From sequence record OR437326.1: a stretch of 64,000 bases of DNA. One strand, given 5' to 3'. The DNA comes from Escherichia phage iGC_PHA_EC001. The notes beneath the pieces were generated by a model. It saw only the letters and a list, made by a program, of their open reading frames with translations, was not told where the DNA came from and searched no databases. How positions within the stretch are numbered: position 1 is the first letter of the stretch; each line of letters starts with the position of its first letter. A program made the translations under genes and the position numbers. Positions 1 to 64,000 of the stretch are shown here, in pieces.

Positions 1-878
1 TCATAAGATGTACTAATCCTATCAGTTGGAGTGGTGGTTTTAATGTACTGCGTATTCTGGATAACAACTTCTACGGGGAAAACAATACTACCTGGTATTA
101 CGGTATTCGCATCCTCTTAGCTGCTGCCGGTACTTTGAAAACACTAGCAATTAAAGGTAATACCTTCACTGGATTGTACCGACCTATCATCGTTAATGGT
201 GTACTTGGGTTTGCGGTTGACGATAACGTATTTCAAACATGTGGCGGGACAACACCACCTTCGTCAGGCGGTGTCATTACCGCTGAAAACCCGTTGTCCA
301 TAGTTCGTCTGTCCGGGTGCAAAAGTGGCACAGCAGCAAATAACGTGTTCCAGGATTGCAATGACCCAGTATGTATATCTGTGGCAAGGGACCAAGTAGA
401 TTCGTCATACTCTTCGTCTGTAGAAGTTAATGGGAACATCTCCCGTGCTTCTGGATGCTTGTTGTCGCTACACTATGCGGACCGTTGCACGGCAAGAGAC
501 AACAAATACATTGGCTTGGCAACAGACTTCTACGGCATCTACGTTGGTGAGACATCCTTAGCTTGTGTTATTGATGGGTTCTATTGCTCGCAGGGTAGCG
601 GTCAGGCTGTGCATGTCAATGGTGGCCCCCGTCACGTAGTCCGAGATGTTGTGGCTTTCGGGACTGACACCACAAAGGCAGCAATTGTCTTCCACAACAC
701 CAACACTGCAAGGTCTATGGACAATGTGGTAATGGGGGGTTACTTGTCTTCTGGATACATCTTGTTATCCGGTACTACCGTGAACTACGTTGGTGATGAA
801 CCAAACATGACTATTGCCAAGCAAGATACGGCAACAGGCGTGAAGGTTGTCTACACGAAAGCGGCAGTGCAAAACTAA
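1..878 (+). CDS. Tail fibre/tailspike-like protein, C-terminal part (5' end lies outside window)
   Basis: Frame is open from nt 3 to the stop at 876-878 (the listed 135 start is an internal TTG); Gly/Thr/Asn-rich composition; heads the tail-fibre block. Confidence 0.4.
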   Translation, partial: IRCTNPISWSGGFNVLRILDNNFYGENNTTWYYGIRILLAAAGTLKTLAIKGNTFTGLYRPIIVNGVLGFAVDDNVFQTCGGTTPPSSGGVITAENPLSIVRLSGCKSGTAANNVFQDCNDPVCISVARDQVDSSYSSSVEVNGNISRASGCLLSLHYADRCTARDNKYIGLATDFYGIYVGETSLACVIDGFYCSQGSGQAVHVNGGPRHVVRDVVAFGTDTTKAAIVFHNTNTARSMDNVVMGGYLSSGYILLSGTTVNYVGDEPNMTIAKQDTATGVKVVYTKAAVQN

Positions 879-938
879 GGAGCACCCAGCCATTTACATT
901 GATTGATGAAAGCGCCAACTGCTGTCACTATTGATAAG

Positions 939-966
939 CACCCCGCTCCGGCGGGGTGTTTTAAAA
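939..966 (+). terminator. Rho-independent terminator
   Basis: GC hairpin CACCCCGC-tccg-GCGGGGTG followed by TTTT, just after the first CDS. Confidence 0.5.
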
Positions 967-987
967 CTACAACATGAGGACTAACCC

Positions 988-1293
988 ATGAATAAGATGT
1001 TCACACAGCCCACTGGCCCAGTGGCTAAACAGGTTAATAAACAAGCCATTGCCCGTAAGTTTGGTGTTAAGCAGAATGAAGTAGTCTACTTTGCTGTAGG
1101 TGCTGTACTAAGTGGATATAAGATTATCTATGATAAGGAGACGCAAAGGGCGTATTCCCTACCTGCTGATATTGCCCCAGGTACTACTGCCATTAGTCTT
1201 AGTGCTACTGTACTTGTGCATTCAGCGGGTTCTGTAGACCTTGGGGAATTAGCTGTATATCGTGATTTAAAAAGTAATGAGAACGCACTATGA
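988..1293 (+). CDS. Hypothetical protein; paralogous to an internal segment of the tailspike at 5617..8670
   Basis: QAIARKFGV..VYFAVGAVLSGYKIIYD..YSLP..SAGSVDLGELAV aligns with tailspike QTIARKYGL..AYATAGQSLTGIKALYD..YTLP..SGGSVDLSALAV. Confidence 0.45.
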   Translation: MNKMFTQPTGPVAKQVNKQAIARKFGVKQNEVVYFAVGAVLSGYKIIYDKETQRAYSLPADIAPGTTAISLSATVLVHSAGSVDLGELAVYRDLKSNENAL

Positions 1294-1532
1294 GAAAATT
1301 TTTAATAGGTATGTTCTGTACATATCCTGATAATAAAGTCAGTTCTACGAAAGTCTGGAACGCTGTAGGCATGTCGGTTATGACAGGCATGTTTATCTTT
1401 TTAGGAATAGAAAAAGAAATTCCTGAATGGATGGGTTGGGCTTTTGTTTTCATGATAACTCCTTCTCGCCTCATGAAAAATCTTATTGATTTACGCTGGG
1501 GCAGATCACAATCTACCAAAGAGGATGACTAA
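1290..1532 (+). CDS. Small membrane protein, holin-like (two hydrophobic segments, charged C-terminus)
   Basis: ATG overlaps upstream stop; hydrophobic stretches VGMSVMTGMFIFLGI and WMGWAFVFMI; C-terminal KEDD. Confidence 0.3.
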   Translation: MRKFLIGMFCTYPDNKVSSTKVWNAVGMSVMTGMFIFLGIEKEIPEWMGWAFVFMITPSRLMKNLIDLRWGRSQSTKEDD

Positions 1533-3019
1533 TGGACGAATATGGTTTGACAGATGCGGGATTTGTAATCCCGACTTTTGACGATGTTTTAAACAACTAC
1601 ATGACAGCAGTAAAAAACACATTTGGTGCAGATGCAGCCACTTCGGAAGATACTGTAATCGGACAACTGTTTAGAATAATTGCATACACAGATTACACAT
1701 TGTGGGAAGGTATGCAAGGTGTTTATAATACTCAAACACTAGATGGTGCAGAAGGTATTTATCTTGACGAAATCTTTTCTAAACGCGGTTTCTATCGAGC
1801 AGGGGCAGCAGCAAGTACAGGTTATGCCTATGTTAAGAGTAATAACAAAGCAGCTTGGACTTATGAGCTAGGCACGGATATTTACTTCAACTCTGATAGT
1901 GATATGAACTACTATGTTAGCACACCGACTATGTTGAATGCTAAGATTGCAGCTTATCAAATCTCTCGTGCTAATGCAACTGCTACAGGTGTTCCAAATA
2001 TTACTTTTTATGCACAAAGTGCGGTAGATGGAGGACTAAACAGTAAAACACTTGCACCTGGTTCTTCTACATTTATAACCGATCTTGAAACTTTTATCAA
2101 GGCAAATTTAACAGAAGCTGATCGTAGTCTTGTATTTTCTGATTCAGGTAACTTATCAATTGGTTTTACTTCTTTAACTAGTGATACTCCAGTGGGACTG
2201 GTAACTCCTATTAAATTTTATGCTAGTGTTCCGGTTGGAACCAAGTGGAGTGAGATTCCGGTAGTTGCAGCAGAGAAAGGATACAACCCTGTTGGCGTGG
2301 AGTCTATTACAGGGATATCTTCTACCTTTACAGGTTATCTTGACAGTGGTAACTTTTATTCATTTTCTCCTGGTCGGGATGTTGAGACAGACGCAGAATT
2401 CCGCTCTCGTTTCAATGACAACGTTGATGAAGCTAACGCAGGGACACGAGCAGCTATTGTGAAAGCTCTGCTACTTACAGATGGTGTTACTAAGGTGAAG
2501 ATTTATGATAACCCTACATTACATGATCAAGAACATGCTCCAGCTATGACTTTCCAGACTATAGTTTATGGTGGCAGTGCAGAAGAAATTGCAAATGTTA
2601 TCTATAAAACCAAACCAATCAACACTTTGACACATGGAACAACCAACATAACTGTTACAACAGAAGACGGAGGACAAGAAATTATTCGCTTCTCCCCTGG
2701 TGCTTCTGCTATGTATTCTGTAAAACTTGTTTATCAAACTGTCAACGGAACAACTTTAAGTGGAACAGAAAAACAAAACATCGTAGAAGCTTTACAAAAC
2801 CTGCAAGCTTACTTTGAATTAGGTTCTTCAGTAACGAACGATCAAATCAAAGGTGTTATTTATGCAGCACTTGCTTTTGGACGCTTGACTTCTCTTCGTG
2901 TTTATGTTAAACTTAATACTGAGGATGACAGTAAATATACAGAGAATAATATAGTTCCTGCTTATAATGTTGTCCCTTCTTTTGACCTTGATAACATTTC
3001 TTACGAGTATGGAGTGTAA
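1532..3019 (+). CDS. Baseplate J-like (gp47/gpJ family) protein
   Basis: 495 aa; start overlaps upstream stop; position and size fit a baseplate wedge protein ahead of an I-like protein and tail fibres; family assignment from memory only. Confidence 0.4.
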   Translation: MDEYGLTDAGFVIPTFDDVLNNYMTAVKNTFGADAATSEDTVIGQLFRIIAYTDYTLWEGMQGVYNTQTLDGAEGIYLDEIFSKRGFYRAGAAASTGYAYVKSNNKAAWTYELGTDIYFNSDSDMNYYVSTPTMLNAKIAAYQISRANATATGVPNITFYAQSAVDGGLNSKTLAPGSSTFITDLETFIKANLTEADRSLVFSDSGNLSIGFTSLTSDTPVGLVTPIKFYASVPVGTKWSEIPVVAAEKGYNPVGVESITGISSTFTGYLDSGNFYSFSPGRDVETDAEFRSRFNDNVDEANAGTRAAIVKALLLTDGVTKVKIYDNPTLHDQEHAPAMTFQTIVYGGSAEEIANVIYKTKPINTLTHGTTNITVTTEDGGQEIIRFSPGASAMYSVKLVYQTVNGTTLSGTEKQNIVEALQNLQAYFELGSSVTNDQIKGVIYAALAFGRLTSLRVYVKLNTEDDSKYTENNIVPAYNVVPSFDLDNISYEYGV

Positions 3020-3021
3020 AA

Positions 3022-3651
3022 ATGGCAGTGAGTGTTGACCATGTAACAACTTGGGCCAGTATCAATGAAGACGTTAAAAACCTTCTGATTGAAGATTTTA
3101 AATCTTCTCCTAACATTGTCAAGCTCCTCTACATCGTATCCAGTGAAAAGCAAAAGATAGATCAGGCAATGATCTATCTTGCTAAACACCGCTTGATCTC
3201 TACAGCTACAGGCAAATACCTAGATATTCTAGGGGAAGAAATGGGGATCGAACGTAATGGCTCTGATGATGAAGAGTATAGAACAATATTAAAAATCAGG
3301 GCTTACCGCGTAGCCTCATCGGGGACTCGTGGTGACATAATTGATATCTTCGCCCGTTTCACAGGAACAGAACGTGAAACGCTTAATACTTACGTAGGTT
3401 TGAATAAAACCTTTGATGTGTTTTTCTACAACCTGTGTCTTCAATCTGATCAAGCTTTAGAGCAGTTGCTAAGTGTTTTCCCTATTATTAGTAGCTACCG
3501 TCTTGGAGCAAAAGCAGGATCAGCTTTTGGTTTTAGTTCTTATTATGCTACCAAACCGCCTCATGGTATTGGTGGTTTAGGTTCCCTGTACATGGAATCT
3601 ACTGGGGATGAAACAGGACGCATGTGTACGCTTCTCAAGCAAATAGATTAA
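3022..3651 (+). CDS. Baseplate/tail protein I-like
   Basis: 209 aa directly after the J-like gene, in the J-I-fibre-chaperone order seen in P2-type baseplate modules. Confidence 0.35.
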   Translation: MAVSVDHVTTWASINEDVKNLLIEDFKSSPNIVKLLYIVSSEKQKIDQAMIYLAKHRLISTATGKYLDILGEEMGIERNGSDDEEYRTILKIRAYRVASSGTRGDIIDIFARFTGTERETLNTYVGLNKTFDVFFYNLCLQSDQALEQLLSVFPIISSYRLGAKAGSAFGFSSYYATKPPHGIGGLGSLYMESTGDETGRMCTLLKQID

Positions 3652-3660
3652 GGAGTTTAA

Positions 3661-4722
3661 ATGGCGAAGCCAATATATTATCCTGACTGGGCTACACAAA
3701 CTGTAACGCTCCCAGGAACTTTAAACACAAACAAAATTAGACCTAAAGAAACCATCCGCACAATTGGTATGGATTATGGTCAAATCATGACTTGCGAAGA
3801 GATGAACTGGATTCTTAATAATATCGGTTTATGGATTCGCTATTTGGTGGATGATTTTCTTCCAACTTTACCTAATACCTACTTGCCTTTAGTGGGAACT
3901 AAGATTACAATGGCAGGTGATGCTACTGGTGAGGCCACTTGGAACGGTAACAAAGAAGTTACTTTATCTATCCAAGTTCAAGATAACAGTCATAATCACT
4001 TGTCAGCAAACATTACAGATGCTACTAGTTCAACAGTAACACCAAACGTGTTGGTAAAACGTGATGCGGGTGGTGCTATTTATGGTGGTGATGTTTATGT
4101 TAACGGTACTTCCACAACAGATCCTGCAACACTGTTCTTCAAAAACTTTGCAGGACAAACAAATGGTGAGATTTCTGCCGAATACCAAAGTGGAGGTCAG
4201 CTTTATATTTATCGTAGAAATCCTAGCACAGGTAGTGTATCAGCAGGTGTTCGTTTATATGATGCAGGTTATGTTCTAATAGACAGTCCAAGATCAAACA
4301 GTGGACAAGATACTTCTAACGGAAATGCTTTAGTTCGCTTAGATTATCTGAATTCTCGTTTGACTTCTCTTCAGAACACATTGCAGACGAATATTAACAC
4401 TGTTCAAAACAACCTGAATAGTGTTAACAGCAACCTCTCTTCCCGTATAAACAATGTAGAAAGTAATCATCAAAATCAGATTACAAATAACTACAATTAT
4501 GCTAACGGAACATTTGTAAGAGATATTCGTTATACTAGCCAAGGTGTGTATTATCCACCAGGGAACGAGGTTTCTTGGACTTATATCTGTTCTTCTGGTT
4601 ATGTTCTTTCTGGTATTATTGTACAGGAAACAGGACGTAGCTCTGCGGATAACATCGGTGGGGTTTACTTCAAACGCCTCCAGCGCAACGTTAACGGAAA
4701 CTGGTACGATATTGGAGGCTAA
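3661..4722 (+). CDS. Tail fibre protein
   Basis: 353 aa; Asn/Ser/Thr-rich heptad segment LQNTLQTNINTVQNNLNSVNSNLSSRINNVE; immediately followed by a fibre assembly chaperone. Confidence 0.65.
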   Translation: MAKPIYYPDWATQTVTLPGTLNTNKIRPKETIRTIGMDYGQIMTCEEMNWILNNIGLWIRYLVDDFLPTLPNTYLPLVGTKITMAGDATGEATWNGNKEVTLSIQVQDNSHNHLSANITDATSSTVTPNVLVKRDAGGAIYGGDVYVNGTSTTDPATLFFKNFAGQTNGEISAEYQSGGQLYIYRRNPSTGSVSAGVRLYDAGYVLIDSPRSNSGQDTSNGNALVRLDYLNSRLTSLQNTLQTNINTVQNNLNSVNSNLSSRINNVESNHQNQITNNYNYANGTFVRDIRYTSQGVYYPPGNEVSWTYICSSGYVLSGIIVQETGRSSADNIGGVYFKRLQRNVNGNWYDIGG

Positions 4723-5268
4723 ATGATATTTACAAACTTTAAAAAATATATTCCTGAAGATCCTGAACTAAAAGAATTGGTAGAAGCAAAGAACATTCTT
4801 TTTCTTCGTTGCGATCAAGGTTACGATTGGTATGATTTACGTAGCACAGAATTCAATAACGATAAAATGAAAGTCGTTTTTGATGATCAAAATCGTATTG
4901 TGTTTTGGAATACTGATCCTACACTACTTTGCCCTGAAGATCTTTCTATAGCACAAGTAGACTTTAATATAGATACTTTTGAGGATATTAGGAATAAGGT
5001 TCTGGATTTAGAAACCTTAACTCTTAAGGATAAAGAGTATTCCCGTGAAGAGTTGATGACACAAGCTAGTGCAAAAATTCGCTCTTTACAAGAAACAGCG
5101 GTAGCACTTATAACACCTTTACAGTATGCTAAAGATTTAGAAATGGCTACTGAAGACGAATTAGCTTATCTTAAAAATCTTCAAGTTTATGTGGTTAAAC
5201 TAAATCGTGTTCCGCTTCAAAAAGATTATCCTTACACTATAGATTGGCCTACATTACCGACGGAATAA
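4723..5268 (+). CDS. Tail fibre assembly chaperone (Tfa-like)
   Basis: C-terminal PLQYAKDLEMATEDELAYLKNLQVYVVKLNRVP matches the conserved Tfa C-terminal motif; start overlaps the fibre gene stop. Confidence 0.7.
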   Translation: MIFTNFKKYIPEDPELKELVEAKNILFLRCDQGYDWYDLRSTEFNNDKMKVVFDDQNRIVFWNTDPTLLCPEDLSIAQVDFNIDTFEDIRNKVLDLETLTLKDKEYSREELMTQASAKIRSLQETAVALITPLQYAKDLEMATEDELAYLKNLQVYVVKLNRVPLQKDYPYTIDWPTLPTE

Positions 5269-5277
5269 GGGATCACT

Positions 5278-5613
5278 ATGGAATTTCAAGAAGCATGGGG
5301 ACTTGCAAAGGATGCAATAATCCCTTTAATCGGAGTCATCTGGTTCTTTTTCAAACAAAAAATGGATAAATTCGGCTCTGATCTTGAGGAAATGGAGGAG
5401 AAAAGTCGAGAGCTAGAGAAGAAGTTGGTCTTTGTTGAATCAACTTATGCAACTAAAGCCGAACTTACCCAGATGCTAAATCAAATTAACTCTACATTAA
5501 TGGCAAATAATAACACCCTTGAGCAAAAAATTGAAAAGATTATGGACCTCAAGAATGCGACTATCCAAATGATGCTAGATGACATAGTTAAACGTACACA
5601 GAATAAGGGGTAA
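5278..5613 (+). CDS. Hypothetical protein with N-terminal transmembrane helix and coiled-coil
   Basis: IIPLIGVIWFFF hydrophobic segment then charged heptad-like region. Confidence 0.3.
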   Translation: MEFQEAWGLAKDAIIPLIGVIWFFFKQKMDKFGSDLEEMEEKSRELEKKLVFVESTYATKAELTQMLNQINSTLMANNNTLEQKIEKIMDLKNATIQMMLDDIVKRTQNKG

Positions 5614-5616
5614 TTA

Positions 5617-8600
5617 ATGGCAACATTCCCAACATATCCAGCAACGTCTCTCGAACAGGGCGTAGATCTGGTTATTTTCTCATCTAACCAACTCCATGAT
5701 GTTATTAATGGAAGTGCTACAGAGAGTATTGAAACAGAATCAGGGTTGATACCAACCCTGAGAAAAGCCCTTGTTGACAACTTTTTCTTTAAAAGCCCAT
5801 TAGATTGGGCGCAAGGCACAAACGAAACAGTTTTTAACCAACTTCGTTATTTCCAGAATGGAGTATTGAGCGGTTATTACTATGCTCCTAACGCTACATT
5901 GGTTAACCCAATCCCTATGCAAGGGACTCCAGTAGGAGATAACAACTGGGTATTGTGGGGACTGAAAACAGAACAATTAGCAACAGAAGTCACCCCGTGG
6001 GTATACTCTGGTGCAACTGGTTATGAAACAGTAATTAGTCCTCCTTACATCTTTGATAGTGCTATTGTTACGATCAATGGTGTTATTCAGGTTCTGGGGG
6101 AAGCTTTCCGTATAGAAGACAGTAAGATCATCTTATCTGAACCTTTGGGACACGATCCTGCAACAGGACTGCCAAACAAGCTTTTTGCTTATATTGGTAA
6201 AATCGTAGCTTCAGCAGATACAGATCCTAATCTAGAGAACCGTCTTGTTAGTTTAGAAACAAAAACGGAAGAACTAACAGAAAGCATGGATAAAGTCCCT
6301 CTGCAAACTATTGCTCGTAAGTATGGTTTGTTAGATGATGAGGTGGCTTACGCAACAGCAGGTCAATCGTTAACAGGGATTAAAGCTCTGTATGATCCGG
6401 TAGCACAGTCTTCCTACACATTACCTCCTAACATCACAGGAACTTTAACATCCTTATCTGTTTCTGGAGTAATGACTTATTCTGGAGGATCTGTAGACCT
6501 TTCTGCACTGGCTGTTGAGCGTGGACAGTTTGTTCATTTGCCTACAAGCTTTGGTAATAACGTAACTCTGACAGCTAAAAATCAGACGATTGGACGTGGT
6601 GCTGGTCGTTATCGTTGGGCTGGAAGTTTACCAAAAAGTATTTTGGCCTCTGATACATTGGAGACAAGCGGAGGATTAGGTCCAAATGCATGGGTTCTGA
6701 CTAATACAGAAGGACTGTTAACCCCTCGTGGTGGAACATACAACGATCTATTCGATGTTGTCTACTTGTCAGAATTTGCTAACAATACAACTACCTATAC
6801 CACACCAGAAGCAGCTTTCCAGGCGGCACTGTTAGCAGCAAAAGCTTCGAAAAGCAAGATTCTCGATGCTTACGGTTGCGACATGACTTTCACGACAAGC
6901 TCTTTTGATATTCAAGATATCACTTTGCGTGGTGGTGTGTTCCGTGGTCAACGCGATTATCGTGTGCAGAATGCTACAATAGAAGGCACAACTTTCCGTA
7001 ACTCTCGTGTTATGTATTGGGGTGGTGCTGTGCGCATGTTCGATTGTTTGTGGGACGGTGCTCCTCGCGCAGGTCAAGTTGGTAGCTTGGTATTCCAAGG
7101 CAACCCAATATCAGGTACTTTTGAAATTGATAACTGTACTTTTAAAAACGGGTTGTATGGCATCCTTCAACAAGGAACAGGGGAACCAGTAACACGTGGT
7201 GTCTTCCGTAACCTTACCTTCATGGACATGCAAGGTGATGCAATAGAACTGAACGTCATCAATAAACATTATGACGATGGTTGTGTGATTGAGAATATTT
7301 ACCTGTCTAATATCGATGGGACTAACGCTCCTATTCCTCTGTCCAACTGGGGTATCGGTATCGGTATAGCTGGTAAAGGACCATATGGTTACGGAATCCC
7401 TGATGATCAATATTGCAAGAATATTACAATTCGTAACGTTTTTGCAAAACGTTGTCGTCAGATTGTCCACGTAGAAGTTGGTCGTAATATCTCTATCGAA
7501 AACATTCATGGCGATCCAGACCAGACCGTATCTGTTGGGACAGGTTTGGCAACTGGCGCAGTTGTAATGTATGGAAGTAAAGATTTTACGATTGACGGTG
7601 TTTACGGAGAGCCTAAAACAGACGGTAGCACACTTGCAAGTAATATCCGTATGATTTATTTGGAGTGGGGAACTAACGCAGTTCTGGACGAAGAGGGTAA
7701 TCCGGTAGTTCCGGCACAGGGTAGACCTTCAAACCCATGCTTTAACTATTCTGTTCGTAACATTCACACCAAAACTGGGCGTGTTTTTGCGGGAGTTTCC
7801 GCTGGGCCAGGTTATGAAAACAGAGTTAGCTTTGAAAATATTCGTTGCGCTGCATTGCAGTTGTTCGGTATAGCTTCTTGGCTTTCAATGTCTAACATCA
7901 CCTGTAATATCTTCGACTGTGTTGGTCAACCTGAATCTGGTCCAGGGACATTTTATGATGGATTCTTCCGTAGAGAAAAATCTGTTCTTGAAATGGTTAA
8001 CGTAAACTGTTACCCAGATGGCAAGACGATGGTTACTGGTCGTCCACAGTGGAGCCGTTGCCGTTACTCGGATATTCATCGTGTCAACTGTAATGTTGAA
8101 GCTAATATGTATACCAATATCGCAGGTGGTATTGGAGCTATTGTAGGGACAACGGGCAAAGTTTATTACTTAGAGCCTAATCCTAGTCGAAACATTGATG
8201 GAATGCATTTCCCAACAGGGAAAGAGTTTGACAAAGGTGATATGATAGTCAAGGCGGATAATACGTTCTTCCTTGTAACAACAAGTGGGGCATATATTCC
8301 AGATATCCCAGCTTTCGGTATTCGAGCTACACAGGCAGGAGATACCTTCCTGACACAGAACTTGACTCCTAACGGGACAGCAACAAATGCTTCTTGGTTG
8401 TATCATTACCCTCTGTCAGCAGGGACACGTATCCGTATTCCTGGTGCTGGCGTAGGTGGAGCAGATTTGGACACAGTTATTACTCGTGCACCTTATCAAG
8501 ATAATGATACGTGGACTAACCCAGTTAAAATAGACATTGCAGATCCAATTGTAACGCCTACAAGTGCTGGAGTTAGAATTAAAACCATACCTAATGATTC

Positions 8601-8670
8601 CAGTAATGTTTCTGTAGGTAATACTGCGGTTATTCGCCCAACGCCAGTAGTAGATGTGCCAACAACCTAA
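5617..8670 (+). CDS. Tailspike protein with right-handed beta-helix (putative polysaccharide depolymerase)
   Basis: 1017 aa; repeated N-x-T/S-[IV]-x-N rungs (NCTFKNG, ITIRNV, ISIENI, YSVRNI, VSFENI) typical of pectate-lyase-like beta-helices. Confidence 0.6.
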   Translation: MATFPTYPATSLEQGVDLVIFSSNQLHDVINGSATESIETESGLIPTLRKALVDNFFFKSPLDWAQGTNETVFNQLRYFQNGVLSGYYYAPNATLVNPIPMQGTPVGDNNWVLWGLKTEQLATEVTPWVYSGATGYETVISPPYIFDSAIVTINGVIQVLGEAFRIEDSKIILSEPLGHDPATGLPNKLFAYIGKIVASADTDPNLENRLVSLETKTEELTESMDKVPLQTIARKYGLLDDEVAYATAGQSLTGIKALYDPVAQSSYTLPPNITGTLTSLSVSGVMTYSGGSVDLSALAVERGQFVHLPTSFGNNVTLTAKNQTIGRGAGRYRWAGSLPKSILASDTLETSGGLGPNAWVLTNTEGLLTPRGGTYNDLFDVVYLSEFANNTTTYTTPEAAFQAALLAAKASKSKILDAYGCDMTFTTSSFDIQDITLRGGVFRGQRDYRVQNATIEGTTFRNSRVMYWGGAVRMFDCLWDGAPRAGQVGSLVFQGNPISGTFEIDNCTFKNGLYGILQQGTGEPVTRGVFRNLTFMDMQGDAIELNVINKHYDDGCVIENIYLSNIDGTNAPIPLSNWGIGIGIAGKGPYGYGIPDDQYCKNITIRNVFAKRCRQIVHVEVGRNISIENIHGDPDQTVSVGTGLATGAVVMYGSKDFTIDGVYGEPKTDGSTLASNIRMIYLEWGTNAVLDEEGNPVVPAQGRPSNPCFNYSVRNIHTKTGRVFAGVSAGPGYENRVSFENIRCAALQLFGIASWLSMSNITCNIFDCVGQPESGPGTFYDGFFRREKSVLEMVNVNCYPDGKTMVTGRPQWSRCRYSDIHRVNCNVEANMYTNIAGGIGAIVGTTGKVYYLEPNPSRNIDGMHFPTGKEFDKGDMIVKADNTFFLVTTSGAYIPDIPAFGIRATQAGDTFLTQNLTPNGTATNASWLYHYPLSAGTRIRIPGAGVGGADLDTVITRAPYQDNDTWTNPVKIDIADPIVTPTSAGVRIKTIPNDSSNVSVGNTAVIRPTPVVDVPTT

Positions 8671-8676
8671 TGGAAT

Positions 8677-8702
8677 AGAGGGGGAATCCCCCTCTTCTTC
8701 CA
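8677..8702 (+). terminator. Rho-independent terminator
   Basis: Hairpin AGAGGGGGA-atc-CCCCCTCT followed by TCTTCC, 7 nt after the tailspike stop. Confidence 0.5.
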
Positions 8703-8731
8703 ATAGAATGGTCTAACGATAGGAGAGATAA

Positions 8732-10738
8732 ATGAATTTAACAAGACCTAATAGTGCGATAGCCGATCTGGTAGAAGCTACTTATCGAAAACGTCGCAGC
8801 TTTGAGGCAGGTTTTACATTACGTAATTCCCGTGAAGTGTTGCTGTTAGCAGCAGAAGGGAATTATTACCAATGGAAAGGAACTTTTCCTAAAGTAGTTC
8901 CAGCAAACTCTACGCCAGCCGCCACAGGTGGTATTTCTTCCCTTGCATGGCAAAGTGTTGGGACCGCTGATGATATAGCAATTATCAATGCCAAGTTTAC
9001 GGCAATGCAGCAACAAATTGATGATCTGTCGGAAACAATACCTGAAGCTGGTAAATCGGCTTATCAGATCGCACTTGATAATGGTTTTGTTGGAACAGAA
9101 GCACAATGGCTTGCCTCTTTGAAAGGGGATACTGGTGCTCAACTTAATATTAAAGGATCATTAGCAAGCACTAGTGAACTACCATCCACAGGTAACGTTG
9201 CAGGGGACGGTTATATCGTAGGCGATGTAATCTACGCTTGGGATGGTTCTGTTTGGAAACTTATTTCTTCTCTTGGGCCAGAAGGTAAATCAGCTTACGA
9301 GGTATGGTTGGCAGATGGTAATACAGGATCTGTTTATGATTTTCTTACCTCTATAAAAGGTGATAAAGGTGATGTTGGTCCTACAGGGCCACAGGGAGCA
9401 CCTGGTGTTAACGCCAACGGTTTTGATTATCGTGGGGATTTGCCTTCTACAAGTAACTTACCACAACCTAACTCGGAAAACGTAAGCCAAGCTTATTCTA
9501 TCAATGGTAATCTTTATGTCTCTAACGGGACAGCTTGGGTCAACATGGGTAATATTGTTGGTCCTCAAGGTCCACAAGGTGAGGCAGGTAAAGACGGTCT
9601 TGATGGAACAGATGGAGATGAAGGGAAATCTGCATATCAAAGTTGGCTGGATGCTGGTAATGAAGGGACAGAAGTAGATTTTATTGCCTCACTTAAAGGT
9701 CCAAAAGGAGACAAGGGTGATCAAGGAGAGCGAGGTCCACAAGGTGAACTAGGTCCACAAGGACCAGTGGGTGCAACAGGATCAGGCTTAGAGATTATCG
9801 GGGTTCTGAACAGTGAAGCTGAACTTCCTCCTACTGGAGAAGTAGGCGATGCATATAAAATTAATAATGATTTGTATGTTTGGGTTCAAGATGCTACGGA
9901 ATGGATGAATGTTGGCAGTCTTGGAGGAATATCAATTACAGCTAAAGGTCATGTTCCGAACAGTGAAGCTCTCCCTGTTTACAATAACTATGGTGATGCT
10001 TACTTAACTGAAGACACTAGTAATCTTTACATCTATACTTACGATCAAGACACCAATTCCGCATCTTTTGTTGACATGGGAAGTATTAAAGGTGACAAAG
10101 GTGAGAAGGGTGATCCTGGAACAAACGGAACCAACGGTACTGATGGGACCAACGGTAAGGACGGCGCACAGTGGTTTGTAGCAACAACTAATCCAGTCGC
10201 AGGAGACGGTGTTATCAATGATTACGCCTTCAATACTAACACTGGAGCAGTGTTTAAGAAAACAGATTCTTCTACGTGGACACTTATAGGAACTCTTCCT
10301 AGTATACCAGAAGCCCCTCAAGATGGCTTGACGTATGGTCGTTCTGATGGAAACTGGATCGAAATATCAGGATCAGACCCTACAGAAGCTATAACACCGA
10401 CTAGAGTTACAGCAGGTTTCATGGAACTTGAAACAACTACTGCCAACTCTGGAGCATCTTGGACTCCTTCTGGAACTTCCAATATGTATGTTGTTACAGT
10501 AACTGACGCTCTGACAGTTGGAGCATGGCCTGGTGTCACTGGCTCTACAAAACCTAAAGCGTTTTCAGCAATGATTTATTTGATTCAAGATACAACGGGA
10601 CACACGGTTACACTAGATGCGTCTTATGGAGCACTAAATGATACAGAAATAGCAACTACTGCTAACGCAGTAACAATTTTGCAATTAACGTATCCTGGTG
10701 TGGGTGATATCGTGGACATGGTTGTTGTAACACGATAG
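8732..10738 (+). CDS. Tail fibre protein with collagen-like Gly-X-Y repeats
   Basis: GDKGDVGPTGPQGAPG, GPQGPQGEAGKDGLDGTDGDEG, GPKGDKGDQGERGPQGELGPQGPVGATG, GDKGEKGDPGTNGTNGTDGTNGKDG; three copies of a GKSAY..W(L)..G..V.F(I/L)ASLKG module. Confidence 0.65.
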   Translation: MNLTRPNSAIADLVEATYRKRRSFEAGFTLRNSREVLLLAAEGNYYQWKGTFPKVVPANSTPAATGGISSLAWQSVGTADDIAIINAKFTAMQQQIDDLSETIPEAGKSAYQIALDNGFVGTEAQWLASLKGDTGAQLNIKGSLASTSELPSTGNVAGDGYIVGDVIYAWDGSVWKLISSLGPEGKSAYEVWLADGNTGSVYDFLTSIKGDKGDVGPTGPQGAPGVNANGFDYRGDLPSTSNLPQPNSENVSQAYSINGNLYVSNGTAWVNMGNIVGPQGPQGEAGKDGLDGTDGDEGKSAYQSWLDAGNEGTEVDFIASLKGPKGDKGDQGERGPQGELGPQGPVGATGSGLEIIGVLNSEAELPPTGEVGDAYKINNDLYVWVQDATEWMNVGSLGGISITAKGHVPNSEALPVYNNYGDAYLTEDTSNLYIYTYDQDTNSASFVDMGSIKGDKGEKGDPGTNGTNGTDGTNGKDGAQWFVATTNPVAGDGVINDYAFNTNTGAVFKKTDSSTWTLIGTLPSIPEAPQDGLTYGRSDGNWIEISGSDPTEAITPTRVTAGFMELETTTANSGASWTPSGTSNMYVVTVTDALTVGAWPGVTGSTKPKAFSAMIYLIQDTTGHTVTLDASYGALNDTEIATTANAVTILQLTYPGVGDIVDMVVVTR

Positions 10739-10741
10739 CAG

Positions 10742-10768
10742 AAGCCCCGAAAGGGGCTTTCTTTTTAT
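10742..10768 (+). terminator. Rho-independent terminator
   Basis: AAGCCCC-gaaa-GGGGCTT followed by TCTTTTTAT. Confidence 0.6.
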
Positions 10769-10779
10769 GGAGGGTTTAA

Positions 10780-11814
10780 ATGTTTCCAATTCCAATATTT
10801 ACTATTATGACCAGCACTGGTGTCGTTCCTCTGCCAGCAGGTATTGTTAAAAAAGTAATCACTTTAGATTACCCAGATAATGCTGGTAATTCTAACAGCA
10901 GTTTAGCAATTTTGCTTAATGATGGTAGATTGTTCACTCAAGGCGCAAACCTTTTTGGTGAGATTGCAGATGGAACTCGTAGTGCACGATTCAATAATTT
11001 CCACTTGGCTTCTACTGTAGCAGCGGATGTGTTTACCGCAGATCGTTGTTTTGTTATTAAAACTAACAGTGGGGGATGGCAATATTCAGGATTGACAGCA
11101 GGGTTGGTAGGATCTATAGCAGCAGGTGGTACGGACGCATGTGTAACTACTTGGACCAGCTTTCCATCTGTAATAACAGGGACTATCTCTTTAGCCAATC
11201 TTAAAGAGGTTAAGGGAGGATATAACAACACTCTCTGGTTAATGAATAGTGGTGTTCTTTACGGATCTGGTCAAAACACAGTAGGCAGTTTAGGTGCAAG
11301 TAATACTAACGAAGTTTCTACTCCTCGTCAGATAACAAGTGCAGCAGTTGCTTTTGATGCAGGTTACAACCAATGCTCTTATGTCAACAATGTGGGAACC
11401 TTGCGTGTTTGTGGAGCTAGTAAAGGCTTAGCAGGTAATAATAACACAACAACAGCTTTTGTCAATGCCAAGATATCCGCTACTGAAACAGTGTATGTCA
11501 AAGATTACATCAATACGGTTTCCCAGACAATAGTTGTAGGAGATACCTCCGGTGGCACGGGTACAGTAAACTACTTATATGTTAGATCTAATACAGAAAC
11601 AACCTACACTAAACTGGATACCTTTGCAGCAGGTTTCTCAACATGGAAGTTTCCACCAAGCCGCCACTCTTTTTTCGTTGGGATCAATAATTCCTTGTGG
11701 GCTATTGGTAAGAACTACACTGCAAACTTAGGTTTGGGGTATGATTCTGCGAGCGGAGATCCACTCCAAGTGGAAAACCAGTTAAACCTGAAGGAGTGGG
11801 TTCCTGGGATATAA
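10780..11814 (+). CDS. Hypothetical tail-associated protein
   Basis: 344 aa Gly/Thr/Asn-rich ORF between fibre genes; 19-nt overlap with the next gene. Confidence 0.35.
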   Translation: MFPIPIFTIMTSTGVVPLPAGIVKKVITLDYPDNAGNSNSSLAILLNDGRLFTQGANLFGEIADGTRSARFNNFHLASTVAADVFTADRCFVIKTNSGGWQYSGLTAGLVGSIAAGGTDACVTTWTSFPSVITGTISLANLKEVKGGYNNTLWLMNSGVLYGSGQNTVGSLGASNTNEVSTPRQITSAAVAFDAGYNQCSYVNNVGTLRVCGASKGLAGNNNTTTAFVNAKISATETVYVKDYINTVSQTIVVGDTSGGTGTVNYLYVRSNTETTYTKLDTFAAGFSTWKFPPSRHSFFVGINNSLWAIGKNYTANLGLGYDSASGDPLQVENQLNLKEWVPGI

Positions 11815-13451
11815 ACAAGCTCACAAGCGTTCATACGCTGAATATGGATGTTACTAACCAATTAGGTTATCAAGGAACCTTTTTCGTTTATAATGGAGAT
11901 ATGTATTATTCCGGTATTTGGAAAGATGGGAAAGCCTCGTATCTGTTCAATAGTGGTCTAAACTATAATAAATTCACACCAATAGCAAGCTCCGTGATTA
12001 CGGGTGATATTCTGGCAACTGGTTTAACTACAGATTCTTTAGGAATTTGTATTGTAGGTGGAACTAAACAGTTGACACATTCTGTTAGCCCAGAAGGAGG
12101 TAAACTTTTCAATATTAAATACACTTCTTCTGCCCCTGCAAACATGACAATATCATCTACTGGTTTAATGACTTTCCATGCAGAAGGTGGTTTTGATGCA
12201 GGTATGACAGCCTTAAACGCTGAAGGAACAACTTTATCAGATACCTCTGGAGGATATGCTTCAACATTGAGTGTTTACACCCCTAGCTTATCTGCGATGG
12301 ATGTAGGAACAACACAAACAATGGTAGCAGAAATAACGCCAACAGGAGCAGCAAGCTTACCTGGTATGGTTGTTGAGTATACAACTACAGATCCTAATGT
12401 TGCTACAGTAGATCCTACAACTGGTGTAATAACTGGTGTTGGTGATGGTGGTTGTAGAATTGGTTGCACAGCTACGTATCAAGGTGTTGTTACCGCTTCT
12501 GATAGTTCTTATTTAACGGTGAACGCTGTTGCGGGAAAGGAGTTAGCTCCATCTCCGAGTAGTAGTTTAACGGTTCTAAACGGATATTTCAACCACTCGG
12601 CAGATGGGGCAATCACGTTCCCAATTTTATCGGGTACTGTCACACCAGCTAACTTTGTAGTTAAGGTGGATGACGTTGTAATACCTTCAAATAAAGTAAT
12701 ATTTAGAAATAAAGCTTTCTCTACAGTGGATAGTTATCCAGCAGGAGAATATAGACTGGCTATTGAATTTGCAAGTGCTTCGGTAGTGAATAGTGTTGAT
12801 GTGTCTATGGAAGCAAATCCAGATCTTTTAGAATTATGGGGCGGCAACAGAATTGGTTATTCTACAAGCCCAGCCTCACAATTCTTAAAAGGTTGTGCTA
12901 ACTTAAGACGAATAACTTCTGATTGTTTTAGTAACACATCTTACACCGGAACATCTATAAGTGGTATCTTCTCTGGCTGTACAAGTTTGACAGCTATCCC
13001 TGAAGGATTATTCAGTGATGCTTTATTTCCTTCAATGACAACAATGTCAAGCACGTTTGAAGGTTGTACATCTTTAACATCTATTCCTTCAGATTTATTT
13101 AAGAATCTATCAAAAGTTACAAGATATTCTTACACCTTTAAAGATTGCACCTCTCTTGCAGAAGTTCCAGCAGGAATGTTTGATAATATTCCAACGAAAG
13201 TGACCTCCTTAACAGCTACATTCCAAGGTTGTTTAGCACTTACAGATTTTAATAAAATCTTTAATGACAATCCAGGGTTAACTGTTTGTGGTAAACGTGG
13301 AGCATTATCTTCTTTCTTTAGTGGATGCACAAATCTTACAGGAACAGGAACAACATTAACAAATACATTAGGCGGAGTAGCTAATAGTTACCTATTCAGG
13401 TATTGCACAAAACTTTCTGATTATAATAATATTCCTTCGGGTTATAAATAA
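11796..13451 (+). CDS. Tail fibre/adhesin-like protein with Big_2 Ig-like domain and BspA-type leucine-rich repeats
   Basis: GTG start 7 nt after AAGGAG; Big_2-like TTDPNVATVDPTTGVITGVGDGGCRIGCTA; repeated C-T-S-L-T-x-I-P-x-x-L-F units (CTSLTAIPEGLF, CTSLTSIPSDLF, CTSLAEVPAGMF). Confidence 0.5.
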   Translation: MGSWDINKLTSVHTLNMDVTNQLGYQGTFFVYNGDMYYSGIWKDGKASYLFNSGLNYNKFTPIASSVITGDILATGLTTDSLGICIVGGTKQLTHSVSPEGGKLFNIKYTSSAPANMTISSTGLMTFHAEGGFDAGMTALNAEGTTLSDTSGGYASTLSVYTPSLSAMDVGTTQTMVAEITPTGAASLPGMVVEYTTTDPNVATVDPTTGVITGVGDGGCRIGCTATYQGVVTASDSSYLTVNAVAGKELAPSPSSSLTVLNGYFNHSADGAITFPILSGTVTPANFVVKVDDVVIPSNKVIFRNKAFSTVDSYPAGEYRLAIEFASASVVNSVDVSMEANPDLLELWGGNRIGYSTSPASQFLKGCANLRRITSDCFSNTSYTGTSISGIFSGCTSLTAIPEGLFSDALFPSMTTMSSTFEGCTSLTSIPSDLFKNLSKVTRYSYTFKDCTSLAEVPAGMFDNIPTKVTSLTATFQGCLALTDFNKIFNDNPGLTVCGKRGALSSFFSGCTNLTGTGTTLTNTLGGVANSYLFRYCTKLSDYNNIPSGYK

Positions 13452-13454
13452 GAA

Positions 13455-13482
13455 AAGGAGCCATTTGGCTCCTTTCTTTTAT
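13455..13482. terminator. Bidirectional terminator between convergent gene blocks
   Basis: AAGGAGCCA-tt-TGGCTCCTT hairpin flanked by T-runs, between the + tail module and the - replication module. Confidence 0.55.
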
Positions 13483-13507
13483 AAAAACTCTTTATAAATC
13501 AATAAGA

Positions 13508-14395
13508 TCAGAACGGAATATCATCGTCGAAGTCCATTGGAGGTTCTTCTTGATTACTTGGAGTTGGTTCTGGTTGTGGTTCAGGCTTCTTAACTTCTTT
13601 CTTCTCTTCTTTCTTAGGTTGTTCTACGGAACCACGAATGGCAGCAGCAACTTTATCAGACAGAGCCAGAACTTTACGAGCAGAGTCAATCAGATCTTCT
13701 ACAGATACAGTTTTAATGGTATGGTCTTTACAAGCATTGAGAATAGCGTGACCAACAGATGCCCCAAGATCATAATCATTAATATCAACGCCACGAGATT
13801 CAGCAATTTCAGATTTCAGCGTGACAGTTGCAGATTGAACAACCCCAGCGATATCGAAAGCATCGCCTTTAACACCATTACGAATCAGTTCCAGTGCACC
13901 ATTTACTGCGTGACCAGTTTCCAGACCTACAGTATCACGTTTTTTATAGGACTGCTTAGGAGCAGCATCGTTGGAACCTTTATTGCCAGAAGATTTGTTA
14001 GACTTCTGAACACCATCGGTAGACAATACTGTAATACGAGATTTTTTAGTATTGTAGTAAGTCTTACCGCCTTTATTATCAACGCGATCAATATCAATAC
14101 TTACTTCTACACCTTTTTCAATAGTGATCCAATTATCACCTTCTTTGACTTGCAGGTTTTCATAACCTTCTTTCAGTTCAATGTCACCAAGAGAAATCCA
14201 AACACCTTTCTCATCTGGTTTAGCACCTTTCTCTTTCAGAACAAGAGAAGCTCGGTGAGTTGAAACAATCGTTTTTCCTTCCCAATGAAAAGTTTTAGGT
14301 TCAGCGAATTTATCCAGTTTAACGTAGTCTACGATACCAGTTGCATAAGTTACGGTTTTGCCTTTACGATCAGTTTCAGTATTAATTACGGACAT
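13508..14395 (-). CDS. Single-stranded DNA-binding protein
   Basis: C-terminus PPMDFDDDIPF is identical in its tip to the acidic SSB tail (DFDDDIPF); Pro/Glu/Lys-rich linker before it. Confidence 0.6.
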   Translation of the reverse strand: MSVINTETDRKGKTVTYATGIVDYVKLDKFAEPKTFHWEGKTIVSTHRASLVLKEKGAKPDEKGVWISLGDIELKEGYENLQVKEGDNWITIEKGVEVSIDIDRVDNKGGKTYYNTKKSRITVLSTDGVQKSNKSSGNKGSNDAAPKQSYKKRDTVGLETGHAVNGALELIRNGVKGDAFDIAGVVQSATVTLKSEIAESRGVDINDYDLGASVGHAILNACKDHTIKTVSVEDLIDSARKVLALSDKVAAAIRGSVEQPKKEEKKEVKKPEPQPEPTPSNQEEPPMDFDDDIPF

Positions 14396-14411
14396 TATTA
14401 TCTCCTCTATA

Positions 14412-14804
14412 TTACATTAATTTTGCACAGAAAGAGCGGAGTCTTTCCATATCATCTTGCTCTAACAGGTATTTACCTTTACCTATTCCAACTCCAATTT
14501 CACCATTAGGAAAATGAACTATTTGCACTGGGAAACCTCCGAGTTTAATTGTGGCAGCTTTGCCTTCTTCGTCTATAACGTTTCGGATTGTATCTTGCAG
14601 TGAAATGAATTCTTTGTTTGTAACAGTGGTTTCAATTATTTCAGATGTTCCAACACGAGCGGTTAGCTTCTTGTCGCCACCTTGAATAACCAAAATTTGA
14701 AAATAAAAAGAGTTGTCAAGACCTACAACATTTTTCTCAACTAGTGTCAAACTGGTGTAGTTTCCATAAACAGTTTCAACAGCTATCTTAGAACGTTCAG
14801 TCAT
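14412..14804 (-). CDS. Hypothetical protein
   Basis: 130-aa ORF in same-strand block. Confidence 0.35.
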   Translation of the reverse strand: MTERSKIAVETVYGNYTSLTLVEKNVVGLDNSFYFQILVIQGGDKKLTARVGTSEIIETTVTNKEFISLQDTIRNVIDEEGKAATIKLGGFPVQIVHFPNGEIGVGIGKGKYLLEQDDMERLRSFCAKLM

Positions 14805-14849
14805 TGAATGCTATCCTATCATAAAATGTTTAATATTGTCAAGCTTTAA

Positions 14850-15443
14850 TTACCAAGGAATATCATCTTCTTCCAATCGGGTATCTACTTGAGGTGGACG
14901 TGGAACCTTAACCTCTTTCACAAAACGAAGATACGGGAAACGTGTAGCAATTTTAATAACGTGTTTGGCATCTTCTCTAACATCTTTGTGCAAGAAGCAG
15001 ATCCCTGTTTCCAAAGTTGTTTCAAAATCTTTAGAGTAATAACAATCCTTTCCATCAAATGCAGCCTGGCAGATGGACAGATCAAACTCATTTAGAAAGG
15101 TTGTCATTACGCTTGGTTCCATAATCATAAGGTTGCAAAGCTGACCATCACGTTCAAACTCAAAAACGTGTTTAAGACCAGTAACACCTTCATAATTGTC
15201 AGAAGCCTCTTTGTTTCCTAGTTTACGAATATTGGTTCCCATTAAAGCAGATGCAATTAATCCTTGTATTTGTTCTTCAGTCCGATGTGCAGGAAGGGAC
15301 GTATAGAAATCCAGATCACGTCCAGCAATATCAAGAATACGCCAATCACGAACAGCACCGCCAGCCAAGACAGAATTAGGATCAGCGATCTTTAATACGG
15401 TAAGAATTTCTTTGGCAATATTGATTTGTTTTGATTTAGTCAT
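14850..15443 (-). CDS. Nucleotidyltransferase-fold protein with SSB-tail-like C-terminus
   Basis: AGGAVRDWRILDIAGRDLDF fits the Pol-beta-type hG[GS]-x(9-13)-DxD motif; ends in EEDDIPW resembling the SSB tip. Confidence 0.35.
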   Translation of the reverse strand: MTKSKQINIAKEILTVLKIADPNSVLAGGAVRDWRILDIAGRDLDFYTSLPAHRTEEQIQGLIASALMGTNIRKLGNKEASDNYEGVTGLKHVFEFERDGQLCNLMIMEPSVMTTFLNEFDLSICQAAFDGKDCYYSKDFETTLETGICFLHKDVREDAKHVIKIATRFPYLRFVKEVKVPRPPQVDTRLEEDDIPW

Positions 15444-15654
15444 TGATACGCTCCACAGTTACTTTTACAACATCGTCCATATTAATCTCATCCCCCAAGA
15501 CCTCAATAACACCTTCCTCATAAAGTCGAGCACATTCTTCCCACACTTCAGCTTCCGTCATTCCACCTGCAATCTTATTTGCAAGACCTTTAATAACATC
15601 TTCATTTTGTTCATCAACAAGAATTGAAACATTAAAGCTCACTAATTTACGCAT
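15436..15654 (-). CDS. Hypothetical acidic protein
   Basis: 72-aa ORF overlapping neighbour by 8 nt. Confidence 0.3.
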   Translation of the reverse strand: MRKLVSFNVSILVDEQNEDVIKGLANKIAGGMTEAEVWEECARLYEEGVIEVLGDEINMDDVVKVTVERIND

Positions 15655-15831
15655 TGTTTTCTCCTTATACTTCTAAACGGAAAGTTTCTTTAGATACAAA
15701 ATCGTATCCACCTTTTTCAAGCCAGTCATTGTAAACCTCATCGGCTTGAGACTCTATCATAAAATACCGAGTGGTAACTTCGTCTCCGACAATACGCACA
15801 ATTTTATAGCAAATCATGATACCATTTCCCA

Positions 15832-16044
15832 TTAATCTTCCTCCAGATCAATTTCATTATAACAATGTATACAGAAACCATCATTGTGCATATGTTGTTC
15901 ATAAGACATATCTTTACCACAAGACCAACAACGGATATCCCCATCGTCCCATTCACGTTCTTCTTCGCCTTCAAATTCATCTGGTAGGTAAGGCATACCA
16001 AAATAATCTAAATCGTAACTCATATCTTCTCCTACCGAGTCCAC
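15832..16044 (-). CDS. Small acidic zinc-ribbon protein
   Basis: CWSCG..x18..CIHC four-Cys arrangement; acidic termini. Confidence 0.3.
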   Translation of the reverse strand: MDSVGEDMSYDLDYFGMPYLPDEFEGEEEREWDDGDIRCWSCGKDMSYEQHMHNDGFCIHCYNEIDLEED

Positions 16045-16622
16045 TCCTTACGTTGTTCAATATGTTCAAGCATATCGTTATACAATGTTTTAAGATGTGG
16101 AACAACTCTTTGATCTTCTGTTTCAAAAAACTTTGTAAGCTGTTCTGCTTTAGCTTTCAACCAACAAAGATGTGCCTCAAGTTCAGTATCAAAACGTCCG
16201 AGCGTTATAATACGACCATCTACTTTTATATGGGCTTTATATTTCTTACGATCTTTTTCGTAATAGAAGCCTACCATAGTGCCATGAGATCTTTTACTTA
16301 CCCTGTAAGCTAAAAACTTGTTAAGATCCCCTGTTACTAAAAGGCAGGTGGCGGGAGAGTAAACTCTCCCTCCTATGATATCTTTATCGAGTTCTAAGTT
16401 TTCCCAGTTATCCCAAGTTTTCAACCAAGTATAGAAGTTGGAAAACAGTTTCCATTCTTCACAGACCGTCACTCCATGATAACAAGGATCACGTTCTTGT
16501 TGGCAAGGGGAGTAACATCTCCCCAACATAGCCATCCATTTCATATAAGCAGGATGAGTTCCATGTTTATCCTTCACCACAATATGTCCATCGAAAACAC
16601 CAACACCATATACTGTTCGCAT
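16032..16622 (-). CDS. AP2-like DNA-binding protein (homing-endonuclease-associated type)
   Basis: YMKWMAMLGRCYSP..YHGVTVCEEW and MVGFYYEKDRKKYKAHIKVDGRIITLGRFDTELEAHLCW resemble phage DNA-binding modules of AP2 type. Confidence 0.35.
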   Translation of the reverse strand: MRTVYGVGVFDGHIVVKDKHGTHPAYMKWMAMLGRCYSPCQQERDPCYHGVTVCEEWKLFSNFYTWLKTWDNWENLELDKDIIGGRVYSPATCLLVTGDLNKFLAYRVSKRSHGTMVGFYYEKDRKKYKAHIKVDGRIITLGRFDTELEAHLCWLKAKAEQLTKFFETEDQRVVPHLKTLYNDMLEHIEQRKEWTR

Positions 16623-16648
16623 AAAACTCCTTTAAAATCAAGTAGATA

Positions 16649-19600
16649 TCAATGACATGTGGCCCAAGAGTTACCCACATCATATCCGGCAGTAAGCTGA
16701 ACGTTAAGATTGTAAAATTCTCCAGCCTTAGTAACAGCTAAAGCAGCAAGTTCTCCTGCCCGACTATAAGCTGTAAACCATCCACCTTTGGGAGATTCAT
16801 GAATGTTAGCCCAAATTTGTCCCGTTTCTTTTTCCTTATTATGCTTCCATTCTTCAACTTTAGCAAGGCATTCTTTATCAATTTTCTTTTGTTCTTCGGG
16901 ATCGTCTACTTTCTTCCAACCTAATGATTCAGGTGAAAACCATTTAAATTCTACAAGGTTACGAGAAACTTCAAGCTGGGCTTCATCGTGATATGCAATC
17001 ATTTGTTGCACGAAATCTTTATTCTTCCAGTCATCTTTAAAGAAGTCAACACTTAGTCCTTCTTCTTCGATCATGTCGTCATAAATAACCATTGCACGTT
17101 TAGCACAGATAACCCCACCACTTTGGAACAGAGAGTTAAGAATCGCGTGAGCAGAACGAGTAGGAACCTTACGACCGTCAATACCCAAAACATATTGTTT
17201 ACCAGTCTTAACCCAAAAATCGTTTAAACGTTCTTTAAGACGCGCCAATGGGAATGCAGCTTCCCAGAAAGCATCAAACACCAATTGACCTGTAAACTTA
17301 TCGCTACCAATTGTTTTAGCAACCTTGTCGGCTTGTGCACCATAGGTAATACCATACTTAACAGATTTAGCAGGACTACGTTCAAATTTACGTCCAATAG
17401 TTTCAGTAATACGTTTTGCCATCATTGTGTGAACATCATTAGGTTTCTCTAACAACAGAGCGTTACAATACTCGTGTGGCTCCGGCTCGTACCGCCAACA
17501 GTTTCCTGTGATGGTAATGCAGTCTTTCTGACGCATGACCCACGTACCAAGTTCTGTTTGTGGACACCAAACATCCTCTACACCCCACTCTTCAATAGTC
17601 AAACTTTGAACAGGAATGTGAGAGCGGTTAGTCAATGTTGCCACTTTTACTTTCTGCTCTTTTGTATTGAAAGCTACAGAGATATTGCCTCCATGCACCA
17701 GGTACGAGGCAGTTAAAGCTGCTTCAAAAAGTTCACCTGGGTTCTGCGCCCAACGCCAAACAGGTTTTTGTTTATGTTCGTGCCAGTAACCATCTGCAAT
17801 CAAGAAACCTTCCAAGAAAGCTACACGCTCGGCATGAGACATATTAACTACACGTTCTACCCACGGAACATCCCATTTACCTTGTTGAACAGAAGTTAAA
17901 CTATTTACCTGATCTTGTTCCATGTTAAATGGAGCATTACAAATAATGTTATCTCCTGTGCAAAGCTCGGCAGTTGTTCTGACTTTAGGCACATAAGTAT
18001 TCCCTTTACTACGGGTATTAACATACCAACGGTGATCTGCTGTTGCACGGTAAGTGTGTGATTTCCCTTTAATCTCAAACGTCTTACTATTTTTATAGAA
18101 GACCTTACCTTTTACTTTAGTCCATTCTTTCAGACCTGTTTCAGCATTGTACCCTAAAATCTCATCCCCTTCCTTCAGGTCGTGATATCCTACCCAACCT
18201 TTACGAGTCAAAGCTTGAGCATCCATCGGCACACAGTAGTGTGATTCAATTTTTGCTTCCAAAGAGTCGAAGTCGTAGCCGATCTGGAAGTATTTAGGAA
18301 CCTCTACACCAAACAAGTTACGCATCTCCCACCCAAACAAAGATGTGACACGAGGAATATTAGCTACAGATCTATGCTTCATACGAGAGGTTGCAGCATC
18401 ACATGTAGCGGCTGGGGTAGGAATACGCCCATCCGCCCTTACTGCGGCTAAGAAACCTTTATCGTATTCTTGATCTTCTTCATCTTCTTCCCAATCAGCA
18501 CCGCCACCTAAAATAGAGTTCCTACGATGCTTATACGTTAAGTATTCTACAATCTGTGTAGCATAAGGAAACTTCTCACTCAAAGCTTGCAGGTTAGGAC
18601 AAATTTCTTTTTCCTGACCTTTGGTAAAACACGGGTTAGTCAATACTTTAAGACCGCGACCTTTACCTTTTGCTATACGCTCTTGAATCTTCCTTTCCAG
18701 GGTTTCCGGTGTGCACTCCAGATGATCACAACGATCCTGACAAAAATTAGAAGATAGAGTTTGCTCAACGTAAGCTCGGATACCTTTCTGAAGTTCTTCC
18801 TCGCTCTTTTTAATCTTGGTGCCAGATTTAAGAGTCAAGTCTTTATCTTTATATTCAGACGGTACCCAACCTAATCCTACAAGCCAGTTTTTAATATGGG
18901 TTGTATCGTTTAATGTTGCAGGAATGTTAGGATCACATAGAGGTTCATCTGCTGCAACTGGCAGTTTCCACTCTTTCCCCAACATAACTAACCACCAATC
19001 GCCATCCCTCTCTTCCAAATGACCATCATGTTTCTTAGCAAAATTGATCATATGGTTAGTTGGCTCTAAGTTCTTTTTAATTTGCAACTTAGGTGGAATA
19101 AAAGCCTTAAGATAACCTTTTGTTGCTGGTTTAGGTGGCAAAATAGGCTCAACGAGTAAACGAAGACGCTCCATTTCTGCATCCAAAAAAGCAAGGTTCT
19201 CTTCTGCTTGTTTCATGTTAAAAGCAAACCCACGGTGTTCCTGGCGTGTAATAATGTCTGCTACACGTTGTTCAAGTTCAAATGGACCTTCCCATTTATC
19301 ATAATCACCCCATTCTTCCATAAGGTAATTATATACACTTGTATTGGCTTTGTTGTCATAGATACAGTAATAAAGCATATCCGCAGCAAAAGTCTTAAAT
19401 CGATCTTCTTCTGGAATCTCTTTACGGAAATCTATTTTTACATCACCACCTGCTTTTCGAGAAAGTGCTGCCAAACTATGTCCTGATTTGCCCTCAATCT
19501 TTCGATCTGGGTTTAACACTTTACTCAAAATCAAGGAGTCAATAAGTTTTACCTTATTTTTGCCCCACGTATTATATTTAACACTGTAATCTAATCCATA

Positions 19601-19981
19601 AAACAGTTTTGTAGCCAACCAGTCGTAGTTGATACCGTTGTGAGCCACAGCCATTTCAACCAGATATTCAGGCTTGTCTTTAAAATAACCTTCATGATTA
19701 ATAAAATCTGGGAAATCTTTTAGTTGAAAATGTGTGTAATCTTGCGCCACATACTCTTTAAGAACATATGTGTATTTACCATCTGACTCTTCATAAGGAC
19801 GCCCATCAAAGATGTATTTAGGGCCATCGTGGAAAGCTACTATTTCTCCTGTTTCATGGTTCTCTAAGACAATACAGTGCATTTGAAATGTGTCTTTGAG
19901 ACGATAAGGACTAGCTAAATAATCAATAGTGTCATTATTCAACAATCCGTTTGCTTCAATATCCCATGTAAACTTACTCAC
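16649..19981 (-). CDS. DNA polymerase, family A, with 3'-5' exonuclease domain and an intein insertion
   Basis: Exo I WDIEANGL, Exo II HNGINYDWL, Exo III YYCIYDN; motif A DFDSLEAKIESHY; motif B RSPAKSVKYGITYG; about 245 extra aa between motifs A and B. Confidence 0.85.
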   Translation of the reverse strand: MSKFTWDIEANGLLNNDTIDYLASPYRLKDTFQMHCIVLENHETGEIVAFHDGPKYIFDGRPYEESDGKYTYVLKEYVAQDYTHFQLKDFPDFINHEGYFKDKPEYLVEMAVAHNGINYDWLATKLFYGLDYSVKYNTWGKNKVKLIDSLILSKVLNPDRKIEGKSGHSLAALSRKAGGDVKIDFRKEIPEEDRFKTFAADMLYYCIYDNKANTSVYNYLMEEWGDYDKWEGPFELEQRVADIITRQEHRGFAFNMKQAEENLAFLDAEMERLRLLVEPILPPKPATKGYLKAFIPPKLQIKKNLEPTNHMINFAKKHDGHLEERDGDWWLVMLGKEWKLPVAADEPLCDPNIPATLNDTTHIKNWLVGLGWVPSEYKDKDLTLKSGTKIKKSEEELQKGIRAYVEQTLSSNFCQDRCDHLECTPETLERKIQERIAKGKGRGLKVLTNPCFTKGQEKEICPNLQALSEKFPYATQIVEYLTYKHRRNSILGGGADWEEDEEDQEYDKGFLAAVRADGRIPTPAATCDAATSRMKHRSVANIPRVTSLFGWEMRNLFGVEVPKYFQIGYDFDSLEAKIESHYCVPMDAQALTRKGWVGYHDLKEGDEILGYNAETGLKEWTKVKGKVFYKNSKTFEIKGKSHTYRATADHRWYVNTRSKGNTYVPKVRTTAELCTGDNIICNAPFNMEQDQVNSLTSVQQGKWDVPWVERVVNMSHAERVAFLEGFLIADGYWHEHKQKPVWRWAQNPGELFEAALTASYLVHGGNISVAFNTKEQKVKVATLTNRSHIPVQSLTIEEWGVEDVWCPQTELGTWVMRQKDCITITGNCWRYEPEPHEYCNALLLEKPNDVHTMMAKRITETIGRKFERSPAKSVKYGITYGAQADKVAKTIGSDKFTGQLVFDAFWEAAFPLARLKERLNDFWVKTGKQYVLGIDGRKVPTRSAHAILNSLFQSGGVICAKRAMVIYDDMIEEEGLSVDFFKDDWKNKDFVQQMIAYHDEAQLEVSRNLVEFKWFSPESLGWKKVDDPEEQKKIDKECLAKVEEWKHNKEKETGQIWANIHESPKGGWFTAYSRAGELAALAVTKAGEFYNLNVQLTAGYDVGNSWATCH
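17501..18235 (-). mobile_element. Intein with LAGLIDADG homing-endonuclease domain, inside the DNA polymerase
   Basis: Starts at Cys583 right after motif A (CVPMDAQAL, then GDEIL); block B TADHRW; AELCTGDNII; LAGLIDADG-like FLEGFLIADGYW; ends ITGN followed by Cys (aa 583-827). Confidence 0.55.
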
Positions 19982-20775
19982 TATTCCTCCTTTCTAATGT
20001 TCTCCAGAACCCACTGAAGTTCTTTTAAACTTAAACTTCTTACTCCCGCAGTTTTACTAGCTTCAGCTTTAAGTAACGGGTAAGCCTCAATGATACGCGT
20101 TTTAAGATCAGAAGTCAAGGCTTTTAAAAAGTAGGTAGATGCTTCAGATAAAGAATCTTCTTCTGATAACACTTTACCTGCACTTGCTCCCGCTCTCCTA
20201 ACGGCTATATCGTAGTCTTTACTGTTACCTAATACGAACAGTTGATTCTCTCCTAAAACAACGGGAGAACGCTTCTCGTTGCGTTTAATCCATATCTGGA
20301 ATACACAAGGAACATCCCAAGGTTCTCCATGAAGAATAAAAGATCCTTTTGGACATTCTTCTTCGTAAAGAAGATGCATGTGGGGATTTAGTTTGTGTGC
20401 AAAAAAGATTTTTTGAAATGTGCGAGGCAAGATAAAACAAATACCACCTTCGTTATCCAACATTTCAGCACAATGGTTAAAGAACTTAATGGCAAGACTA
20501 GCATTTTTTCCAAACGGAGGATTACCGACAAAAGCAGTTACACTACCAACAGACTCAACAGATTGAGCTAAAAAATCTGCCTCAATACAATCTTCAAACT
20601 TAGGGTCAATATCAAAAGAAGTTATGTTTTTAAAACAAGAAGAGAAAGCCCCTTCTCCCGCAGATGGTTCTACGTAGTTAGCTTCCTCTCCAAAAATTTC
20701 TTTGATCTTATCACATAAGAACCCCGCATAAGCGGGGTTAGTGTAATATTGATCAAGTGTGTTCAACTTGCTCAA
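19981..20775 (-). CDS. DNA N6-adenine methyltransferase
   Basis: DQYYTNP, SAM-binding VEPSAGEGAF, catalytic GNPPFG (NPPF). Confidence 0.7.
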   Translation of the reverse strand: MSKLNTLDQYYTNPAYAGFLCDKIKEIFGEEANYVEPSAGEGAFSSCFKNITSFDIDPKFEDCIEADFLAQSVESVGSVTAFVGNPPFGKNASLAIKFFNHCAEMLDNEGGICFILPRTFQKIFFAHKLNPHMHLLYEEECPKGSFILHGEPWDVPCVFQIWIKRNEKRSPVVLGENQLFVLGNSKDYDIAVRRAGASAGKVLSEEDSLSEASTYFLKALTSDLKTRIIEAYPLLKAEASKTAGVRSLSLKELQWVLENIRKEE

Positions 20776-20784
20776 TAGTCCTCC

Positions 20785-21216
20785 TTAGTTGTTAGCGAAC
20801 TCAATAGTGAGGTCAACTTTACCATCGTCAGAAATAACCATGTTTTTGGTATTTTTAAAGATGATATCTACTTTACCTTCACTTACACGACAGAATGCAA
20901 CACCATCTGCAACTTTATCGATATAATATTTGTAAGAAAGAATACCCACTTTACTACGACCAGCACCTTTTGTGAAAGAAGGGTTTACATCGAAACGGAA
21001 ACCTTTAGAAGAAACAACACGGTAAGAACGTCCAGTTGGAAGATGTTCAATAACAGAGACATTATTCTCAACAACTTTTACAGCAAACTCTTCAGGATGA
21101 TCCTCAACAATCACATGTGGGATGGCAAATGCCAACGCTTGTTTGTGTTTAATAACACCAGCACCCAGAGCACCAGCAGCTTTAACTTTTGCATTCAGAT
21201 CGATTGTCATACGCAT
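20785..21216 (-). CDS. Hypothetical protein
   Basis: 143-aa ORF between methyltransferase and primase-helicase. Confidence 0.35.
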   Translation of the reverse strand: MRMTIDLNAKVKAAGALGAGVIKHKQALAFAIPHVIVEDHPEEFAVKVVENNVSVIEHLPTGRSYRVVSSKGFRFDVNPSFTKGAGRSKVGILSYKYYIDKVADGVAFCRVSEGKVDIIFKNTKNMVISDDGKVDLTIEFANN

Positions 21217-21308
21217 TTTTACTTCTCCTCTTGTTTGGTTGATGAGACAAGTATAAGTCCCTTCCGTAAAGTTGTCAACAGGTATTTTTAATAAAAGGGC
21301 CGAAGCCC

Positions 21309-23087
21309 TTAATAGTTGCTATCCGTAGGCAAATTAGCAGGATTGTTGAAATACTGCTCTTTGTCATGCAGAGTTGCAGTTCTAATGTCATAGTAAAACT
21401 GCCCTGCCGGACCAGTTTCCGAGAACTCACGGTTTTTTAGGATAAAGCAATGAGTCGTATTGCGTTCTACAGGGTCTTCAGCGGCTTTATCTCGTTCCAA
21501 AGCTAAGGTAATACCAGCACCTTTAGCCAAGAAACTACTACCCATTGCATCGTCCTCTGTTAAGTGTTCATTGCCACCATTAGCCGATTTCTTAACGTGC
21601 GAGATGACGATAATAGTTATAGCATACTCTTTCATGATGCGCTTCAACCATGTTGCTAACTCTTCCTGGGCTTGAACATCCATACCAGAAAGCAAATCAG
21701 AATAAGGGTCGATAACAAGAATTGTTACTCCAAAATAGATGATCATCTCCAAAACTTTTTCTTTGATAGACTCCACATCTGCTCCACGATCATCACACAC
21801 ATAAAAACGTGGTGATCCATCTTCTCTTTCGTAAAAATCTAGGATTTTTTCTTTATTCTCTTCCAAGATTTGAAATTTCTCTTCCGGTGTTTTCCTGTGT
21901 AGAGGAATATGCAGGAACGAGGACAACAGGTTACGAGAATATTTCTTATAAGTTGCTTCCAAGGACAGAATACCTAGGGTATGTTCTGGGTGCGCAACAA
22001 TAATATGTTTGGTGATCTCGTTCACCATCAAAGTTTTACCGATACTGGTCTTTGCCAGGATGACTGTAATCTCTTCCTCTACTAAACCACCACCCAGCAT
22101 ATTTGCAGCAACACGCATAAAAGGAGGCAAGGTAATCATCTTGGATTCCAAGCATTCTAATGCAGCTTCATACAAGACATTAGAAGCATAAACACCTGCT
22201 GGGGTGTATAGACGAGCACTCCAAAAAGCTTTTACGAAATCTTTTGCACGACCTTCTTCCAGATACTGATTGGCATCCTTAAGATCCATCTGCATACGGT
22301 AGACTTTGTTACGAGGTAGCACCTTAACAATATTTTCAAATGCCTCATTACCTGCTTTGTCATTATCCATGCAAACAATAATCTTCTTAAATTTTTCAAA
22401 GAAAGGATATTGTGCCTGAACTTGTTTATACATACTGGTTTCACCAGTTGTGCCACTAACTACTGCTGGAAGTTCATATTTGTTGTCCAAGTTTTCAGAC
22501 AGCATTTGATAAGCTGCCAGAGCATCGTGTTCACCACCTGTAATTACCACAGTATGAGAACGGTCTGCAAAACGAATTTGTCCAAAAAGATCTACATCTT
22601 TACCTACTTGACCAATAGGTTTACTGAAATCTTTAGGATGAATACGACGCTTAAAACCAACCAATTCTTTACCGATGGTAGTTGGATATAAACAACTTTC
22701 TACTACCATCTGATCCCCTTCCTGACGGTATTCATAACGCACACCATAGAAAGATGAAACTTTTTCTTTAATGCCTCGATAACCACGTGGGTTGGTTGAT
22801 GTTTCTTGAACAATTTTACGATGAATCTGTTTATTAAATTCCGAACCCACAATCTCCTCCTCTTCTTCTAAAACTTCACCATTTTCTCGTAACCATTCTA
22901 CGCTAGGAATAGTGTATTCACACGCAAAGCACTTAGCACCTTTATGCTCTCCATTAGAATCTAATCCATAAACCATCAGGTTATTACGAGAGCGATCCTT
23001 GCCATTTTTCATGCAGCGCGGACAACCTGTATGCCCTTCCTTGCTAAGATCAACATCAAATCCATATTTAGTTATAATGTGCGACAC
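21309..23087 (-). CDS. Bifunctional DNA primase/helicase (T7 gp4-like)
   Basis: N-terminal Cys4 zinc ribbon (CPRC..CFAC); C-terminal helicase P-loop ILAKTSIGKT; 592 aa. Confidence 0.8.
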   Translation of the reverse strand: MSHIITKYGFDVDLSKEGHTGCPRCMKNGKDRSRNNLMVYGLDSNGEHKGAKCFACEYTIPSVEWLRENGEVLEEEEEIVGSEFNKQIHRKIVQETSTNPRGYRGIKEKVSSFYGVRYEYRQEGDQMVVESCLYPTTIGKELVGFKRRIHPKDFSKPIGQVGKDVDLFGQIRFADRSHTVVITGGEHDALAAYQMLSENLDNKYELPAVVSGTTGETSMYKQVQAQYPFFEKFKKIIVCMDNDKAGNEAFENIVKVLPRNKVYRMQMDLKDANQYLEEGRAKDFVKAFWSARLYTPAGVYASNVLYEAALECLESKMITLPPFMRVAANMLGGGLVEEEITVILAKTSIGKTLMVNEITKHIIVAHPEHTLGILSLEATYKKYSRNLLSSFLHIPLHRKTPEEKFQILEENKEKILDFYEREDGSPRFYVCDDRGADVESIKEKVLEMIIYFGVTILVIDPYSDLLSGMDVQAQEELATWLKRIMKEYAITIIVISHVKKSANGGNEHLTEDDAMGSSFLAKGAGITLALERDKAAEDPVERNTTHCFILKNREFSETGPAGQFYYDIRTATLHDKEQYFNNPANLPTDSNY

Positions 23088-23099
23088 TTTGTTCTCCTG

Positions 23100-23378
23100 T
23101 TAAAATGGTTCGTTAGTCTCCATCATATATTCTGCTTCTAGTTCTTCCATATGCTTTCTAAATTGGAAAGCAATTTCTGCTACAGTTACATTTAAATCTT
23201 TTTCAAAAACTTCTGTAGAGCCTTCATAAAAACGAATACCGTCAATTAAAAGCCCTCCGTGGTAATCCCAATCACTTTCACGAGAAAGCGGGTTAGGCTC
23301 TTCATAATAGTAATCCACCTCCACAACTAAGGCTTTCCCGTTACGAGTGGTGTATTCAAAATCAAAAGTGTTAATCAT
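23100..23378 (-). CDS. Hypothetical protein
   Basis: 92-aa ORF abutting neighbours. Confidence 0.3.
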   Translation of the reverse strand: MINTFDFEYTTRNGKALVVEVDYYYEEPNPLSRESDWDYHGGLLIDGIRFYEGSTEVFEKDLNVTVAEIAFQFRKHMEELEAEYMMETNEPF

Positions 23379-24322
23379 TATAGCTCCTCAAATAAAAGTC
23401 TACGACGCTCATTCAACACATCAATGTGATAATGAGTCCTGACATACTTAGCTAATGCTAATCCTTTCTCCATGCAAACATCGGGAGCACTTAATAAGTA
23501 TTCCGTAATATCTTTCCACTCGGAAGGTGTTTCAGCAAAGAATAACAAATCTTTAAACTCTTGTGGATGATAATTCTCACGAGGAGAACAGATCAAAGGT
23601 AAACCCTTAGCACCTGCCTCAAGAATTTTAAGATTGCTTTTTGCATTATTAAACACGTTATCAATCAATGGCGCAAGACTGATTTGATGACCATCGTAAG
23701 ATTCCATGTAGTTGGCATATGGTCTTACACCTTCATAAACACAAGTTGGTGCTACATTTTCTCTGATCACAGACCATTCACGACTACTTAAAACTTCAGA
23801 ATCCCTACGAAAACCACATATTGTAAGATCTTTACCAAAATCGGGCAAGATAGCCAAATCTTGTTTATGTGTTTCACTTCCAGCCCAGACTAATGGAGTT
23901 TTGGAGTAGCGATCACGGGTCAACACAAATTGACCTTCATCGTAAGGAAGTCCATTAGGGATTATGTGCACATTATCATTGTATTGTGAAAGTTCAACTT
24001 GCAAAGCAGGTGTCGTAGTTGTAACAAGATCGCTGTGCTCTAAAAACCATTTTAAATGTTCACGAATACCTGATTCAAAAATACCTTCTAGCATGTGTCC
24101 TTTTGGAATAACTAAAGAGTCATCCAAATCCATAACCATTTTAAAACCTAGGTTTTTAAGGGCTAAAAAGCCCTCTTTACCTTTTGTTGGCACCCCGTTA
24201 AAAACGAAAACGTTGTGTTTAGGTTGTGAAGAGAACTGCCTTGAGTAAGGCAGCACTACCCTATGGAAATCGCAGACACTATAATTGATTCCGTTACGAT
24301 TGTCAAGAATTATTTGTCCCAT
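23378..24322 (-). CDS. Glycosyltransferase, GT-B fold (GT4-like)
   Basis: C-terminal NLKILEAGAKGLPLICS resembles the GT4 E-x-F-G..LEAMA-x-G-x-P-VI motif; paralog of the next gene. Confidence 0.45.
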   Translation of the reverse strand: MGQIILDNRNGINYSVCDFHRVVLPYSRQFSSQPKHNVFVFNGVPTKGKEGFLALKNLGFKMVMDLDDSLVIPKGHMLEGIFESGIREHLKWFLEHSDLVTTTTPALQVELSQYNDNVHIIPNGLPYDEGQFVLTRDRYSKTPLVWAGSETHKQDLAILPDFGKDLTICGFRRDSEVLSSREWSVIRENVAPTCVYEGVRPYANYMESYDGHQISLAPLIDNVFNNAKSNLKILEAGAKGLPLICSPRENYHPQEFKDLLFFAETPSEWKDITEYLLSAPDVCMEKGLALAKYVRTHYHIDVLNERRRLLFEEL

Positions 24323-24329
24323 ACTTCAC

Positions 24330-25277
24330 CTACAAACTTTCAATAACCTGGCGTCGCAACTCGTTTGCATCTGCCAGATTATAATGTGTTCGAACATGTT
24401 CAGCCAAGAACAAGCCACGATCTTCCCGATAGTTTGGATTGCGAAGAAGCTTAACAATTTCGTAATGCCATTCTGCTTTATTCTCTGCGTAAGCAACAGC
24501 GCGAGCATCTACAGGGTTAAAATAAGGTAATACCTTAGAACAAACAATTGGAATACCTTTTGCTCCAGCTTCCAGGATTTTGAGATTACTTTTACAATTA
24601 TTAAAATCGTTATCTACCAAAGGAGCTATAGCAATAGCATGACTTTCGTAAACACTCATGTAATTATCTAAATCTTTTACAGCGGCTTTATATTTGGCAT
24701 TTGGTAAATTTCTGCGAATCTTAATCCACTCTTGTCCCGTGATGCTTTGTGATGCTTCATATCCCGCAATAGTAAGAAGTTCATCATCGAAAGTATTAGA
24801 GACTAATCGTAAATCTGGTTCGTGACTAGCACCGCCAGCCCATACAACAGGGGTACCGGATGAACGATCATTTGACAAAGTGAATTGTCCGCTATCAAAA
24901 GGAAGTGCATTTCGGATCACAACGACATTTCTATTTAAGTGACGGATCTTATATGCCAAATATTCTGTAGTCACAATAACCACATCAGCAAGCTTAACCA
25001 TAGCTACAATAGCATGAGTGTTTGACTCGTATAGACTTGCTAAATAATGCTCTGGATTAAGTTGGTAAAAATCATCTAAATCTACAACAACCTTAACACC
25101 TTGACGTTTCAAAGATAAAACGTATTCTGCACCTTTAGAGTGGATACGGTTAAACACAACAATATCTTTCTTAGGTTGAAAATTATTGTTGTTAAATGGC
25201 ATAACAATACGATGATAGTCACAACCGCTATGAGGTTTTGCATCAATTTTTAGTTTAGACCATTTTTTATTTGACAT
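24330..25277 (-). CDS. Glycosyltransferase, GT-B fold (paralog of 23378..24322)
   Basis: NLKILEAGAKGIPIVCS; alignable with neighbour; start set at ATG 25277 (AGGAGG upstream) rather than overlapping 25316. Confidence 0.45.
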   Translation of the reverse strand: MSNKKWSKLKIDAKPHSGCDYHRIVMPFNNNNFQPKKDIVVFNRIHSKGAEYVLSLKRQGVKVVVDLDDFYQLNPEHYLASLYESNTHAIVAMVKLADVVIVTTEYLAYKIRHLNRNVVVIRNALPFDSGQFTLSNDRSSGTPVVWAGGASHEPDLRLVSNTFDDELLTIAGYEASQSITGQEWIKIRRNLPNAKYKAAVKDLDNYMSVYESHAIAIAPLVDNDFNNCKSNLKILEAGAKGIPIVCSKVLPYFNPVDARAVAYAENKAEWHYEIVKLLRNPNYREDRGLFLAEHVRTHYNLADANELRRQVIESL

Positions 25278-25950
25278 GTGCCAGTGCCTCCTCATAGGAA
25301 ATTCGGATTTTCCCATTTTTAATATCCTCTAAAGATGCTTTATATTCTTCCCAGTTAATCCCGATAGCAGCTTCTTTCTCTTCTTTTGTCAGATTAGCAA
25401 AAGGCATAGGGTTGTTTCCAAAAACATCGTCTGGGTGGATATAAGCCATGATACGAAGTGGACAAGGTGTTGCCTGAATACCATGATTCAAACCAGCAGC
25501 TTGCAAACGGTGTCCCCATTCAGCATCTTCAAAACCATAGCCGTGAGTGTAAGGACGGAAATAACCCATCTTCTCAACAACGGCACGAGAATACATTGCA
25601 AATTGACACATTGCAAGTTCCCAGAGAATAACTTCTCCTTTGCTTCCAACAACTTTATCTTTGAAATACTCCGGCATACCAAAGAAATCCCATCCTCCAG
25701 AGACAGCTTGATCTACAAAGTATGTTTCCCATCCCTCCATGACTGGGTAGCAATCGTCGTCAAAAATAAACCAATAATCATAACCTTCTTCATAAAACTG
25801 GTGCATAAGTTCATTCCTGGCATAAGCTACACCTTTACGATCTGGATCGTTGAATACTCGAAAATCTGCACGTGGATCTGTTACAAGGTAGTCTTTAAGT
25901 GGACGGACACCTACAGTGATAACACCCACTCCAATTTTAATATTTTCCAT
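25267..25950 (-). CDS. Glycosyltransferase-like protein (GT-A/DxD type)
   Basis: GVAYARNELM and FDDDCYP acidic motif; YGFEDAEWGHR. Confidence 0.35.
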   Translation of the reverse strand: MENIKIGVGVITVGVRPLKDYLVTDPRADFRVFNDPDRKGVAYARNELMHQFYEEGYDYWFIFDDDCYPVMEGWETYFVDQAVSGGWDFFGMPEYFKDKVVGSKGEVILWELAMCQFAMYSRAVVEKMGYFRPYTHGYGFEDAEWGHRLQAAGLNHGIQATPCPLRIMAYIHPDDVFGNNPMPFANLTKEEKEAAIGINWEEYKASLEDIKNGKIRISYEEALAHVK

Positions 25951-25958
25951 TTTCTCTC

Positions 25959-26522
25959 CTAAATAGTTTTACTGTGATCATGACAGTGTAATAAATGATG
26001 TATAGACCGTTGAGGATTTGTTTGACCTAATCTGTAAATGTGAAACAGATACATTCCCCGCATCAATCCTAACCTCTTTCCTTTTTCATGTAAAGTGCGA
26101 GAGAAAATTAAGTCGAATTGGATAGATTTTTCTTCGAAAGGAATTTCATTCCACAATGATTTTCTAAAAAGCAAGAAGAAACCTGCCAGAGGTGTTCCGA
26201 AAGGAACTTCTTCAACACTCACTTTATGATATTCTCTTGCAATCTTAGCATATTCTATATGGTTTAGAATATCTGGATCATCATTAATTTGGTTAGAGAA
26301 AAGCTGATAACCACTGCCTAACCTGTTACAAGTTGCACCTATTACATCAAAAGGCGGGTTTGACATAACAAGCTCTTCAAGCATAGATGGTTGATCAGGT
26401 AGGAGGAACATTGTATCGGTATCTCTTAAACACACCCAACTATCATCTGGAAGAACGGCAATGGCTTCATTGATAGCCTTGCCGATATTTCCTGTCAGAT
26501 AGGGAGTAATATAATAAATCAT
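25959..26522 (-). CDS. Glycosyltransferase-like protein (tentative)
   Basis: CLRDTDTMFL acidic D-x-D-like motif; fourth member of the contiguous cluster. Confidence 0.25.
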   Translation of the reverse strand: MIYYITPYLTGNIGKAINEAIAVLPDDSWVCLRDTDTMFLLPDQPSMLEELVMSNPPFDVIGATCNRLGSGYQLFSNQINDDPDILNHIEYAKIAREYHKVSVEEVPFGTPLAGFFLLFRKSLWNEIPFEEKSIQFDLIFSRTLHEKGKRLGLMRGMYLFHIYRLGQTNPQRSIHHLLHCHDHSKTI

Positions 26523-26539
26523 TCTCCCCCTCCGTTATA

Positions 26540-26731
26540 TTAACTGTCAGCTACAATCCCACGTTTAATCATTTCTTGTTGAATCTGGATCACACGATCT
26601 CGTGCTTCCATATATTCTTTAAAAGATTCTTGGAGATGGTCACGGGCTACGTCCCGTAGTTTAATCAGTTTGTCGTTTGTCACTTCTTGAAGAGAGATCT
26701 CGCCAGTTTCATTGGTCCCAAGCGTTTTCAT
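26540..26731 (-). CDS. Hypothetical small protein
   Basis: 63-aa ORF in operon context. Confidence 0.25.
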   Translation of the reverse strand: MKTLGTNETGEISLQEVTNDKLIKLRDVARDHLQESFKEYMEARDRVIQIQQEMIKRGIVADS

Positions 26732-26987
26732 TTACAACCTCCTTAATAGCTACTGCACAGTTCTTACAAATACATTGACCTTTGTTCTTAGAAATTTCAA
26801 TGTAAGGTTCATTTTCGTTTTCTCCGCGTCGTGAGTCGTATATTACTGTATTGAAGCAGACAACGCAAATGTTTTTAATAACGACATATTTTTGCACTTT
26901 CTGTTTAGTGCGAAAATTGACTTCAATGACTTCTCCCATCAATGAATCTCCCCTAAAATGTTGTTTTGAGACATTACTGCGGAGCAT
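26709..26987 (-). CDS. Hypothetical Cys-rich small protein
   Basis: CVVCF..x..CICKNC pattern. Confidence 0.3.
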   Translation of the reverse strand: MLRSNVSKQHFRGDSLMGEVIEVNFRTKQKVQKYVVIKNICVVCFNTVIYDSRRGENENEPYIEISKNKGQCICKNCAVAIKEVVNENAWDQ

Positions 26988-27223
26988 TCTACAGCATCAT
27001 GAGTCCTTGCAAAACGCTCCCACAACACAGCATCTACTTTAAGAACCATACAAGGATAAATACTGTCGTTGATCATATCAATGCTATATTTATCTACATC
27101 CTTTTCATCTTCCATAAACAAAGTAGCGTATGCTTCTAAATGCTTACGGGTGTAGTATACATCCTCTTCAGTAAGACCGACAACCAGGTAACTTGCTACA
27201 ACAACAGTATTATCTTCTTGCAT
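26939..27223 (-). CDS. Hypothetical protein
   Basis: Start placed at ATG 27223 (GGGGAG upstream) directly after the upstream stop; the longer listed ORF overlaps the hydrolase gene. Confidence 0.3.
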   Translation of the reverse strand: MQEDNTVVVASYLVVGLTEEDVYYTRKHLEAYATLFMEDEKDVDKYSIDMINDSIYPCMVLKVDAVLWERFARTHDAVECSAVMSQNNILGEIH

Positions 27224-27224
27224 T

Positions 27225-27746
27225 TTAACTCCCCTTTGGTAGATAGAAACCATGCACTTTATCTCGATAAACAAGACGCATATCACGTTCCCAGTGTGTC
27301 CTTATATTCCGTTTCTTGAAGTATAGAGCACCTTTAGTAACATCTAAAACAGACCGCAATTCAGGAAAATGTTTCTCTAAATAAAGTAAACGCTCCGCTA
27401 TTGCTTTTGCTTCCTGCCACTTATCTTTCTCTGTTACGTTAAAAGTTTTCGCATATGAGAATTGTCCTTTCTGGAACAAGACTCCTCTGACTGTGTTAGG
27501 GAAGTAGGTATCATTTCTTCTGTTGATTACCACATTCCCAACGGCATTCATTCCTTTTTTACCCAGACCGCGACCTTCTGCGTAAATTGCACAAGCTAAT
27601 AGAATTTTATCATTATATTGCTTTGTACATTTGTGAACTACTTTAGCGGTTTTTACGTTTGCAGCTTCGGCTTTCGCCACAACAGGTGTAAATGTAAAAG
27701 CAGTTAAGGATAGTAACGCAACTGTTACAAAGTTTTTTATCAGCAA
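27225..27746 (-). CDS. Cell-wall hydrolase, SleB/Hydrolase_2-like, with signal peptide
   Basis: N-terminal LLSLTAFTFTPVVAKA; AIYAEGRGLGKKGMNAVGNVVINRRND..FPNTVRGVLFQKGQFS matches the SleB-type motif; TTG start 7 nt after AAGGAGG. Confidence 0.55.
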   Translation of the reverse strand: MLIKNFVTVALLSLTAFTFTPVVAKAEAANVKTAKVVHKCTKQYNDKILLACAIYAEGRGLGKKGMNAVGNVVINRRNDTYFPNTVRGVLFQKGQFSYAKTFNVTEKDKWQEAKAIAERLLYLEKHFPELRSVLDVTKGALYFKKRNIRTHWERDMRLVYRDKVHGFYLPKGS

Positions 27747-27774
27747 ATTTTGCCTCCTTTTTAAGTTAACGAAT

Positions 27775-27806
27775 TTCTAGTATAACACGATAGAGGCTTT
27801 ATTGCA
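27775..27806 (-). promoter_or_regulatory. Sigma70-like promoter for the cell-wall hydrolase gene
   Basis: On - strand: TTGCAA, 17 bp, TATACT, about 25 nt upstream of the AAGGAGG site. Confidence 0.35.
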
Positions 27807-27807
27807 A

Positions 27808-27827
27808 GAGGGGGATTTCTCCCCCTC
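27808..27827. other. GC hairpin GAGGGGGA-tttc-TCCCCCTC
   Basis: Perfect 8-bp stem, near-identical to the terminator stem at 8677..8695; lies between TerD and the hydrolase promoter. Confidence 0.4.
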
Positions 27828-27845
27828 AAAATCATTTGTTAATTA

Positions 27846-28448
27846 TTATGGACATTCATACCATTCTTTTTTACCACCGAAGGCCATCACCACATCACAA
27901 ATATCCAGACCAGCTTTACCTACACCATATGCTTTCAGCTTCCATTCCCCATCTTCACGAACCAAGGAAGCCACGTGGCAGATTGTGTTGCCAGCTACTT
28001 CAGGAGCCAGGAAGTCAAAATCCAGAATTTCCACATTGCGCTCGGAGTCGAAGATTTTAAGCATACCTTCAGAAGCATGACCAAAACGTTTCAGACCTGT
28101 ATCATCATCAATGGTCAGAACAAAGGCAATCTCTTGTGCATCAGGAGAGATTTTAGCCAGAGTAATATCAATCTGCTCCATGCTGCCAGTTCCATCACGA
28201 ACATCGTCACCAGCGAAGGTAGAACGTTCAGGATCAAACTTGTTAGCATAGCAAACCAGATGACGTGCAGACAGCATTTCAGGATTACCAGCGGCATTGT
28301 GACGACAAACCAGTGCACTTACATCCAGATCCAGTTTAGAATCAGATTTCCAAGAGAATTCCAGGCGCAGTTCTTTCAGAGCCGGAGCAACTTTCTTCAG
28401 GGAAATTTTTTCGCTAGAGCCTTTTTTCAGGGAAATTTTATCAGTCAT
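27846..28448 (-). CDS. terD: TerD-family protein
   Basis: ISLKKGSSEKISLKK, DLDVSALVC and GEWKLKAYGVGKAGLDICDV match the TerD fold (E. coli TerD SLSKGGNVSLSK / DLDASAFLL / GEWKFRAVGQGYAGGLASVC). Confidence 0.8.
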   Translation of the reverse strand: MTDKISLKKGSSEKISLKKVAPALKELRLEFSWKSDSKLDLDVSALVCRHNAAGNPEMLSARHLVCYANKFDPERSTFAGDDVRDGTGSMEQIDITLAKISPDAQEIAFVLTIDDDTGLKRFGHASEGMLKIFDSERNVEILDFDFLAPEVAGNTICHVASLVREDGEWKLKAYGVGKAGLDICDVVMAFGGKKEWYECP

Positions 28449-28463
28449 CTTTTGTCTCCTCTA

Positions 28464-28733
28464 TTATTTAAGTGTAATACCAGTTACAGTCAATTCTACT
28501 TCCAAAAGCTTAGATGTGTTTTGGATTGATACTAATTGTGCATGATGGTTTAGTTCTACAGCAGAATAATCATTTTCCCCATCATCTACTTTTAAATAAA
28601 CAATGATTTCACTAAGGTCTAAACCATTTTCGTCAAATGCATTTTCATAGACGAAAGTATCTCCTACATCCAAATCTTTAATGGTAAGGCATCGTTTATT
28701 TACTTTTTGCTCATCAATTTCGAAGTTTAACAC
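28464..28733 (-). CDS. Hypothetical small protein (paralog of 29755..30033)
   Basis: Shares L-x-I-x-DLDVG-x-TF-x-Y..A..E-x-GLD and a C-terminal VEL-x-VT-x-ITLK motif with its paralog. Confidence 0.35.
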   Translation of the reverse strand: MLNFEIDEQKVNKRCLTIKDLDVGDTFVYENAFDENGLDLSEIIVYLKVDDGENDYSAVELNHHAQLVSIQNTSKLLEVELTVTGITLK

Positions 28734-28962
28734 TTCTTCCTCCTAATGTTATCTCCGGTTTGTATATACGAAGAATTATAGCATTTTCATTTTCTTTGTC
28801 AACCCATTCTTCATAATCGGGCCATACATGAATCTCTACTCTACTTACAATATCTTCCATTCGCACAGTCCCAATGAAATACTCTTTGAGACTGCGCATA
28901 ATGAAAGCTTCTCTCTCGCGCCAATAATTTTCTATGACTTGAGAGGCAAGCTCGTCGATCAT
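28714..28962 (-). CDS. Hypothetical protein
   Basis: 82-aa ORF overlapping both neighbours by a few codons. Confidence 0.3.
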   Translation of the reverse strand: MIDELASQVIENYWREREAFIMRSLKEYFIGTVRMEDIVSRVEIHVWPDYEEWVDKENENAIILRIYKPEITLGGRSVKLRN

Positions 28963-29753
28963 TTTTTAGCACCCACTTTAACAACCCACTCTCCGAACTC
29001 TTCAGATAAGAGTTTGTCATAAAGCTCTGAATCTGTCAAGTCTAAATCTTTAATGCCAATAAAACCAACATTATCATAAGCATTTGCCAGTTCTTTCAGG
29101 AAGCCAAACTTCTCATTACCAACGCCAACCATGAACCAATAAATAGGTTTATTCTTATTCTCTTCGATAAGACGACGAACAGCACTAGGATCACCATTCT
29201 CACCATCCGTCTGGAAGAATACAACACTAGGGGTAACGTCAGCACCTGGTTCAGATACAGCTACAACTTTTTCACGCTCTACAGACACTGTTTCAGTTTT
29301 ACCAAGCAGACGATTAAAGAAGCCTTTCTTTGGAGCCTCCTCTTGTACCACTTGTTTAGTGGTAATATATTTAGTAACAGTGCCAAAATACTCATCGTAG
29401 ATATCCGCCATTACAGGGGCGTAATTTGTTCCACCTCCGATACGAACATTACGCATACATTTACCAACATAGTCATCGTAAACATCTGCTGTTGCTGGAG
29501 TAAGCTCTTGGGAACTCGTATTGAAGGCCCACATATCAATTTGTTGATTATCGTCGAACAGCATACCAAAAGGAAGCAGTTTACCTACAAAATCACTCAC
29601 TACCCCACTAGAATATAGACCATGCATACTACCAGAAATATCTAGAGCACATGCTACACGAAGAACAATCTTACCTTCATTCAGGTTCTTATTCTTTTTC
29701 AGAGAGAAAGCAAGGTTTTCTTGACGTTTTTTCAGGCTGATTTTCTCGGACAT
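28959..29753 (-). CDS. von Willebrand factor A domain protein, TerF/TerY-like
   Basis: MIDAS motif ALDISGSM; N-terminal EKISLKK shared with the TerD gene; 264 aa. Confidence 0.65.
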   Translation of the reverse strand: MSEKISLKKRQENLAFSLKKNKNLNEGKIVLRVACALDISGSMHGLYSSGVVSDFVGKLLPFGMLFDDNQQIDMWAFNTSSQELTPATADVYDDYVGKCMRNVRIGGGTNYAPVMADIYDEYFGTVTKYITTKQVVQEEAPKKGFFNRLLGKTETVSVEREKVVAVSEPGADVTPSVVFFQTDGENGDPSAVRRLIEENKNKPIYWFMVGVGNEKFGFLKELANAYDNVGFIGIKDLDLTDSELYDKLLSEEFGEWVVKVGAKK

Positions 29754-29754
29754 A

Positions 29755-30033
29755 TTATTTCTCCTTTTTAAGTGTAATATTGGTAACTTCTAAATCTACT
29801 TCCACCATATTTGTATCTGGTGGGATGCAATGAGTATAGCCTCGTTGTGCTAGTGATCCATTAATACAAATCGCACTGTTTGTGGAATTTTTAATGAACA
29901 CCAAGTTACGGTAGGTATCCAACCCTGCGTCTTCATAGGCATCATAATACATGAATGTTGCCCCTACGTCAAGATCTTCGAAAGCAATAGGTAAATCTTG
30001 ACTTTTTTCTTCTTGAATATTGAATCTAAACAC
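29755..30033 (-). CDS. Hypothetical small protein (paralog of 28464..28733)
   Basis: Start placed at GTG 30033 (GAGGAGG 5 nt upstream) to match the paralog's length; the listed 30099 start overlaps the upstream gene by 74 nt. Confidence 0.35.
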   Translation of the reverse strand: MFRFNIQEEKSQDLPIAFEDLDVGATFMYYDAYEDAGLDTYRNLVFIKNSTNSAICINGSLAQRGYTHCIPPDTNMVEVDLEVTNITLKKEK

Positions 30034-30589
30034 GCATACCTCCTCTACCAATTTTGAAGCCCAAATCGTAAGCTTCCTTAGTGATCTTTTGTAACTCACT
30101 TATAGGAAGTGTTACAAGAGGATCATCTTCTTCAATTTCCATCTTGTCATCTTCTGTTTCAATGAGAGTATTATGCACTTTGTGATAAGGGTTGTCAACA
30201 CGTTTAAACTTATTCTTTTCTGTGCTGAAAAAACAATCTGGATCTTCTTCACCATCACCCCAACCTTGGTTAGGATCTCCGTCAGATTGTTCTGTAGGGA
30301 TTTCACCTGTAAAGTACTCTTCCAGCACCATAGCGATACCGTCCCTTGGATTTGAGGAATGCATCAAATCACAAACCTTACTCCAATCCATAGCCCATTC
30401 AAATCGTTCACGAACGCCGTTTTCATCCTCCTTTCCAGAGAAAACACAACCATAACTATCATAGTTGCCATACATCTCTTCAATAACAACACCGTCCTTC
30501 AAAAGAAAAAGATAACAAGGTGATCCGTCGAAAGAAGTAGAAAGGGCAGCTTTGCCCGATTCTTTGCACAAAAAGCTAAAACAACCCAT
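30026..30589 (-). CDS. Hypothetical acidic protein
   Basis: 187-aa ORF in operon. Confidence 0.3.
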   Translation of the reverse strand: MGCFSFLCKESGKAALSTSFDGSPCYLFLLKDGVVIEEMYGNYDSYGCVFSGKEDENGVRERFEWAMDWSKVCDLMHSSNPRDGIAMVLEEYFTGEIPTEQSDGDPNQGWGDGEEDPDCFFSTEKNKFKRVDNPYHKVHNTLIETEDDKMEIEEDDPLVTLPISELQKITKEAYDLGFKIGRGGMRV

Positions 30590-30792
30590 TACAAACCCTC
30601 CTTCAGATTATCAAGAGCTATAGTGGTTTCACAAGAGTCTCCATAAGTTTTATGATGTTCCAGAAAAGCTTCGGGTCCACCCCAGTCATTATCTTGCGTA
30701 TTCCAGCCATCAATAAAAGCATCTTCAATGATTGTGATCAGTTCTTGTCGGGTTAACTGGATAATATTAGGATCGTTATCGTAGTTAAACAT
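30589..30792 (-). CDS. Hypothetical small protein
   Basis: 67-aa ORF, start overlaps downstream stop. Confidence 0.3.
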   Translation of the reverse strand: MFNYDNDPNIIQLTRQELITIIEDAFIDGWNTQDNDWGGPEAFLEHHKTYGDSCETTIALDNLKEGL

Positions 30793-30957
30793 CTTCTTCC
30801 TCCTCTAAAATATGGAACCCGTAATTACAATAATCCTGAAAGGTTTCGTGCGCAAGATCTTCTATATCCTCTTGAGACATATCATCTTCAATTTCGATAT
30901 CCACAACCTCATTGCATCCACACCAAGCAGTTTCAATATTCACTCGTAATATTTTCA

Positions 30958-31158
30958 TTACTCCTCCTCCTCCTCATTGAAGTCAATATCTGCAATGAGT
31001 TCGAATTTACGGAAGTTACGACAACCTTCATAAATATAACAATCACGACAAACTGCTAGAACACTTGGGGGATATATACCTCCCATCGGTGCGAATCGTT
31101 TTTCGTCATCATAACGGACACCAATGTCTTCATCAATTATATAGATACGGATTCTCAT
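30958..31158 (-). CDS. Hypothetical small Cys-containing protein
   Basis: 66 aa with CRDCYIYEGC and poly-Glu C-terminus. Confidence 0.3.
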   Translation of the reverse strand: MRIRIYIIDEDIGVRYDDEKRFAPMGGIYPPSVLAVCRDCYIYEGCRNFRKFELIADIDFNEEEEE

Positions 31159-32267
31159 TTACCAAGCCCTCGTTTCACAGCAGCTACCATCCCGTCTTCC
31201 AGAGATTGAACTTCATTAATATAATCAACACGAGCAGCACGGGCTTCCGTATTGATGCGGTTAGTTTCTTCCAACATCTTAACCAAGTTTTCCTGATCGT
31301 GACGCAGAGTTTCAATATCCAACACTTGACGGTTAGCCAGTGCTGCTGCTTCGATCTGATTCTGTGTGGCAAGATCGCTACCCAGTTTAATTGCTAGGTT
31401 AAATTCATCAAGAACGTTATTCTGCGTCTCTGCTGCTTTCATTTGACGTAAGCTCTCGATATACATTGAGAAGTTAGCAGAGTAAGCAGGAATAACATTA
31501 TTTACTATGTTACGCGCAGATCGCATTAAGCTTGCAGAAACTTTTTGCATACCTTGTACACGCGGTCCCATTTGGACACACAGTAGGCGCAATGCTTTTA
31601 AATCTGCAATACGAATCTCCAGAAGATCCAAAGTATCTCGGATCACTTGTCGCTGTTCTACTGCATCTTCTGGAAGAGCAGCCAAAGCTTGTTCTTCTTT
31701 TTCATAGGTTGCTGTTAGAAGCTGCATATCTCGGTTCAAACTTGCAGCATATTGTCCAATAGCTTGATGTAGCTTTTCAAGATATACCAAGGAATCTTCT
31801 TCTTTGCGAATATCCATTTGAAGGTTCTTTACCAACTCTTCAATACGGTTATTAACATTATCAAACTCCCCAAACAGGTCTTCTTTCATACCCATAACTT
31901 TTTTAATGAGTTTAGTAATACCCTTGCTTTGTTTAATAGAGTTTGGATCAAGTTGTTTTGCCTGTTTAATCAAAGCTGTGAGTCGTTCACTCATCTGATC
32001 GCCTTGATTACTACGTTGATGTTTTAATACCTCGGCATTCAAGGAGCGCAAGGTTGTTCCTGCCTCTGCCCCAATCTCTTCGATCTCTTGTCGGGTCATA
32101 GAAGGCAAAACTGGAACTTCTTGCGGTGCCGCTGGTGCATAAACAGGACTGGCATCTAACACGCTTGGAGCGAATACAGATTTACTTGCATCTGTTGTTG
32201 CAGCAAATACGCTCATTTCAGGCTTCTTCTGACCACCAGTAGCTGCTTTTAAAAATGGACTTGTCAT
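31155..32267 (-). CDS. TelA-like toxic-anion-resistance family protein (tentative)
   Basis: 370 aa, all-helical/coiled-coil character; QVLDIETLRHDQENLVKMLEE resembles the TelA C-terminal region as I recall it; sits inside the Ter gene context. Confidence 0.4.
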   Translation of the reverse strand: MTSPFLKAATGGQKKPEMSVFAATTDASKSVFAPSVLDASPVYAPAAPQEVPVLPSMTRQEIEEIGAEAGTTLRSLNAEVLKHQRSNQGDQMSERLTALIKQAKQLDPNSIKQSKGITKLIKKVMGMKEDLFGEFDNVNNRIEELVKNLQMDIRKEEDSLVYLEKLHQAIGQYAASLNRDMQLLTATYEKEEQALAALPEDAVEQRQVIRDTLDLLEIRIADLKALRLLCVQMGPRVQGMQKVSASLMRSARNIVNNVIPAYSANFSMYIESLRQMKAAETQNNVLDEFNLAIKLGSDLATQNQIEAAALANRQVLDIETLRHDQENLVKMLEETNRINTEARAARVDYINEVQSLEDGMVAAVKRGLGK

Positions 32268-32854
32268 TCTTCATTCTCCTCTTCTGCATCTCTTATATAT
32301 GGTGAAACACCGTACTCTTTAGCTACTTTAACCCAATCGTCCCATTTATACAACCATAATTTTCCTTCGGTCCCTTCTTTATCTGATTTCAACCACATAT
32401 TAGGTTGCTTACCTGGGTACATGCGATTAGGTTTACGATTATAACCTCTAACACATCTTGTCGCAAACCTATCTACCAGAACAAGAACATATTTATACTC
32501 GTGGTTCAACGGCTCTTTGGAAGTGGCTTTAGGATTAGCCCCTAATTCTGCTGCCAGTTTTTGCCAATGAGCACCGTGCCTACTAAACTTACCCATACAA
32601 CCATCAATAGCATGAGCAATTTCGTGCTTCATTGTATCCACGATCATATCTCTTGTGGAGTTCTTATGCAAGTGCCAATTTACAACAACAATTTTATCTC
32701 GGTAGTTGCACCAACCGAAAGAGTTATTCACTTTGTTTCTAACACAAGCTTTATATCCTGCTTCACGTAACATGTTGTAGTAAACAGGAAAATCTTCTTT
32801 TATTTCCTGCATCACTTCCCACCACAAGAGTTGCAAGTCTCTCTCGGTATGCAT
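32264..32854 (-). CDS. SprT-like zinc metallopeptidase domain protein
   Basis: HEIAHAI (HExxH) followed by HGAHWQKL, the SprT-like arrangement. Confidence 0.5.
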   Translation of the reverse strand: MHTERDLQLLWWEVMQEIKEDFPVYYNMLREAGYKACVRNKVNNSFGWCNYRDKIVVVNWHLHKNSTRDMIVDTMKHEIAHAIDGCMGKFSRHGAHWQKLAAELGANPKATSKEPLNHEYKYVLVLVDRFATRCVRGYNRKPNRMYPGKQPNMWLKSDKEGTEGKLWLYKWDDWVKVAKEYGVSPYIRDAEEENEE

Positions 32855-32857
32855 AAC

Positions 32858-33451
32858 TTACACCTTAAAAGCGAAATGCGTGGTCGTGGCTTCAAAATCA
32901 GGGCCAGATAAACTTGCACTGAAATCTGAAATATTTGTAATTAAAAAGCTTTTATGCATACCTAACACAGCCACGCTTTCAATATCTTCTACTAACATTT
33001 CAATCATGTTAGAAACATGGCTGAACGTATAGTTTTGTTTTTTGATGGTGTAGAAAGAAAGACTCCCACCTGCTGTATAAGATACCTCTTCAAAATCTTT
33101 AATCGTATATTGTGTGCCATCAGTAAAGAAAATGGTAGCTTTATTAGTAGCACGTTTCTTGTTTTTTGGTCCTTTTTTACGTTTACTGCGAGTAGGCAAA
33201 CCGTTTGGAAATACTGTAGCTACAAATTCTTCAGGAGAAACCTCCTTACCGAAATCATAACCGTAAGAAACAGCGTCTATAAACTCGTCGTCTTCATTTT
33301 TAAAATAATGGAAATAGGGCCAATTTGAGAGATTATCGAGCATCTTATGCTCATCCACAGCAGAGAACGTATCCCTCAAAGCGCGTGTGATTTGCAAAGC
33401 ATTAGGCAAACTTTTAACACCTGTAATGGAAGTACGAATAGAAATTGTCAT
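32858..33451 (-). CDS. Hypothetical protein
   Basis: 197-aa ORF in operon. Confidence 0.3.
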   Translation of the reverse strand: MTISIRTSITGVKSLPNALQITRALRDTFSAVDEHKMLDNLSNWPYFHYFKNEDDEFIDAVSYGYDFGKEVSPEEFVATVFPNGLPTRSKRKKGPKNKKRATNKATIFFTDGTQYTIKDFEEVSYTAGGSLSFYTIKKQNYTFSHVSNMIEMLVEDIESVAVLGMHKSFLITNISDFSASLSGPDFEATTTHFAFKV

Positions 33452-33465
33452 TGTTTTTCTCCTTA

Positions 33466-33903
33466 TTAACGTCGCTTGCTACGAGATGAACTCTTTTTAC
33501 TTAAAGGGCTATTGTAAGATTTGCGAGTTGTATAGCTACTATTTGTTTTAAAAGTTTGTCTCGGCTTTTCATAAGTTTTTATCTCTTGTTTAGGCTTACC
33601 ATAAAAATTAGTTTTCGGTTTAGGTGTATTATAATGCTTATTAATAATCGTTCTGTTATCGTTATAATCCCCACTGTTACGATTACTACCACCACTCATC
33701 ATATGCCCTAACAACATACCTGTAGCAAACTCACCAACACCGCTACTACTAGAACCGCCACCATTGTTGATAATAGTTGTATCTCCGTCAGATCCTTGTT
33801 GAGCGTATTGTTGAGGAGGTTGTTGGTATTGTGCAGGATTTGTTTCATCCTCGCAAGCTGTTAAAAAGATACAACCAATTAAAATCAGGGCTAGTTTTTT
33901 CAT
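33466..33903 (-). CDS. Lipoprotein (Gln/Pro-rich, Gly/Ser-rich, basic C-terminus)
   Basis: Start set at ATG 33903 (GAGGA upstream): MKKLALILIGCIFLTAC has a lipobox L-T-A-C. Confidence 0.45.
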   Translation of the reverse strand: MKKLALILIGCIFLTACEDETNPAQYQQPPQQYAQQGSDGDTTIINNGGGSSSSGVGEFATGMLLGHMMSGGSNRNSGDYNDNRTIINKHYNTPKPKTNFYGKPKQEIKTYEKPRQTFKTNSSYTTRKSYNSPLSKKSSSRSKRR

Positions 33904-34090
33904 ATTTGCTTTCCTCATTTTGACTATTAATACATCTGTGTTTGAAATCTCCAGAGAAGCAATAAAGTTGCTCTCCATCTCGGTATAAACTCACTTTACT
34001 GCCGTTGATTACGCTTGTCAATACAAAAATTACAACAAACAACCCTATTGCAAAACAAATATTTTCAAACACAATCAACAAGTATTTCAT
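33845..34090 (-). CDS. Small membrane protein overlapping the lipoprotein gene start
   Basis: N-terminal hydrophobic LLIVFENICFAIGLFVVIFVLTSVI; 3' end overlaps the lipoprotein start by about 60 nt in another frame. Confidence 0.3.
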   Translation of the reverse strand: MKYLLIVFENICFAIGLFVVIFVLTSVINGSKVSLYRDGEQLYCFSGDFKHRCINSQNEESKYEKTSPDFNWLYLFNSLRG

Positions 34091-34437
34091 TTTAAAAATA
34101 CCTCATCATCAGTTTCATTATCCCAGAAGAACAAATCCCAACCATTCGGATCATTCCATTTGGCTGCTGGAGAAGTCCATATTTGTTCGATATCAATATT
34201 CAAAACTTCACCGTTTCGTTTTGAAACAGCTTTAGTTAATTCCCAACGAGATACAGGCTCTACTTCCCCTGAACCACTCCCACAACAAGCTACCACGTTA
34301 GGAGGCAAATTAATTGGATCTTTGGTCACGATCATAACGCTTACCCCAGGGTAAACTTTTGAAAGATAATCTAAAACGTAATCCACATCACCAGATAAAT
34401 CCCAAACAAGTTCTTGAATTTCATCAAAATTATTCAT
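34087..34437 (-). CDS. Hypothetical acidic protein
   Basis: 116-aa ORF; ATGA overlap with downstream gene. Confidence 0.3.
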   Translation of the reverse strand: MNNFDEIQELVWDLSGDVDYVLDYLSKVYPGVSVMIVTKDPINLPPNVVACCGSGSGEVEPVSRWELTKAVSKRNGEVLNIDIEQIWTSPAAKWNDPNGWDLFFWDNETDDEVFLK

Positions 34438-34479
34438 AAGTCTCTCCTATAAAATAGCCTCCCGAAGGAGGCTCATCTA

Positions 34480-35454
34480 TTAAACAGCAGCTTCTTCTTT
34501 TTCAGGGAAGATAAAGCTTGCAATAACACCAAGAGCTAATGTGCCTAGAACAATCATCAGACTTACGTTAGGGGAAATATCATGCGGGAGGAATGACCAC
34601 TTGGCATGAAGTGTTTCACCGAACGGGTGATACATAAGTTTAGCACCGACAAATACCAGAACCACAGCAACAGCTTTCTCTAAGTGAACCAGATATTTCA
34701 CAGCCACACTTAACACAAAGAAAAGTGCACGTAAACCAAGAACAGCCATCAGCATTGCAGAATAAACTAGCAGAGGTTCTTGTGTCACACCGATCACAGC
34801 CGGAACTGAATCAAAAGAGAAGACAATATCTGTAAGCTCAATAACAAACACACAAAGAAGAGCAGGAGTTGCATATTTAATACCATTCTTAATGGTGATG
34901 AACTTTTCACCATCCAGTGCATTGTGCACAGGCAGAACTTTACCTACTAAACGAACAGCCCAATGCTTAGAGTAATCAATATCCTCTTCTTCGTCACCAC
35001 CTTTGATGATAGCCACGGCAGACCAAGCTACAATCAAACCGAACAACACTTGGACCGACCAATGAAGGTTAAACAAAGCGGTCCCTGCTGCAACAAAAAT
35101 ACCTCGGAAGACAATGGCTCCTGCAATTCCCCAAAGTAAAATCTTATGTTGGAGATGTGTGCTCTTAATTCCAAAGCTTGCAAAAATTGCCATGAACACC
35201 ATCAGGTTATCTACAGAAAGACTCTTTTCCAACACATAGCCACTTAGGAAAAGCGCGGCAAACTCTTTACCATGTTCTACCCAAATGAATGCGTAATATC
35301 CTAAAGCTAAAGCAATCCAAAAAACAGACCAAAGCAAAGCAGATTTAATTCCAATTTCTTTATTCTCTTTATGACCAAAGAAATCAATACCAATAGACAA
35401 TGCTAAAATACCAACTAAAACAACTACATCAATAATGGGGAAACCGAGTTGCAT
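34480..35454 (-). CDS. terC: TerC-family integral membrane protein
   Basis: Multiple TM helices; EKSLSVDNLMVF signature; 324 aa. Confidence 0.8.
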   Translation of the reverse strand: MQLGFPIIDVVVLVGILALSIGIDFFGHKENKEIGIKSALLWSVFWIALALGYYAFIWVEHGKEFAALFLSGYVLEKSLSVDNLMVFMAIFASFGIKSTHLQHKILLWGIAGAIVFRGIFVAAGTALFNLHWSVQVLFGLIVAWSAVAIIKGGDEEEDIDYSKHWAVRLVGKVLPVHNALDGEKFITIKNGIKYATPALLCVFVIELTDIVFSFDSVPAVIGVTQEPLLVYSAMLMAVLGLRALFFVLSVAVKYLVHLEKAVAVVLVFVGAKLMYHPFGETLHAKWSFLPHDISPNVSLMIVLGTLALGVIASFIFPEKEEAAV

Positions 35455-35455
35455 T

Positions 35456-35530
35456 CTTTTCTCCTCTCTTTGCGGGGAACTATTCCCCGCTTCATGTGAT
35501 ATATCTTACTCTTTTTAAGAACTATGTCAA
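35456..35530 (-). promoter_or_regulatory. Promoter plus 5' stem-loop cassette upstream of terC
   Basis: On - strand: TTGACA, spacer, TAAGAT, then hairpin GCGGGGAA-tag-TTCCCCGC, then AGAGAGGAG and ATG; same architecture as the early-region cassettes. Confidence 0.5.
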
Positions 35531-35533
35531 CAC

Positions 35534-35755
35534 TTATTTTGTTGAATGAGAGGAAAAGATTCCTCGTAATACAGCCAGAATAAACGAAACACAAACCACG
35601 GTCCAGAAGGTTACTGGGACAGTGATATCTGCATGACCCATAACTTCAGCAACATAGTTGTAAGCCAGCAACAGTAACCAAGCTGGAATCAAACTAAGCA
35701 TAAAAGCAATAACAAAAAAGCTTACCACTGCAACAATACCTGCAAAAACACCCAT
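35534..35755 (-). CDS. Small two-helix membrane protein
   Basis: 73 aa, two hydrophobic segments. Confidence 0.35.
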   Translation of the reverse strand: MGVFAGIVAVVSFFVIAFMLSLIPAWLLLLAYNYVAEVMGHADITVPVTFWTVVCVSFILAVLRGIFSSHSTK

Positions 35756-35767
35756 ACTAATCTCCTC

Positions 35768-36241
35768 TTAAAGTTTATAAATAGTCACATCGTGACCTGT
35801 TTTTACTAAAGTTTCTTCAATCATCACTTGGATGATAGCCCAATTACCTCCAGCATATCCAGCGCCAATCATAGGTAAGCCGATCTTACATTTTTGGTCA
35901 CGGAGAAGCAAATCATTAGCCATAGCTATTAGTGCATCATAAAGTGCATCATAGTCCAACTGACGACCTTTAGCATTGTATCCGTAACGGTATTGCCCGT
36001 ATAGATTATATACCAAAGGGTCTGATTGTTCGTCTGGCACCCCTAAACTAAAACAACCTAGTTTACTTTGATCACCAGCCATTGTGTCTAAGTCTGCTGC
36101 ATATGCGTAAGGAAATGCTCGTTTGATTTGTGGGGCAATACCTGCCCCCATATTACACATACAATTGCAACAATGAGCAATAACAGTTACTTCACCTGCT
36201 TTAGCGGCATCAATAAGATTACCTGTTTTAATTTTAAGCAT
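35768..36241 (-). CDS. Macro-domain protein (ADP-ribose binding/processing)
   Basis: Start at ATG 36241 with AAGGAG 8 nt upstream; VIAHCCNCMCNMGAGIAPQI and GLPMIGAGYAGGNWAIIQ match macro-domain glycine-rich loops. Confidence 0.7.
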   Translation of the reverse strand: MLKIKTGNLIDAAKAGEVTVIAHCCNCMCNMGAGIAPQIKRAFPYAYAADLDTMAGDQSKLGCFSLGVPDEQSDPLVYNLYGQYRYGYNAKGRQLDYDALYDALIAMANDLLLRDQKCKIGLPMIGAGYAGGNWAIIQVMIEETLVKTGHDVTIYKL

Positions 36242-36254
36242 TTTTAGCTCCTTA

Positions 36255-37082
36255 TTACAGAATGTGTTGTTTTGTGTAACGATCCAAGAATTCAAAGTTT
36301 TCAGCATACTTTGAAATTCGGTTGTAACCTTCTCCCAAGCATCCAAAGAAAAGTTGCTCTACATAGTAATGTGGCAATTGGCTAAGAATGATTTTGAAGT
36401 CTTCATGATTTTGGCCCATAAGATACTTAATAGGACGAACAAGACACTGTGCATCACGTTCTTCATTAATCATTTTAACAAACGCTTCTGGTGTATTAAT
36501 GTAGTTAAAATTCAGTTTAGCTTCGGTATCTGCTTGATTACCTTCGTATTTTGCAAAATACAGGAAGTAAACATCATTTTTAACTTGATTTTCATCAAGG
36601 ATCTCAATCAGTTTGTCTTCATGCGTTCCAGTGATATTTACATCATCAATGAATACAAGCTTCTTATCACCCCAGAATTCTTTGTTGCAGTAGAATGTAT
36701 CCCCATCAATAAGTTTCTTACGACTAGCTTTATCCAAGAAACCATAATCGTTGATATAGCTAACTTTACGATGAATAATGTCCAGTTCTGCTGAACGACC
36801 TTGATCATATTGTGATTGCAACATATTAAAGTAATTAATAAAATGATCTGTCATCATTGTTGCAGCATTATGCACATGGTTATAAGGAGAAGGAATGATA
36901 ACAAATTGTTCCCCAATATGTTTCATTGCCACTTGAGCAAAAAACTGAAGTGCCAATTCTTTACCCATACGACGCGCAGCTTGGTTACTACCAAATTTCA
37001 ATTTTGAATAATCTTGGATATCAAAAGTAGCAGTTTCCAGGTCATCAAATTTATTTGCAAAAATTTGAGTTTGATTACGCAT
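36255..37082 (-). CDS. Phosphoribosyltransferase-like protein (type I PRTase fold)
   Basis: KKLVFIDDVNITGTHE fits the PRPP-binding motif (hydrophobic run, DD, then T-G-T); ATG overlaps the HAD gene stop. Confidence 0.5.
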   Translation of the reverse strand: MRNQTQIFANKFDDLETATFDIQDYSKLKFGSNQAARRMGKELALQFFAQVAMKHIGEQFVIIPSPYNHVHNAATMMTDHFINYFNMLQSQYDQGRSAELDIIHRKVSYINDYGFLDKASRKKLIDGDTFYCNKEFWGDKKLVFIDDVNITGTHEDKLIEILDENQVKNDVYFLYFAKYEGNQADTEAKLNFNYINTPEAFVKMINEERDAQCLVRPIKYLMGQNHEDFKIILSQLPHYYVEQLFFGCLGEGYNRISKYAENFEFLDRYTKQHIL

Positions 37083-37731
37083 TTACAATTTCTCCTCTTT
37101 TAAGTTTCTCTAGTAAGTCGTTAGGGTTCTTAATATGACAGAAGTTAAATCCTAAGTCAACACATTTTCCATCATATTCTTCACTATCGCCTACGTGCAA
37201 CACTTCGTGCCCTAACAGAGGGATCGGAGAATACGTGAGCGTGCGAGCAAAGAATCGCGGATCTGGTTTACAAAGTAAAGCTTCATCCGAGAAATGGGTG
37301 AACTCAAAACAATTCCAACTATCAAACTTACAAGCACGACGCAGGATATCCCCTGATATGAAGTTGGTATTGCTCTTAATACTCAAATCATAACGCCCCG
37401 AAAGATACAGCAAGTACATCGGCAGATCCACGGCTACGTGTGGTGGAAACTTAAGGAACCACTGTTCACACTCGAAACGAAGCTTTGCAGACTTCCAAGG
37501 CGTTATCCCAAGTTCAGAACCAAGTCTTTCCCAGGCATATGCTGCACACTCGGCTTTGCCTTGAAGTGCTGCATTATCCAGTTCCTTTTTGATCTTTTTA
37601 TAAGCTGCTCTTGCTTCCACTTCCGTAATATCTCCATATTTTGCGATAGTCCAGGCTCGCATGTCTGCATAATTGGAGTTTGCTGTGATCAGTGTGTTCC
37701 ATACATCAAAAGAGATATGTTTAATAGTCAT
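37075..37731 (-). CDS. HAD-superfamily hydrolase (phosphatase)
   Basis: N-terminal ISFDVWNTLI (HAD motif I DxDx[TV]); 218 aa. Confidence 0.55.
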   Translation of the reverse strand: MTIKHISFDVWNTLITANSNYADMRAWTIAKYGDITEVEARAAYKKIKKELDNAALQGKAECAAYAWERLGSELGITPWKSAKLRFECEQWFLKFPPHVAVDLPMYLLYLSGRYDLSIKSNTNFISGDILRRACKFDSWNCFEFTHFSDEALLCKPDPRFFARTLTYSPIPLLGHEVLHVGDSEEYDGKCVDLGFNFCHIKNPNDLLEKLKRGEIVNA

Positions 37732-37732
37732 A

Positions 37733-38338
37733 TTAAGCCCACCATGCGTCTAAGTTAAGATTACTGTCCACTACCACTTGTTCTATGTGGTAGCCTTTTA
37801 TCTGTATCCCACTGTTCAAGAGCATATCATACGCTTCATTGAAACGCAACTTATCTTCTGCGGAATATAAGCGAGCATTATAAAATCGGTAATCAACTTC
37901 TTCAGCATTAGAAGAAATACGGAAGAAGTTTGTTTCTACTTCGGGATCACTTGCTGAAGTCTTAATGTGAACTTCTCCGTAATTTTCTTTACTTAGATCC
38001 ATGAAAAGAACACAGGCAACATGTTTAAACATTCGTTCCAGTTTGTAACGAACAACATTGAAACCTGCATTCTCAAGTTTTTCTACACACTGCAACATTA
38101 AAGTAGTGTCGAGATCGCTTTGATACTTTGTTAACATACGATCACGTTGAGACTTTGTATCCCGATGTAAATCAATTGTTGTGCATTTGGCACCAATAAT
38201 CTTAGCTGCTTTCATCAACTCTTCAGAACTAACGTTAGATAAAGTAAGATGAAAATGGGCTTTCCACACTTTTTTAGCAGGGACACCAAAAGATTTATCC
38301 CCACTATTCGGCATGTTGACTACTACACTATGTTGCAT
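37733..38338 (-). CDS. Hypothetical protein, first gene of the macro/PRTase/HAD operon
   Basis: 201 aa; contains HFHLTL and VHIKTS, only weakly reminiscent of the two H-x-T/S-x motifs of 2H phosphoesterases. Confidence 0.35.
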   Translation of the reverse strand: MQHSVVVNMPNSGDKSFGVPAKKVWKAHFHLTLSNVSSEELMKAAKIIGAKCTTIDLHRDTKSQRDRMLTKYQSDLDTTLMLQCVEKLENAGFNVVRYKLERMFKHVACVLFMDLSKENYGEVHIKTSASDPEVETNFFRISSNAEEVDYRFYNARLYSAEDKLRFNEAYDMLLNSGIQIKGYHIEQVVVDSNLNLDAWWA

Positions 38339-38558
38339 TACTTATCTCCTCACTTAAAATGGAAGTCTTTGAAGTTCATCTCCTCCGATATCAAGTAATT
38401 TAGCAACATCTCGATCAGAAAGCAACTCTTTTCTTTGTAAAATATCCACAAGGGTTGCAAGAATGTCCTTAACGTCCCGATCACTGTTCTTCAAAAGTTC
38501 TCCTGCCGTCCCTACTCTATCTCCTACAGCAAAATATGTAACCATGAAACCTCCTAAG

Positions 38559-39029
38559 TTAATCTGATTGCCAACCACTTGCCGTTTTGGTCCATAATCT
38601 TTGATTATCTGACCCTCTGAAAGGTTTTGTAGTTGGATTGTTTATTTCATACTTTCCGTCTACAATAATGTCAACAAGATTTTTAATATACAAAGGCACT
38701 TCCTCAAAAGTATATCCTGTATACACCATTATATCTTTGCTTGACCCATAAACGTCTCTAACCTTTTCTATAAGGTTTTTAACATTGTAAATATTCTGCG
38801 GATCTAATGGCTCTCCTCCTAAAATTGTTAAACCTTTTACAAACGGTCTTGACAAATCTTTTAAAACTTGCTCTACATTTTCGTGAGTGAACGGTTTCCC
38901 ATAAGAATAAGACCAGGCTTTTTGGTTAAAACAGCCACGACAACCGTGGCTACAACCACTAACCCAGAGGGAGCACCTAACTCCCTCACCATTAATAAGA
39001 TCTACAGGTTCATATCCTGCAAAATTCAA
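38559..39029 (-). CDS. nrdG: Anaerobic ribonucleotide reductase activating protein
   Basis: Radical-SAM-type Cys cluster SGCSHGCRGCFN; 156 aa directly downstream of nrdD with a 4-nt overlap. Confidence 0.75.
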   Translation of the reverse strand: MNFAGYEPVDLINGEGVRCSLWVSGCSHGCRGCFNQKAWSYSYGKPFTHENVEQVLKDLSRPFVKGLTILGGEPLDPQNIYNVKNLIEKVRDVYGSSKDIMVYTGYTFEEVPLYIKNLVDIIVDGKYEINNPTTKPFRGSDNQRLWTKTASGWQSD

Positions 39030-40840
39030 AAATGTTTCTCCCTTTGCAAAACTTCCTGCATTTTACCTTTGTTGTAAGGGCGTGAATTAGGGGCAGAAAG
39101 ATACCCTGACACACGTCTAACTACAGAAATAGTTTCTTCTTCATGGTTGCCACAATCAGGACACTCAAACCCTTTAGCCGTTGCCTTAAATTCTCCATGA
39201 AAACCACACTTAAAGCATTGATCCACGGGCTGATTAATACCAAAATAGTGAATATGTTCATAAGCGTAGTCTACTAAAGTCTCCAAAGCTTCTAAGTTAT
39301 TCTTTAAGTTTGGTGTTTCGACATAACTTATGTTACCACCATTACTAATCTGTGCAAAACCTGCTTCATAATCCCATTTTTCAAAAGGATTTGTTACCAA
39401 CCACACAGGTTGATGAAAAGAGTTAGTAAGATAGTCTCTTTCTACCAAACCTGGGTATTTTTCATTTAAAGCTGTTGCAAACTTATAGCACAAAGATTCT
39501 GCTGGAGTTCCATAGAGACTAAACGCCAAATTAGATCGTTCTTTAAACACAGCACACACATCTTTCATATGTTGCAGAATGCTTTTACCAAGTTCCTTTT
39601 TATCTTTTTCTTCTGGATAAAGGATTTCCAAAGCTTCGGCAAGACCTACATAACCAATACTAATAGAAGCATAACCACCTTCAAACAAAACACCAATTTC
39701 ATCATTGGCATTTAAACGCGCTAAAGCCCCTTCCATGAAAAGAATAGGGTTTTCAGATGCTTTGGTATGTCTGATACGGTTTACACGTAGCATGTGAGCA
39801 TCGTAGGCTATCTCCATATGTTTATTAAGAAGATCGGTGAAAGATTCTCCTTTACTTCTCGCTTCCGCAGCGATCAGAGGTAAGTTGATAGAAACTACTC
39901 CAAGGTTGAATCGTCCATCGTATTTTTCTCCTTGTTCGGTGGCATAGTACGACAAAAAGGAACGACAACCCATACTCGTAACAGTACCATCTGCTGATCC
40001 CGTAACTTCTTTGTTCAAAGGAACAGAAATAAAATCTGGATAAATACGATCAGCACAACATGCCAAAGCTTGTTGCTTAAGGTCATAGTTAGGATCACTA
40101 GGTTTCATGTTAACACCTTCTTGTAAAAAGAAAATAACTTTAGGGAATACAGGCGTTACATGATCTTTGCCTAGACCGTTACTATGCACTTTAAGATAGT
40201 TAGCTGTAATCATTCTGCCAAAAACAGAGGTATCCAGACCCATACTGATTGTAATAAAAGGAGATTGTCCATTAACACTCATTAAAGTATTAACCTGATA
40301 CAAGAGAGTTTGCATAGCATCATATACATCTTGTTCGGTCATTTCCAGGGCTTCTTTCCTTGCATAACAACCGTAGCGACGTTTGGTTATCTCCATGTTT
40401 TTAAGGAAACTAGCTTCAACATAAGGACTAAGACCTTTATCAATGTGCGCACACGTCTGACCTCCATACTGACTGGAGGCAACAGCTTGGATGATTTGAG
40501 TTAGCACTGTGGTAGCTACTCCAATAGATTTTGGTTTTTCTATCTGTGCGGCTCCGATCTTAAAACCATTCTCTAACATATCTTGATAATTAACAAGACA
40601 ACAGTTTGTAAGAGGAGAGAGTAGATAATCCAAGTCGTGAATATGTCCAAAACCTTCTGTATGCCACTCTGACAAGTTTTTTGGCAGTATCTGTGTCATT
40701 GCCATATGTTTGCTTAAAATCCCCGCCAAGAGATCCCTATGCGTGTTAACGAGGTGGGAAGGTTTGTTTGCATTCTCTCTAGTGTATGTTTCTGAAGTGC
40801 GATCTAAAAAAGAAAAAACATCTTGGTACAAATCTTTCAT
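39026..40840 (-). CDS. nrdD: Anaerobic ribonucleoside-triphosphate reductase (class III)
   Basis: 604 aa; C-terminal zinc ribbon CFKCG..CPDCG and glycyl-radical-type tail RRVSGYL. Confidence 0.85.
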   Translation of the reverse strand: MKDLYQDVFSFLDRTSETYTRENANKPSHLVNTHRDLLAGILSKHMAMTQILPKNLSEWHTEGFGHIHDLDYLLSPLTNCCLVNYQDMLENGFKIGAAQIEKPKSIGVATTVLTQIIQAVASSQYGGQTCAHIDKGLSPYVEASFLKNMEITKRRYGCYARKEALEMTEQDVYDAMQTLLYQVNTLMSVNGQSPFITISMGLDTSVFGRMITANYLKVHSNGLGKDHVTPVFPKVIFFLQEGVNMKPSDPNYDLKQQALACCADRIYPDFISVPLNKEVTGSADGTVTSMGCRSFLSYYATEQGEKYDGRFNLGVVSINLPLIAAEARSKGESFTDLLNKHMEIAYDAHMLRVNRIRHTKASENPILFMEGALARLNANDEIGVLFEGGYASISIGYVGLAEALEILYPEEKDKKELGKSILQHMKDVCAVFKERSNLAFSLYGTPAESLCYKFATALNEKYPGLVERDYLTNSFHQPVWLVTNPFEKWDYEAGFAQISNGGNISYVETPNLKNNLEALETLVDYAYEHIHYFGINQPVDQCFKCGFHGEFKATAKGFECPDCGNHEEETISVVRRVSGYLSAPNSRPYNKGKMQEVLQREKHF

Positions 40841-40940
40841 TATTAATCCTTATTTTGTGAGTAGAACTATTATTCTACCTCTTCCAACCGAAAAAAGCTT
40901 TGAGGAAAATCAAAAAAGGCGCAAAGTGCGCCTTTAAGTT

Positions 40941-42359
40941 TTATTGTTTGGAGAGGAATTGTCTTCCCATGATCTTACCGTTCTTTACAGCGGTCCCATC
41001 GTGTCCATTATAATCCCAAGTTCCATCAATGTTACGCAAGAAGCTATCACGAACAGTGTAGGCTTTACCGTTCTCTACTTTACTTTCTTCAACAATAATC
41101 GCCATAACAAGCTTATTTTCAATTTCGGTAGTAACCGATTCTTTAATACCCTCTGTAACTTCACGATCATATTGGATATAAACTCGCTCCTCGGTCACTT
41201 GCACGTCTACCACATTTTTAAATGTGTATGTCTGCTGTGTAGTGTAAAGGACACGAACAACACTCTTCTTACCTACTGGCGGCTTCTTACGAGGCTTACG
41301 GTAACGTGGTTTAGGGTTGTTAGTTGGAAGCCAACCAACAATATCCCGCTCATATCCAACATGACCCCAAGTGAAATGCGTAGCCGATCCACTATCCGTA
41401 GTTCCGTCACGAAAGAGAACTTCTACGTGACCACCACAAGGGCGGTGTCCACCATTATTATAGTTGTATTTTGCCGTGCGCGGGAGAATGAAGTATTCTT
41501 TAATCGCCCACTCTTCCAGATTGTCGATATTCCAAGTGAATACTGTTCCCTTAGCAACATCTGTTTGACCATTGTTGAAGCGAACCTGCACGAAATCTTC
41601 TGAAGGCATAACACCTGTGTTCGGCAGATATTCAAATGCAGTATCTTCCGCTACAAACTGTTCTTCCTCTTGCTCCTCAATACTTGGCACAGGCGCAGCT
41701 TCATCGTATTTCGCAGCAAACATATTTTTAAATTCTTGGGCCGTGACTTGTACAAGGCCGCGATCACCAGTAGCAGCAGAGTGTGGGCGTGGTAAATCCC
41801 CAACTTCAATATGCATTGCATCTAAACCTGCTTGACGATCAAAGAAGATAACCTTGCGGAATTGTTTATCTTTATATTGTGGCAGTTCATACATACTTGG
41901 GTCGATTGTCTTCAAACGTTCAGCATCTTCTGGCTTCCAGAAGCTTTTACCTGTTGCAAATCTAAAGTCTACCAGTAGTTTAACAACATCTCCTAATGAT
42001 AAACTATCTGCATCTACGAAAACGTCTTCGATTCCCAATAACCCTGATTTCTTAAGAATCAGATCTAACATGTAACCTCCTGTGGTTTGTTCTGCGTCTG
42101 GATAACGATCAACACTGGTGCTGGTTACACCGTTTATTTCACCAGTGGAGGCATTGTAGGAAATATATGGGAAGGTCATATCGTTCATTGCAAAATCACC
42201 TGAACAGGTTGGATCATCTTCTCCCTCCCAGCCATACACCTTCACAATACCTTCACACAATTTGTCATACACACCAGCGCGACGTGCTGCTTCAGCAACT
42301 TCCTGTTTACGGGCAAATTTATTAATCATGATTCCTCCTGTTAATTGCCATAGATGCAC
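40941..42359 (-). CDS. Hypothetical protein
   Basis: 472-aa ORF; true start may be the internal MINKFARKQ; Lys/Arg/Pro-rich internal segment. Confidence 0.35.
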   Translation of the reverse strand: MHLWQLTGGIMINKFARKQEVAEAARRAGVYDKLCEGIVKVYGWEGEDDPTCSGDFAMNDMTFPYISYNASTGEINGVTSTSVDRYPDAEQTTGGYMLDLILKKSGLLGIEDVFVDADSLSLGDVVKLLVDFRFATGKSFWKPEDAERLKTIDPSMYELPQYKDKQFRKVIFFDRQAGLDAMHIEVGDLPRPHSAATGDRGLVQVTAQEFKNMFAAKYDEAAPVPSIEEQEEEQFVAEDTAFEYLPNTGVMPSEDFVQVRFNNGQTDVAKGTVFTWNIDNLEEWAIKEYFILPRTAKYNYNNGGHRPCGGHVEVLFRDGTTDSGSATHFTWGHVGYERDIVGWLPTNNPKPRYRKPRKKPPVGKKSVVRVLYTTQQTYTFKNVVDVQVTEERVYIQYDREVTEGIKESVTTEIENKLVMAIIVEESKVENGKAYTVRDSFLRNIDGTWDYNGHDGTAVKNGKIMGRQFLSKQ

Positions 42360-42879
42360 GAGGTTCGGCTATGGCTGTTGCATAAATATATGGATGACCT
42401 TGTGGGGACAATCTTGTTCCGAATGACCCTAATTCTAAACCATTCATGTCTTCCACGTCAAGCCCTATTTCTGTTTCTACAATTCTTGTTTGGACTTTGT
42501 AGTAGGTCCAGAAGAAGTATCGCATTTCTTCGGCATACTCTTTCACTTCACCAAAGCTGGGATAGAACTCAATCAACTCCAGCTTCAAGAAGATGTTGAA
42601 GTGAGAATCATCCAACACTTCCTCTGTGCGGTAACATGGTGTCAGGGCCATGTAGGGATGACCAGCGATAAACTCGTAGCCATCCTTTTCCATTTGCAAG
42701 AATGATTGCTCGGCACTGGCAACATAAAACTTCCCATTAGGATGCCCCAAAGGAGCATCTTCTTTGCCAGGTGGCAGTGTGAATGCCAAAATATCTGCAT
42801 CCACTAAATAAGGAACATCTAACATTTCAGCAAAGCGTCCATAACTCTGGATGGCTTCGGCAATCACACCTGTGTTCAT
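42322..42879 (-). CDS. Hypothetical protein with class-II aminoacyl-tRNA-synthetase-like motifs (tentative)
   Basis: ALTPCYRTEE (motif-2-like) and GLELGSFGTRL (motif-3-like); 185 aa. Confidence 0.25.
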   Translation of the reverse strand: MNTGVIAEAIQSYGRFAEMLDVPYLVDADILAFTLPPGKEDAPLGHPNGKFYVASAEQSFLQMEKDGYEFIAGHPYMALTPCYRTEEVLDDSHFNIFLKLELIEFYPSFGEVKEYAEEMRYFFWTYYKVQTRIVETEIGLDVEDMNGLELGSFGTRLSPQGHPYIYATAIAEPRASMAINRRNHD

Positions 42880-43127
42880 GACCTTCCTCCTGTGCGAAAC
42901 GCACGTTTAGTAATGCTGGACATAATGATTAAATCTTGTAAAGTCATATCTGGGAACTGTTGTTCTAAAACTCCCTCAACAGCACCTATAATATCTGATA
43001 ATTCAACAAGTTGCATTATTTTGCAATCCTGTTCAACAGCATCAAAAAGTTCTTCTACTTCCTCTTTAATCTTTTCTATGCTGCCATAAGGTTGTTTCTT
43101 AATGTCTGTTATGTGATACCCCGCCAT
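42876..43127 (-). CDS. Small all-alpha protein, possibly MazG-like nucleotide pyrophosphohydrolase
   Basis: Acidic helical motifs KEEVEELFDAVEQD..ELSDIIGAVEGV. Confidence 0.25.
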   Translation of the reverse strand: MAGYHITDIKKQPYGSIEKIKEEVEELFDAVEQDCKIMQLVELSDIIGAVEGVLEQQFPDMTLQDLIIMSSITKRAFRTGGRS

Positions 43128-44720
43128 TTAACGATCCTCTCTGATTTGATTAATCTTACGAGCAAGGGCAGCTATAAGCTTATCTTCTTCGGATACAGGA
43201 GCCGTGCTCTTACCTAAACGATGCATGTCTAGAATCTCTTGAACAGTCCGGTTCCATTGTAGACATTTAATACAACGTGTATGTGCAACATACAGAAGGT
43301 TTCGTTCTGATTCTTCAAGACCTACCCACTCACCCTTCTTATCATAATTAGAAGGAAAGTCATTTGCAACAATAACCTGATCCCACTCCAAACCTTTTGA
43401 TTTGTGGGCTGTAGTTAAAGTAACTTTAGCCGTTGGAGAGTTACGGTGCATACGTAAAGTATATGCAATATTATTAGCTTTACCAGAAACAACAATGTTT
43501 AAAAGTCGTTTTGCATCAGGATCTGATTCTGCACACTCTACAAATTCTTCCCAAGAAGTGTAAGGGAGAACTGTCTCATGCTTAACTTTGTCCAAATCAC
43601 CTCTACGTAAAGCATTAACACTATCAACCATAGAAATGAAATCTTTGGTATCTACGTTAATAATAATCTCTTCTCCGTTAGCGATTCGGTCCATAGCTTC
43701 GAGCAACAGAGTCAAATTCTTACGGAAAATAATGGTGTAAGGTTTACTATAATCTACCACATCAGAATGAAAACTTCCAGTGACAGTATCATAACCTTTG
43801 CCTACCAGCGGATGCTTCAGAGGTGAACGATCAGAAAGGATCGCATTAGCAATTTCCGCAACTTTAGGACCAAAGCGAAAACAAGCTGTCAGAGGCAACT
43901 CAACCCCATATGTAGCCGTTTGCTTCATCATGTTCTGGCTTCCACGGAACTGATAAATACTCTGAAATTCATCACCCACAACAACAATACGTTTAGCCGA
44001 TTTAGCATTGCGAAGGATAGACAGGAATGCAGGGTTAACATCCTGGAATTCATCTCCGAAAATAATATCATATCCTAAGTCTTCTTTGCTCAATTCAAAT
44101 AGTTTCACATAGGTGTCATGAGTCATAATTGTTTCTGATTTAGGATCAATACGCTCACGCCAAAGTTGCTTCGCATATTTAACAACTTCGTTAATAAGTT
44201 TTTGTTCGTTGATGTTTTTACGTTTTAGGTCTGACATGTGCACTTTAGGAAAATGTTTATGTCCAATATGTTCATCGTCAGAAAACTCATATTTAGCTAA
44301 AGTTTGTTTTACCATTAACCCGATCATTGCACGAGTCAGTAGCACTTTACCATTCTTATCGATCAAGTTCTGAATCTTGAATTTCTTGGCAATCTCACTA
44401 CCAGTTCCAGCTACGTTAACATATTGACCTTCTGGACGAGATAATTTGTGTCGAAGGTTTTGTGGAAGACGCTGGTAACAGATTGAATGTAGCGTTCGGC
44501 ACATAACGTTAGGCGGCATTTTACGCCGAGCTTCCTCTGCCATACTTTTGTTAAACGCCAAGTATAGAATACTATCATTTGTGCCATTAGCCAACATATA
44601 CAGTGTTGACGTTTTACCTGATCCAGATTTAGCTTGAATTGTAACGAAACGATTTTCTTTATACCCGCTTTCAATAGCGTATTGTTCCTCGGTAGGTGTA
44701 AAACTCAATTGTGTAGACAC
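43128..44720 (-). CDS. Superfamily 1 DNA helicase (UvrD/PcrA-like)
   Basis: FTPTEEQ..x..IQAKSGSGKTSTL (motif I/Walker A) and FGDEFQD (motif II). Confidence 0.6.
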   Translation of the reverse strand: MSTQLSFTPTEEQYAIESGYKENRFVTIQAKSGSGKTSTLYMLANGTNDSILYLAFNKSMAEEARRKMPPNVMCRTLHSICYQRLPQNLRHKLSRPEGQYVNVAGTGSEIAKKFKIQNLIDKNGKVLLTRAMIGLMVKQTLAKYEFSDDEHIGHKHFPKVHMSDLKRKNINEQKLINEVVKYAKQLWRERIDPKSETIMTHDTYVKLFELSKEDLGYDIIFGDEFQDVNPAFLSILRNAKSAKRIVVVGDEFQSIYQFRGSQNMMKQTATYGVELPLTACFRFGPKVAEIANAILSDRSPLKHPLVGKGYDTVTGSFHSDVVDYSKPYTIIFRKNLTLLLEAMDRIANGEEIIINVDTKDFISMVDSVNALRRGDLDKVKHETVLPYTSWEEFVECAESDPDAKRLLNIVVSGKANNIAYTLRMHRNSPTAKVTLTTAHKSKGLEWDQVIVANDFPSNYDKKGEWVGLEESERNLLYVAHTRCIKCLQWNRTVQEILDMHRLGKSTAPVSEEDKLIAALARKINQIREDR

Positions 44721-44734
44721 GTATTTCTCCTCTC

Positions 44735-45250
44735 TTAATAAAAACTCTTGACAATCCTCATCATTTCCTTAGCTCTGCTGGCATAAGGTTCTTTTAGATT
44801 AGGTGGCAAATGTGCATTAATGTACCCCATTTGTTTTTCCCATGTCCACTTATCTTTAAATCTTGGCATGGTGTCTCCTGCTAAACTGTTTTCTTTTCGT
44901 GTTTGAATAATCCAATTACATGGAAAATGCACACCACCTTTACGGAAAGGAATATAATGTCCCAATGTGAATGCCTTATTGTTCTTTAAACGTCCAGCTA
45001 AATTAAGATTAACAATAAGACTACGAAACACGTAGTATTGATAAAGATTGTCAACAGTATATACAGAGTAGTATGCTCTAAGTGCATTATCTCGACTAAG
45101 ATTACCAACATCCAAACTACACCAGTTTAAATTACTTGGATCGTAGTTGTGATTATCAATCCATTCTTCTCTTTCCTCAAATTCTGCATTAACAGCAGAC
45201 TGCCCTGCTGTAGATACAAAAAGAGAATTTGCATCAAAGAACATACTCAC
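44735..45250 (-). CDS. HNH-endonuclease-like protein (tentative)
   Basis: GHYIPFRKGGVHFPCNWIIQTRKENSLAGD resembles an HNH core. Confidence 0.3.
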   Translation of the reverse strand: MSMFFDANSLFVSTAGQSAVNAEFEEREEWIDNHNYDPSNLNWCSLDVGNLSRDNALRAYYSVYTVDNLYQYYVFRSLIVNLNLAGRLKNNKAFTLGHYIPFRKGGVHFPCNWIIQTRKENSLAGDTMPRFKDKWTWEKQMGYINAHLPPNLKEPYASRAKEMMRIVKSFY

Positions 45251-45257
45251 TCCCCCT

Positions 45258-45611
45258 TTAGTTTACATCGTTTAGAGCATTACCAATCTTTAAGATAATA
45301 ACATCATTAAGAGCTTCTTCTCCATTAAGGCCAGAGAAAGCAGGAGTAACGAAAGTTACCATATAATAATGGTCTTCTTGTAGAATTGCGATAACGCCGT
45401 CTAGTTTAACATCTCCTGTGAAACGAAAAACTTTCAACTTTTGTTCTAAAGGAAGATCTCCTTCAACATTTAAAACCATATCTCCGACACCAAACTTTTC
45501 TGCCCCGATGTAGATGTAAGCTTGGTCCTCTTTTTTATGATAATACAATGTTGCTTGTTTGTCTTGTAGTGTTGTGATACCAAACACATCTACATCAATA
45601 ATATTTTTCAA
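45258..45611 (-). CDS. Hypothetical protein
   Basis: 117-aa ORF. Confidence 0.3.
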   Translation of the reverse strand: MKNIIDVDVFGITTLQDKQATLYYHKKEDQAYIYIGAEKFGVGDMVLNVEGDLPLEQKLKVFRFTGDVKLDGVIAILQEDHYYMVTFVTPAFSGLNGEEALNDVIILKIGNALNDVN

Positions 45612-45623
45612 AAAATTCTCCTC

Positions 45624-46166
45624 TTATTTTGTGTTGACCTTATTTCGCATTAACCTGTGGGATACAGAGTTGCGAGATCTGTTTAGAACCTTACCAATCC
45701 CTGCATGACTATACCCTTCACTATTTAACTTTTCAAGAATCTGGTCTTCTTCCTCTGTCCAGTAGCGGCGTTTAGCTTGTCTATCATCCACACCATACAT
45801 GATAGGTTGCTTTACATCCATCACTTTTAGCAATCTGACAGCCTCTTCCGCTTTCTCTTTTTTGAAACGGAGATAAGGGATTAAATTCTCAAGCAATCTT
45901 ATCACACTTTCTCTGCTGCTAACATTGATATTATACATCAAATTATCATATTTTTCAGCCCAAGCTACGCGCGATGTGAAAGAGACAGTATATCCATAAC
46001 TTTCCAACTCTTTAGCCAAATCGGTCATTTCTTCTGCCGATCTCTCGTGTTGTGTAAGGTTTACTGTGTAGGAGTCTGAAGTCTCCCTGTTTCTGCTTAT
46101 AATAGATCCATCACAATCTATGCAACCTGCGTAGTAAGCATAAAACAGTTGTTCTTTTATGTCCAC
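45624..46166 (-). CDS. LAGLIDADG-like homing endonuclease with C-terminal helix-turn-helix (tentative)
   Basis: N-terminal YYAGCIDCDGSI resembles LAGLIDADG; C-terminal RRYWTEEEDQIL..HRLMR resembles a Myb/HTH module. Confidence 0.35.
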   Translation of the reverse strand: MDIKEQLFYAYYAGCIDCDGSIISRNRETSDSYTVNLTQHERSAEEMTDLAKELESYGYTVSFTSRVAWAEKYDNLMYNINVSSRESVIRLLENLIPYLRFKKEKAEEAVRLLKVMDVKQPIMYGVDDRQAKRRYWTEEEDQILEKLNSEGYSHAGIGKVLNRSRNSVSHRLMRNKVNTK

Positions 46167-46170
46167 AATA

Positions 46171-46533
46171 TTAACCTAAACACATACGTGCGATCAGACC
46201 ATGGATGAGCTTATCTGCTTCTTCACGATCATAGTCGGTATCTTCTATACCACCATCTTCGTCACGATAAACTTTACCTTCCAGGTACCCAGCATCGATC
46301 AAACCAATAATCAAATCGAACTGCCAGCAAGAGTTACCGAAAGGGCGTTTTCCACTGAAGCTATCTTCTTCTTCCCAAAGCGTAGAGAGCAGTCGTCTGA
46401 AATATTCACGCACAGTAACAGTGCCAAGATCATCGTCTTCAAAAACAACATCTAAAGCATCTGGTTCAGCTTTCTCTACAACAGGCACATAACGTTGACC
46501 ATTAATAACAACATCTACGATTGTTTCTCTCAT
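46171..46533 (-). CDS. Hypothetical acidic protein
   Basis: 120-aa ORF. Confidence 0.3.
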   Translation of the reverse strand: MRETIVDVVINGQRYVPVVEKAEPDALDVVFEDDDLGTVTVREYFRRLLSTLWEEEDSFSGKRPFGNSCWQFDLIIGLIDAGYLEGKVYRDEDGGIEDTDYDREEADKLIHGLIARMCLG

Positions 46534-46892
46534 TTTTCCTCCTTTTTGTATTCAATGAACATATCTGCATAGTAAGCTTTACGTTCTTCAAATTTAGCAG
46601 GGTTTACCACAATGAACAACACCTTTCTGTTGTCTTGTGGTTCTTTGACTGTAATATATAAATCTTTTGTGCAATAGAAACCTGTGGCTTTGTAAGCGTC
46701 ACCCCAATTATCCACTCCACGATCTATACGATCAAACTTGCAGTTATACTTTTTATCATCCACTTGGTAGACAGCCTCCCCACCATACCAAGTGAAGAAT
46801 TGGCTACCTTCCACCCCAATCTTGAAACCATCACGGGCGGCTGTAGCATTGGTGGCAATCATCAACATCATGACACAAGGTAGCCTTTTCAT
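46530..46892 (-). CDS. Secreted hypothetical protein (signal peptide)
   Basis: N-terminal MKRLPCVMMLMIATNATAA. Confidence 0.35.
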   Translation of the reverse strand: MKRLPCVMMLMIATNATAARDGFKIGVEGSQFFTWYGGEAVYQVDDKKYNCKFDRIDRGVDNWGDAYKATGFYCTKDLYITVKEPQDNRKVLFIVVNPAKFEERKAYYADMFIEYKKEEK

Positions 46893-47198
46893 TTAGAATT
46901 CCTCTTCAGTCTTCTGTCGGTTTTTGAAGAATACTACGTCATATACCTCTCCGTAACCATCATTTACACAGAACATAATAAAACGATCATCTTCTGCTGT
47001 TGGTGCGCGATGTTCAAGTTCAAAACTTTCAATAAAACCGCGTGAATTTACGTAGTAGATTTCATCCTCGCCAGAGAACATCCAATCCCTGTCTATCAGA
47101 TAGAAAGCTAAACTCACAGGCGACAACTCATCCTTCACAGAATCATTGTACAGCATGTGGGCTGCAACTGCCAAGCTTAAAGTCGGGTTATACAACAT
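46893..47198 (-). CDS. Hypothetical protein (tandem paralog A)
   Basis: Shares EIY..ELE-x-R-x-P..ED..FIM-x-VN-x-G-x-GE..VVF-K with 47198..47545. Confidence 0.35.
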   Translation of the reverse strand: MLYNPTLSLAVAAHMLYNDSVKDELSPVSLAFYLIDRDWMFSGEDEIYYVNSRGFIESFELEHRAPTAEDDRFIMFCVNDGYGEVYDVVFFKNRQKTEEEF

Positions 47199-47545
47199 TA
47201 CACCTCCTCGTCAGACTCATCTGCTTTAGAGAATACAACATTAAACGTTTCACCGCAACCATTATTTACGAAATACATGATAAAGTTTTCATCTTCGTCT
47301 ACAGGGCCACGGTATTCCAGTTCGTAGCTATACAGAGAACTATCGCTTGTGGCTCCCTGCGGATACCAGAAATAGATCTCATCGAAAGATTTAACCCACT
47401 TCAAACCTGTACGATCCTCAAACACTAATGAGGAAGGATTGTCAGCATCTTTGACAGCTTCTTCATAATCTTGGTGGAACTTGACTGCTGTTGATAATGT
47501 GCTCATTATGCCTCCTCGTAATGTTTGCAAACAACGTGTCTCCAC
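47198..47545 (-). CDS. Hypothetical protein (tandem paralog B)
   Basis: Alignable with 46893..47198; stop/start overlap. Confidence 0.35.
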   Translation of the reverse strand: METRCLQTLRGGIMSTLSTAVKFHQDYEEAVKDADNPSSLVFEDRTGLKWVKSFDEIYFWYPQGATSDSSLYSYELEYRGPVDEDENFIMYFVNNGCGETFNVVFSKADESDEEV

Positions 47546-47698
47546 GTCTTCTTATAATGTTCTCGCTTCGTCATAGCTTCTTGATAAGAGGGAATACGCT
47601 GTAACAGAAGTCTCCATTCACAATCTACGCCCATACGTCCGTACAAAGCATAACGAACATTGTTTTTCTTGTCTTGCATACTCCCTCCGATCAGTTAA

Positions 47699-47896
47699 TT
47701 AAACTTTTCCCCAAGTACCAAAAGCACAGGAAGGGTAGATTCCAACTTGAGGGTTTCCGTTATCATCTTTGAAAGTAAAACTGTTATTGTCTTTATCAAG
47801 AACTGTAGAATAAATCTTACCAACAGTAACGCAGTTGGAAGCTTGACCCAGTTCAGTGAGAGTAAGACATTTCATTTTCTGTTTCTTTGTAGCCAT
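47699..47896 (-). CDS. Hypothetical small protein
   Basis: 65-aa ORF preceded by GGAG and a sigma70-like promoter. Confidence 0.3.
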   Translation of the reverse strand: MATKKQKMKCLTLTELGQASNCVTVGKIYSTVLDKDNNSFTFKDDNGNPQVGIYPSCAFGTWGKV

Positions 47897-47926
47897 TTAT
47901 AAAATCTCCTTAGTAAGTGAATCTTT

Positions 47927-47956
47927 ATTCTACACAAAGAGCTTTGCACATGTCAA
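47927..47956 (-). promoter_or_regulatory. Sigma70-like promoter
   Basis: On - strand: TTGACA, about 18 bp, TAGAAT, upstream of 47699..47896. Confidence 0.4.
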
Positions 47957-47978
47957 GTAACTCTTTGTCAGATTAGTC

Positions 47979-48248
47979 TTAATGATTAGTGATGTTGATG
48001 ACAATCTTAGTTTCAACCTTAGCCCAACAGTAATCTGCTTCATTAAAACGACTAGTCACAATGTATTCTCCTGCACGAGAACCTGTTAAGCACACTGCAC
48101 CTGTATCTGTAGCTAAGTAGTAGTCCCGTTCTTGTTCACTTACTTCTGAATCGTAGTAGTAGAAAACAGACATAGGTTCAATTTCAGATAAACGGTATAA
48201 CTTTGGAACAGGGGATTTCTCGATAAACTCAACAGAAGTTTTACTCAT
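47979..48248 (-). CDS. Hypothetical protein
   Basis: 89-aa ORF. Confidence 0.3.
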   Translation of the reverse strand: MSKTSVEFIEKSPVPKLYRLSEIEPMSVFYYYDSEVSEQERDYYLATDTGAVCLTGSRAGEYIVTSRFNEADYCWAKVETKIVINITNH

Positions 48249-48481
48249 TTGTTTTCTCCTAGATCTAAACTAATTAAGAAGTCACGAAGGATGATCATTT
48301 GTTCTGTAGACAATGATAATACACCTTCTCCATAAATATCACCAGACCATTCGGTAGTTAGATCTAGTGTACCAGTACCAGGAAACCAATCAATAGTGAT
48401 CTGATTACCATTAGAGTCAGGTAGTATTTCACTGACTAACATAACACACTCTCCTATTATTGTTCTTGATCTTACGATCAT
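48245..48481 (-). CDS. Hypothetical protein
   Basis: 78-aa ORF, 4-nt overlap with downstream gene. Confidence 0.3.
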   Translation of the reverse strand: MIVRSRTIIGECVMLVSEILPDSNGNQITIDWFPGTGTLDLTTEWSGDIYGEGVLSLSTEQMIILRDFLISLDLGENK

Positions 48482-48611
48482 CTACCGATAAGAACAAGTA
48501 CTTAAATCTCTGTTCTTCGAACATCTAACGATAGAGATTAATCTATTACATAATCTATACTCGCTATCGCTCGACCCTTCGGGGTTAGGGTAGCATATTT
48601 TTTGAAAAAAG

Positions 48612-48968
48612 TCAACACTTATTTTTGGTAAGTAGATAAATCAATTGTTCACCTGCTTCTGGTGCATATAGTGCTTTAGTATCGAAGTCAAAGAAGTGAG
48701 TGACTCCTGTTACTTTGGATGCATGAATAGATGATCGTGCAAGCTTAAGCAGATTATCCATTTCCGCAATCTTTGCACGAAATACTGCACGTGTAGCGTC
48801 AAAAGCTGCATGTGGCATGTATTTACGATTTAGACTACTACGTTTAAATTTACGATAGTCTGCAATGATCCTGTTACGTTCTTTGTTCAAGTGCTTTACC
48901 AGTGCAGTATATACATGTGGTTCTTTGTTAGCCATTGTTAATCTCCTCTTCATATGTTGGTAGTGCAT
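48612..48968 (-). CDS. Hypothetical basic protein
   Basis: 118-aa ORF. Confidence 0.3.
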   Translation of the reverse strand: MHYQHMKRRLTMANKEPHVYTALVKHLNKERNRIIADYRKFKRSSLNRKYMPHAAFDATRAVFRAKIAEMDNLLKLARSSIHASKVTGVTHFFDFDTKALYAPEAGEQLIYLLTKNKC

Positions 48969-49140
48969 GGTATGCGATCACAGGTGCCAAGTCAAAATAA
49001 AAATGACCATTGATAACAGCTATCGTGCCATTGCGTGTTTTGTTAACTTCACAGAATCCCTTCTTGCCGTTTGCCATGATTACAAGCCACTCTCCGATAG
49101 GAACATCCTCGGTACCAGATACTTTAATCCATCCAATCAC
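48928..49140 (-). CDS. Hypothetical protein
   Basis: 70-aa ORF. Confidence 0.3.
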   Translation of the reverse strand: MIGWIKVSGTEDVPIGEWLVIMANGKKGFCEVNKTRNGTIAVINGHFYFDLAPVIAYHALPTYEEEINNG

Positions 49141-49397
49141 TTTACTTCCCCTTTGTAATCGGACACTATACCAGGTCTTACTTTTGCCTTAAGATGTTTC
49201 AACTCTGCCATAGGAGTTGCCACTTGTATAAGGTTAATAATTTCAACCTCGTAGATAGTATACTCATAACCCGCATACTTCCCGATGGAATGCAGGTATT
49301 TGATAGCATGTTCAGGTGAATCTGCTTCAACATACCCCAAATCTTTTGTAGTGCGGCCTTCACAGTCGCCTTCTGTAGTTACGTGATAAAGTGTCAT
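49137..49397 (-). CDS. Hypothetical protein
   Basis: 86-aa ORF. Confidence 0.3.
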   Translation of the reverse strand: MTLYHVTTEGDCEGRTTKDLGYVEADSPEHAIKYLHSIGKYAGYEYTIYEVEIINLIQVATPMAELKHLKAKVRPGIVSDYKGEVK

Positions 49398-49539
49398 AAA
49401 ACCTCCTCATAGTAAGGTAAAGCCTTGATCAATTGTTCTGAAGCACCATTCTCTATCCATGTAGCCCCGTTGTCAAGAGAAACATACCCTTTCTTATCGA
49501 TAAATTTACGAAGACAACCAGTGAACTTGTTTTTGTAGA

Positions 49540-49983
49540 TCATTTCTTCTTTCCTTTCTTTAATTTGTTGTGACCTTTACCCTTATAAAGCTTGTGATTA
49601 CGAGCAGACGGGTTATTTTGGTTCTCCAGTCGGCTAACAGGTGTATTCCAAAGGTTTCCTGCTACAAAAGATGCTGCCACAAGTTCTTCCAGGTATACAA
49701 AATCCAAAGCAGGTATCTTTGTTTCCCTAACCTCGCGTTCTACATTAGACAACACGCCTTCTTCCTTACTGTCTTCTTTTTCAATTACAGACCAACCCTC
49801 TTCCTGCCAAGCTTCCCCTCTGAACCAAGTTTCCATGTTATAACCTTGTTCGTCGAGAATAACACCATCTCGCATCTCAAACCATTCGCCACCACAAAAA
49901 TGGCGGTGCTCAACACGTCTACCTTCCTTCATTGCTTCTTTAGCTTCGGGCCAAGTCAGTTTGATGTTTTGGATGTTTTGCAT
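49540..49983 (-). CDS. Hypothetical protein with Lys-rich C-terminus
   Basis: 147-aa ORF; last gene of the - block before the divergent region. Confidence 0.3.
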   Translation of the reverse strand: MQNIQNIKLTWPEAKEAMKEGRRVEHRHFCGGEWFEMRDGVILDEQGYNMETWFRGEAWQEEGWSVIEKEDSKEEGVLSNVEREVRETKIPALDFVYLEELVAASFVAGNLWNTPVSRLENQNNPSARNHKLYKGKGHNKLKKGKKK

Positions 49984-50097
49984 TTGTTTTCTCCTTTTGT
50001 TTGGTAGTAGTTGATCTTAACAAGATTAAAAAGTATGTCAATACTTGATCTGAAATTATTTTCAGGTATCATATATGAACATTAACAAGAGAGGTAG

Positions 50098-50391
50098 ATG
50101 ATGAACATTACTTTAGCAACTAAGAATATTTCTGAAACAATTAACGGTTTTGGTGTGATTGTAGCCTTGCACGGTAACAATGAGAAATGGTTGGCTTCTT
50201 TTGAAGAGGATCGTCAGCACAACATCATTTTAGATGCTCCTATAAAAGTTATGCATATTGTTGGTGAAAGCAAAGTGCTCACTTCCTCCCGTTCAAAGGA
50301 ACAAATTACAAACGAATTAGTAAAACTGCTTGACAATGTTCTTAACATGTTTGATAATGCACCCATCGACACAAAACGTGTCTTAATGTGA
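50098..50391 (+). CDS. Hypothetical protein
   Basis: First gene of + block after divergent intergenic region; GAGAGG upstream. Confidence 0.3.
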   Translation: MMNITLATKNISETINGFGVIVALHGNNEKWLASFEEDRQHNIILDAPIKVMHIVGESKVLTSSRSKEQITNELVKLLDNVLNMFDNAPIDTKRVLM

Positions 50392-50403
50392 AAGGAGAAC
50401 AAA

Positions 50404-50691
50404 ATGTACTATTCACAAGACGAAGTAGCAAACATTAAACTGGCAGTGGGAGATCTTATTGTGTCACCTAACTACTATTGGGATAACAGAGATTTGGTTG
50501 AAGTAGTAACCTATGTTGGAGTTGAAGGTATTGTGCTCTACACACTAGGTGGAGGTGTTGTTGGGGAAATGGAACGTTATACGACAACGAAGAAACTGGT
50601 AAGCTCTTATCACATGTTTTTACACCAAGGTTCGGAAGAGTATACAGCTTTCTTGTTGAAATTAGATGCAGATCGGGAGAAGGCACGATGA
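50404..50691 (+). CDS. Hypothetical protein
   Basis: 95-aa ORF, GGAG upstream. Confidence 0.3.
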   Translation: MYYSQDEVANIKLAVGDLIVSPNYYWDNRDLVEVVTYVGVEGIVLYTLGGGVVGEMERYTTTKKLVSSYHMFLHQGSEEYTAFLLKLDADREKAR

Positions 50692-51044
50692 AAATTGTAC
50701 ACGATGAAATTCAAATAGAAGAAAGTGACCTGATGGATTTGGATGCAGTTTTGGGGAAGGTAATCTATGCAGGAATTAAAGCCTTCCGTGAGAAGGCAAA
50801 CAATAGCACGTTTGTCATGATCCCCACTAAACTGATGCGTGTTTTGTATCCAAATAGAAGTGCGCCGTATACAGATGAAGAAGAGGAGACAGGTAGAAGA
50901 GAGTGGTTAAATATTTTAGAAAAGATGGAGAATGCTTTTATTGATAGTGGTAATCCAGAAATCGTGTATGCTGAAGATCAAAGGAAGGCACGATTAGAGG
51001 GCCGTCTTTTATTCGCTAGTTATTTTGATAATCTTTGGAGCTAA
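50688..51044 (+). CDS. Hypothetical protein
   Basis: 118-aa ORF, ATGA overlap. Confidence 0.3.
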   Translation: MKIVHDEIQIEESDLMDLDAVLGKVIYAGIKAFREKANNSTFVMIPTKLMRVLYPNRSAPYTDEEEETGRREWLNILEKMENAFIDSGNPEIVYAEDQRKARLEGRLLFASYFDNLWS

Positions 51045-51223
51045 ATATGTCTGAATTCTTCACAATGGCTTTCTTAGGGATCTATCTGATTATTAGTGCT
51101 GTTGGCTTAATCATGTCTCTAATAGAGGAAATGGGAATTAAGTGGAATTGTGTATTCGGTATAGCTCTTATGCTCACTCCGGTTTGGATCTACATCTGCA
51201 AAGCAGTTGAACTAATTGGTTAA
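51035..51223 (+). CDS. Small membrane protein
   Basis: 62 aa, two hydrophobic segments. Confidence 0.3.
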   Translation: MELNMSEFFTMAFLGIYLIISAVGLIMSLIEEMGIKWNCVFGIALMLTPVWIYICKAVELIG

Positions 51224-51234
51224 TATGGGGTAAT

Positions 51235-51486
51235 ATGATTCAGTTCCAAAAAGGTCAAAAGATGACGGTATACGACGCAAAAGATATGGAATTTGCACTT
51301 GAACTTCTCGAAGATGCAGGTTTTGTGTGGATCAACGGCGGAGAGAAGCCTACGGCTTGGCTTCCACATGAAAAAGTAGTCAACCACACCTTTCCTGACA
51401 GTATCAACTGGCATTCTGATGGTAAGATTTGCCGTGGAAGTTACCCAACAGGTGTCGAGTGGACCATTAAATTAGGAGGGCTTTAA
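51235..51486 (+). CDS. Hypothetical protein
   Basis: 83-aa ORF. Confidence 0.3.
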   Translation: MIQFQKGQKMTVYDAKDMEFALELLEDAGFVWINGGEKPTAWLPHEKVVNHTFPDSINWHSDGKICRGSYPTGVEWTIKLGGL

Positions 51487-51487
51487 T

Positions 51488-51826
51488 ATGTTTAGTAAAG
51501 AGATGAGAGACGTAATTGCCACTCTGGTAGTTGATCATGGTGTTGAAGTTGAGCGTCACGTTTGGAAAGATGAGCCTCCTTTCTTTGATTTGGCATCACG
51601 GGCTAAAAGTCACATGTATCTCCTTGAAGATGATAAGGATTTTATTCTGCGTATGCGTTATGATCGAGAGTTTAGAATTCCTCTTGACACAGATCCTGAT
51701 GATGTAGTATTGTGGTTGGCAGAGCATTTCGCATTTAACGCTCTACATGGAAGAAGTTTTGGTAATGAACGTTGGGATACCATTTGTCGTAAACATAATA
51801 TTGAACCAGAATACGGGAGTATGTAA
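51488..51826 (+). CDS. Hypothetical protein
   Basis: 112-aa ORF. Confidence 0.3.
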   Translation: MFSKEMRDVIATLVVDHGVEVERHVWKDEPPFFDLASRAKSHMYLLEDDKDFILRMRYDREFRIPLDTDPDDVVLWLAEHFAFNALHGRSFGNERWDTICRKHNIEPEYGSM

Positions 51827-52077
51827 TGTTAAGCGTTAAGCCTAAGATGATCAGTGAAGACCAGAAAGATTTCATTTACAAGTGTGGACGAATCTGGAGA
51901 GAGTATACCAAGGGTAACGAGGTCGTGGTGGTTACTGAACACCAGATTGAAATCTCTGATCTTTTCGGTGATTATTTGCAAGTGATCAAATTAGGCATTG
52001 ACAGAGGTTTGGTGCAGGTGTTAACATTATCCCAAGTTGAAGCAGAACACTTAGACAAAATCATTGTCGAGTTCTAA
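51826..52077 (+). CDS. Hypothetical protein
   Basis: 83-aa ORF. Confidence 0.3.
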   Translation: MLSVKPKMISEDQKDFIYKCGRIWREYTKGNEVVVVTEHQIEISDLFGDYLQVIKLGIDRGLVQVLTLSQVEAEHLDKIIVEF

Positions 52078-52255
52078 GAGGAGAAAGAATATGATCTCTT
52101 TAGAATCAATAGCTTTTAAGAAAGGGTATACCGCAGGGTTCAAGTTTGGTATGTTTAATAAAGTAAATCCATACTGTCCAATGACACACAAAAAGGAATT
52201 CGAAGAATGGGAAGATGGATTTTCTAAAGGCTACCAGGCAAAGGGTTGGTTGTAA
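52064..52255 (+). CDS. Hypothetical protein
   Basis: 63-aa ORF. Confidence 0.3.
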   Translation: MSSSKRRKNMISLESIAFKKGYTAGFKFGMFNKVNPYCPMTHKKEFEEWEDGFSKGYQAKGWL

Positions 52256-52410
52256 GGAGAGAATATGATTTTAAACTTCATCATCAACTTGTGTTTGACA
52301 TTGGGACTACTCTGTGCAATAGTATCCCCTCTGGTTGGTGAATATTGTTCTGAACTGGCGATGTTTATAGTTCTTGGTGCAGCTATTGCTAATATGTTTG
52401 TCGCTGCGAT

Positions 52411-52770
52411 TTGTATGTTGTGGGAATAGGAGGGAAGTTTATGAAAAAATTAATCTTAGCCACATTGCTGGCTACCGTAAGCTTCACCACTTACGCTCAA
52501 AAATTTGTAGCAGTTAAAACGGATATTGGTAAAGATGTTGTGATCACAGGCAACAAATTTTACTATACCCCTGGAAATGGTGTTCTAGAAGAGTGCCAAG
52601 ATGTTGAGGCATATACAGGAAAAGAAGATAACACGGAACGTCCTTTTTATTCGATTATAGCTACTTGCAAAAATGAAATAGTAGCTATTAAACAATACAA
52701 AGATGCCCCTGGAGGAGAGTACTTATTAATCAAGAATATTAAGAGTGAAAAACTACAAAGTTTACAGTAA
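52411..52770 (+). CDS. Secreted hypothetical protein (signal peptide)
   Basis: MKKLILATLLATVSFTTYAQ. Confidence 0.35.
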   Translation: MYVVGIGGKFMKKLILATLLATVSFTTYAQKFVAVKTDIGKDVVITGNKFYYTPGNGVLEECQDVEAYTGKEDNTERPFYSIIATCKNEIVAIKQYKDAPGGEYLLIKNIKSEKLQSLQ

Positions 52771-52795
52771 TTATTTTAAAAGGAGAAACGTTCTA

Positions 52796-53935
52796 ATGAA
52801 ATACACTATTTTTGGAGATGTGGCTGTTGTAAATAAGGAATATGGTGTTGAAGCTAATAAACTTCCTGCTGGAGTTTGGGTTGTCAACTGCGATCCGCAC
52901 GGTAACTACTCTTTAGTGCGTGGCGAAAGTTTCTCTCTTCCGAACACTCTTTATGGGGAAACTAAAGACCGCGCCGCACATGTTATTAAAACATTTGCTC
53001 GTCGTAGTAAAGAAGGTAAAAATACTGGGGTGTTACTGACAGGAACAAAGGGCAGTGGTAAGACGATGTTAGCTAAACTGATTAGCATGTCCCTAATGTC
53101 CACAGAAGGTTTAGGTATTCCAACCATTTTGGTGACACAGCCTTACACAGATGCTGGATTCTTAGAATTTATGAGTAAAATTACAGATCGTGCTGTTGTT
53201 TTATTTGACGAGTTTGATAAAGTGTACGCTAAGAAAGAAGATCAGGAAGCACTGTTGACCTTGTTGGATGGAACAGGAAGTGGAAATAAACTTTACATCC
53301 TCACTAAAAATAGTGGCTATATCTCGGAATATTTTGTAAACCGTCCTAGTCGTATCTACTACAGTTTCAATTACGATAAACTGTCTAGTGAAACTATGTT
53401 AGATTACTTGGATAAGAACTTGGTAAATAAAAAGCACGTAGATAACTTCCAACGTTTATGGGATGTTAGCACAGAGTTGTCTTTCGATGTTATTCAAGGC
53501 ATTGTAGAAGAATTGAATTTCTATCCAAAAATGACTTTTAAAGAATGTCTTGAAATGATGGGTATTTCTTTAGGGAACGATGCTAAATGGAATGTGGCTT
53601 CTATCGTAGCTAATGGCAAAACCTTGAAGGTGAATTGGATCAATAACTGGCACGACTTCACCCCTACTAAGTTTTTGTCGGGTGCTTGTTCCCTGAACAT
53701 CTATCTACAAAGTTTGAAAGATGATGAAGTGGAAGCAATAGAAACCAACAGTTATGTTATCCTGGATGAAGATGGTGATCCACATATTGATCTATGTGCA
53801 ACGGCGGATGGTCTAACTTGCGATCTGATTGAAGGTGGTAAGATTCTTGTGATGAGCACTACACCAGGAAACACTCTGCGAGTGGTGCTGGAGCCTGTAA
53901 CACAACGTTCCACCACACTTGGTAGCGTGTTCTAA
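52796..53935 (+). CDS. AAA+ ATPase
   Basis: Start at ATG 52796 after AAAGGAG; Walker A GVLLTGTKGSGKTMLAKL; Walker B VVLFDEFDKV. Confidence 0.55.
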   Translation: MKYTIFGDVAVVNKEYGVEANKLPAGVWVVNCDPHGNYSLVRGESFSLPNTLYGETKDRAAHVIKTFARRSKEGKNTGVLLTGTKGSGKTMLAKLISMSLMSTEGLGIPTILVTQPYTDAGFLEFMSKITDRAVVLFDEFDKVYAKKEDQEALLTLLDGTGSGNKLYILTKNSGYISEYFVNRPSRIYYSFNYDKLSSETMLDYLDKNLVNKKHVDNFQRLWDVSTELSFDVIQGIVEELNFYPKMTFKECLEMMGISLGNDAKWNVASIVANGKTLKVNWINNWHDFTPTKFLSGACSLNIYLQSLKDDEVEAIETNSYVILDEDGDPHIDLCATADGLTCDLIEGGKILVMSTTPGNTLRVVLEPVTQRSTTLGSVF

Positions 53936-53940
53936 TAAAG

Positions 53941-53965
53941 ATGCCCCGCAAGGGGCATTTCTTAT
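53941..53965 (+). terminator. Rho-independent terminator
   Basis: ATGCCCC-gcaa-GGGGCAT followed by TTCTT. Confidence 0.55.
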
Positions 53966-53976
53966 AGGATGAAATC

Positions 53977-55185
53977 ATGAGTAAAGCTAAAAGTTGGGAA
54001 GAATATAAAGCAGAATGCGAGATCATAGCTCTCTCTAAAGGATATAAAATTTTAGGCCATAAAGAATGGAAAGGGTGTGAGACTAAACTCCTGATAGAAT
54101 GTCCTGTGCACGGTGTATGGGATACTTGTAAAATATCTAACTTTAAAAGTGGGAAGTCTTGCCCTTCTTGTGGTGAATTAACAAAAAGGGAGAAGAGAAC
54201 GAAGAGCAGAGAGGACCAAGAGAAAGAGTGTGAAGAAGAAGCGTTAAAAAGAGGTTGGCGCTTCTTGGGTATCTATGGAGAATGGCTGAAAGCTAAAAAG
54301 ACACGAGTAATCTTACGTTGTGATAGGGGTCACGAGTTTAACACATCTACCATAGACAACTTTAAGAATAATAAACAAGGTTGTCCAGTTTGTCGTTTAG
54401 AGGATATAGGTAAACACAATAAGCTTTCAGACGATCAGCACATACAAGATTTCATGAGTACGGGTGTGTTTCCCGAAGGCACTACCTTCACTAATACAGG
54501 GGAAAAAGCTGGGAGGAGCGAAATACTTTGGAGTGTATTTTGCCCTATCTGTGCTATAGATGAGTTTTCCAAAGCTGGGGTAGGAACGGGATATTTTATC
54601 GGTAGAGGTAGTTCATTAAAACAGGGTATGCGCCCTTGTCGTTGTTCTGCCAGTTACAAATATTCTGAAGAAGAGATGACATTTAGAGCAAAAAGTGACG
54701 TAGAACGTAGAGGGTACGTGTGGTTGGGGTGGATCGGGAAAGCTTCTATACTTGGGGATTTTGAATATGGTTGCAAGGATCATGGGAAACATGTGTGTAG
54801 TGCTAACAATTGGTTAAATAAGGGGTGTGGTTGCCCTGGTTGTGCAGGTATGAATCAACAACAAGCCTACATTAATTATATTTACGATGAGCAAGATATT
54901 ATCTGTGCACTGAAGTTTGGTATTGCTAATAATAGTAATCGCCGTATCAAAGAACAAAATAGTCGTAATGTGTTTACTATGAAACAGAGCCAAGTGTGGC
55001 ACTTCCCTACTGTGAAGCAATGCAAAGATGCAGAAAAGCGTTGTAAGCGTGTCCTTCACACGGAAGCAGTGAGCAAATATTCTATGCCAGATGGCTACAC
55101 AGAGACAGTGGAGTTATCTTGCATGGCATCAATACAAAATATTTATAAACTTTATGGTGGAACATTACAGGAGGAAACATGTTAG
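53977..55185 (+). CDS. Cys-rich protein with three tandem zinc-ribbon-like repeats
   Basis: Three repeats of G-[YW]-x-[IF]-LG..W..x..C..HG..x..NF..G..CP-x-C (from aa 20, 90 and 236). Confidence 0.4.
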   Translation: MSKAKSWEEYKAECEIIALSKGYKILGHKEWKGCETKLLIECPVHGVWDTCKISNFKSGKSCPSCGELTKREKRTKSREDQEKECEEEALKRGWRFLGIYGEWLKAKKTRVILRCDRGHEFNTSTIDNFKNNKQGCPVCRLEDIGKHNKLSDDQHIQDFMSTGVFPEGTTFTNTGEKAGRSEILWSVFCPICAIDEFSKAGVGTGYFIGRGSSLKQGMRPCRCSASYKYSEEEMTFRAKSDVERRGYVWLGWIGKASILGDFEYGCKDHGKHVCSANNWLNKGCGCPGCAGMNQQQAYINYIYDEQDIICALKFGIANNSNRRIKEQNSRNVFTMKQSQVWHFPTVKQCKDAEKRCKRVLHTEAVSKYSMPDGYTETVELSCMASIQNIYKLYGGTLQEETC

Positions 55186-55544
55186 TTGACGTTCAAATTA
55201 TGCGCAACGAAAGAATGGACTTCTTTGAAGCAGTAGAGAAACATCTGATCAGATGGGACTATGAATTTGTTCCTGCTGGATGTGGACCAGTAGAGCATTT
55301 AGCGGAAGACGACGATGTATACATGATCATTCGTCAAGTGTACCAGACAGACCAGTGTGAAGAAACTCCCGAACTAATTTTGTTTGAGTGCAAAGATCTT
55401 GCAAAATATTTTGACTATGGCGGAAAAGAGGGTCATAATCTCTCCAGATACAATAAACGTCTACTTATCTTAGACTACATGCGGAACAACAAACACAAAC
55501 TCATCGACGCAGACGCAGTTTATGGCTACTGGTGGATGGACTAA
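55179..55544 (+). CDS. Hypothetical protein
   Basis: 121-aa ORF. Confidence 0.3.
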   Translation: MLVDVQIMRNERMDFFEAVEKHLIRWDYEFVPAGCGPVEHLAEDDDVYMIIRQVYQTDQCEETPELILFECKDLAKYFDYGGKEGHNLSRYNKRLLILDYMRNNKHKLIDADAVYGYWWMD

Positions 55545-55737
55545 CAAAGGAGAAACTATGGCACGTTTAGCAGATCATGAAATCTTTAAACCTATTCTGA
55601 ACCACTATGATGAACTTAAAGCAGTGTTGGATTGTTATAAAGAGGATGAAGAACGCTTGGAAGTCAATCTTAAGATAGTTCTGATGAAAGCTTTTCAAGA
55701 CGGGCAAGCTAAAGTCTTAGAAGGTATGAAAAAATGA
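55522..55737 (+). CDS. Hypothetical protein
   Basis: 71-aa ORF. Confidence 0.3.
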   Translation: MATGGWTNKGETMARLADHEIFKPILNHYDELKAVLDCYKEDEERLEVNLKIVLMKAFQDGQAKVLEGMKK

Positions 55738-56276
55738 GAATAACTGACGAATATGTATTCTTCTTTTCACATAAAGATGTTTTTAGTAATTGGTATATTG
55801 CACCCTTTACAGAAACCGAACCAGGTTACAATCAGACATTTAATTGTGTCGAACAATACATGATGTGGCGTAAAGCTTTGCTTTTTAATGACCACAACAC
55901 TGCACAGGCTATTCTGACTCATAGTTTGATACGGAAAGATGAGAAGATCCAAGCTTATTACAAACGTATGGGTAGGGCAGTGTCGGATTTTGATAACAAT
56001 ATGTGGGAAGAGAACCGTGAGCGTATTGTTATGCGAGGTTTATGCTTGAAATATGTACAGAATCCAGATTTGTATGCAGACTTACACCTTTACCAATACA
56101 AAACGTTTGTTGAAGCAAGCCCCTACGATAAGGTTTACGGAATTGGAATGGGGATGTATGAACCAGGGGTGCTAAACCCTGCCACCTGGAAAGGACAGAA
56201 TCTTTTAGGCAAATATCATAATAAACTGATCGAAATACTTTTCCCAGACAAAATACCGCAAAGACGATATTTGTGA
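55734..56276 (+). CDS. NADAR-domain (YbiA-like) protein
   Basis: VFFFSHKDVFSNWY..PF..x..FNCVEQYMMWRKALLF..x..NPDLYADL..x..EASPYDKVYGIGMG matches the NADAR family pattern. Confidence 0.6.
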   Translation: MRITDEYVFFFSHKDVFSNWYIAPFTETEPGYNQTFNCVEQYMMWRKALLFNDHNTAQAILTHSLIRKDEKIQAYYKRMGRAVSDFDNNMWEENRERIVMRGLCLKYVQNPDLYADLHLYQYKTFVEASPYDKVYGIGMGMYEPGVLNPATWKGQNLLGKYHNKLIEILFPDKIPQRRYL

Positions 56277-56330
56277 TATTTTAACTTTTTTCATTTTTAG
56301 AACAAAGGTGTCACTTTGTAGCACAGAAAT

Positions 56331-56368
56331 AAGGCTCCTACAGCACCGTAGAGAGCCTGTTATTTTGT
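56331..56368 (+). terminator. Rho-independent terminator ending the + gene block
   Basis: AGGCTC-ctacagcaccgtaga-GAGCCT hairpin followed by GTTATTTTGTCC. Confidence 0.5.
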
Positions 56369-56520
56369 CCTATACAAACCCTTGTCTTTTTCAGTTTGCA
56401 TCACTAGGATTCGATCTGAGTGGGTTCCTGAAGGTCTGCCAATAAGATTAAAGGTTATCTCAAACTCCCATTACCTATTATCTCAAAAATCCCTCAAATT
56501 ATTTAAACTTTTTAAGAATT

Positions 56521-56566
56521 TACAAAAGTGAAAGTTGAAAACCAAAATTTAAAGTTTAGGAAAATT
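56521..56566. repeat. AT-rich direct repeat, copy 1 (iteron-like)
   Basis: TACAAAAGTGAAAGTTGAAAACCAAAATTTAAAGTTTAGGAAAATT; about 80% identical to copy 2. Confidence 0.45.
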
Positions 56567-56658
56567 ATCTTAAAATGTCAGATACAAAACAAAACTCAAA
56601 AGTCAAGGAAAATTTTAAAAATTTTGCGCGCCCACAGTATTTAAAGTTTTTTTGCTTT

Positions 56659-56704
56659 TACAAAAATGAAAGTACAAAAGCAAAATTTAAAGTTTACAAA
56701 AATT
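56659..56704. repeat. AT-rich direct repeat, copy 2 (iteron-like)
   Basis: TACAAAAATGAAAGTACAAAAGCAAAATTTAAAGTTTACAAAAATT. Confidence 0.45.
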
Positions 56705-56714
56705 TATGCAGATG

Positions 56715-56825
56715 GGAATGAGAAGAGTTCTCATATGGAAATGCAAATGATAATGATTCGCATTTAGGTTTATAAATGAGATTGATTCTTATTTGATAAG
56801 GTAAATGATAATCATTCTCATTTAG
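56715..56825. promoter_or_regulatory. Cluster of Fur-box-like palindromes
   Basis: AATGAGAAGAGTTCTCAT (56717..56734), AAATGATAATGATTCGCATT (about 14/19 to GATAATGATAATCATTATC), AATGATAATCATTCTC (about 16/19 including an exact AATGATAATCATT 13-mer). Confidence 0.4.
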
Positions 56826-57055
56826 AGAATGACGCGCAGGGGCGGTGTTTGTCTCGCGCTCCCGTGTCCCCTCGCCATGTAATAAGAATAACAGATCCAG
56901 CCAGGAAAGCAAGCGATTATTTTATCTTTACATTTCTTTACAAATATATAGCGCCCAGCCTACCGGCGATCAACCTTCCAACCAGTGCCCCTGGTATGTT
57001 AGCCCCGCCTTTACGCCGTGGGGTGGCGCTTCCTCTTCTGTATGTAAAACAGTAT

Positions 57056-57095
57056 AAGCCCGATCCCTGGGCTTGTCAAGATTATTTTTTGTTTT
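57056..57095. terminator. Bidirectional terminator
   Basis: AAGCCCGATCCCTGGGCTT hairpin; T-run ATTATTTTTTGTTTTC on + side; lies at the 3' end of - gene 57082..57348. Confidence 0.5.
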
Positions 57096-57348
57096 CTTGC
57101 CAGGTCAGGACACCTAGCCAAAAATGAATATCACCTTTTCCCCAATGTGGTATATTGCTTTCTTTCCCACCTTCACGCGCCCAGGTAAAACCGCCCGTGT
57201 AACTTTGTAATTGATAACTATCCTCGACCTTATAATCTGATAGGTTGAGAACGGTTTCAACCTTTAAGCCCGTTGCGCTTGCTACCTGGTGCACCGTGCC
57301 GCCTTGCCAGCCCAATGAGTGCATAAGATGTAATGTAGTATTTGTCAT
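57082..57348 (-). CDS. Hypothetical protein
   Basis: 88-aa ORF, the only - strand gene in the early region. Confidence 0.3.
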   Translation of the reverse strand: MTNTTLHLMHSLGWQGGTVHQVASATGLKVETVLNLSDYKVEDSYQLQSYTGGFTWAREGGKESNIPHWGKGDIHFWLGVLTWQENKK

Positions 57349-57456
57349 GGTGTCGCCCTTTCTTTGTTGTGCGCCCTGGTTGGCGCGGTAGAAAGATGAT
57401 AGCCCTTTCCTTTATATATAGCAAGCAAAAAGAAAATAAAAAAGATTGAAAAAGTG

Positions 57457-57514
57457 GTTGACGTTCGCCAGGTGGCGGCATAATATTTACCACGTAGCGC
57501 GGCAATGGTGCCGC
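57457..57514 (+). promoter_or_regulatory. Early promoter plus 5' stem-loop cassette
   Basis: TTGACG, 17 bp, TAATAT, then hairpin GCGGCAATGGTGCCGC, then GGAG and ATG. Confidence 0.5.
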
Positions 57515-57535
57515 TCACTATTTGGAGTTAAGATC

Positions 57536-57733
57536 ATGGCAACATTGCACATTGTGGCGAAAGCTGGACAAATCAACGTAATAGTAAACGGTTTTACTGA
57601 GTTCAGTCATCCCCAGGATGATCATGAAACGGTTTTATCTTTCATTGATTCCCTGTTAGAAATGGGAGTCATTACAGAAGACCAGCACGCTACAAAATGC
57701 AAGCGCGTTAATCAAATTGCAGGGATAGAATAA
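57536..57733 (+). CDS. Early hypothetical protein
   Basis: Start set at ATG 57536 downstream of the cassette (the listed 57446 start would run through the promoter). Confidence 0.4.
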   Translation: MATLHIVAKAGQINVIVNGFTEFSHPQDDHETVLSFIDSLLEMGVITEDQHATKCKRVNQIAGIE

Positions 57734-57739
57734 AAAGTA

Positions 57740-57798
57740 TTGACAACAAACAACAACCTGATAAGATGTATCACATAGGGCGGGAAGTGGTTTCCCGC
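57740..57798 (+). promoter_or_regulatory. Early promoter plus 5' stem-loop cassette
   Basis: TTGACA, 16 bp, TGaTAAGAT extended -10, hairpin GGGCGGGAA-gtggt-TTCCCGC. Confidence 0.55.
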
Positions 57799-57823
57799 TC
57801 GTAACAGAAGAGAGATTATCATC

Positions 57824-58096
57824 ATGGCATCATATAGCGCAACAATGATCGTAGCTGGCACAACTGGTAAACCTATGAGCGGTGTCGGATCTTTCGCTAA
57901 TATCAATATTGACGGGCGTTTATCCCTGGACGCAGCGATTGCCATTGCACGGGAAACATTTAAGAAAGAATGTAATTTCAACAAGCAAGATTATCTCGGT
58001 TTCGCTATTGAAAAAACCGCGCGCTTTGTTGATTATAAAAGCCCGAAAATGGTTGATACTACACTAAAAGCGCAAGATGTAGCGTTTTTGCTTTAA
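57824..58096 (+). CDS. Early hypothetical protein
   Basis: 90-aa ORF after cassette; AGAGAG site. Confidence 0.4.
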   Translation: MASYSATMIVAGTTGKPMSGVGSFANINIDGRLSLDAAIAIARETFKKECNFNKQDYLGFAIEKTARFVDYKSPKMVDTTLKAQDVAFLL

Positions 58097-58099
58097 GGC

Positions 58100-58156
58100 T
58101 TGACATTAACGAATAATTTGTTAATATGTTACATAAAGCGGGAATAGTTCCCGCTA
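58100..58156 (+). promoter_or_regulatory. Early promoter plus 5' stem-loop cassette
   Basis: TTGACA, 16 bp, TAATAT, hairpin AGCGGGAA-tag-TTCCCGCT. Confidence 0.55.
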
Positions 58157-58172
58157 TTTGTAAGGTGGTAGA

Positions 58173-58430
58173 ATGTTTTACATCAAATTAAAAGGTCACG
58201 TGATCGCGTTCAAAGATAACGCTTTTTACAGATTAGCAAAATATGCGTTAATACATCCCCACTATGTTTATATAAGGGGGCGTGACGAAATAAATATCTT
58301 TGATCAAACAACATGCGAAAACATCGAGATCCGCAAGGTTGGCGTACGTGATTATCGTACATCTTTCTACCCTTGCAAGGATTCAGCAAGTCTTTTTAAG
58401 GTATGTCAATTGTTGAAAAAAGGTGGTTAA
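58173..58430 (+). CDS. Early hypothetical protein
   Basis: 85-aa ORF after cassette. Confidence 0.4.
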   Translation: MFYIKLKGHVIAFKDNAFYRLAKYALIHPHYVYIRGRDEINIFDQTTCENIEIRKVGVRDYRTSFYPCKDSASLFKVCQLLKKGG

Positions 58431-58431
58431 T

Positions 58432-58989
58432 ATGGGCCGCGAATATGTGATCCAGTCTTGGGTAAAACATGAAGCAGATGATCCGCGCATCATTCCCGAT
58501 CATCTTATCGATGAATCCACGGGATATAGCGGTGAGCAAATAGGTAACAGATTAGCACGTAGTAACGGCAACATAAAAGCGCGTTATGTGCGCCCTGGCT
58601 GGCTGGCAAATGGTAACGCTGATTTATCCAGTGCGGAAGATGCGAGCGACGGCGCGAAAGATAATCCTTTGTACAAAATTGATCCGGCTTTTCGTGTCCT
58701 GGATGAATACCCCAGCAAGATAGCGGCGCTTGATGAAGCATTGGAAAGTAAGCGCATCTCCTGGACCGCTTACAACATGGCAAAAAACGTACTTGATGGT
58801 AAATTGATTCAAGCTGAAAGAAAATTAGCCAAAATTGCAGCCATAGCCCAGGAGGAAGACGAGGAGACAACGGAAGAGGAAGAGTACGAAGAGATCCCGC
58901 CGTTGTTGTGTGTTGATGCTTTTCCTGATTATCAGCCGACAGAGGAAGAAAAAAGGATCGCACTAGAAAACTTTGAAAATAGTCTTTGA
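58432..58989 (+). CDS. Early hypothetical protein with acidic C-terminal region
   Basis: ATG 58432 after AAAGGTGG; 185 aa. Confidence 0.4.
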   Translation: MGREYVIQSWVKHEADDPRIIPDHLIDESTGYSGEQIGNRLARSNGNIKARYVRPGWLANGNADLSSAEDASDGAKDNPLYKIDPAFRVLDEYPSKIAALDEALESKRISWTAYNMAKNVLDGKLIQAERKLAKIAAIAQEEDEETTEEEEYEEIPPLLCVDAFPDYQPTEEEKRIALENFENSL

Positions 58990-59044
58990 CATATCGCCGC
59001 CACTGGCATAATATTTACCACGTAGGGCGGCAATGGTGCCGCTC
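58986..59044 (+). promoter_or_regulatory. Early promoter plus 5' stem-loop cassette
   Basis: TTGACA, 17 bp, TAATAT, hairpin GGGCGGCAATGGTGCCGCTC. Confidence 0.55.
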
Positions 59045-59071
59045 ATAGTGAAATTATGCAAGAGGTTTACA

Positions 59072-59167
59072 ATGATTGATAAAGAAAATAGCTTGACGGT
59101 TGGAACGATTAACGCTATCATTCTTGCCGTTCCATTTTGGATTGTATTAGCGGCTATTATTTTCTAA
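59072..59167 (+). CDS. Possible 31-aa hydrophobic peptide
   Basis: Short ORF MIDKENSLTVGTINAIILAVPFWIVLAAIIF between two cassettes; below the ORF-track size cutoff. Confidence 0.2.
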   Translation: MIDKENSLTVGTINAIILAVPFWIVLAAIIF

Positions 59168-59176
59168 AAAATATTC

Positions 59177-59237
59177 TTGACAACGTTTTTTAATCTGATA
59201 AGATGTATCACATAGGGCGGCGGAATACTTCCCCGCC
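59177..59237 (+). promoter_or_regulatory. Early promoter plus 5' stem-loop cassette
   Basis: TTGACA, 16 bp, TGaTAAGAT, hairpin GGCGGGGAA-gta-TTCCGCCGCC read on either strand. Confidence 0.55.
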
Positions 59238-59258
59238 AAAACAAAAAAGGGTAACACA

Positions 59259-59621
59259 ATGAGCAAGCAAATCAATACTATCATGTTTAATCTGGTATCT
59301 TTCCGCGATGATATGAAAAATTTACCACGTGAAACGGTTGATATTCATGTTTCAGCTTATCGCGCCCTTATTGATATGTTACCGCTAAAACGTGATCAAC
59401 ATGCCGCTAATATGATGCTTAATGCTATGCTTAAAAAGATGATTCAAACGGATCTTACTCTGGCGTATGAGTATCAAGGGCGCTTATATGCTACTTACAA
59501 CAAAGCGGTACCTGGTCTGGGAAGTACCGAAGAGTTGCACGGCTTAAACCTGGATCAAAACACTTGGGATAGTATGCGCCGCGTTATGGTATGGGCCGAA
59601 AGCGGTAAAATTTACGAATAA
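59259..59621 (+). CDS. Early hypothetical protein
   Basis: 120-aa ORF after cassette. Confidence 0.4.
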   Translation: MSKQINTIMFNLVSFRDDMKNLPRETVDIHVSAYRALIDMLPLKRDQHAANMMLNAMLKKMIQTDLTLAYEYQGRLYATYNKAVPGLGSTEELHGLNLDQNTWDSMRRVMVWAESGKIYE

Positions 59622-59626
59622 AAACG

Positions 59627-59685
59627 GTTGACACTGTTTAAAATTCTGGTATAGTTTATCACGTAGGGCGGCAATGGTGCCGCCA
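59627..59685 (+). promoter_or_regulatory. Early promoter plus 5' stem-loop cassette
   Basis: TTGACA, 17 bp, TGgTATAGT, hairpin GGCGGCA-atg-GTGCCGCC. Confidence 0.55.
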
Positions 59686-59704
59686 ATAATGAAAGGTTAA
59701 CATC

Positions 59705-59884
59705 ATGGCTATCATTGCAAAAACTGAGATTATAGGTTTAGATCCGATCCTCCTGGCTTATGAGGAAACTTTAAAAATGTATGTAGTGACCTATGGTGAT
59801 TATGTGCGTGAATACGAATACATTGATCTTGCTTTCGAATGTTACATTCGCCAGGTCAATAAAGCCTATAACGATTATCGTTAA
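59705..59884 (+). CDS. Early hypothetical protein (59 aa)
   Basis: ORF after cassette, below the ORF-track size cutoff. Confidence 0.35.
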   Translation: MAIIAKTEIIGLDPILLAYEETLKMYVVTYGDYVREYEYIDLAFECYIRQVNKAYNDYR

Positions 59885-59902
59885 AAGTTTTAGTCTTATA
59901 CT

Positions 59903-59931
59903 ATTGACAATGAGTGATAGTATAAGCATAA
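59903..59931 (+). promoter_or_regulatory. Early promoter (no GC stem-loop; degenerate cassette)
   Basis: TTGACA followed by AT-rich -10 region (TATAAG/CATAAT) upstream of 59980. Confidence 0.35.
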
Positions 59932-59979
59932 TAACTTTTATCGGGAATACTCCTAACTAATCAAAAGAGATTAAAGACT

Positions 59980-60345
59980 ATGGCTAAAAATATCAATGTT
60001 TCTGCTTATGCTACCCTGGCTAACACTGCTAAAATTGAACTATCCAGCATTGAAGCGGTACATATTAGCGCCCGTCGCTGGTTTCAAAAGTCTTATGGTA
60101 ATACTTATTTCTCTTTGATGGTTGACGTTGAGATCGGCGGTAAACTGATCGAAGTGGTTAACGTTCCGTTTCAATATGGCTATGGGGATCATTTTGATAC
60201 CGTCGCCCTAGAAGAGTTTAGCAAGGTTATCAACCTGGAAGGTAAAGAGTTTTCAAATTATGCCTACCTTTCCCGTTTTTGCCGTGACAATGGGATCACT
60301 GTATACAGTCATGCGAGCGATGTAAAACGTAAAAAAGATTTATAA
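59980..60345 (+). CDS. Early hypothetical protein
   Basis: 121-aa ORF. Confidence 0.4.
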   Translation: MAKNINVSAYATLANTAKIELSSIEAVHISARRWFQKSYGNTYFSLMVDVEIGGKLIEVVNVPFQYGYGDHFDTVALEEFSKVINLEGKEFSNYAYLSRFCRDNGITVYSHASDVKRKKDL

Positions 60346-60351
60346 AAAGCA

Positions 60352-60411
60352 TTGACAGCACGAATAAAAAGAGTAAACTGTATTACATAGAGAGCGGGAA
60401 CACTTCCCGCC
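60352..60411 (+). promoter_or_regulatory. Early promoter plus 5' stem-loop cassette
   Basis: TTGACA; GAGTAAACTGTATTACATAG box; hairpin GCGGGAA-cac-TTCCCGC. Confidence 0.55.
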
Positions 60412-60434
60412 TCACTGAAAAAGAGAGAAAAATC

Positions 60435-60674
60435 ATGGCTAAATCTAAAATGTACAACGGTCACAAAAACAAAACTCATTGGAATGTAAGCCTTTGGATT
60501 AATAACGATGAATCGTTATACCGGTTGGCCCAAGATTTTATTAACGCTAATGCTAATCGTAATGATGCGGCGCGGGATATGATGCTTTTTCTGGAACAAA
60601 CTGGACAAGATAAAACGCCAGACGGTTTCAAATATAGCACTACTGCGATCCGTGCCGCGATGGTTGGAATGTAA
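60435..60674 (+). CDS. Early hypothetical protein
   Basis: 79-aa ORF after cassette. Confidence 0.4.
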   Translation: MAKSKMYNGHKNKTHWNVSLWINNDESLYRLAQDFINANANRNDAARDMMLFLEQTGQDKTPDGFKYSTTAIRAAMVGM

Positions 60675-60684
60675 TAAAAACAGT

Positions 60685-60744
60685 TGACAACGTTTAAAAT
60701 TAGTGTAAGATGTATCACATAGGGCGGGAAGTGGTTTCCCGCCA
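60685..60744 (+). promoter_or_regulatory. Early promoter plus 5' stem-loop cassette
   Basis: TTGACA; GTGTAAGATGTATCACATAG box; hairpin GGGCGGGAA-gtggt-TTCCCGCC. Confidence 0.55.
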
Positions 60745-60764
60745 AAACAGAGAGATTAAAGATT

Positions 60765-60992
60765 ATGGCTATCAATATTGTTCGCGTATCCGGCACCGTT
60801 GGCACTTCCCAGGTTATTGCAGTTGTAACAAACAAAAAGATTAATGATGTATGTGAGATCTTGAATAAGTGGGCTATTGCTAATTTTGGGGAATATGCAA
60901 GCGTCGAGTACATCGAATCCTACCAGGTGCCAACCATCAGCCTAACCGATCTCAACGTTGATCGCCTGTTATGCCTGGATGAATTGATCTGA
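60765..60992 (+). CDS. Early hypothetical protein
   Basis: 75-aa ORF after cassette. Confidence 0.4.
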   Translation: MAINIVRVSGTVGTSQVIAVVTNKKINDVCEILNKWAIANFGEYASVEYIESYQVPTISLTDLNVDRLLCLDELI

Positions 60993-61001
60993 AAAAGATT
61001 G

Positions 61002-61059
61002 TTGACACCGGAAAGAAAAAGAGTAAACTGTATTACGTAGGGCGGCAATGGTGCCGCTC
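61002..61059 (+). promoter_or_regulatory. Early promoter plus 5' stem-loop cassette
   Basis: TTGACA; GAGTAAACTGTATTACGTAG box; hairpin GGGCGGCAATGGTGCCGCTC. Confidence 0.55.
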
Positions 61060-61082
61060 ACAACAAAAGAGAGATTATTACG

Positions 61083-61295
61083 ATGGCTAATATCCGCACA
61101 CTGTTAAAAAATGCAAGTCAAGTTTTATTTTCTGATCACGATCATTTTAATAAAGATATTACAGGCGTGAAGAATATCAAAGATGTAAAAAGTGTTATGG
61201 GTATATATTGCAATGTTAAACGTGTTGGAACTTTCGGTGATAAAGTATTGTACCAATCAGGGGATTACAATTTTACTTTGACAATTATTTCATAA
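61083..61295 (+). CDS. Early hypothetical protein
   Basis: 70-aa ORF after cassette. Confidence 0.4.
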   Translation: MANIRTLLKNASQVLFSDHDHFNKDITGVKNIKDVKSVMGIYCNVKRVGTFGDKVLYQSGDYNFTLTIIS

Positions 61296-61301
61296 AACCG
61301 C

Positions 61302-61363
61302 TTGCAATCTTAATAAAATAAAGTAAACTGTATTACATCAAGGCGGCGGAATGGTCCACCGCC
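61302..61363 (+). promoter_or_regulatory. Early promoter plus 5' stem-loop cassette
   Basis: TTGCAA; AAGTAAACTGTATTACATCA box; hairpin GGCGGTGGA-ccatt-CCGCCGCC read on either strand. Confidence 0.5.
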
Positions 61364-61387
61364 TAACAAAGAGAAGAGGAAAATATC

Positions 61388-61609
61388 ATGATCACTTTCG
61401 CTATTGTCGCCGTTGTCGCTGGTCAGGTTTACGTAAACGATACATTCACCACAGAAGACAAGGCCGCAGGAGACATAACCGCCGTTTACAACGAGTGCAA
61501 GGCAGTAGAAAGGATGTTAGCGCCTTGTATGTTAATGAGTGAACGCCAGGACGGGATAACAGTGTTTACTAACATTGAAACAGGGTACCAAATGGTAGTA
61601 ACAAAATAA
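61388..61609 (+). CDS. Early hypothetical hydrophobic/acidic protein
   Basis: 73-aa ORF with AGAGAAGAGGA site upstream; preferred over the overlapping Arg-rich frame 61351..61542. Confidence 0.4.
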   Translation: MITFAIVAVVAGQVYVNDTFTTEDKAAGDITAVYNECKAVERMLAPCMLMSERQDGITVFTNIETGYQMVVTK

Positions 61610-61612
61610 AGC

Positions 61613-61670
61613 TTGACACGGATTTAATTTTCAGTAAACTGTTACACGTAGGGCGGGAATAGTTCCCGCT
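61613..61670 (+). promoter_or_regulatory. Early promoter plus 5' stem-loop cassette
   Basis: TTGACA; CAGTAAACTGTTACACGTAG box; hairpin GGGCGGGAA-tag-TTCCCGCT. Confidence 0.55.
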
Positions 61671-61687
61671 AAAAAGAGAGAAAGACC

Positions 61688-62041
61688 ATGAAAGCACAAA
61701 ATGCAATTAAAGAGTACATCCTTGCCGCTATCGATTTTAATGATTACGGTATTACAACCGAAAAAGAGAAGATCGCGGAATTGATGCGCCGTTTTAATTC
61801 CGAGTACTGGTACCCTGATAATCAATCACGTTTTAATTATAGTATTGTTAAAGCACTTGCATCATGGTTACAAGGCTTGCCATCAGATATTAACATAGCT
61901 TTCGAATATTGGGAAATTGATCGTTTGTTAACATCCTGGGGATACATTAAAGAGAATAGCAGCGATGATAAAATCCAACGAGAAAGGGAAAATTATTGGC
62001 TTTATATTGCAGGCGTGATCCTTGCTTGCTCTTATGAATGA
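61688..62041 (+). CDS. Early hypothetical protein
   Basis: 117-aa ORF after cassette. Confidence 0.4.
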   Translation: MKAQNAIKEYILAAIDFNDYGITTEKEKIAELMRRFNSEYWYPDNQSRFNYSIVKALASWLQGLPSDINIAFEYWEIDRLLTSWGYIKENSSDDKIQRERENYWLYIAGVILACSYE

Positions 62042-62047
62042 TAAACC

Positions 62048-62102
62048 TTGACAATTTTACAAAACAGTTTAAATTAATAATATAGCGGCAATGGTGCCGC
62101 TC
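62048..62102 (+). promoter_or_regulatory. Early promoter plus 5' stem-loop cassette
   Basis: TTGACA, AT-rich -10 region (TAATAATAT), hairpin AGCGGCAATGGTGCCGCT. Confidence 0.5.
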
Positions 62103-62120
62103 ATATAAAGAGGAAACAAA

Positions 62121-62267
62121 ATGAATACATCTAATCGCGCAGAAAAAATTCAATCTTCCAAGATCCGCAAGGCCTGGAACGAGGAAGTGATCCGCAAAGG
62201 CGACAAGCGTAATAAAACAAAGCGCGGGAAGAGTGACAAATATAATTGGATGGATTTAGAGGATTAA
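62121..62267 (+). CDS. Early small basic protein (48 aa)
   Basis: ORF MNTSNRAEKIQSSKIRKAW..; AAAGAGGAAA site; followed by terminator. Confidence 0.35.
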   Translation: MNTSNRAEKIQSSKIRKAWNEEVIRKGDKRNKTKRGKSDKYNWMDLED

Positions 62268-62274
62268 CATAACA

Positions 62275-62302
62275 AGGGCGCACCAAGCGCCCTTTCTTTT
62301 TA
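62275..62302 (+). terminator. Rho-independent terminator
   Basis: AGGGCGC-accaa-GCGCCCT followed by TTCTTTTTAC. Confidence 0.55.
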
Positions 62303-62322
62303 CATGTAGAGGATAAACAAAA

Positions 62323-62508
62323 ATGACTTTAAACGAGCTTAAAACAGCCTACAACGCAACATTAAAAATAGCCGTGCGTTACCGTGACGAATACGGTTTT
62401 ATTGCGCAGGGCGTTATCCTGGGCTTTTCTGACGATGGTTTGATCTATGTTGATGCACATCACAACAAGGTTAAACCGGAAAACGTTATCAGTATAAAAT
62501 ATCTTTAA
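62323..62508 (+). CDS. Early hypothetical protein
   Basis: 61-aa ORF. Confidence 0.35.
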   Translation: MTLNELKTAYNATLKIAVRYRDEYGFIAQGVILGFSDDGLIYVDAHHNKVKPENVISIKYL

Positions 62509-62514
62509 AAGTGG

Positions 62515-62573
62515 TTGACACCATAACCGGACCTGTTAAACTGTATTACATCAGGCGGGGAATAGTTCCCACC
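62515..62573 (+). promoter_or_regulatory. Early promoter plus 5' stem-loop cassette
   Basis: TTGACA; TGTTAAACTGTATTACATCA box; hairpin GGCGGGGAA-tag-TTCCCACC. Confidence 0.5.
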
Positions 62574-62592
62574 ATACAAAAAGGTAAATATT

Positions 62593-62799
62593 ATGATCAC
62601 CGCAAAACAAGAAAAAATCATTATCGACGTTGCAGCCGTAGCCGCTATTGCTATTATCGGTACCTACTATGACACCGCGCGTCCTTCCTCCTTGCATGAG
62701 ATCGCCGCCGTTGCATCAGTTGGCGTACTGTTTTACGTTGGTAAACGCTATTTATCACCAATGATTAACAAGCTGACACCGTGGAAAAATAAAGGTTGA
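62593..62799 (+). CDS. Early small membrane protein
   Basis: 68 aa with hydrophobic IIDVAAVAAIAIIGTYY and IAAVASVGVLFYV. Confidence 0.4.
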   Translation: MITAKQEKIIIDVAAVAAIAIIGTYYDTARPSSLHEIAAVASVGVLFYVGKRYLSPMINKLTPWKNKG

Positions 62800-62852
62800 T
62801 CCTGTTTTATATTGTGTTATAGTTATCGTGTAGGGCGGCAATGGTGCCGCGC
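62796..62852 (+). promoter_or_regulatory. Early promoter plus 5' stem-loop cassette
   Basis: TTGATC; TGTTATAGT -10-like; hairpin GGGCGGCAATGGTGCCGCGCCC. Confidence 0.45.
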
Positions 62853-62870
62853 CCCTTTGAGGATGCAATC

Positions 62871-63155
62871 ATGAGTAAAGCTAACACCGTGCTAATGTTT
62901 TCCCTGATTAATGATCCCGCTTACTTGTCCAACATGACGCAGGAGGGTAACACATTAACGGCAACATTCACCAATAAGCTTGACCGAGTGATCATCATCT
63001 CACTGAAAACAGTTAGTAAAGGCTTTTACTCGTTAGCTTATCATTGGATCACTGATACCGATGAGACAAGCCAGGACTATAGCGCCCCTTTCCCTGAATC
63101 AATGGCACGGGAGATCATCGCCGCCGTTGTAAATGATGGTTTGTTTACTGGATAA
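62871..63155 (+). CDS. Early hypothetical protein
   Basis: Start set at ATG 62871 after GAGGATG; the listed 62841 start would translate the cassette hairpin. Confidence 0.4.
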   Translation: MSKANTVLMFSLINDPAYLSNMTQEGNTLTATFTNKLDRVIIISLKTVSKGFYSLAYHWITDTDETSQDYSAPFPESMAREIIAAVVNDGLFTG

Positions 63156-63173
63156 AATAATTCAGAAAAAGGC

Positions 63174-63230
63174 TTGCAATCATTTTGGGATAATGTATAT
63201 TTAATGCATAGGGCGGCGGGAATAGTTCCC
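63174..63230 (+). promoter_or_regulatory. Early promoter plus 5' stem-loop cassette
   Basis: TTGCAA, spacer, TAATGT; hairpin GGCGGCGGGAA-tag-TTCCC. Confidence 0.45.
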
Positions 63231-63253
63231 AAAGCAAACGAGAGGATTACACG

Positions 63254-63373
63254 ATGAGCAAGTACACAGTAGAATACACGGTAGAGAATCCGGCAGTATC
63301 CGAAGGTAAAAAGATGACATTTGCCATCAGTATAATCGCTTTCGTTGTCACTATCTTATCAATCATCTTATAA
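63254..63373 (+). CDS. Possible 39-aa membrane peptide
   Basis: MSKYTVEYTVENPAVSEGKKMTFAISIIAFVVTILSIIL; GAGAGGA site. Confidence 0.3.
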   Translation: MSKYTVEYTVENPAVSEGKKMTFAISIIAFVVTILSIIL

Positions 63374-63383
63374 GGTGCACACC

Positions 63384-63545
63384 ATGAAAACAACAGATAT
63401 TATCAAAGAGATCGCCCTTGCCGCTGACGTTGAGATCGAGGAAGTGATCGCGCTCAATCTTACAGAAAACGATCTGCGCAACTATGAAGCGGAAAGCGTG
63501 AAAGCAAGTGGCGCGGTCCTGGCATATAATCCGGCTAACAAATAG
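63384..63545 (+). CDS. Early hypothetical acidic protein (53 aa)
   Basis: ATG 63384 directly after the previous stop; the listed ORF 63345 starts upstream in the same frame. Confidence 0.35.
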   Translation: MKTTDIIKEIALAADVEIEEVIALNLTENDLRNYEAESVKASGAVLAYNPANK

Positions 63546-63602
63546 TTTGACAAGCTGAATCAACCTGATAAGATGTATCACATAGGGGCGACAAGCGCCC
63601 CG
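63546..63602 (+). promoter_or_regulatory. Early promoter plus 5' stem-loop cassette
   Basis: TTGACA; TGaTAAGATGTATCACATAG box; hairpin GGGGCG-acaa-GCGCCCC. Confidence 0.55.
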
Positions 63603-63625
63603 CCTAACAGAAGAGAGAAAAAATC

Positions 63626-63904
63626 ATGACCATCGTTAAATTAACAACCGAAGAAATGAAAACAATGTTAACCACTAATTTACAAAATTGGAAAATTGGT
63701 GTTGACGTTGAAACAGTGTGCAAGTTGAACGACAAACTAACACCGGACGACATTGAAACGATCATCCGTGCAGATTTCTATGATGCTTTATACGATGATT
63801 CCACAGTCCTTGAAACGATGTTGGATAACGCTTGGATCAATCCCGATTTGGCGGCTTATGGTCATCTTGCCTTTGAAGCCATCCATAATGTTTATAATCG
63901 TTAA
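63626..63904 (+). CDS. Early hypothetical acidic protein
   Basis: 92-aa ORF after cassette. Confidence 0.4.
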   Translation: MTIVKLTTEEMKTMLTTNLQNWKIGVDVETVCKLNDKLTPDDIETIIRADFYDALYDDSTVLETMLDNAWINPDLAAYGHLAFEAIHNVYNR

Positions 63905-63914
63905 GGGGGATAAC

Positions 63915-64000
63915 ATGAATCCGAAAGATATGCAAGCATGGAAAGGGTACGACGATCTAAGCGCCTTGCGCAATAAGTCAAGCCGTAACCTTAGACGGTT
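63915..64000 (+). CDS. Hypothetical protein, 5' part (3' end outside window)
   Basis: ATG 63915 after GGGGGA; frame open to window end. Confidence 0.3.
   Translation, partial: MNPKDMQAWKGYDDLSALRNKSSRNLRR

What the first reader, a model, noticed from the sequence alone, without database searches (positions are those of the whole stretch)
33466..34090. Small membrane-protein gene overlapping the start of a lipoprotein gene (spanin-like arrangement, atypical sizes)
An 81-aa protein with an N-terminal transmembrane helix overlaps, in a different frame, the start of a 145-aa lipoprotein with a lipobox and a Gln/Pro-rich region. The overlapped membrane-protein/lipoprotein layout recalls i-spanin/o-spanin pairs, but the relative sizes are reversed and the pair sits in the Ter-type block rather than beside the cell-wall hydrolase, so a superinfection-exclusion or envelope role is equally possible.
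Basis: inference. Interest (0 to 1): 0.35.

Follow-up and report, generated by a model that had tools for sequence, protein, structure and literature searches.

The report
Phage membrane–lipoprotein pair, not spanins
Two small overlapping phage genes, one for an inner-membrane protein and one for a lipoprotein, are real and conserved, but they are not the phage's cell-bursting "spanin" pair, which lies elsewhere in the genome; they are uncharacterised envelope proteins inside a stress-response (Ter) gene block.

Summary
On the minus strand, an 81-aa single-pass membrane protein (33845-34090) overlaps by 59 nt, out of frame, a 145-aa lipoprotein (33466-33903; lipobox LTAC, Gln/Pro-rich linker). 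The window is a Phapecoctavirus (phAPEC8-like E. coli myovirus), and both genes are already annotated as hypothetical proteins.

The spanin reading fails:
- The genus has a curated spanin pair (130-aa i-spanin, 114-aa o-spanin) just upstream of the terminase gene, outside this window.
- Orthologous lipoproteins carry Cys-Asp-Asp, the inner-membrane retention signal. This window has Cys-Glu-Asp.
- Sister lineages keep the membrane protein but lack the lipoprotein.
- The lipoprotein family (at least 720 clusters at 50% identity, PHROG "unknown function") occurs alone in accessory regions of unrelated phages, never beside lysis genes in the loci inspected.
- The small protein is modelled as helix, β-hairpin and short helix, with no coiled coil.

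Best reading: two non-lytic envelope accessory proteins. One is a TerC-linked bitopic protein. The other is an inner-membrane-anchored, mostly disordered lipoprotein with one conserved GxxxG helix and a polybasic tail. They probably act in envelope conditioning or exclusion of competing phages, but that function is inferred, not shown. Interest is low to moderate.

The parts
33845..34090 (-). Gene for an 81-aa bitopic membrane protein (phrog_17591). Modelled as TM helix at about residues 2-28, periplasmic β-hairpin with conserved Cys44/Cys53, and a C-terminal amphipathic extension (residues 67-81) found only in the 80/81-aa form of Phapecoctavirus and its close relatives.
   Evidence: ORF. PHROG match E 3.6e-40. 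131 phage records. 21 clusters with invariant E9, C12, G16, L24, T25, C44, S46, C53. AF2 secondary structure at mean pLDDT 64. Annotated CDS in relatives.
33466..33903 (-). Gene for a 145-aa lipoprotein precursor (phrog_21570 / phrog_32479). The stop codon is 33466-33468.
   Evidence: ORF. PHROG matches E 3.6e-62 and 2.2e-66. 64 phage records at 95% identity or more. Family of 62 and 720 clusters. Annotated CDS in relatives.
33853..33903 (-). Signal peptide and lipobox (MKKLALILIGCIFLTAC). The lipidated Cys17 codon is 33853-33855. It is followed by Glu+2 and Asp+3.
   Evidence: Sequence. Cys is invariant across 33 aligned homologues. The +2/+3 residues are Asp-Asp in 32 of 60 clusters with a detected lipobox, including nearly all close homologues from 140-155-kb phage contigs. 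Asp or Glu at +2 blocks entry into LolCDE.
33688..33741 (-). Conserved core of the lipoprotein (residues 55-72, GVGEFATGMLLGHMMSGG). It is a short GxxxG helix and the only ordered element predicted in the mature protein.
   Evidence: G62 is invariant, and G66 and H67 nearly so, in alignment A4. AF2 models helix 55-70 with block pLDDT about 77; the rest is disordered. Mean hydropathy is 0.64, too low for a transmembrane helix.
33469..33687 (-). Polybasic Ser/Thr/Tyr/Lys/Arg-rich disordered tail (residues 73-145, 19 K+R against 4 D+E) ending in KRR.
   Evidence: Composition. Across the family the tail has a median net charge of +10 (at least +5 in 99%), the linker before the helix is never net positive, and C-termini are RRR/RR-type.
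33845..33903 (-). 59-nt out-of-frame overlap. The last 19 codons and the stop of the 81-aa gene overlap the first 19 full codons, and part of the 20th, of the lipoprotein gene.
   Evidence: Coordinates. In phi92 and KP13-26 the equivalent overlap is only 14 nt, because the small protein there is 68 aa.
33909..33916 (-). Shine-Dalgarno sequence GAGGAAAG, 5 nt upstream of the lipoprotein ATG and inside the 81-aa gene.
   Evidence: Read directly from the sequence.
34087..34090 (-). ATGA junction. The stop codon of the upstream 116-aa gene overlaps the start codon of the 81-aa gene, which suggests translational coupling.
   Evidence: Coordinates; sequence.
34480..35454 (-). TerC-family integral membrane protein. 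It is the conserved upstream neighbour of the small TM gene (context, not part of the pair).
   Evidence: Pfam TerC E 3e-40. The same neighbour is seen in phi92, phiWec179, KP13-26 and metagenomic relatives.
31155..32267 (-). TelA-family protein, the downstream boundary of the local block (context).
   Evidence: Pfam TelA E 3.2e-33.

Best explanation
These are two non-lytic envelope accessory proteins of a phAPEC8-like phage. They are co-transcribed with the phage's Ter-type block and replication genes. They are not the two halves of an obligate machine.

(1) The 81-aa protein is a bitopic inner-membrane protein. Its N terminus is cytoplasmic. It has one TM helix with an invariant intramembrane Glu and Cys, and a small periplasmic domain with a conserved Cys pair. 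It is found only in Stephanstirmvirinae-type phages and always just downstream of their TerC gene, so it is most likely a TerC-associated membrane subunit.

[quoted passage not shown] Its mature part is an acidic Gln/Pro linker, one conserved GxxxG helix (a likely protein- or membrane-docking element) and a long polybasic disordered tail.

It belongs to a large, phage-borne family that other phages carry alone in early or accessory regions. The most likely job of both proteins is to condition or guard the envelope from the periplasmic side before lysis, for example by excluding competing phages. That is the role proposed for phage-encoded Ter systems.

Shown here: the gene structure, the conservation, the sorting signals, the absence of lysis linkage, and the existence of separate spanins. 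Inferred: topology, inner-membrane retention, TerC association, and the exclusion or envelope-protection function.
For: Identity and context:
- The window is 99% identical to phapecoctaviruses.
- The pair lies in a minus-strand block with HAD-like hydrolase, PRTase_3, macro/phosphatase, TerC, SprT-like, TelA, vWA-TerF and TerD genes, next to replication and nucleotide-metabolism genes.

Separate spanins:
- A 130-aa i-spanin (TM helix plus helical periplasmic domain) and a 114-aa o-spanin (lipobox MMTG-C, Ser+2), overlapping by 110 nt, lie upstream of terL in EF1-1.
- They are listed for phAPEC8 and phi92 in the spanin database.
- The i-spanin is present in 133 phage records, 64 of them at 95% identity or more, the same number as carry the lipoprotein at that identity.

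Small TM protein tied to TerC:
- It is in 131 records, against 132 records with a TerC at least 60% identical.
- It lies directly downstream of TerC, or one small gene further, in phi92, KP13-26, phiWec179 and metagenomic contigs.
- It is retained, including its C-terminal extension, where the lipoprotein is absent.

Lipoprotein is independent:
- Homologues occur alone next to RdgC/methylase, RNR/ThyX, HTH regulator plus tailspike, Acb2/Tad1-like and small early genes in unrelated phage contigs. None of these loci has TerC, a homologue of the small TM protein, or an endolysin or holin recognisable by Pfam domain.
- The family has 720 clusters at 50% identity, all unnamed or 'hypothetical'.

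Sorting:
- 32 of 60 clusters with a detected lipobox have Cys-Asp-Asp, including nearly all close homologues from 140-155-kb phage contigs. Phapecoctaviruses have Cys-Glu-Asp.
- Both Asp and Glu at +2, and hydrophilic residues at +3, blocked entry of RcsF into LolCDE.

Structure: AF2 gives a TM helix, β-hairpin and short helix for the small protein, and a single helix at 55-70 in an otherwise disordered lipoprotein.

Functional frame: Iyer et al. 2021 propose that phage-borne Ter systems serve in competition with superinfecting phages.
Against: - No experiment or homology links either protein to exclusion, to TerC or to any function. Pfam, NCBIfam, PADLOC, PDB sequence search and a Foldseek search of predicted viral structures (small protein only) all gave nothing significant.
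- Conserved synteny with TerC within one phage subfamily may only reflect shared ancestry.
- TerC genes of other phage groups (GAP52, Arno162) have no such neighbours.
- Inner-membrane retention for Cys-Glu-Asp is extrapolated from one substrate (RcsF) in one study.
- Both AF2 models are of low confidence (mean pLDDT 64 and 55).
- Expression timing is inferred from gene neighbourhood only.
Confidence: 0.45

Rival explanations
1. The two proteins work together as an obligate heteromeric accessory module of the phage TerC complex. The lipoprotein's GxxxG helix or tail docks on the periplasmic hairpin or C-terminal helix of the 81-aa protein, and the overlapping genes ensure co-expression.
For: The adjacent, overlapping gene order is conserved in three diverged genera (Phapecoctavirus, Justusliebigvirus, Klebsiella phages) at 40-53% identity. 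Both are predicted to sit at the periplasmic face of the inner membrane.
Against: Several lineages (phiWec179 and the P0067 and P0075 contigs) keep TerC and the 80-aa protein but have no lipoprotein gene at the locus. The lipoprotein family occurs in many other phages with neither TerC nor a homologue of the small TM protein nearby.
Confidence: 0.2
2. One or both proteins regulate lysis timing, as a holin, antiholin or RI-like sensor, rather than disrupting the outer membrane.
For: The 81-aa protein is small and has an N-terminal TM helix and a charged periplasmic domain with two Cys, loosely like T4 RI or single-TM holins (my own knowledge of those proteins). No holin is annotated in the Phapecoctavirus records inspected, and the proteins next to the hydrolase gene in this window show no hydrophobic segment. 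A paper on phage BME3, which by its phi92 gp180 homologue is a phi92-like relative, likewise found no TM proteins beside the endolysin.
Against: The gene sits between TerC and TelA among replication-arm genes, not near the endolysin or spanins. A better holin-like candidate (80 aa, two TM segments, charged C-terminus) exists at 1290-1532(+). No PHROG lysis annotation matches.
Confidence: 0.1
3. The pair is a second, atypical two-component spanin, with the 81-aa protein as a short i-spanin and the 145-aa lipoprotein as a long o-spanin.
For: A type II membrane protein gene overlaps, out of frame, a lipoprotein gene with a Pro/Gln-rich linker. The spanin database holds i-spanins with periplasmic domains as short as 45-55 residues. 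One distant lipoprotein homologue gives a weak PHROG 'Rz-like spanin' match over its signal peptide and Pro-rich linker only (E 3.7e-4).
Against: - Canonical spanins are present in the same genomes.
- Orthologues carry the Asp+2/Asp+3 inner-membrane retention signal, and Glu+2/Asp+3 is also unfavourable for LolCDE.
- The mature lipoprotein has no Cys for the intermolecular disulfides that Kongari et al. consider near-universal in two-component spanins.
- No coiled coil or long helix is modelled in the 81-aa protein.
- The lipoprotein is dispensable in sister lineages and stands alone in other phages.
Confidence: 0.04
4. One or both ORFs are non-coding chance ORFs in AT-rich phage DNA.
For: Both are short, have no Pfam domain, and the lipoprotein is low in complexity.
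Against: Both are conserved as proteins across genera at 40-50% identity, with invariant residues and conserved signal, lipobox, helix and terminal RRR features. The lipoprotein family has 298 clusters at E<=1e-10.
Confidence: 0.01

Closest known systems
Two-component spanins (λ Rz/Rz1; phAPEC8 gp121 / phAPEC8_00146, overlapped architecture)
   Same: A gene for an N-terminally anchored membrane protein overlaps, out of frame, the start of a gene for a lipoprotein with a Pro/Gln-rich unstructured linker.
   Different: - The genus has its own curated spanin pair elsewhere.
- The lipoprotein orthologues have an inner-membrane retention signal rather than an outer-membrane signal.
- The mature lipoprotein has no Cys.
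- The small protein has no helical or coiled-coil periplasmic domain.
- The two genes are separable in evolution, and none of the inspected loci shows a lysis-gene neighbourhood.
Phage superinfection-exclusion envelope proteins (T5 Llp and lambdoid Cor lipoproteins; TP-J34 Ltp; T4 Imm and Sp; HK97 gp15). Recalled from my own knowledge, not tested here.
   Same: Small phage-encoded membrane proteins or lipoproteins, expressed outside the lysis cassette, often in accessory or early regions, and acting at the envelope. Ltp is a lipoprotein on the outer face of the cytoplasmic membrane.
   Different: There is no sequence or structural similarity to any of them. Llp and Cor are folded outer-membrane lipoproteins that block FhuA, whereas this protein is mostly disordered and probably stays in the inner membrane. 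No exclusion phenotype is known.
Glycine-zipper envelope lipoproteins of enterobacteria (SlyB/Pcp, OsmB) and DUF1190 (YgiB) / DUF2076 proteins
   Same: A lipobox, a low-complexity linker, and a short Gly-rich (GxxxG) hydrophobic helix. There are marginal sequence matches to SlyB (PDB 7ojf, E 0.09), to DUF1190 (E 0.94) and to DUF2076 (E 0.18-0.68).
   Different: All matches are below significance and driven by composition. This family has a single helix with a conserved His (G-x3-G-H) and a polybasic tail ending in RRR, which those proteins lack. SlyB is an outer-membrane protein.
Ter (tellurite-resistance-type) stress/defence system: TerC, TelA, TerD, vWA-TerF, PRTase, HAD
   Same: The pair is embedded between TerC and TelA in a fairly complete phage-borne Ter block, and the small TM protein co-occurs with this TerC in essentially all relatives.
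   Different: Neither protein is a described Ter component. TerC genes of other phage groups lack such neighbours, and the lipoprotein family is found mostly without Ter genes.
PHROG families phrog_17591 (small TM protein) and phrog_21570 / phrog_32479 (lipoprotein)
   Same: Direct, highly significant membership (E 3.6e-40, 3.6e-62 and 2.2e-66).
   Different: These families carry no functional annotation ('unknown function'), so membership names the proteins but does not explain them.

Membership tests
Two-component spanin: i-spanin | Type II (N-in, C-out) inner-membrane protein with an N-terminal TM domain | tested here: met
   A single hydrophobic segment at residues 5-23 (KD 2.66) and an AF2 helix at 2-28. 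The orientation is inferred from Lys2 and the conserved Cys44/Cys53 pair after the helix.
Two-component spanin: i-spanin | Periplasmic domain dominated by α-helices or coiled coil, able to reach the o-spanin | tested here: not met
   AF2 models a β-hairpin at 32-46, a disordered stretch at 47-71 and a 9-residue helix at 72-80 (low confidence). By contrast, the genus's real i-spanin has a coiled-coil prediction over residues 42-106. Caveat: more than 120 database i-spanins lack coiled-coil predictions.
Two-component spanin: o-spanin | Lipoprotein signal with lipobox | tested here: met
   MKKLALILIGCIFLTA-C fits [LVI][ASTVI][GAS]C. The Cys is invariant in 33 homologues.
Two-component spanin: o-spanin | Sorted to the outer membrane (no Lol-avoidance signal) | tested here: not met
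   Nearly all close homologues from 140-155-kb phage contigs have Cys-Asp-Asp, the E. coli Lol-avoidance signal. The window has Cys-Glu-Asp, and Glu at +2 and hydrophilic residues at +3 also blocked LolCDE entry for RcsF. This is a sequence-rule test only; localisation was not measured.
Two-component spanin | Periplasmic Cys residues for intermolecular disulfide bonds | tested here: not met
   The mature lipoprotein has no Cys besides the lipidated one. The small protein has two conserved Cys. Kongari et al. argue for a near-universal role of disulfides.
Two-component spanin | It is the phage's only or needed outer-membrane disruption system, and both components always co-occur | tested here: not met
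   A canonical pair is present in 133 related records and is curated for phAPEC8 and phi92. The lipoprotein is missing in lineages that keep the TM protein, and it occurs alone elsewhere.
Two-component spanin | Complements a λ Rz/Rz1 lysis defect | not testable with these tools
   This needs an experiment.
Unimolecular spanin (T1 gp11 type) | Outer-membrane lipoprotein signal plus a C-terminal transmembrane domain in one chain | tested here: not met
   The only hydrophobic element after the signal peptide is the 18-residue helix at 55-72, with mean hydropathy 0.64. No KD19 window exceeds 1.6, and the helix is followed by a 73-residue polar tail.
Holin / antiholin | Small membrane protein genetically linked to an endolysin or shown to control lysis timing | tested here: inconclusive
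   There is a TM segment, but the gene is 6 kb from the SleB-type hydrolase, lies between TerC and TelA, and has no PHROG lysis annotation. The function itself cannot be tested here.
Known superinfection-exclusion proteins (Llp, Cor, Ltp, Imm, Sp, SieA) | Sequence or structural homology to a characterised exclusion protein | tested here: not met
   No hit in Pfam, NCBIfam, PADLOC or PDB sequences for either protein, and none in the predicted viral structures for the small protein.
Known superinfection-exclusion proteins | Expression reduces infection by the same or other phages | not testable with these tools
   This needs plating and adsorption/injection assays.
Ter system | Homology to a defined Ter component (TerA-F, TerZ, TelA, TerY, PRTase, HAD and so on) | tested here: not met
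   Neither protein has a Pfam match, whereas the neighbours score TerC 3e-40, TelA 3.2e-33, TerD 3.2e-28, vWA-TerF 7.8e-38 and PRTase_3 1.7e-41.
Ter system | Conserved gene-neighbourhood association with Ter genes across unrelated lineages | tested here: inconclusive
   The small TM protein always follows TerC, but only within one phage subfamily. It is absent after TerC in GAP52 and Arno162. The lipoprotein family is mostly not Ter-linked.
Glycine-zipper lipoproteins (SlyB/OsmB; Pfam Gly-zipper families) and DUF1190/DUF2076 | Significant profile match | tested here: not met
   SlyB E 0.09. DUF1190 E 0.94, DUF2076 E 0.18-0.68 and YjbE E 0.031, all far below the curated cut-offs.
PHROG phrog_17591 and phrog_21570 / phrog_32479 | Significant profile match over most of the protein | tested here: met
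   E 3.6e-40 (residues 1-66), 3.6e-62 (residues 1-145) and 2.2e-66 (residues 44-145). Distant homologues hit the same families.

The most novel reading that the evidence does not exclude
The lipoprotein represents a large, unrecognised class of phage envelope effectors (at least 720 clusters at 50% identity). These are lipid-anchored, intrinsically disordered proteins with one conserved G-x3-G-H helix, an always-acidic linker and an always-polybasic tail ending in RRR. On this reading they act at the periplasmic face of the inner membrane, for example by blocking DNA entry of competing phages or docking onto a host membrane complex. In Stephanstirmvirinae the class has been recruited next to TerC together with a dedicated small membrane partner.
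Probability: 0.25. Interest if true: 0.55.

Novelty: new member of a known kind. Interest (0 to 1): 0.25.

Why it matters
In practical terms, this prevents a mis-annotation. A small TM gene overlapping a lipoprotein gene looks like a spanin pair to automated or by-eye annotation, but this phage group's real spanins lie about 58 kb away in the genome.

In biological terms, it flags two pieces of phage dark matter. The first is a small membrane protein that invariably accompanies the phage-borne TerC. The second is a widespread, mostly phage-borne lipoprotein family with a very regular architecture: lipobox, acidic linker, GxxxGH helix and a polybasic tail ending in RRR. No function is known for it.

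If either protein is shown to act in exclusion of rival phages or in envelope protection, that would give an experimental handle on why virulent phages carry Ter-type systems. Phapecoctaviruses are widely used as therapeutic candidates, so knowing what their envelope-active accessory genes do has some applied relevance.

Tried and rejected
1. Spanin identity. Rejected for the reasons given in the membership tests.

2. Domain and family searches.
- Pfam at default and at E<=10, NCBIfam and PADLOC gave nothing significant for either protein.
- The weak DUF6693 hit of the phi92 homologue (21.5 bits against a cut-off of 31) and the DUF1190, DUF2076 and YjbE hits were judged compositional.

3. Solved structures. 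Only signal-peptide matches and a marginal SlyB hit for the lipoprotein, and nothing for the small protein.

4. AlphaFold2 of both proteins. Low confidence, mostly disordered. Foldseek of the small-protein model against viral structures found no match at E<=0.001. The lipoprotein model was not searched, because it is disordered.

5. The lipoprotein's conserved helix as a transmembrane segment, with the basic tail cytoplasmic. The family-wide charge asymmetry suggested this. I rejected it as unlikely because the helix is about 16-18 residues long with mean hydropathy 0.64 and contains Glu and His. It is worth an experimental topology test.

6. Bacterial chromosomal homologues. A scan of 185,579 species genomes confirmed only two loci, both 97-99% identical to the window lipoprotein and therefore presumably phage DNA. 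The named NCBI members are 'hypothetical protein' on roughly 100-kb Citrobacter and Enterobacter contigs.

7. tblastn across genera with the lipoprotein. It is insensitive because of low-complexity masking: phi92 gp180 and P0027 found only close relatives or nothing. Profile searches were needed.

8. RNA elements. No Rfam family anywhere in the window. Promoter-like sites are not enriched over shuffles (18 against 18.1 expected), so the TTGACA-17-TAAAGT site inside the 81-aa gene is not evidence of an internal promoter.

9. The BME3 paper's '81-residue candidate class II holin'. It cannot be equated with this gene. BME3 carries a phi92 gp180 homologue at 98.8% identity, and in phi92-type phages the homologue of this protein is 68 aa.

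10. The Ter review by Anantharaman et al. 2012 could not be read because it is not held.
Full report
**What the window is.** The 5.5 kb around the finding is 98-99.4% identical over its full length to more than 60 phage genomes of about 150 kb. Those with a taxonomy line are in genus Phapecoctavirus (phAPEC8-like E. coli myoviruses, subfamily Stephanstirmvirinae). All genes discussed here are on the minus strand.

**The observation.** The ORF listing gives an 81-aa ORF at 33845..34090(-) and a 170-aa ORF at 33466..33978(-).
- Within the 170-aa ORF, the ATG at 33903 is preceded by GAGGAAAG with a 5-nt spacer.
- That start opens the 145-aa reading MKKLALILIGCIFLTAC|EDETNPAQYQQPPQQYAQQ... It has a basic n-region, a hydrophobic core, the lipobox LTAC and a Gln/Pro-rich stretch.
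- The 81-aa protein has one strongly hydrophobic N-terminal segment.
- The genes overlap by 59 nt (33845-33903), so they are in different frames.
- RefSeq and GenBank records of near-identical phages annotate both CDS as 'hypothetical protein', with the same lengths and overlap.

So is its context statement: the pair lies between TerC (34480-35454) and TelA (31155-32267), about 6 kb from the SleB-type cell-wall hydrolase at 27225-27746.

**Both genes are real.**
- The small protein matches phrog_17591 (E 3.6e-40). The lipoprotein matches phrog_21570 and phrog_32479 (E 3.6e-62 and 2.2e-66). All three families are 'unknown function'.
- tblastn finds the small protein in 131 phage records: 64 at 95% identity or more, 6 at 60-80% and 61 below 60%.
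- A profile search finds 21 clusters for the small protein, on contigs of up to about 155 kb, with E9, C12, G16, L24, T25, C44, S46 and C53 invariant.
- The lipoprotein family has 62 clusters at 90% identity. It has 720 clusters at 50% identity with E<=0.001, and 298 with E<=1e-10.
- In phi92 (gp181 and gp180) and in Klebsiella phage KP13-26 the same order holds: TerC, then the small TM protein (68 aa), then the lipoprotein (196 or 187 aa). There the overlap is 14 nt.

**Why it is not a spanin pair.**

*First, the genus already has one.*
- In EF1-1, a 130-aa protein with an N-terminal TM helix and a helical periplasmic domain overlaps by 110 nt a 114-aa lipoprotein (MRIQRIMQKLILAVCLALPLMMTG-CSSS, Ser at +2). 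The pair lies directly upstream of the large terminase gene.
- These same proteins are listed as the overlapped i- and o-spanins of phAPEC8 (phAPEC8_00145/gp121 and phAPEC8_00146; 62013-62406 and 62296-62641) in the spanin database of Kongari et al. 2018. The phi92 equivalents are listed too.
- The i-spanin is found in 133 phage records, 64 of them at 95% identity or more, the same number as carry the lipoprotein at that identity.
- That locus lies about 58 kb from the pair in EF1-1 coordinates, and so outside the window.

*Second, the sorting signal.*
- Among lipoprotein homologues, 32 of 60 clusters with a detected lipobox have Cys-Asp-Asp. These include nearly all the close homologues from 140-155-kb phage contigs.
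- Asp at +2 followed by certain residues at +3 is the E. coli Lol-avoidance (inner-membrane retention) signal.
- The phapecoctavirus sequences examined (window plus five loci) all have Cys-Glu-Asp. In the LolCDE structural study, S21D, S21E and hydrophilic +3 substitutions of RcsF all abolished or severely impaired entry into LolCDE. Inner-membrane retention is therefore plausible here too, though unproven.
- An o-spanin must be in the outer membrane.

*Third, the two genes are separable.*
- phiWec179 and metagenomic lineages carrying 80-aa homologues (66-71% identical) have TerC, optionally a 116-aa gene, the 80-aa gene, a 200-291-aa gene, SprT-like and TelA, with no lipoprotein gene. A motif scan of those loci finds none.
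- In phiWec179 the DNA that would encode the lipoprotein start has no ATG. The 80-aa reading frame, including its C-terminal extension DFDWWSLLNNLR, is intact.
- Conversely, lipoprotein homologues sit alone in unrelated phage contigs. Their neighbours are RdgC and a DNA methylase; ribonucleotide reductase and ThyX; a Cro-like HTH gene and a P22-type tailspike; an Acb2/Tad1-like gene; or runs of small early genes. None of these loci has TerC, a homologue of the small TM protein, or an endolysin or holin recognisable by Pfam domain.

*Fourth, structure.*
- AlphaFold2 on a 22-sequence alignment models the 81-aa protein as helix 2-28, β-hairpin 32-46, a disordered stretch and a short helix at 72-80, with no long helix or coiled coil (mean pLDDT 64).
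- The mature lipoprotein has no Cys for the intermolecular disulfides that Kongari et al. regard as near-universal.

Size alone is not a strong argument, because database i-spanins can have periplasmic domains of 45-55 residues.

**Anatomy of the lipoprotein family.** Alignment of 33 diverse members, statistics on 191 members and AlphaFold2 give a very regular plan:
- a signal peptide and lipobox Cys;
- a linker that is never net positive (median net charge -3), often Pro/Gln-rich and ending in a V-V-V-Q-like strand;
- a conserved motif, SG-VG(D/E)F-ATGM(L/I)LGHM(M/L)SGG. In the window this is residues 55-72. It is the only element modelled as ordered (helix 55-70);
- a T-T-I-I-N-N-like segment;
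- a Ser/Tyr/Lys/Arg-rich tail with median net charge +10 (at least +5 in 99% of members), most often ending in RRR.

In the window the tail has 19 K+R against 4 D+E. The helix is too short and too polar (mean hydropathy 0.64; it contains Glu and His) to be a transmembrane segment. I read it as a docking or oligomerisation helix with a GxxxG motif.

No member carries a functional name. A scan of one genome per bacterial species confirmed only two loci, both 97-99% identical to the window protein and so presumably phage DNA. The family therefore appears to be essentially phage-borne.

**Context and likely role.** The pair lies in a minus-strand arm that also encodes DNA polymerase, primase/helicase, ribonucleotide reductases and four glycosyltransferases. 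Within that arm it sits in a fairly complete Ter-type block:
- HAD-like hydrolase, PRTase_3, macro/phosphatase, a 73-aa multi-TM protein and TerC;
- then a 116-aa protein, the 81-aa TM protein, the lipoprotein and a 197-aa protein;
- then SprT-like, TelA, vWA-TerF and TerD.

The small TM protein occurs in 131 records, against 132 with a TerC at least 60% identical. It always follows TerC, and it is kept when the lipoprotein is lost. This suggests a TerC-linked role. TerC genes of other phage groups (GAP52, Arno162) have no such neighbour, however, so the link may be lineage-specific.

Iyer et al. 2021 propose that phage-borne Ter systems serve in competition with superinfecting phages. That fits the usual roles of non-lytic phage lipoproteins and small membrane proteins, which I know from the literature rather than from tests here.

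[quoted passage not shown] One is TerC-associated. The other is a member of a widespread phage lipoprotein family. Envelope conditioning or exclusion is the most likely function.
- I am about 0.8 confident that the pair is non-spanin.
- I am about 0.3-0.45 confident in the specific functional reading.

**Comparison with known systems.** The arrangement looks like an overlapped spanin pair but fails the defining features that could be tested. It has no homology to known exclusion proteins, defence systems, Ter components or glycine-zipper lipoproteins; the best match is SlyB at E 0.09. It is a firm member only of PHROG families with no assigned function.

**Verdict.**
- The spanin interpretation is not supported.
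- The genes are already catalogued as hypothetical proteins in more than 100 genomes, so the finding is ordinary from the lysis point of view.
- The modest interest lies in the size and regularity of the uncharacterised lipoprotein family, and in the constant TerC/small-TM pairing.

Noticed in passing
window 27846-38337 (minus strand): A fairly complete phage-borne Ter-type block. It has TerD (27846-28448), vWA-TerF-like (28959-29753), TelA (31155-32267), SprT-like (32264-32854), TerC (34480-35454), a macro/phosphatase (35768-36241), PRTase_3 (about 36254-37081) and a HAD-like hydrolase (about 37074-37730). Pfam E-values run from 1e-4 to 1e-41.
   Followed up: partly
window 27225-27746 (-): An SleB-type cell-wall hydrolase (Pfam Hydrolase_2, E 1.9e-17) with an N-terminal signal- or SAR-like hydrophobic segment (MLIKNFVTVALLSLTAFTFTPVVAKA). 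It lies directly downstream of TerD, and its neighbours have no TM segments, so it is not in a classical lysis cassette.
   Followed up: partly
window 1290-1532 (+): An 80-aa protein with two hydrophobic segments and a charged C-terminus (…RWGRSQSTKEDD), just before the baseplate wedge gene. It is holin-like in form and is annotated only as 'membrane protein' (phrog_1322) in relatives.
   Followed up: no
window 5278-5613 (+): A 111-aa protein with one TM-like segment followed by a heptad-rich helical region, between the tail-fibre assembly and tailspike genes. EF1-1 annotates it as 'lipoprotein' (phrog_15210), but it has no lipobox. Its form is i-spanin-like.
   Followed up: no
window 35534-35755 (-): A 73-aa, very hydrophobic (multi-TM) protein, phrog_16065, immediately upstream of TerC. 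It is conserved at that position in the relatives inspected.
   Followed up: no
window 34456-34473 (-): A perfect GC-rich hairpin, AGCCTCC-TTCG-GGAGGCT, in the 42-nt gap between TerC and the 116-aa gene. It is followed by ATTTTATAGG, so it may be a weak terminator or an RNA-stability element.
   Followed up: no
window 33845-33889 (-) / L007:3196-3243: The C-terminal 13-15 residues of the small protein (DFNWLYLFNSLRG) are an extension found only in the 80/81-aa form. They overprint the lipoprotein's signal-peptide codons. The extension is conserved (DFDWWSLLNNLR) even in lineages with no lipoprotein gene, so it is under selection in its own right.
   Followed up: yes
public records matched: Several GenBank records named as Campylobacter, Acinetobacter, Klebsiella or 'Dompiswa' phages are 98-99% identical to E. 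coli phapecoctaviruses or phi92-like phages. Their host labels look doubtful.
   Followed up: no
window about 23380-26522 (-): Four consecutive glycosyltransferase genes, as annotated in EF1-1, lie between the primase/helicase and the hydrolase region. They may act in DNA or envelope glycosylation.
   Followed up: no
L005:18453-19080 (EF1-1, outside the window): The o-spanin is annotated in EF1-1 with a truncated start (94 aa, MMTGC...). The full ORF with a proper signal peptide is 114 aa (L005:18736-19080), as in the spanin database.
   Followed up: yes

What the first reader, a model, noticed from the sequence alone, without database searches (positions are those of the whole stretch)
35768..38338. 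Four-gene operon: unknown protein, HAD phosphatase, phosphoribosyltransferase, macro domain, with overlapping stop/start codons
The four genes are translationally coupled (ATG of PRTase overlaps the HAD stop; macro start 14 nt after the PRTase stop with AAGGAG). PRTase plus phosphatase plus an ADP-ribose-binding macro domain is a coherent small pathway. Two hypotheses: (a) the Ter-associated synthesis of a ribosylated or nucleoside-like metabolite; (b) an ADP-ribose/NAD-centred counter-defence that recycles or removes ADP-ribose-derived products made by NAD-depleting or ADP-ribosylating immune systems. The first gene has only weak 2H-phosphoesterase-like H-x-T/S-x hints; if real, it would pair with the macro domain as in Appr>p to Appr-1''-p to ADP-ribose processing.
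Basis: inference. Interest (0 to 1): 0.8.

Follow-up and report, generated by a model that had tools for sequence, protein, structure and literature searches.

The report
Phage Ter-linked ribosyl-metabolite genes plus two add-ons
The four genes are real and tightly packed, but they are three separate modules rather than one pathway: a HAD–phosphoribosyltransferase pair tied to the phage's tellurite-resistance-like (Ter) genes, a common ADP-ribose-removing macro domain, and an uncharacterised two-histidine enzyme-like protein.

Summary
The window is a phAPEC8-like Escherichia phage (Phapecoctavirus). The four minus-strand genes and their junctions (1 nt gap, 8 nt overlap, 13 nt gap with AAGGAG) are confirmed. 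Such junctions are the norm here: 41 of 51 in the homologous 29-kb gene run of phage phAPEC8 are 15 nt or less. Terminator-like hairpins bound a longer unit, nrdD to TerC.

Comparative genomics splits the set into three parts.

1. HAD→PRTase_3 (ComF-like) is adjacent in every locus examined, in phages and in Rhizobium plasmids. It lies in or co-occurs with TerC/TelA/TerD/vWA-TerF clusters. This fits the published prediction of a Ter-associated nucleoside-like metabolite, whose product is still unknown. The HAD lacks the Asp+2 acid/base residue (D-x-W-x-T).

2. The macro domain is SCO6735/DarG-class, with H23, N26, Q83 and G128 conserved. It stands alone in about 2,980 phage records. It is probably an ADP-ribosyl-removing counter-defence enzyme like AdfM.

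3. The 201-aa protein founds a family without a Pfam or PDB match. It has invariant HxHxT, RxKxE and ExHxK motifs. Members are fused to NUDIX or HD domains, or sit beside PARG or Acb1 genes. It also matches two PADLOC models named 'AbiEi'. 2H membership is unproven.

Overall this is a new member of a known kind, with one uncharacterised family inside it.

The parts
37733..38338 (-). 201-aa protein ('U201'). It belongs to an uncharacterised family with invariant H28, H30 (HFHLT), T70, R97-x-K99-x-E101, E122-x-H124-x-K126, S142, E186, D191 and D197. It is predicted to be a two-lobed alpha+beta enzyme.
   Evidence: - No Pfam, NCBIfam or PDB sequence match; it matches phrog_22504.
- The exhaustive HMM search found 257 cluster representatives.
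- Invariant residues come from a 75-sequence alignment.
- AlphaFold2 model has pLDDT 83.
- It matches PADLOC models named 'AbiEi' at 3.6e-13.
- Relatives are fused to NUDIX, HD or HTH domains.
37075..37731 (-). HAD-superfamily hydrolase. Motif I is F-D9-V-W11-N-T13 (nucleophile kept, Asp+2 replaced by Trp). Motif II is S120-NTNF, motif III is K155-P, and motif IV is H179-VGD-x4-D187.
   Evidence: Supported (PDB 2om6 shares FDVWNTL). An alignment of 18 PRTase-linked HADs shows these motifs. The gene lies immediately upstream of the PRTase in every locus.
36255..37082 (-). ComF-like type I phosphoribosyltransferase (Pfam PRTase_3). It has an invariant PRPP loop, F144-IDDVNITGTHE-155, and a conserved flexible loop, H104-RKVSYINDYGFL-116.
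   Evidence: - PF15610, E = 2e-41.
- A 40-sequence alignment shows the invariant loops.
- AlphaFold2 model has pLDDT 92.
35768..36241 (-). Stand-alone macro domain of the ALC1-like/TARG1/DarG/SCO6735 class. It has H23, N26, Q83 and G128, which equal SCO6735 H24, N27, Q85 and G128.
   Evidence: - PF01661.
- PDB matches: 5e3b 9e-13, TARG1 2e-6, Thermus aquaticus DarG 3e-6.
- NCBIfam DarG 1e-8 and PADLOC DarG 4e-10.
- Residue roles are taken from PMC9411070.
35534..35755 (-). 73-aa predicted membrane protein lying between the macro gene and TerC. It is conserved next to the macro gene in Stephanstirmvirinae.
34480..35454 (-). TerC/Alx-family membrane protein, part of the Ter context.
   Evidence: PF03741 at 3e-40 and TIGR03718 at 3e-95.
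31155..32267 (-). TelA-family protein, part of the Ter context. It overlaps the upstream SprT-like gene (32264-32854).
   Evidence: PF05816 at 3e-33 and PF10263 at 4e-9.
28959..29753 (-). vWA-TerF-like protein, part of the Ter context.
   Evidence: PF10138 at 8e-38.
27846..28448 (-). TerD-domain protein, part of the Ter context.
   Evidence: PF02342 at 3e-28. Its distribution among phage genera mirrors that of the PRTase.
38559..40840 (-). nrdD and nrdG (anaerobic ribonucleotide reductase and its activase), upstream in the same terminator-bounded unit.
34456..34473 (-). Terminator-like hairpin after TerC. Its partner hairpin lies at 40915-40935, before nrdD. A promoter-like site lies at 35503-35530.
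   Evidence: consensus scan only. phAPEC8 annotates a promoter at the equivalent site.

Best explanation
The four genes are co-transcribed neighbours within a longer leftward unit (nrdD to TerC). They form a mosaic of three functionally separable modules.

(1) HAD and PRTase_3 form an obligate, translationally coupled two-enzyme module.
- The ComF-like type I PRTase uses PRPP to put 5-phosphoribose on an unknown acceptor that is base-like. The fold and PRPP loop are shown; the substrate is inferred.
- The HAD enzyme then processes the 5'-phosphate to give a nucleoside-like small molecule. This step is inferred, and the missing Asp+2 makes simple phosphatase chemistry uncertain.
- In this phage the module belongs with the TerC, TelA, TerD and vWA-TerF genes. 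Its product is the predicted ligand or signal of a phage-borne Ter membrane apparatus. The published prediction is that this apparatus is used against superinfecting phages or stress; that is inferred and untested.

(2) The macro domain is an independent, very widespread phage gene of the SCO6735/DarG class. It most likely removes ADP-ribose from DNA (thymidine-linked, DarT2-type) or from another macromolecule, as a counter-defence like AdfM. Its catalytic residues are shown; its activity is inferred.

(3) The 201-aa protein is an autonomous accessory enzyme of a new family. Its two pseudo-symmetric halves each carry a histidine motif. It is probably a metal-independent phosphoesterase acting on a nucleotide or an ADP-ribose-derived substrate (inferred).
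For: Pair and Ter link:
- PF15610 at 2e-41.
- The PRPP loop is invariant in 40 homologues.
- The fold is ComFC/type I PRTase-like.
- HAD lies directly upstream of the PRTase in all of roughly 25 loci, drawn from at least 12 lineages, including Xanthomonas, Rhizobium, Caulobacter and Brevundimonas phages and Rhizobium plasmids.
- The gene order TerC, x, TerD, x, vWA-TerF, HAD, PRTase is seen in three unrelated contigs.
- TerD and PRTase have near-identical counts by phage genus: 148 against 156 records overall, Escherichia 105/104, Brevundimonas 7/7, Caulobacter 4/4. This holds even where the genes lie 28-165 kb apart.
- The published prediction is cited through PMC7824862 and PMC5512222.

Macro independence and class:
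- It occurs in 2,980 phage records.
- 0.5-0.9 kb of other sequence is inserted between the PRTase and macro genes in L013 and L014.
- The SCO6735 catalytic residues are conserved.
- AdfM is a precedent for a phage macro domain acting against DarTG2.

201-aa protein autonomy:
- It is absent from phi92.
- It stands alone in 110 Barba phage records and in L004.
- It lies 14-15 kb from the PRTase in two metagenomic phages.
- It overlaps an Acb1 gene in L002.
- NUDIX fusions occur in six loci, one followed by a PARG gene.
- Thirteen residues are invariant across 75 sequences.
- The two halves align so that H30-x-T matches H124-x-K.
Against: - No product, substrate or phenotype is known for any of the four genes. 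The Ter-metabolite idea is itself only a computational prediction.
- Rhizobium phages (11 records) and Rhizobium/Sinorhizobium plasmids carry HAD–PRTase with no detectable TerD or annotated Ter genes. The pair therefore does not strictly depend on Ter.
- The HAD lacks the general acid/base Asp+2 in all 18 sequences: Trp in 17 and Tyr in 1.
- The 201-aa family and PRTase_3 are both rare, yet they share a genome in four or five lineages. This leaves room for a looser functional link.
- Macro follows the PRTase in all Stephanstirmvirinae, and the 201-aa family repeatedly neighbours ADP-ribose enzymes. A cooperative role for the two add-ons is therefore not excluded.
Confidence: 0.55

Rival explanations
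1. All four proteins form one ADP-ribose/NAD-centred counter-defence pathway. The 201-aa enzyme would open or trim an ADP-ribose-derived immune product such as Appr>p or a cADPR isomer. The macro domain would remove a 1''-phosphate or ADP-ribosyl group. PRTase plus HAD would rebuild or recycle a ribosyl nucleotide such as NMN or NR.
For: - Relatives of the 201-aa protein are fused to NUDIX in six loci, one followed within 13 nt by a microbial PARG gene. Others lie beside Acb1 and NADAR, or near SIR2.
- In phage 3300041405_000148 a macro gene lies 3 kb from the 201-aa homologue.
- NAD-salvage-type genes lie near HAD–PRTase in two other contexts: PnuC with an AAA_28 protein in L011, and a NUDIX protein annotated as 'NMNAT' in Rhizobium phages.
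- The 201-aa family and PRTase_3 share genomes in several lineages.
Against: - The four genes vary independently. Macro occurs in 2,980 records against 156 for the PRTase, phi92 lacks the 201-aa gene, and Barba phages lack the PRTase.
- The PRTase is PRTase_3, not Nampt or NAPRTase, and shows no such Pfam hit.
- A phosphatase acting on NMN would work against NAD rebuilding.
- The macro domain is of the DarG/SCO6735 class, which removes ADP-ribose from macromolecules, rather than the Poa1p-type Appr-1''-p phosphatase class.
Confidence: 0.12
2. HAD–PRTase is an auxiliary nucleotide or ribosylation gene pair that works independently of Ter. It might make or salvage an unusual nucleoside, or ribosylate a non-base acceptor from PRPP. 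Its expression with nrdDG would reflect nucleotide metabolism, and its proximity to Ter would be only synteny.
For: - The pair lies in the same terminator-bounded unit as nrdD and nrdG.
- The pair occurs without Ter in Rhizobium phages, next to DHFR, PurA-like and NUDIX genes. It also occurs in Rhizobium plasmids.
- The Sinorhizobium context holds glycosyltransferase, radical SAM, epimerase, GMC oxidoreductase and UbiA prenyltransferase genes. My reading is that this resembles a PRPP-fed glycan pathway.
- The HAD shows weak similarity to the YjjG nucleotidase.
Against: - The pair is directly contiguous with TerC/TerD/vWA-TerF in unrelated contigs.
- It co-occurs genome-wide with TerD in jumbo phages even when the genes are unlinked.
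- Pfam PRTase_3 was defined from Ter contexts; this rests on my own recollection and was not checked with a tool here.
Confidence: 0.15
3. The 201-aa protein is an orphan antitoxin-like enzyme. On this reading, bacterial relatives would be the 'AbiEi' partners of AbiEii/MenT-type nucleotidyltransferase toxins, and the phage copy would neutralise or reverse such an abortive-infection toxin. This would parallel the neighbouring DarG-like macro domain.
For: - The window protein and all 75 family members tested match PADLOC models PDLC02277 and PDLC02279, which are named AbiEi. The matches are full length, with E-values down to 6e-30.
- One relative carries an N-terminal HTH domain, as many antitoxins do.
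- Phage orphan antitoxins AdfN and AdfM are precedents.
Against: - There is no Pfam AbiEi match and no PDB AbiEi match, and the predicted fold has no winged helix-turn-helix domain.
- No AbiEii neighbour was seen in any locus read.
- The family is nearly absent from 100,044 species genomes and from plasmids.
- The basis of the PADLOC label could not be checked because the contig look-ups were down.
Confidence: 0.1
4. The ComF-like PRTase is not a small-molecule enzyme. Instead it would act on or bind DNA, as ComFC does. For example, it might work with the nearby glycosyltransferases in modifying or handling phage DNA.
For: - Four glycosyltransferase genes lie 9-12 kb downstream, and one has a weak match to TET-associated glycosyltransferase.
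Against: - The acidic pair and TGT phosphate loop of catalytic PRTases are invariant.
- The obligate HAD partner fits small-molecule chemistry.
- The glycosyltransferases are not linked to the pair in other lineages.
Confidence: 0.05

Closest known systems
Ter-associated biosynthetic module. This comprises PRTases plus a HAD phosphoesterase, predicted to make a nucleoside-like metabolite (Anantharaman, Iyer & Aravind 2012). Its presence in phages was noted by Iyer et al. 2021 (PMC7824862).
   Same: The PRTase is ComF-like (Pfam PRTase_3) and is paired with a HAD hydrolase. The pair is embedded among TerC, TelA, TerD and vWA-TerF genes. [quoted passage not shown]
   Different: - Only the minimal two-gene core is present. 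No ATP-grasp enzyme, TIM-barrel lyase or second PRTase was found in the window.
- tblastn did not find this PRTase on enterobacterial ter plasmids; it hit only Rhizobium/Sinorhizobium plasmids and one Hymenobacter plasmid.
- The HAD has D-x-W-x-T instead of D-x-D-x-T.
- The pair also occurs without Ter genes.
SCO6735 (Streptomyces coelicolor macrodomain, PDB 5E3B), the DarG2 macrodomain, and phage AdfM.
   Same: It is the best solved-structure match (9e-13). The residues essential in SCO6735 (H24, N27, Q85, G128) are conserved as H23, N26, Q83 and G128. SCO6735 and DarG2 remove thymidine-linked ADP-ribose from DNA, and AdfM is a phage macrodomain that defeats DarTG2.
   Different: - It has Gln where DarG, TARG1 and AdfM have the catalytic Lys.
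- It lacks the C-terminal DarT-binding domain of DarG.
- The SCO6735 surface lysines K34 and K89 are not conserved.
- No activity or DarTG phenotype has been tested for this phage group.
2H phosphoesterases (LigT/ThpR, CPDase, Acb1).
   Same: Two pseudo-symmetric halves each carry a histidine motif on a beta-strand. The first, H-F-H-L-T-L, resembles the ThpR motif F-H-P-H-I-T-L. Like 2H enzymes, the family is associated with macro, NUDIX and PARG proteins, as in the Appr>p pathway.
   Different: - The second motif is H-x-K, not H-x-T/S.
- hhalign gives 5% probability against ThpR and 0.9% against Acb1.
- The motif sits on the first strand rather than an inner strand. This last point is inferred from my recollection of LigT topology.
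NARP1/NARP2 phage NAD+ reconstitution pathways and RyDEP.
   Same: These are phage-encoded, use PRPP or PRTase logic, and counter NAD-depleting or ADPR-signalling immunity.
   Different: The PRTase here is a type I ComF-like enzyme. It is not Nampt or Namat, and no Adps or NMNAT gene is present in the cluster. RyDEP is an RyR-domain glycosidase unrelated to any of the four proteins.

Membership tests
Ter-associated PRTase–HAD biosynthetic module | The PRTase belongs to the ComF-like clade (Pfam PF15610 PRTase_3). | tested here: met
Ter-associated PRTase–HAD biosynthetic module | A HAD-fold phosphoesterase gene is adjacent. | tested here: met
   HAD lies directly upstream in every locus. HAD motifs II-IV and the nucleophile are conserved.
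Ter-associated PRTase–HAD biosynthetic module | Genomic linkage to TerD, TerC, TelA and vWA-TerF genes. | tested here: met
   All four lie within 9 kb in the window. They are contiguous with the pair in L011, L012 and L031. TerD co-occurs with the PRTase by genus. Rhizobium phages and plasmids are exceptions.
Ter-associated PRTase–HAD biosynthetic module | The full module has ATP-grasp, TIM-barrel C-C lyase and a second PRTase. This composition is recalled from the 2012 paper, which could not be read here. | tested here: not met
   No such Pfam domains were found in the window ORFs scanned between 23 and 47 kb. The 2012 paper was not available.
Ter-associated PRTase–HAD biosynthetic module | It produces a nucleoside-like metabolite that acts on Ter proteins. 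| not testable with these tools
   This requires biochemistry and metabolomics.
Type I phosphoribosyltransferase | A PRPP-binding loop made of a hydrophobic strand, an acidic pair and a T-G-T phosphate loop. | tested here: met
   L-V-F-I-D146-D147-V-N-I-T151-G-T153. These residues are invariant in 40 homologues.
Type I phosphoribosyltransferase | The PRTase core fold. | tested here: met
HAD phosphatase | Motif I D-x-D-x-[TV], comprising the nucleophile and the Asp+2 general acid/base. | tested here: not met
   The motif is F-D9-V-W11-N-T13. Position Asp+2 is Trp in 17 of 18 PRTase-linked HADs and Tyr in one. The nucleophile Asp is invariant.
HAD phosphatase | Motifs II (S/T), III (K) and IV (acidic, GDxxxD). 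| tested here: met
   S120-NTNF, K155-P and H-V-G-D182-x4-D187 are conserved.
ALC1-like macrodomain (TARG1/DarG/SCO6735) | A macro-domain profile match, with nearest neighbours in this class. | tested here: met
   PF01661 at 23.1 bits against a cut-off of 22. PDB matches: SCO6735 9e-13, TARG1 2e-6, Thermus aquaticus DarG 3e-6. PADLOC DarG at 4e-10.
ALC1-like macrodomain (TARG1/DarG/SCO6735) | SCO6735-type active site (H24, N27, Q85, G128). | tested here: met
   H23, N26, Q83 and G128 align with them. Residue roles are taken from PMC9411070.
DarG antitoxin / AdfM | A catalytic lysine (DarG K80, AdfM K78). | tested here: not met
   The position is Gln83.
DarG antitoxin / AdfM | A C-terminal DarT-binding domain (DarG only), or a demonstrated anti-DarTG2 activity. 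| tested here: not met
   The protein is 157 aa and consists of the macro domain only. The NCBIfam DarG match covers only residues 3-49, at 34.6 bits against a cut-off of 250. Activity is not testable here.
2H phosphoesterase (for the 201-aa protein) | Two H-x-[TS]-x motifs. | tested here: not met
   The first motif, H30-L-T32-L, fits. The second is H124-I-K126-T. Both are invariant across 75 sequences.
2H phosphoesterase (for the 201-aa protein) | A sequence or profile relationship to 2H families. | tested here: inconclusive
   The window protein has no hit. Two of 75 relatives hit PF13563 and PF02834 at E about 0.007-0.009. hhalign gives 5% against ThpR and 0.9% against Acb1. The internal halves align at P = 5.6e-4.
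2H phosphoesterase (for the 201-aa protein) | The LigT-like bilobed fold. | tested here: not met
AbiEi antitoxin (type IV TA) | A match to AbiEi models. | tested here: inconclusive
   PADLOC PDLC02277 and PDLC02279 match at 3.6e-13 and 3.1e-12. However, there is no Pfam AbiEi hit and no PDB AbiEi hit.
AbiEi antitoxin (type IV TA) | An adjacent AbiEii (DUF1814) nucleotidyltransferase toxin gene. | tested here: not met
   None is present in the window or in any phage locus read. Bacterial members could not be examined.
NARP1/NARP2 NAD+ reconstitution | A Nampt/Namat-type PRTase together with Adps or NMNAT. | tested here: not met
   The PRTase hits only PRTase_3. No Nampt, NAPRTase, PRPP-synthetase or NMNAT domain is present in the cluster.

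The most novel reading that the evidence does not exclude
[quoted passage not shown] Its signature is HxHxT, RxKxE and ExHxK, and it has 257 or more sequence clusters. On this reading, phages deploy it, alone or fused to NUDIX or beside macro, PARG or Acb1 genes, to destroy an ADP-ribose- or nucleotide-derived immune product, or to reverse a nucleotidyltransferase toxin. Separately, the minimal HAD–PRTase_3 pair of a tractable E. coli phage would make the long-predicted but never identified Ter ligand.
Probability: 0.25. Interest if true: 0.75.

Novelty: new member of a known kind. Interest (0 to 1): 0.45.

Why it matters
The Ter (tellurite-resistance, phage-inhibition) system has lacked a mechanism for about 30 years, and its predicted nucleoside-like product has never been identified. 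Here the biosynthetic part is reduced to two coupled genes in easily grown E. coli phages such as phAPEC8 and phi92. That makes a direct metabolomics or in-vitro test feasible.

The cluster also yields two further leads. One is a candidate anti-DarT macro enzyme of the Gln-type SCO6735 class. The other is an enzyme-like phage family with no Pfam or solved-structure match, whose repeated neighbours are enzymes that process ADP-ribose. Both are testable leads for phage counter-defence.

Tried and rejected
- The Foldseek afdb50 library was not installed.
- PMC4104200, the 2012 Ter paper, is not held.
- Profile searches of the 201-aa family against PDB sequences found nothing meaningful.
- hhalign against E. 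coli ThpR and against the neighbouring Acb1 was insignificant.
- Alignments A2 and A5 were too diverse for pattern scans.
- Viral-contig scans for the 'HSH' subfamily and for P0104 found nothing.
- The single genome-contig scan returned one uninformative myxobacterial MAG locus.
- tblastn of a bacterial-type relative against plasmids found nothing.
- The third homologue search with the profile returned essentially the same close set.
- Contig look-ups needed to test the AbiEi lead failed six times.
- I considered and rejected RyDEP and Acb5 as identities for the 201-aa protein. They differ in size, fold, key residues and host range.
- I rejected NARP1/2 as an identity for the PRTase.
- Literature searches found no experimental work on these genes in Stephanstirmvirinae or on Ter PRTase/HAD.

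Full report
**Identity of the window.** The 5.1 kb around the finding is 96-99.4% identical to dozens of phAPEC8-like Escherichia phages (Phapecoctavirus, Stephanstirmvirinae). In phAPEC8 the four genes are gp047 to gp050. They lie between nrdD/nrdG and a TerC gene, inside a run of 52 co-directional genes.

**Observation.**
- The four ORFs are on the minus strand at 38338..37733, 37731..37075, 37082..36255 and 36241..35768.
- The junctions are a 1-nt spacer, an 8-nt overlap (ATGCGTAA, preceded by GAGGAG) and a 13-nt spacer containing AAGGAG. The description is therefore correct.
- It is not distinctive. In the phAPEC8 run, 41 of 51 junctions are 15 nt or less, 25 overlap and the median is 0.
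- Terminator-like hairpins on the coding strand lie before nrdD (40935-40915) and after TerC (34473-34456). A promoter-like site lies before TerC. The likely transcription unit is therefore longer than four genes. These are consensus matches only.

**What the proteins are: PRTase.**
- It matches Pfam PRTase_3 ('PRTase ComF-like') at 2e-41.
- Forty homologues keep an invariant PRPP loop, F-I-D-D-V-x-I-T-G-T-H-E, and a conserved loop, H-R-K-V-S-Y-x-N-D-Y-G-F-L. The loop falls in the only lower-confidence stretch of a pLDDT-92 model.

**What the proteins are: HAD.**
- The HAD protein is weak in Pfam but clearly a HAD.
- An alignment of 18 PRTase-linked HADs shows the nucleophile Asp and motifs II-IV conserved. 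The Asp+2 acid/base residue is replaced by Trp in 17 and Tyr in one.
- 'Phosphatase' is therefore a family-level inference, not a secure call.

**What the proteins are: macro domain.**
- Its best solved relative is SCO6735 (9e-13). TARG1 and Thermus aquaticus DarG follow at about 1e-6.
- The residues shown to be essential in SCO6735 (H24, N27, Q85, G128; PMC9411070) align with H23, N26, Q83 and G128.
- SCO6735 and DarG2 remove thymidine-linked ADP-ribose from DNA. A phage DarG2-like macrodomain, AdfM, was recently shown to defeat DarTG2.

**The Ter context.**
- Downstream in the window are TerC/Alx, an SprT-like protease, TelA, vWA-TerF-like and TerD genes.
- This is the Ter network for which Anantharaman et al. 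(2012) predicted a PRTase/HAD-made nucleoside-like metabolite.
- Iyer et al. [quoted passage not shown]
- I found no experimental work on this.

**Comparative test of the 'operon'.** I collected about 25 loci with a PRTase_3 homologue. They came from isolate phages, viral metagenomic contigs, other assemblies and plasmids. I mapped window proteins onto them.
- HAD lies directly upstream of the PRTase in all of them, usually overlapping it.
- Ter genes lie within 10 kb in all Stephanstirmvirinae-type loci and in seven other contigs. Three contigs show the order TerC, x, TerD, x, vWA-TerF, HAD, PRTase.
- Where Ter genes are not nearby (CcrColossus, Bambus, XaC1), TerD is elsewhere in the same genome. 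The genus-level counts of TerD and PRTase hits are almost identical.
- The exceptions are Rhizobium phages and Rhizobium/Sinorhizobium plasmids, which carry the pair without detectable Ter genes.
- Macro homologues occur in 2,980 phage records. They follow the PRTase only in Stephanstirmvirinae-like phages, sometimes with 0.5-0.9 kb of other sequence inserted between.
- The 201-aa gene is absent from phi92-like phages.
- It stands alone in 110 Rheinheimera Barba records, which have no PRTase hit, and it has no PRTase within 10 kb in L004, although a PRTase homologue lies elsewhere on that contig.
- It overlaps an Acb1 gene in another phage, and lies 14-15 kb from the PRTase in two metagenomic phages.
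- The four-gene set is therefore a lineage-specific juxtaposition. Only HAD–PRTase is a conserved unit.

**The 201-aa protein.**
- It has no Pfam, NCBIfam or PDB sequence match.
- An exhaustive profile search found 257 cluster representatives.
- A 75-sequence alignment, going down to 25% identity, keeps H28, H30, T70, R97, K99, E101, E122, H124, K126, S142, E186, D191 and D197 invariant.
- The AlphaFold2 model (pLDDT 83) shows two alpha+beta halves. Profile comparison of the halves aligns H30-x-T32 with H124-x-K126 and E101 with E186, at P = 5.6e-4. This suggests an internal duplication with one histidine from each half.
- The architecture is reminiscent of 2H phosphoesterases, and the first motif resembles the ThpR motif FHPHITL.
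- However, no 2H structure is retrieved, the profile probabilities are low, and only two of 75 relatives give sub-threshold 2H Pfam hits. Membership is unproven.
- Relatives are fused to NUDIX, to a RelA/SpoT-type HD domain, or to an HTH domain.
- One NUDIX fusion is followed 13 nt later by a microbial PARG gene. Other neighbours include Acb1, NADAR and SIR2 genes, and genes homologous to a DUF4326 gene.
- Unexpectedly, all 75 members match two PADLOC models named 'AbiEi'. I could not verify what those models represent. No AbiEii neighbour was seen anywhere, and the family is almost absent from isolate genomes and plasmids.

**Mechanism proposed.**
- Shown: a catalytically intact ComF-like PRTase obligately paired with a HAD enzyme; the Ter linkage; a macro domain with the SCO6735 active site; and an enzyme-like new family.
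- Inferred: PRPP-dependent ribosylation of an unknown acceptor, followed by phosphate processing, gives a nucleoside-like Ter ligand.
- Inferred: the macro domain removes ADP-ribose from DNA or other macromolecules as counter-defence.
- Inferred: the 201-aa protein is a histidine-based phosphoesterase acting on a nucleotide or ADP-ribose-derived substrate.
- Alternatives are listed with probabilities in the rival explanations. They are one NAD/ADP-ribose pathway, a Ter-independent nucleotide or ribosylation role for the pair, an orphan AbiE-type antitoxin, and a DNA-directed ComF-like role.

**Verdict.** In kind, the cluster is a new member of a computationally described system. Its value lies in being a minimal, tractable entry point to the unsolved Ter metabolite, and in exposing an uncharacterised phage enzyme family.

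Noticed in passing
window 37705-37707 (HAD D9) and the W11 codon; alignment of L005-L032 HADs: All PRTase-linked HAD proteins have motif I D-x-W-x-T (Tyr once) instead of D-x-D-x-T. They therefore lack the usual general acid/base residue. The solved archaeal protein 2om6 shares FDVWNTL.
   Followed up: partly
window 37733-38338; PADLOC PDLC02277 and PDLC02279: The 201-aa family matches two PADLOC HMMs labelled 'AbiEi' at full length (75 of 75 members). It has no similarity to Pfam or PDB AbiEi and no AbiEii neighbour in any locus read. The origin of the label is unexplained.
   Followed up: partly
L040 4111-5982 (metagenome contig Ga0209170_1000675): A NUDIX fusion of the 201-aa domain is followed 13 nt later by a microbial-type PARG gene and then a family A DNA polymerase. 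In L039 the fusion follows a 1,494-aa protein with an adenosine-deaminase domain.
   Followed up: partly
window 23378-26522: Four consecutive glycosyltransferase-like genes lie downstream of the Ter genes. One has a weak match (E = 0.001) to TET-associated glycosyltransferase. Their target is unknown.
   Followed up: no
window 45624-46166 (-): A 180-aa ORF has weak LAGLIDADG_3 and HTH_38 matches (both below the Pfam cut-offs). It appears to occupy the position that gp037 holds in phAPEC8. That gene is homologous (E = 1e-41) to a gene flagged as DUF4326, but is annotated 'NrdA-like'. Homologues of that DUF4326 gene lie 2-8 kb from the 201-aa gene in three other phage contexts.
   Followed up: partly
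window 32264-32854 and 31155-32267: An SprT-like metalloprotease gene overlaps the start of TelA by 4 nt. It is present in Phapecoctavirus and some Klebsiella-phage relatives, but was not detected in phi92.
   Followed up: no
L036 (Sinorhizobium plasmid NZ_CP120375.1) 2492-18780: The HAD–PRTase pair sits among glycosyltransferase, radical SAM, NAD-dependent epimerase, SMR transporter, GMC oxidoreductase and UbiA prenyltransferase genes. This set is reminiscent of PRPP-fed decaprenyl-phospho-arabinose-type pathways. That comparison rests on my recollection and was not tested.
   Followed up: no
Records: Records named Campylobacter, Acinetobacter and Pseudomonas phages, and 'Dompiswa phage', appear among the close matches to these E. 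coli phages. The listed Acinetobacter and Campylobacter records are 98-99% identical over the 5.1-kb query. The host labels look doubtful.
   Followed up: no
window 40941-42359 (-): The 472-aa ORF upstream of nrdD is annotated 'ribonucleotide reductase' in phAPEC8 RefSeq but has no Pfam match at E of 0.001 or less.
   Followed up: partly
L005 2218-4296 (phi92): The nrdD gene of phi92 is annotated as split or spliced into two pieces, whereas the window's nrdD is a single 604-aa ORF.
   Followed up: no
L048 4238-7715 and L002 17990-19318: Prohibitin/Band_7 (SPFH) genes lie next to or near the 201-aa homologue in two unrelated phage contigs. A DinG/XPD-like helicase gene overlaps its start in L048.
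   Followed up: no
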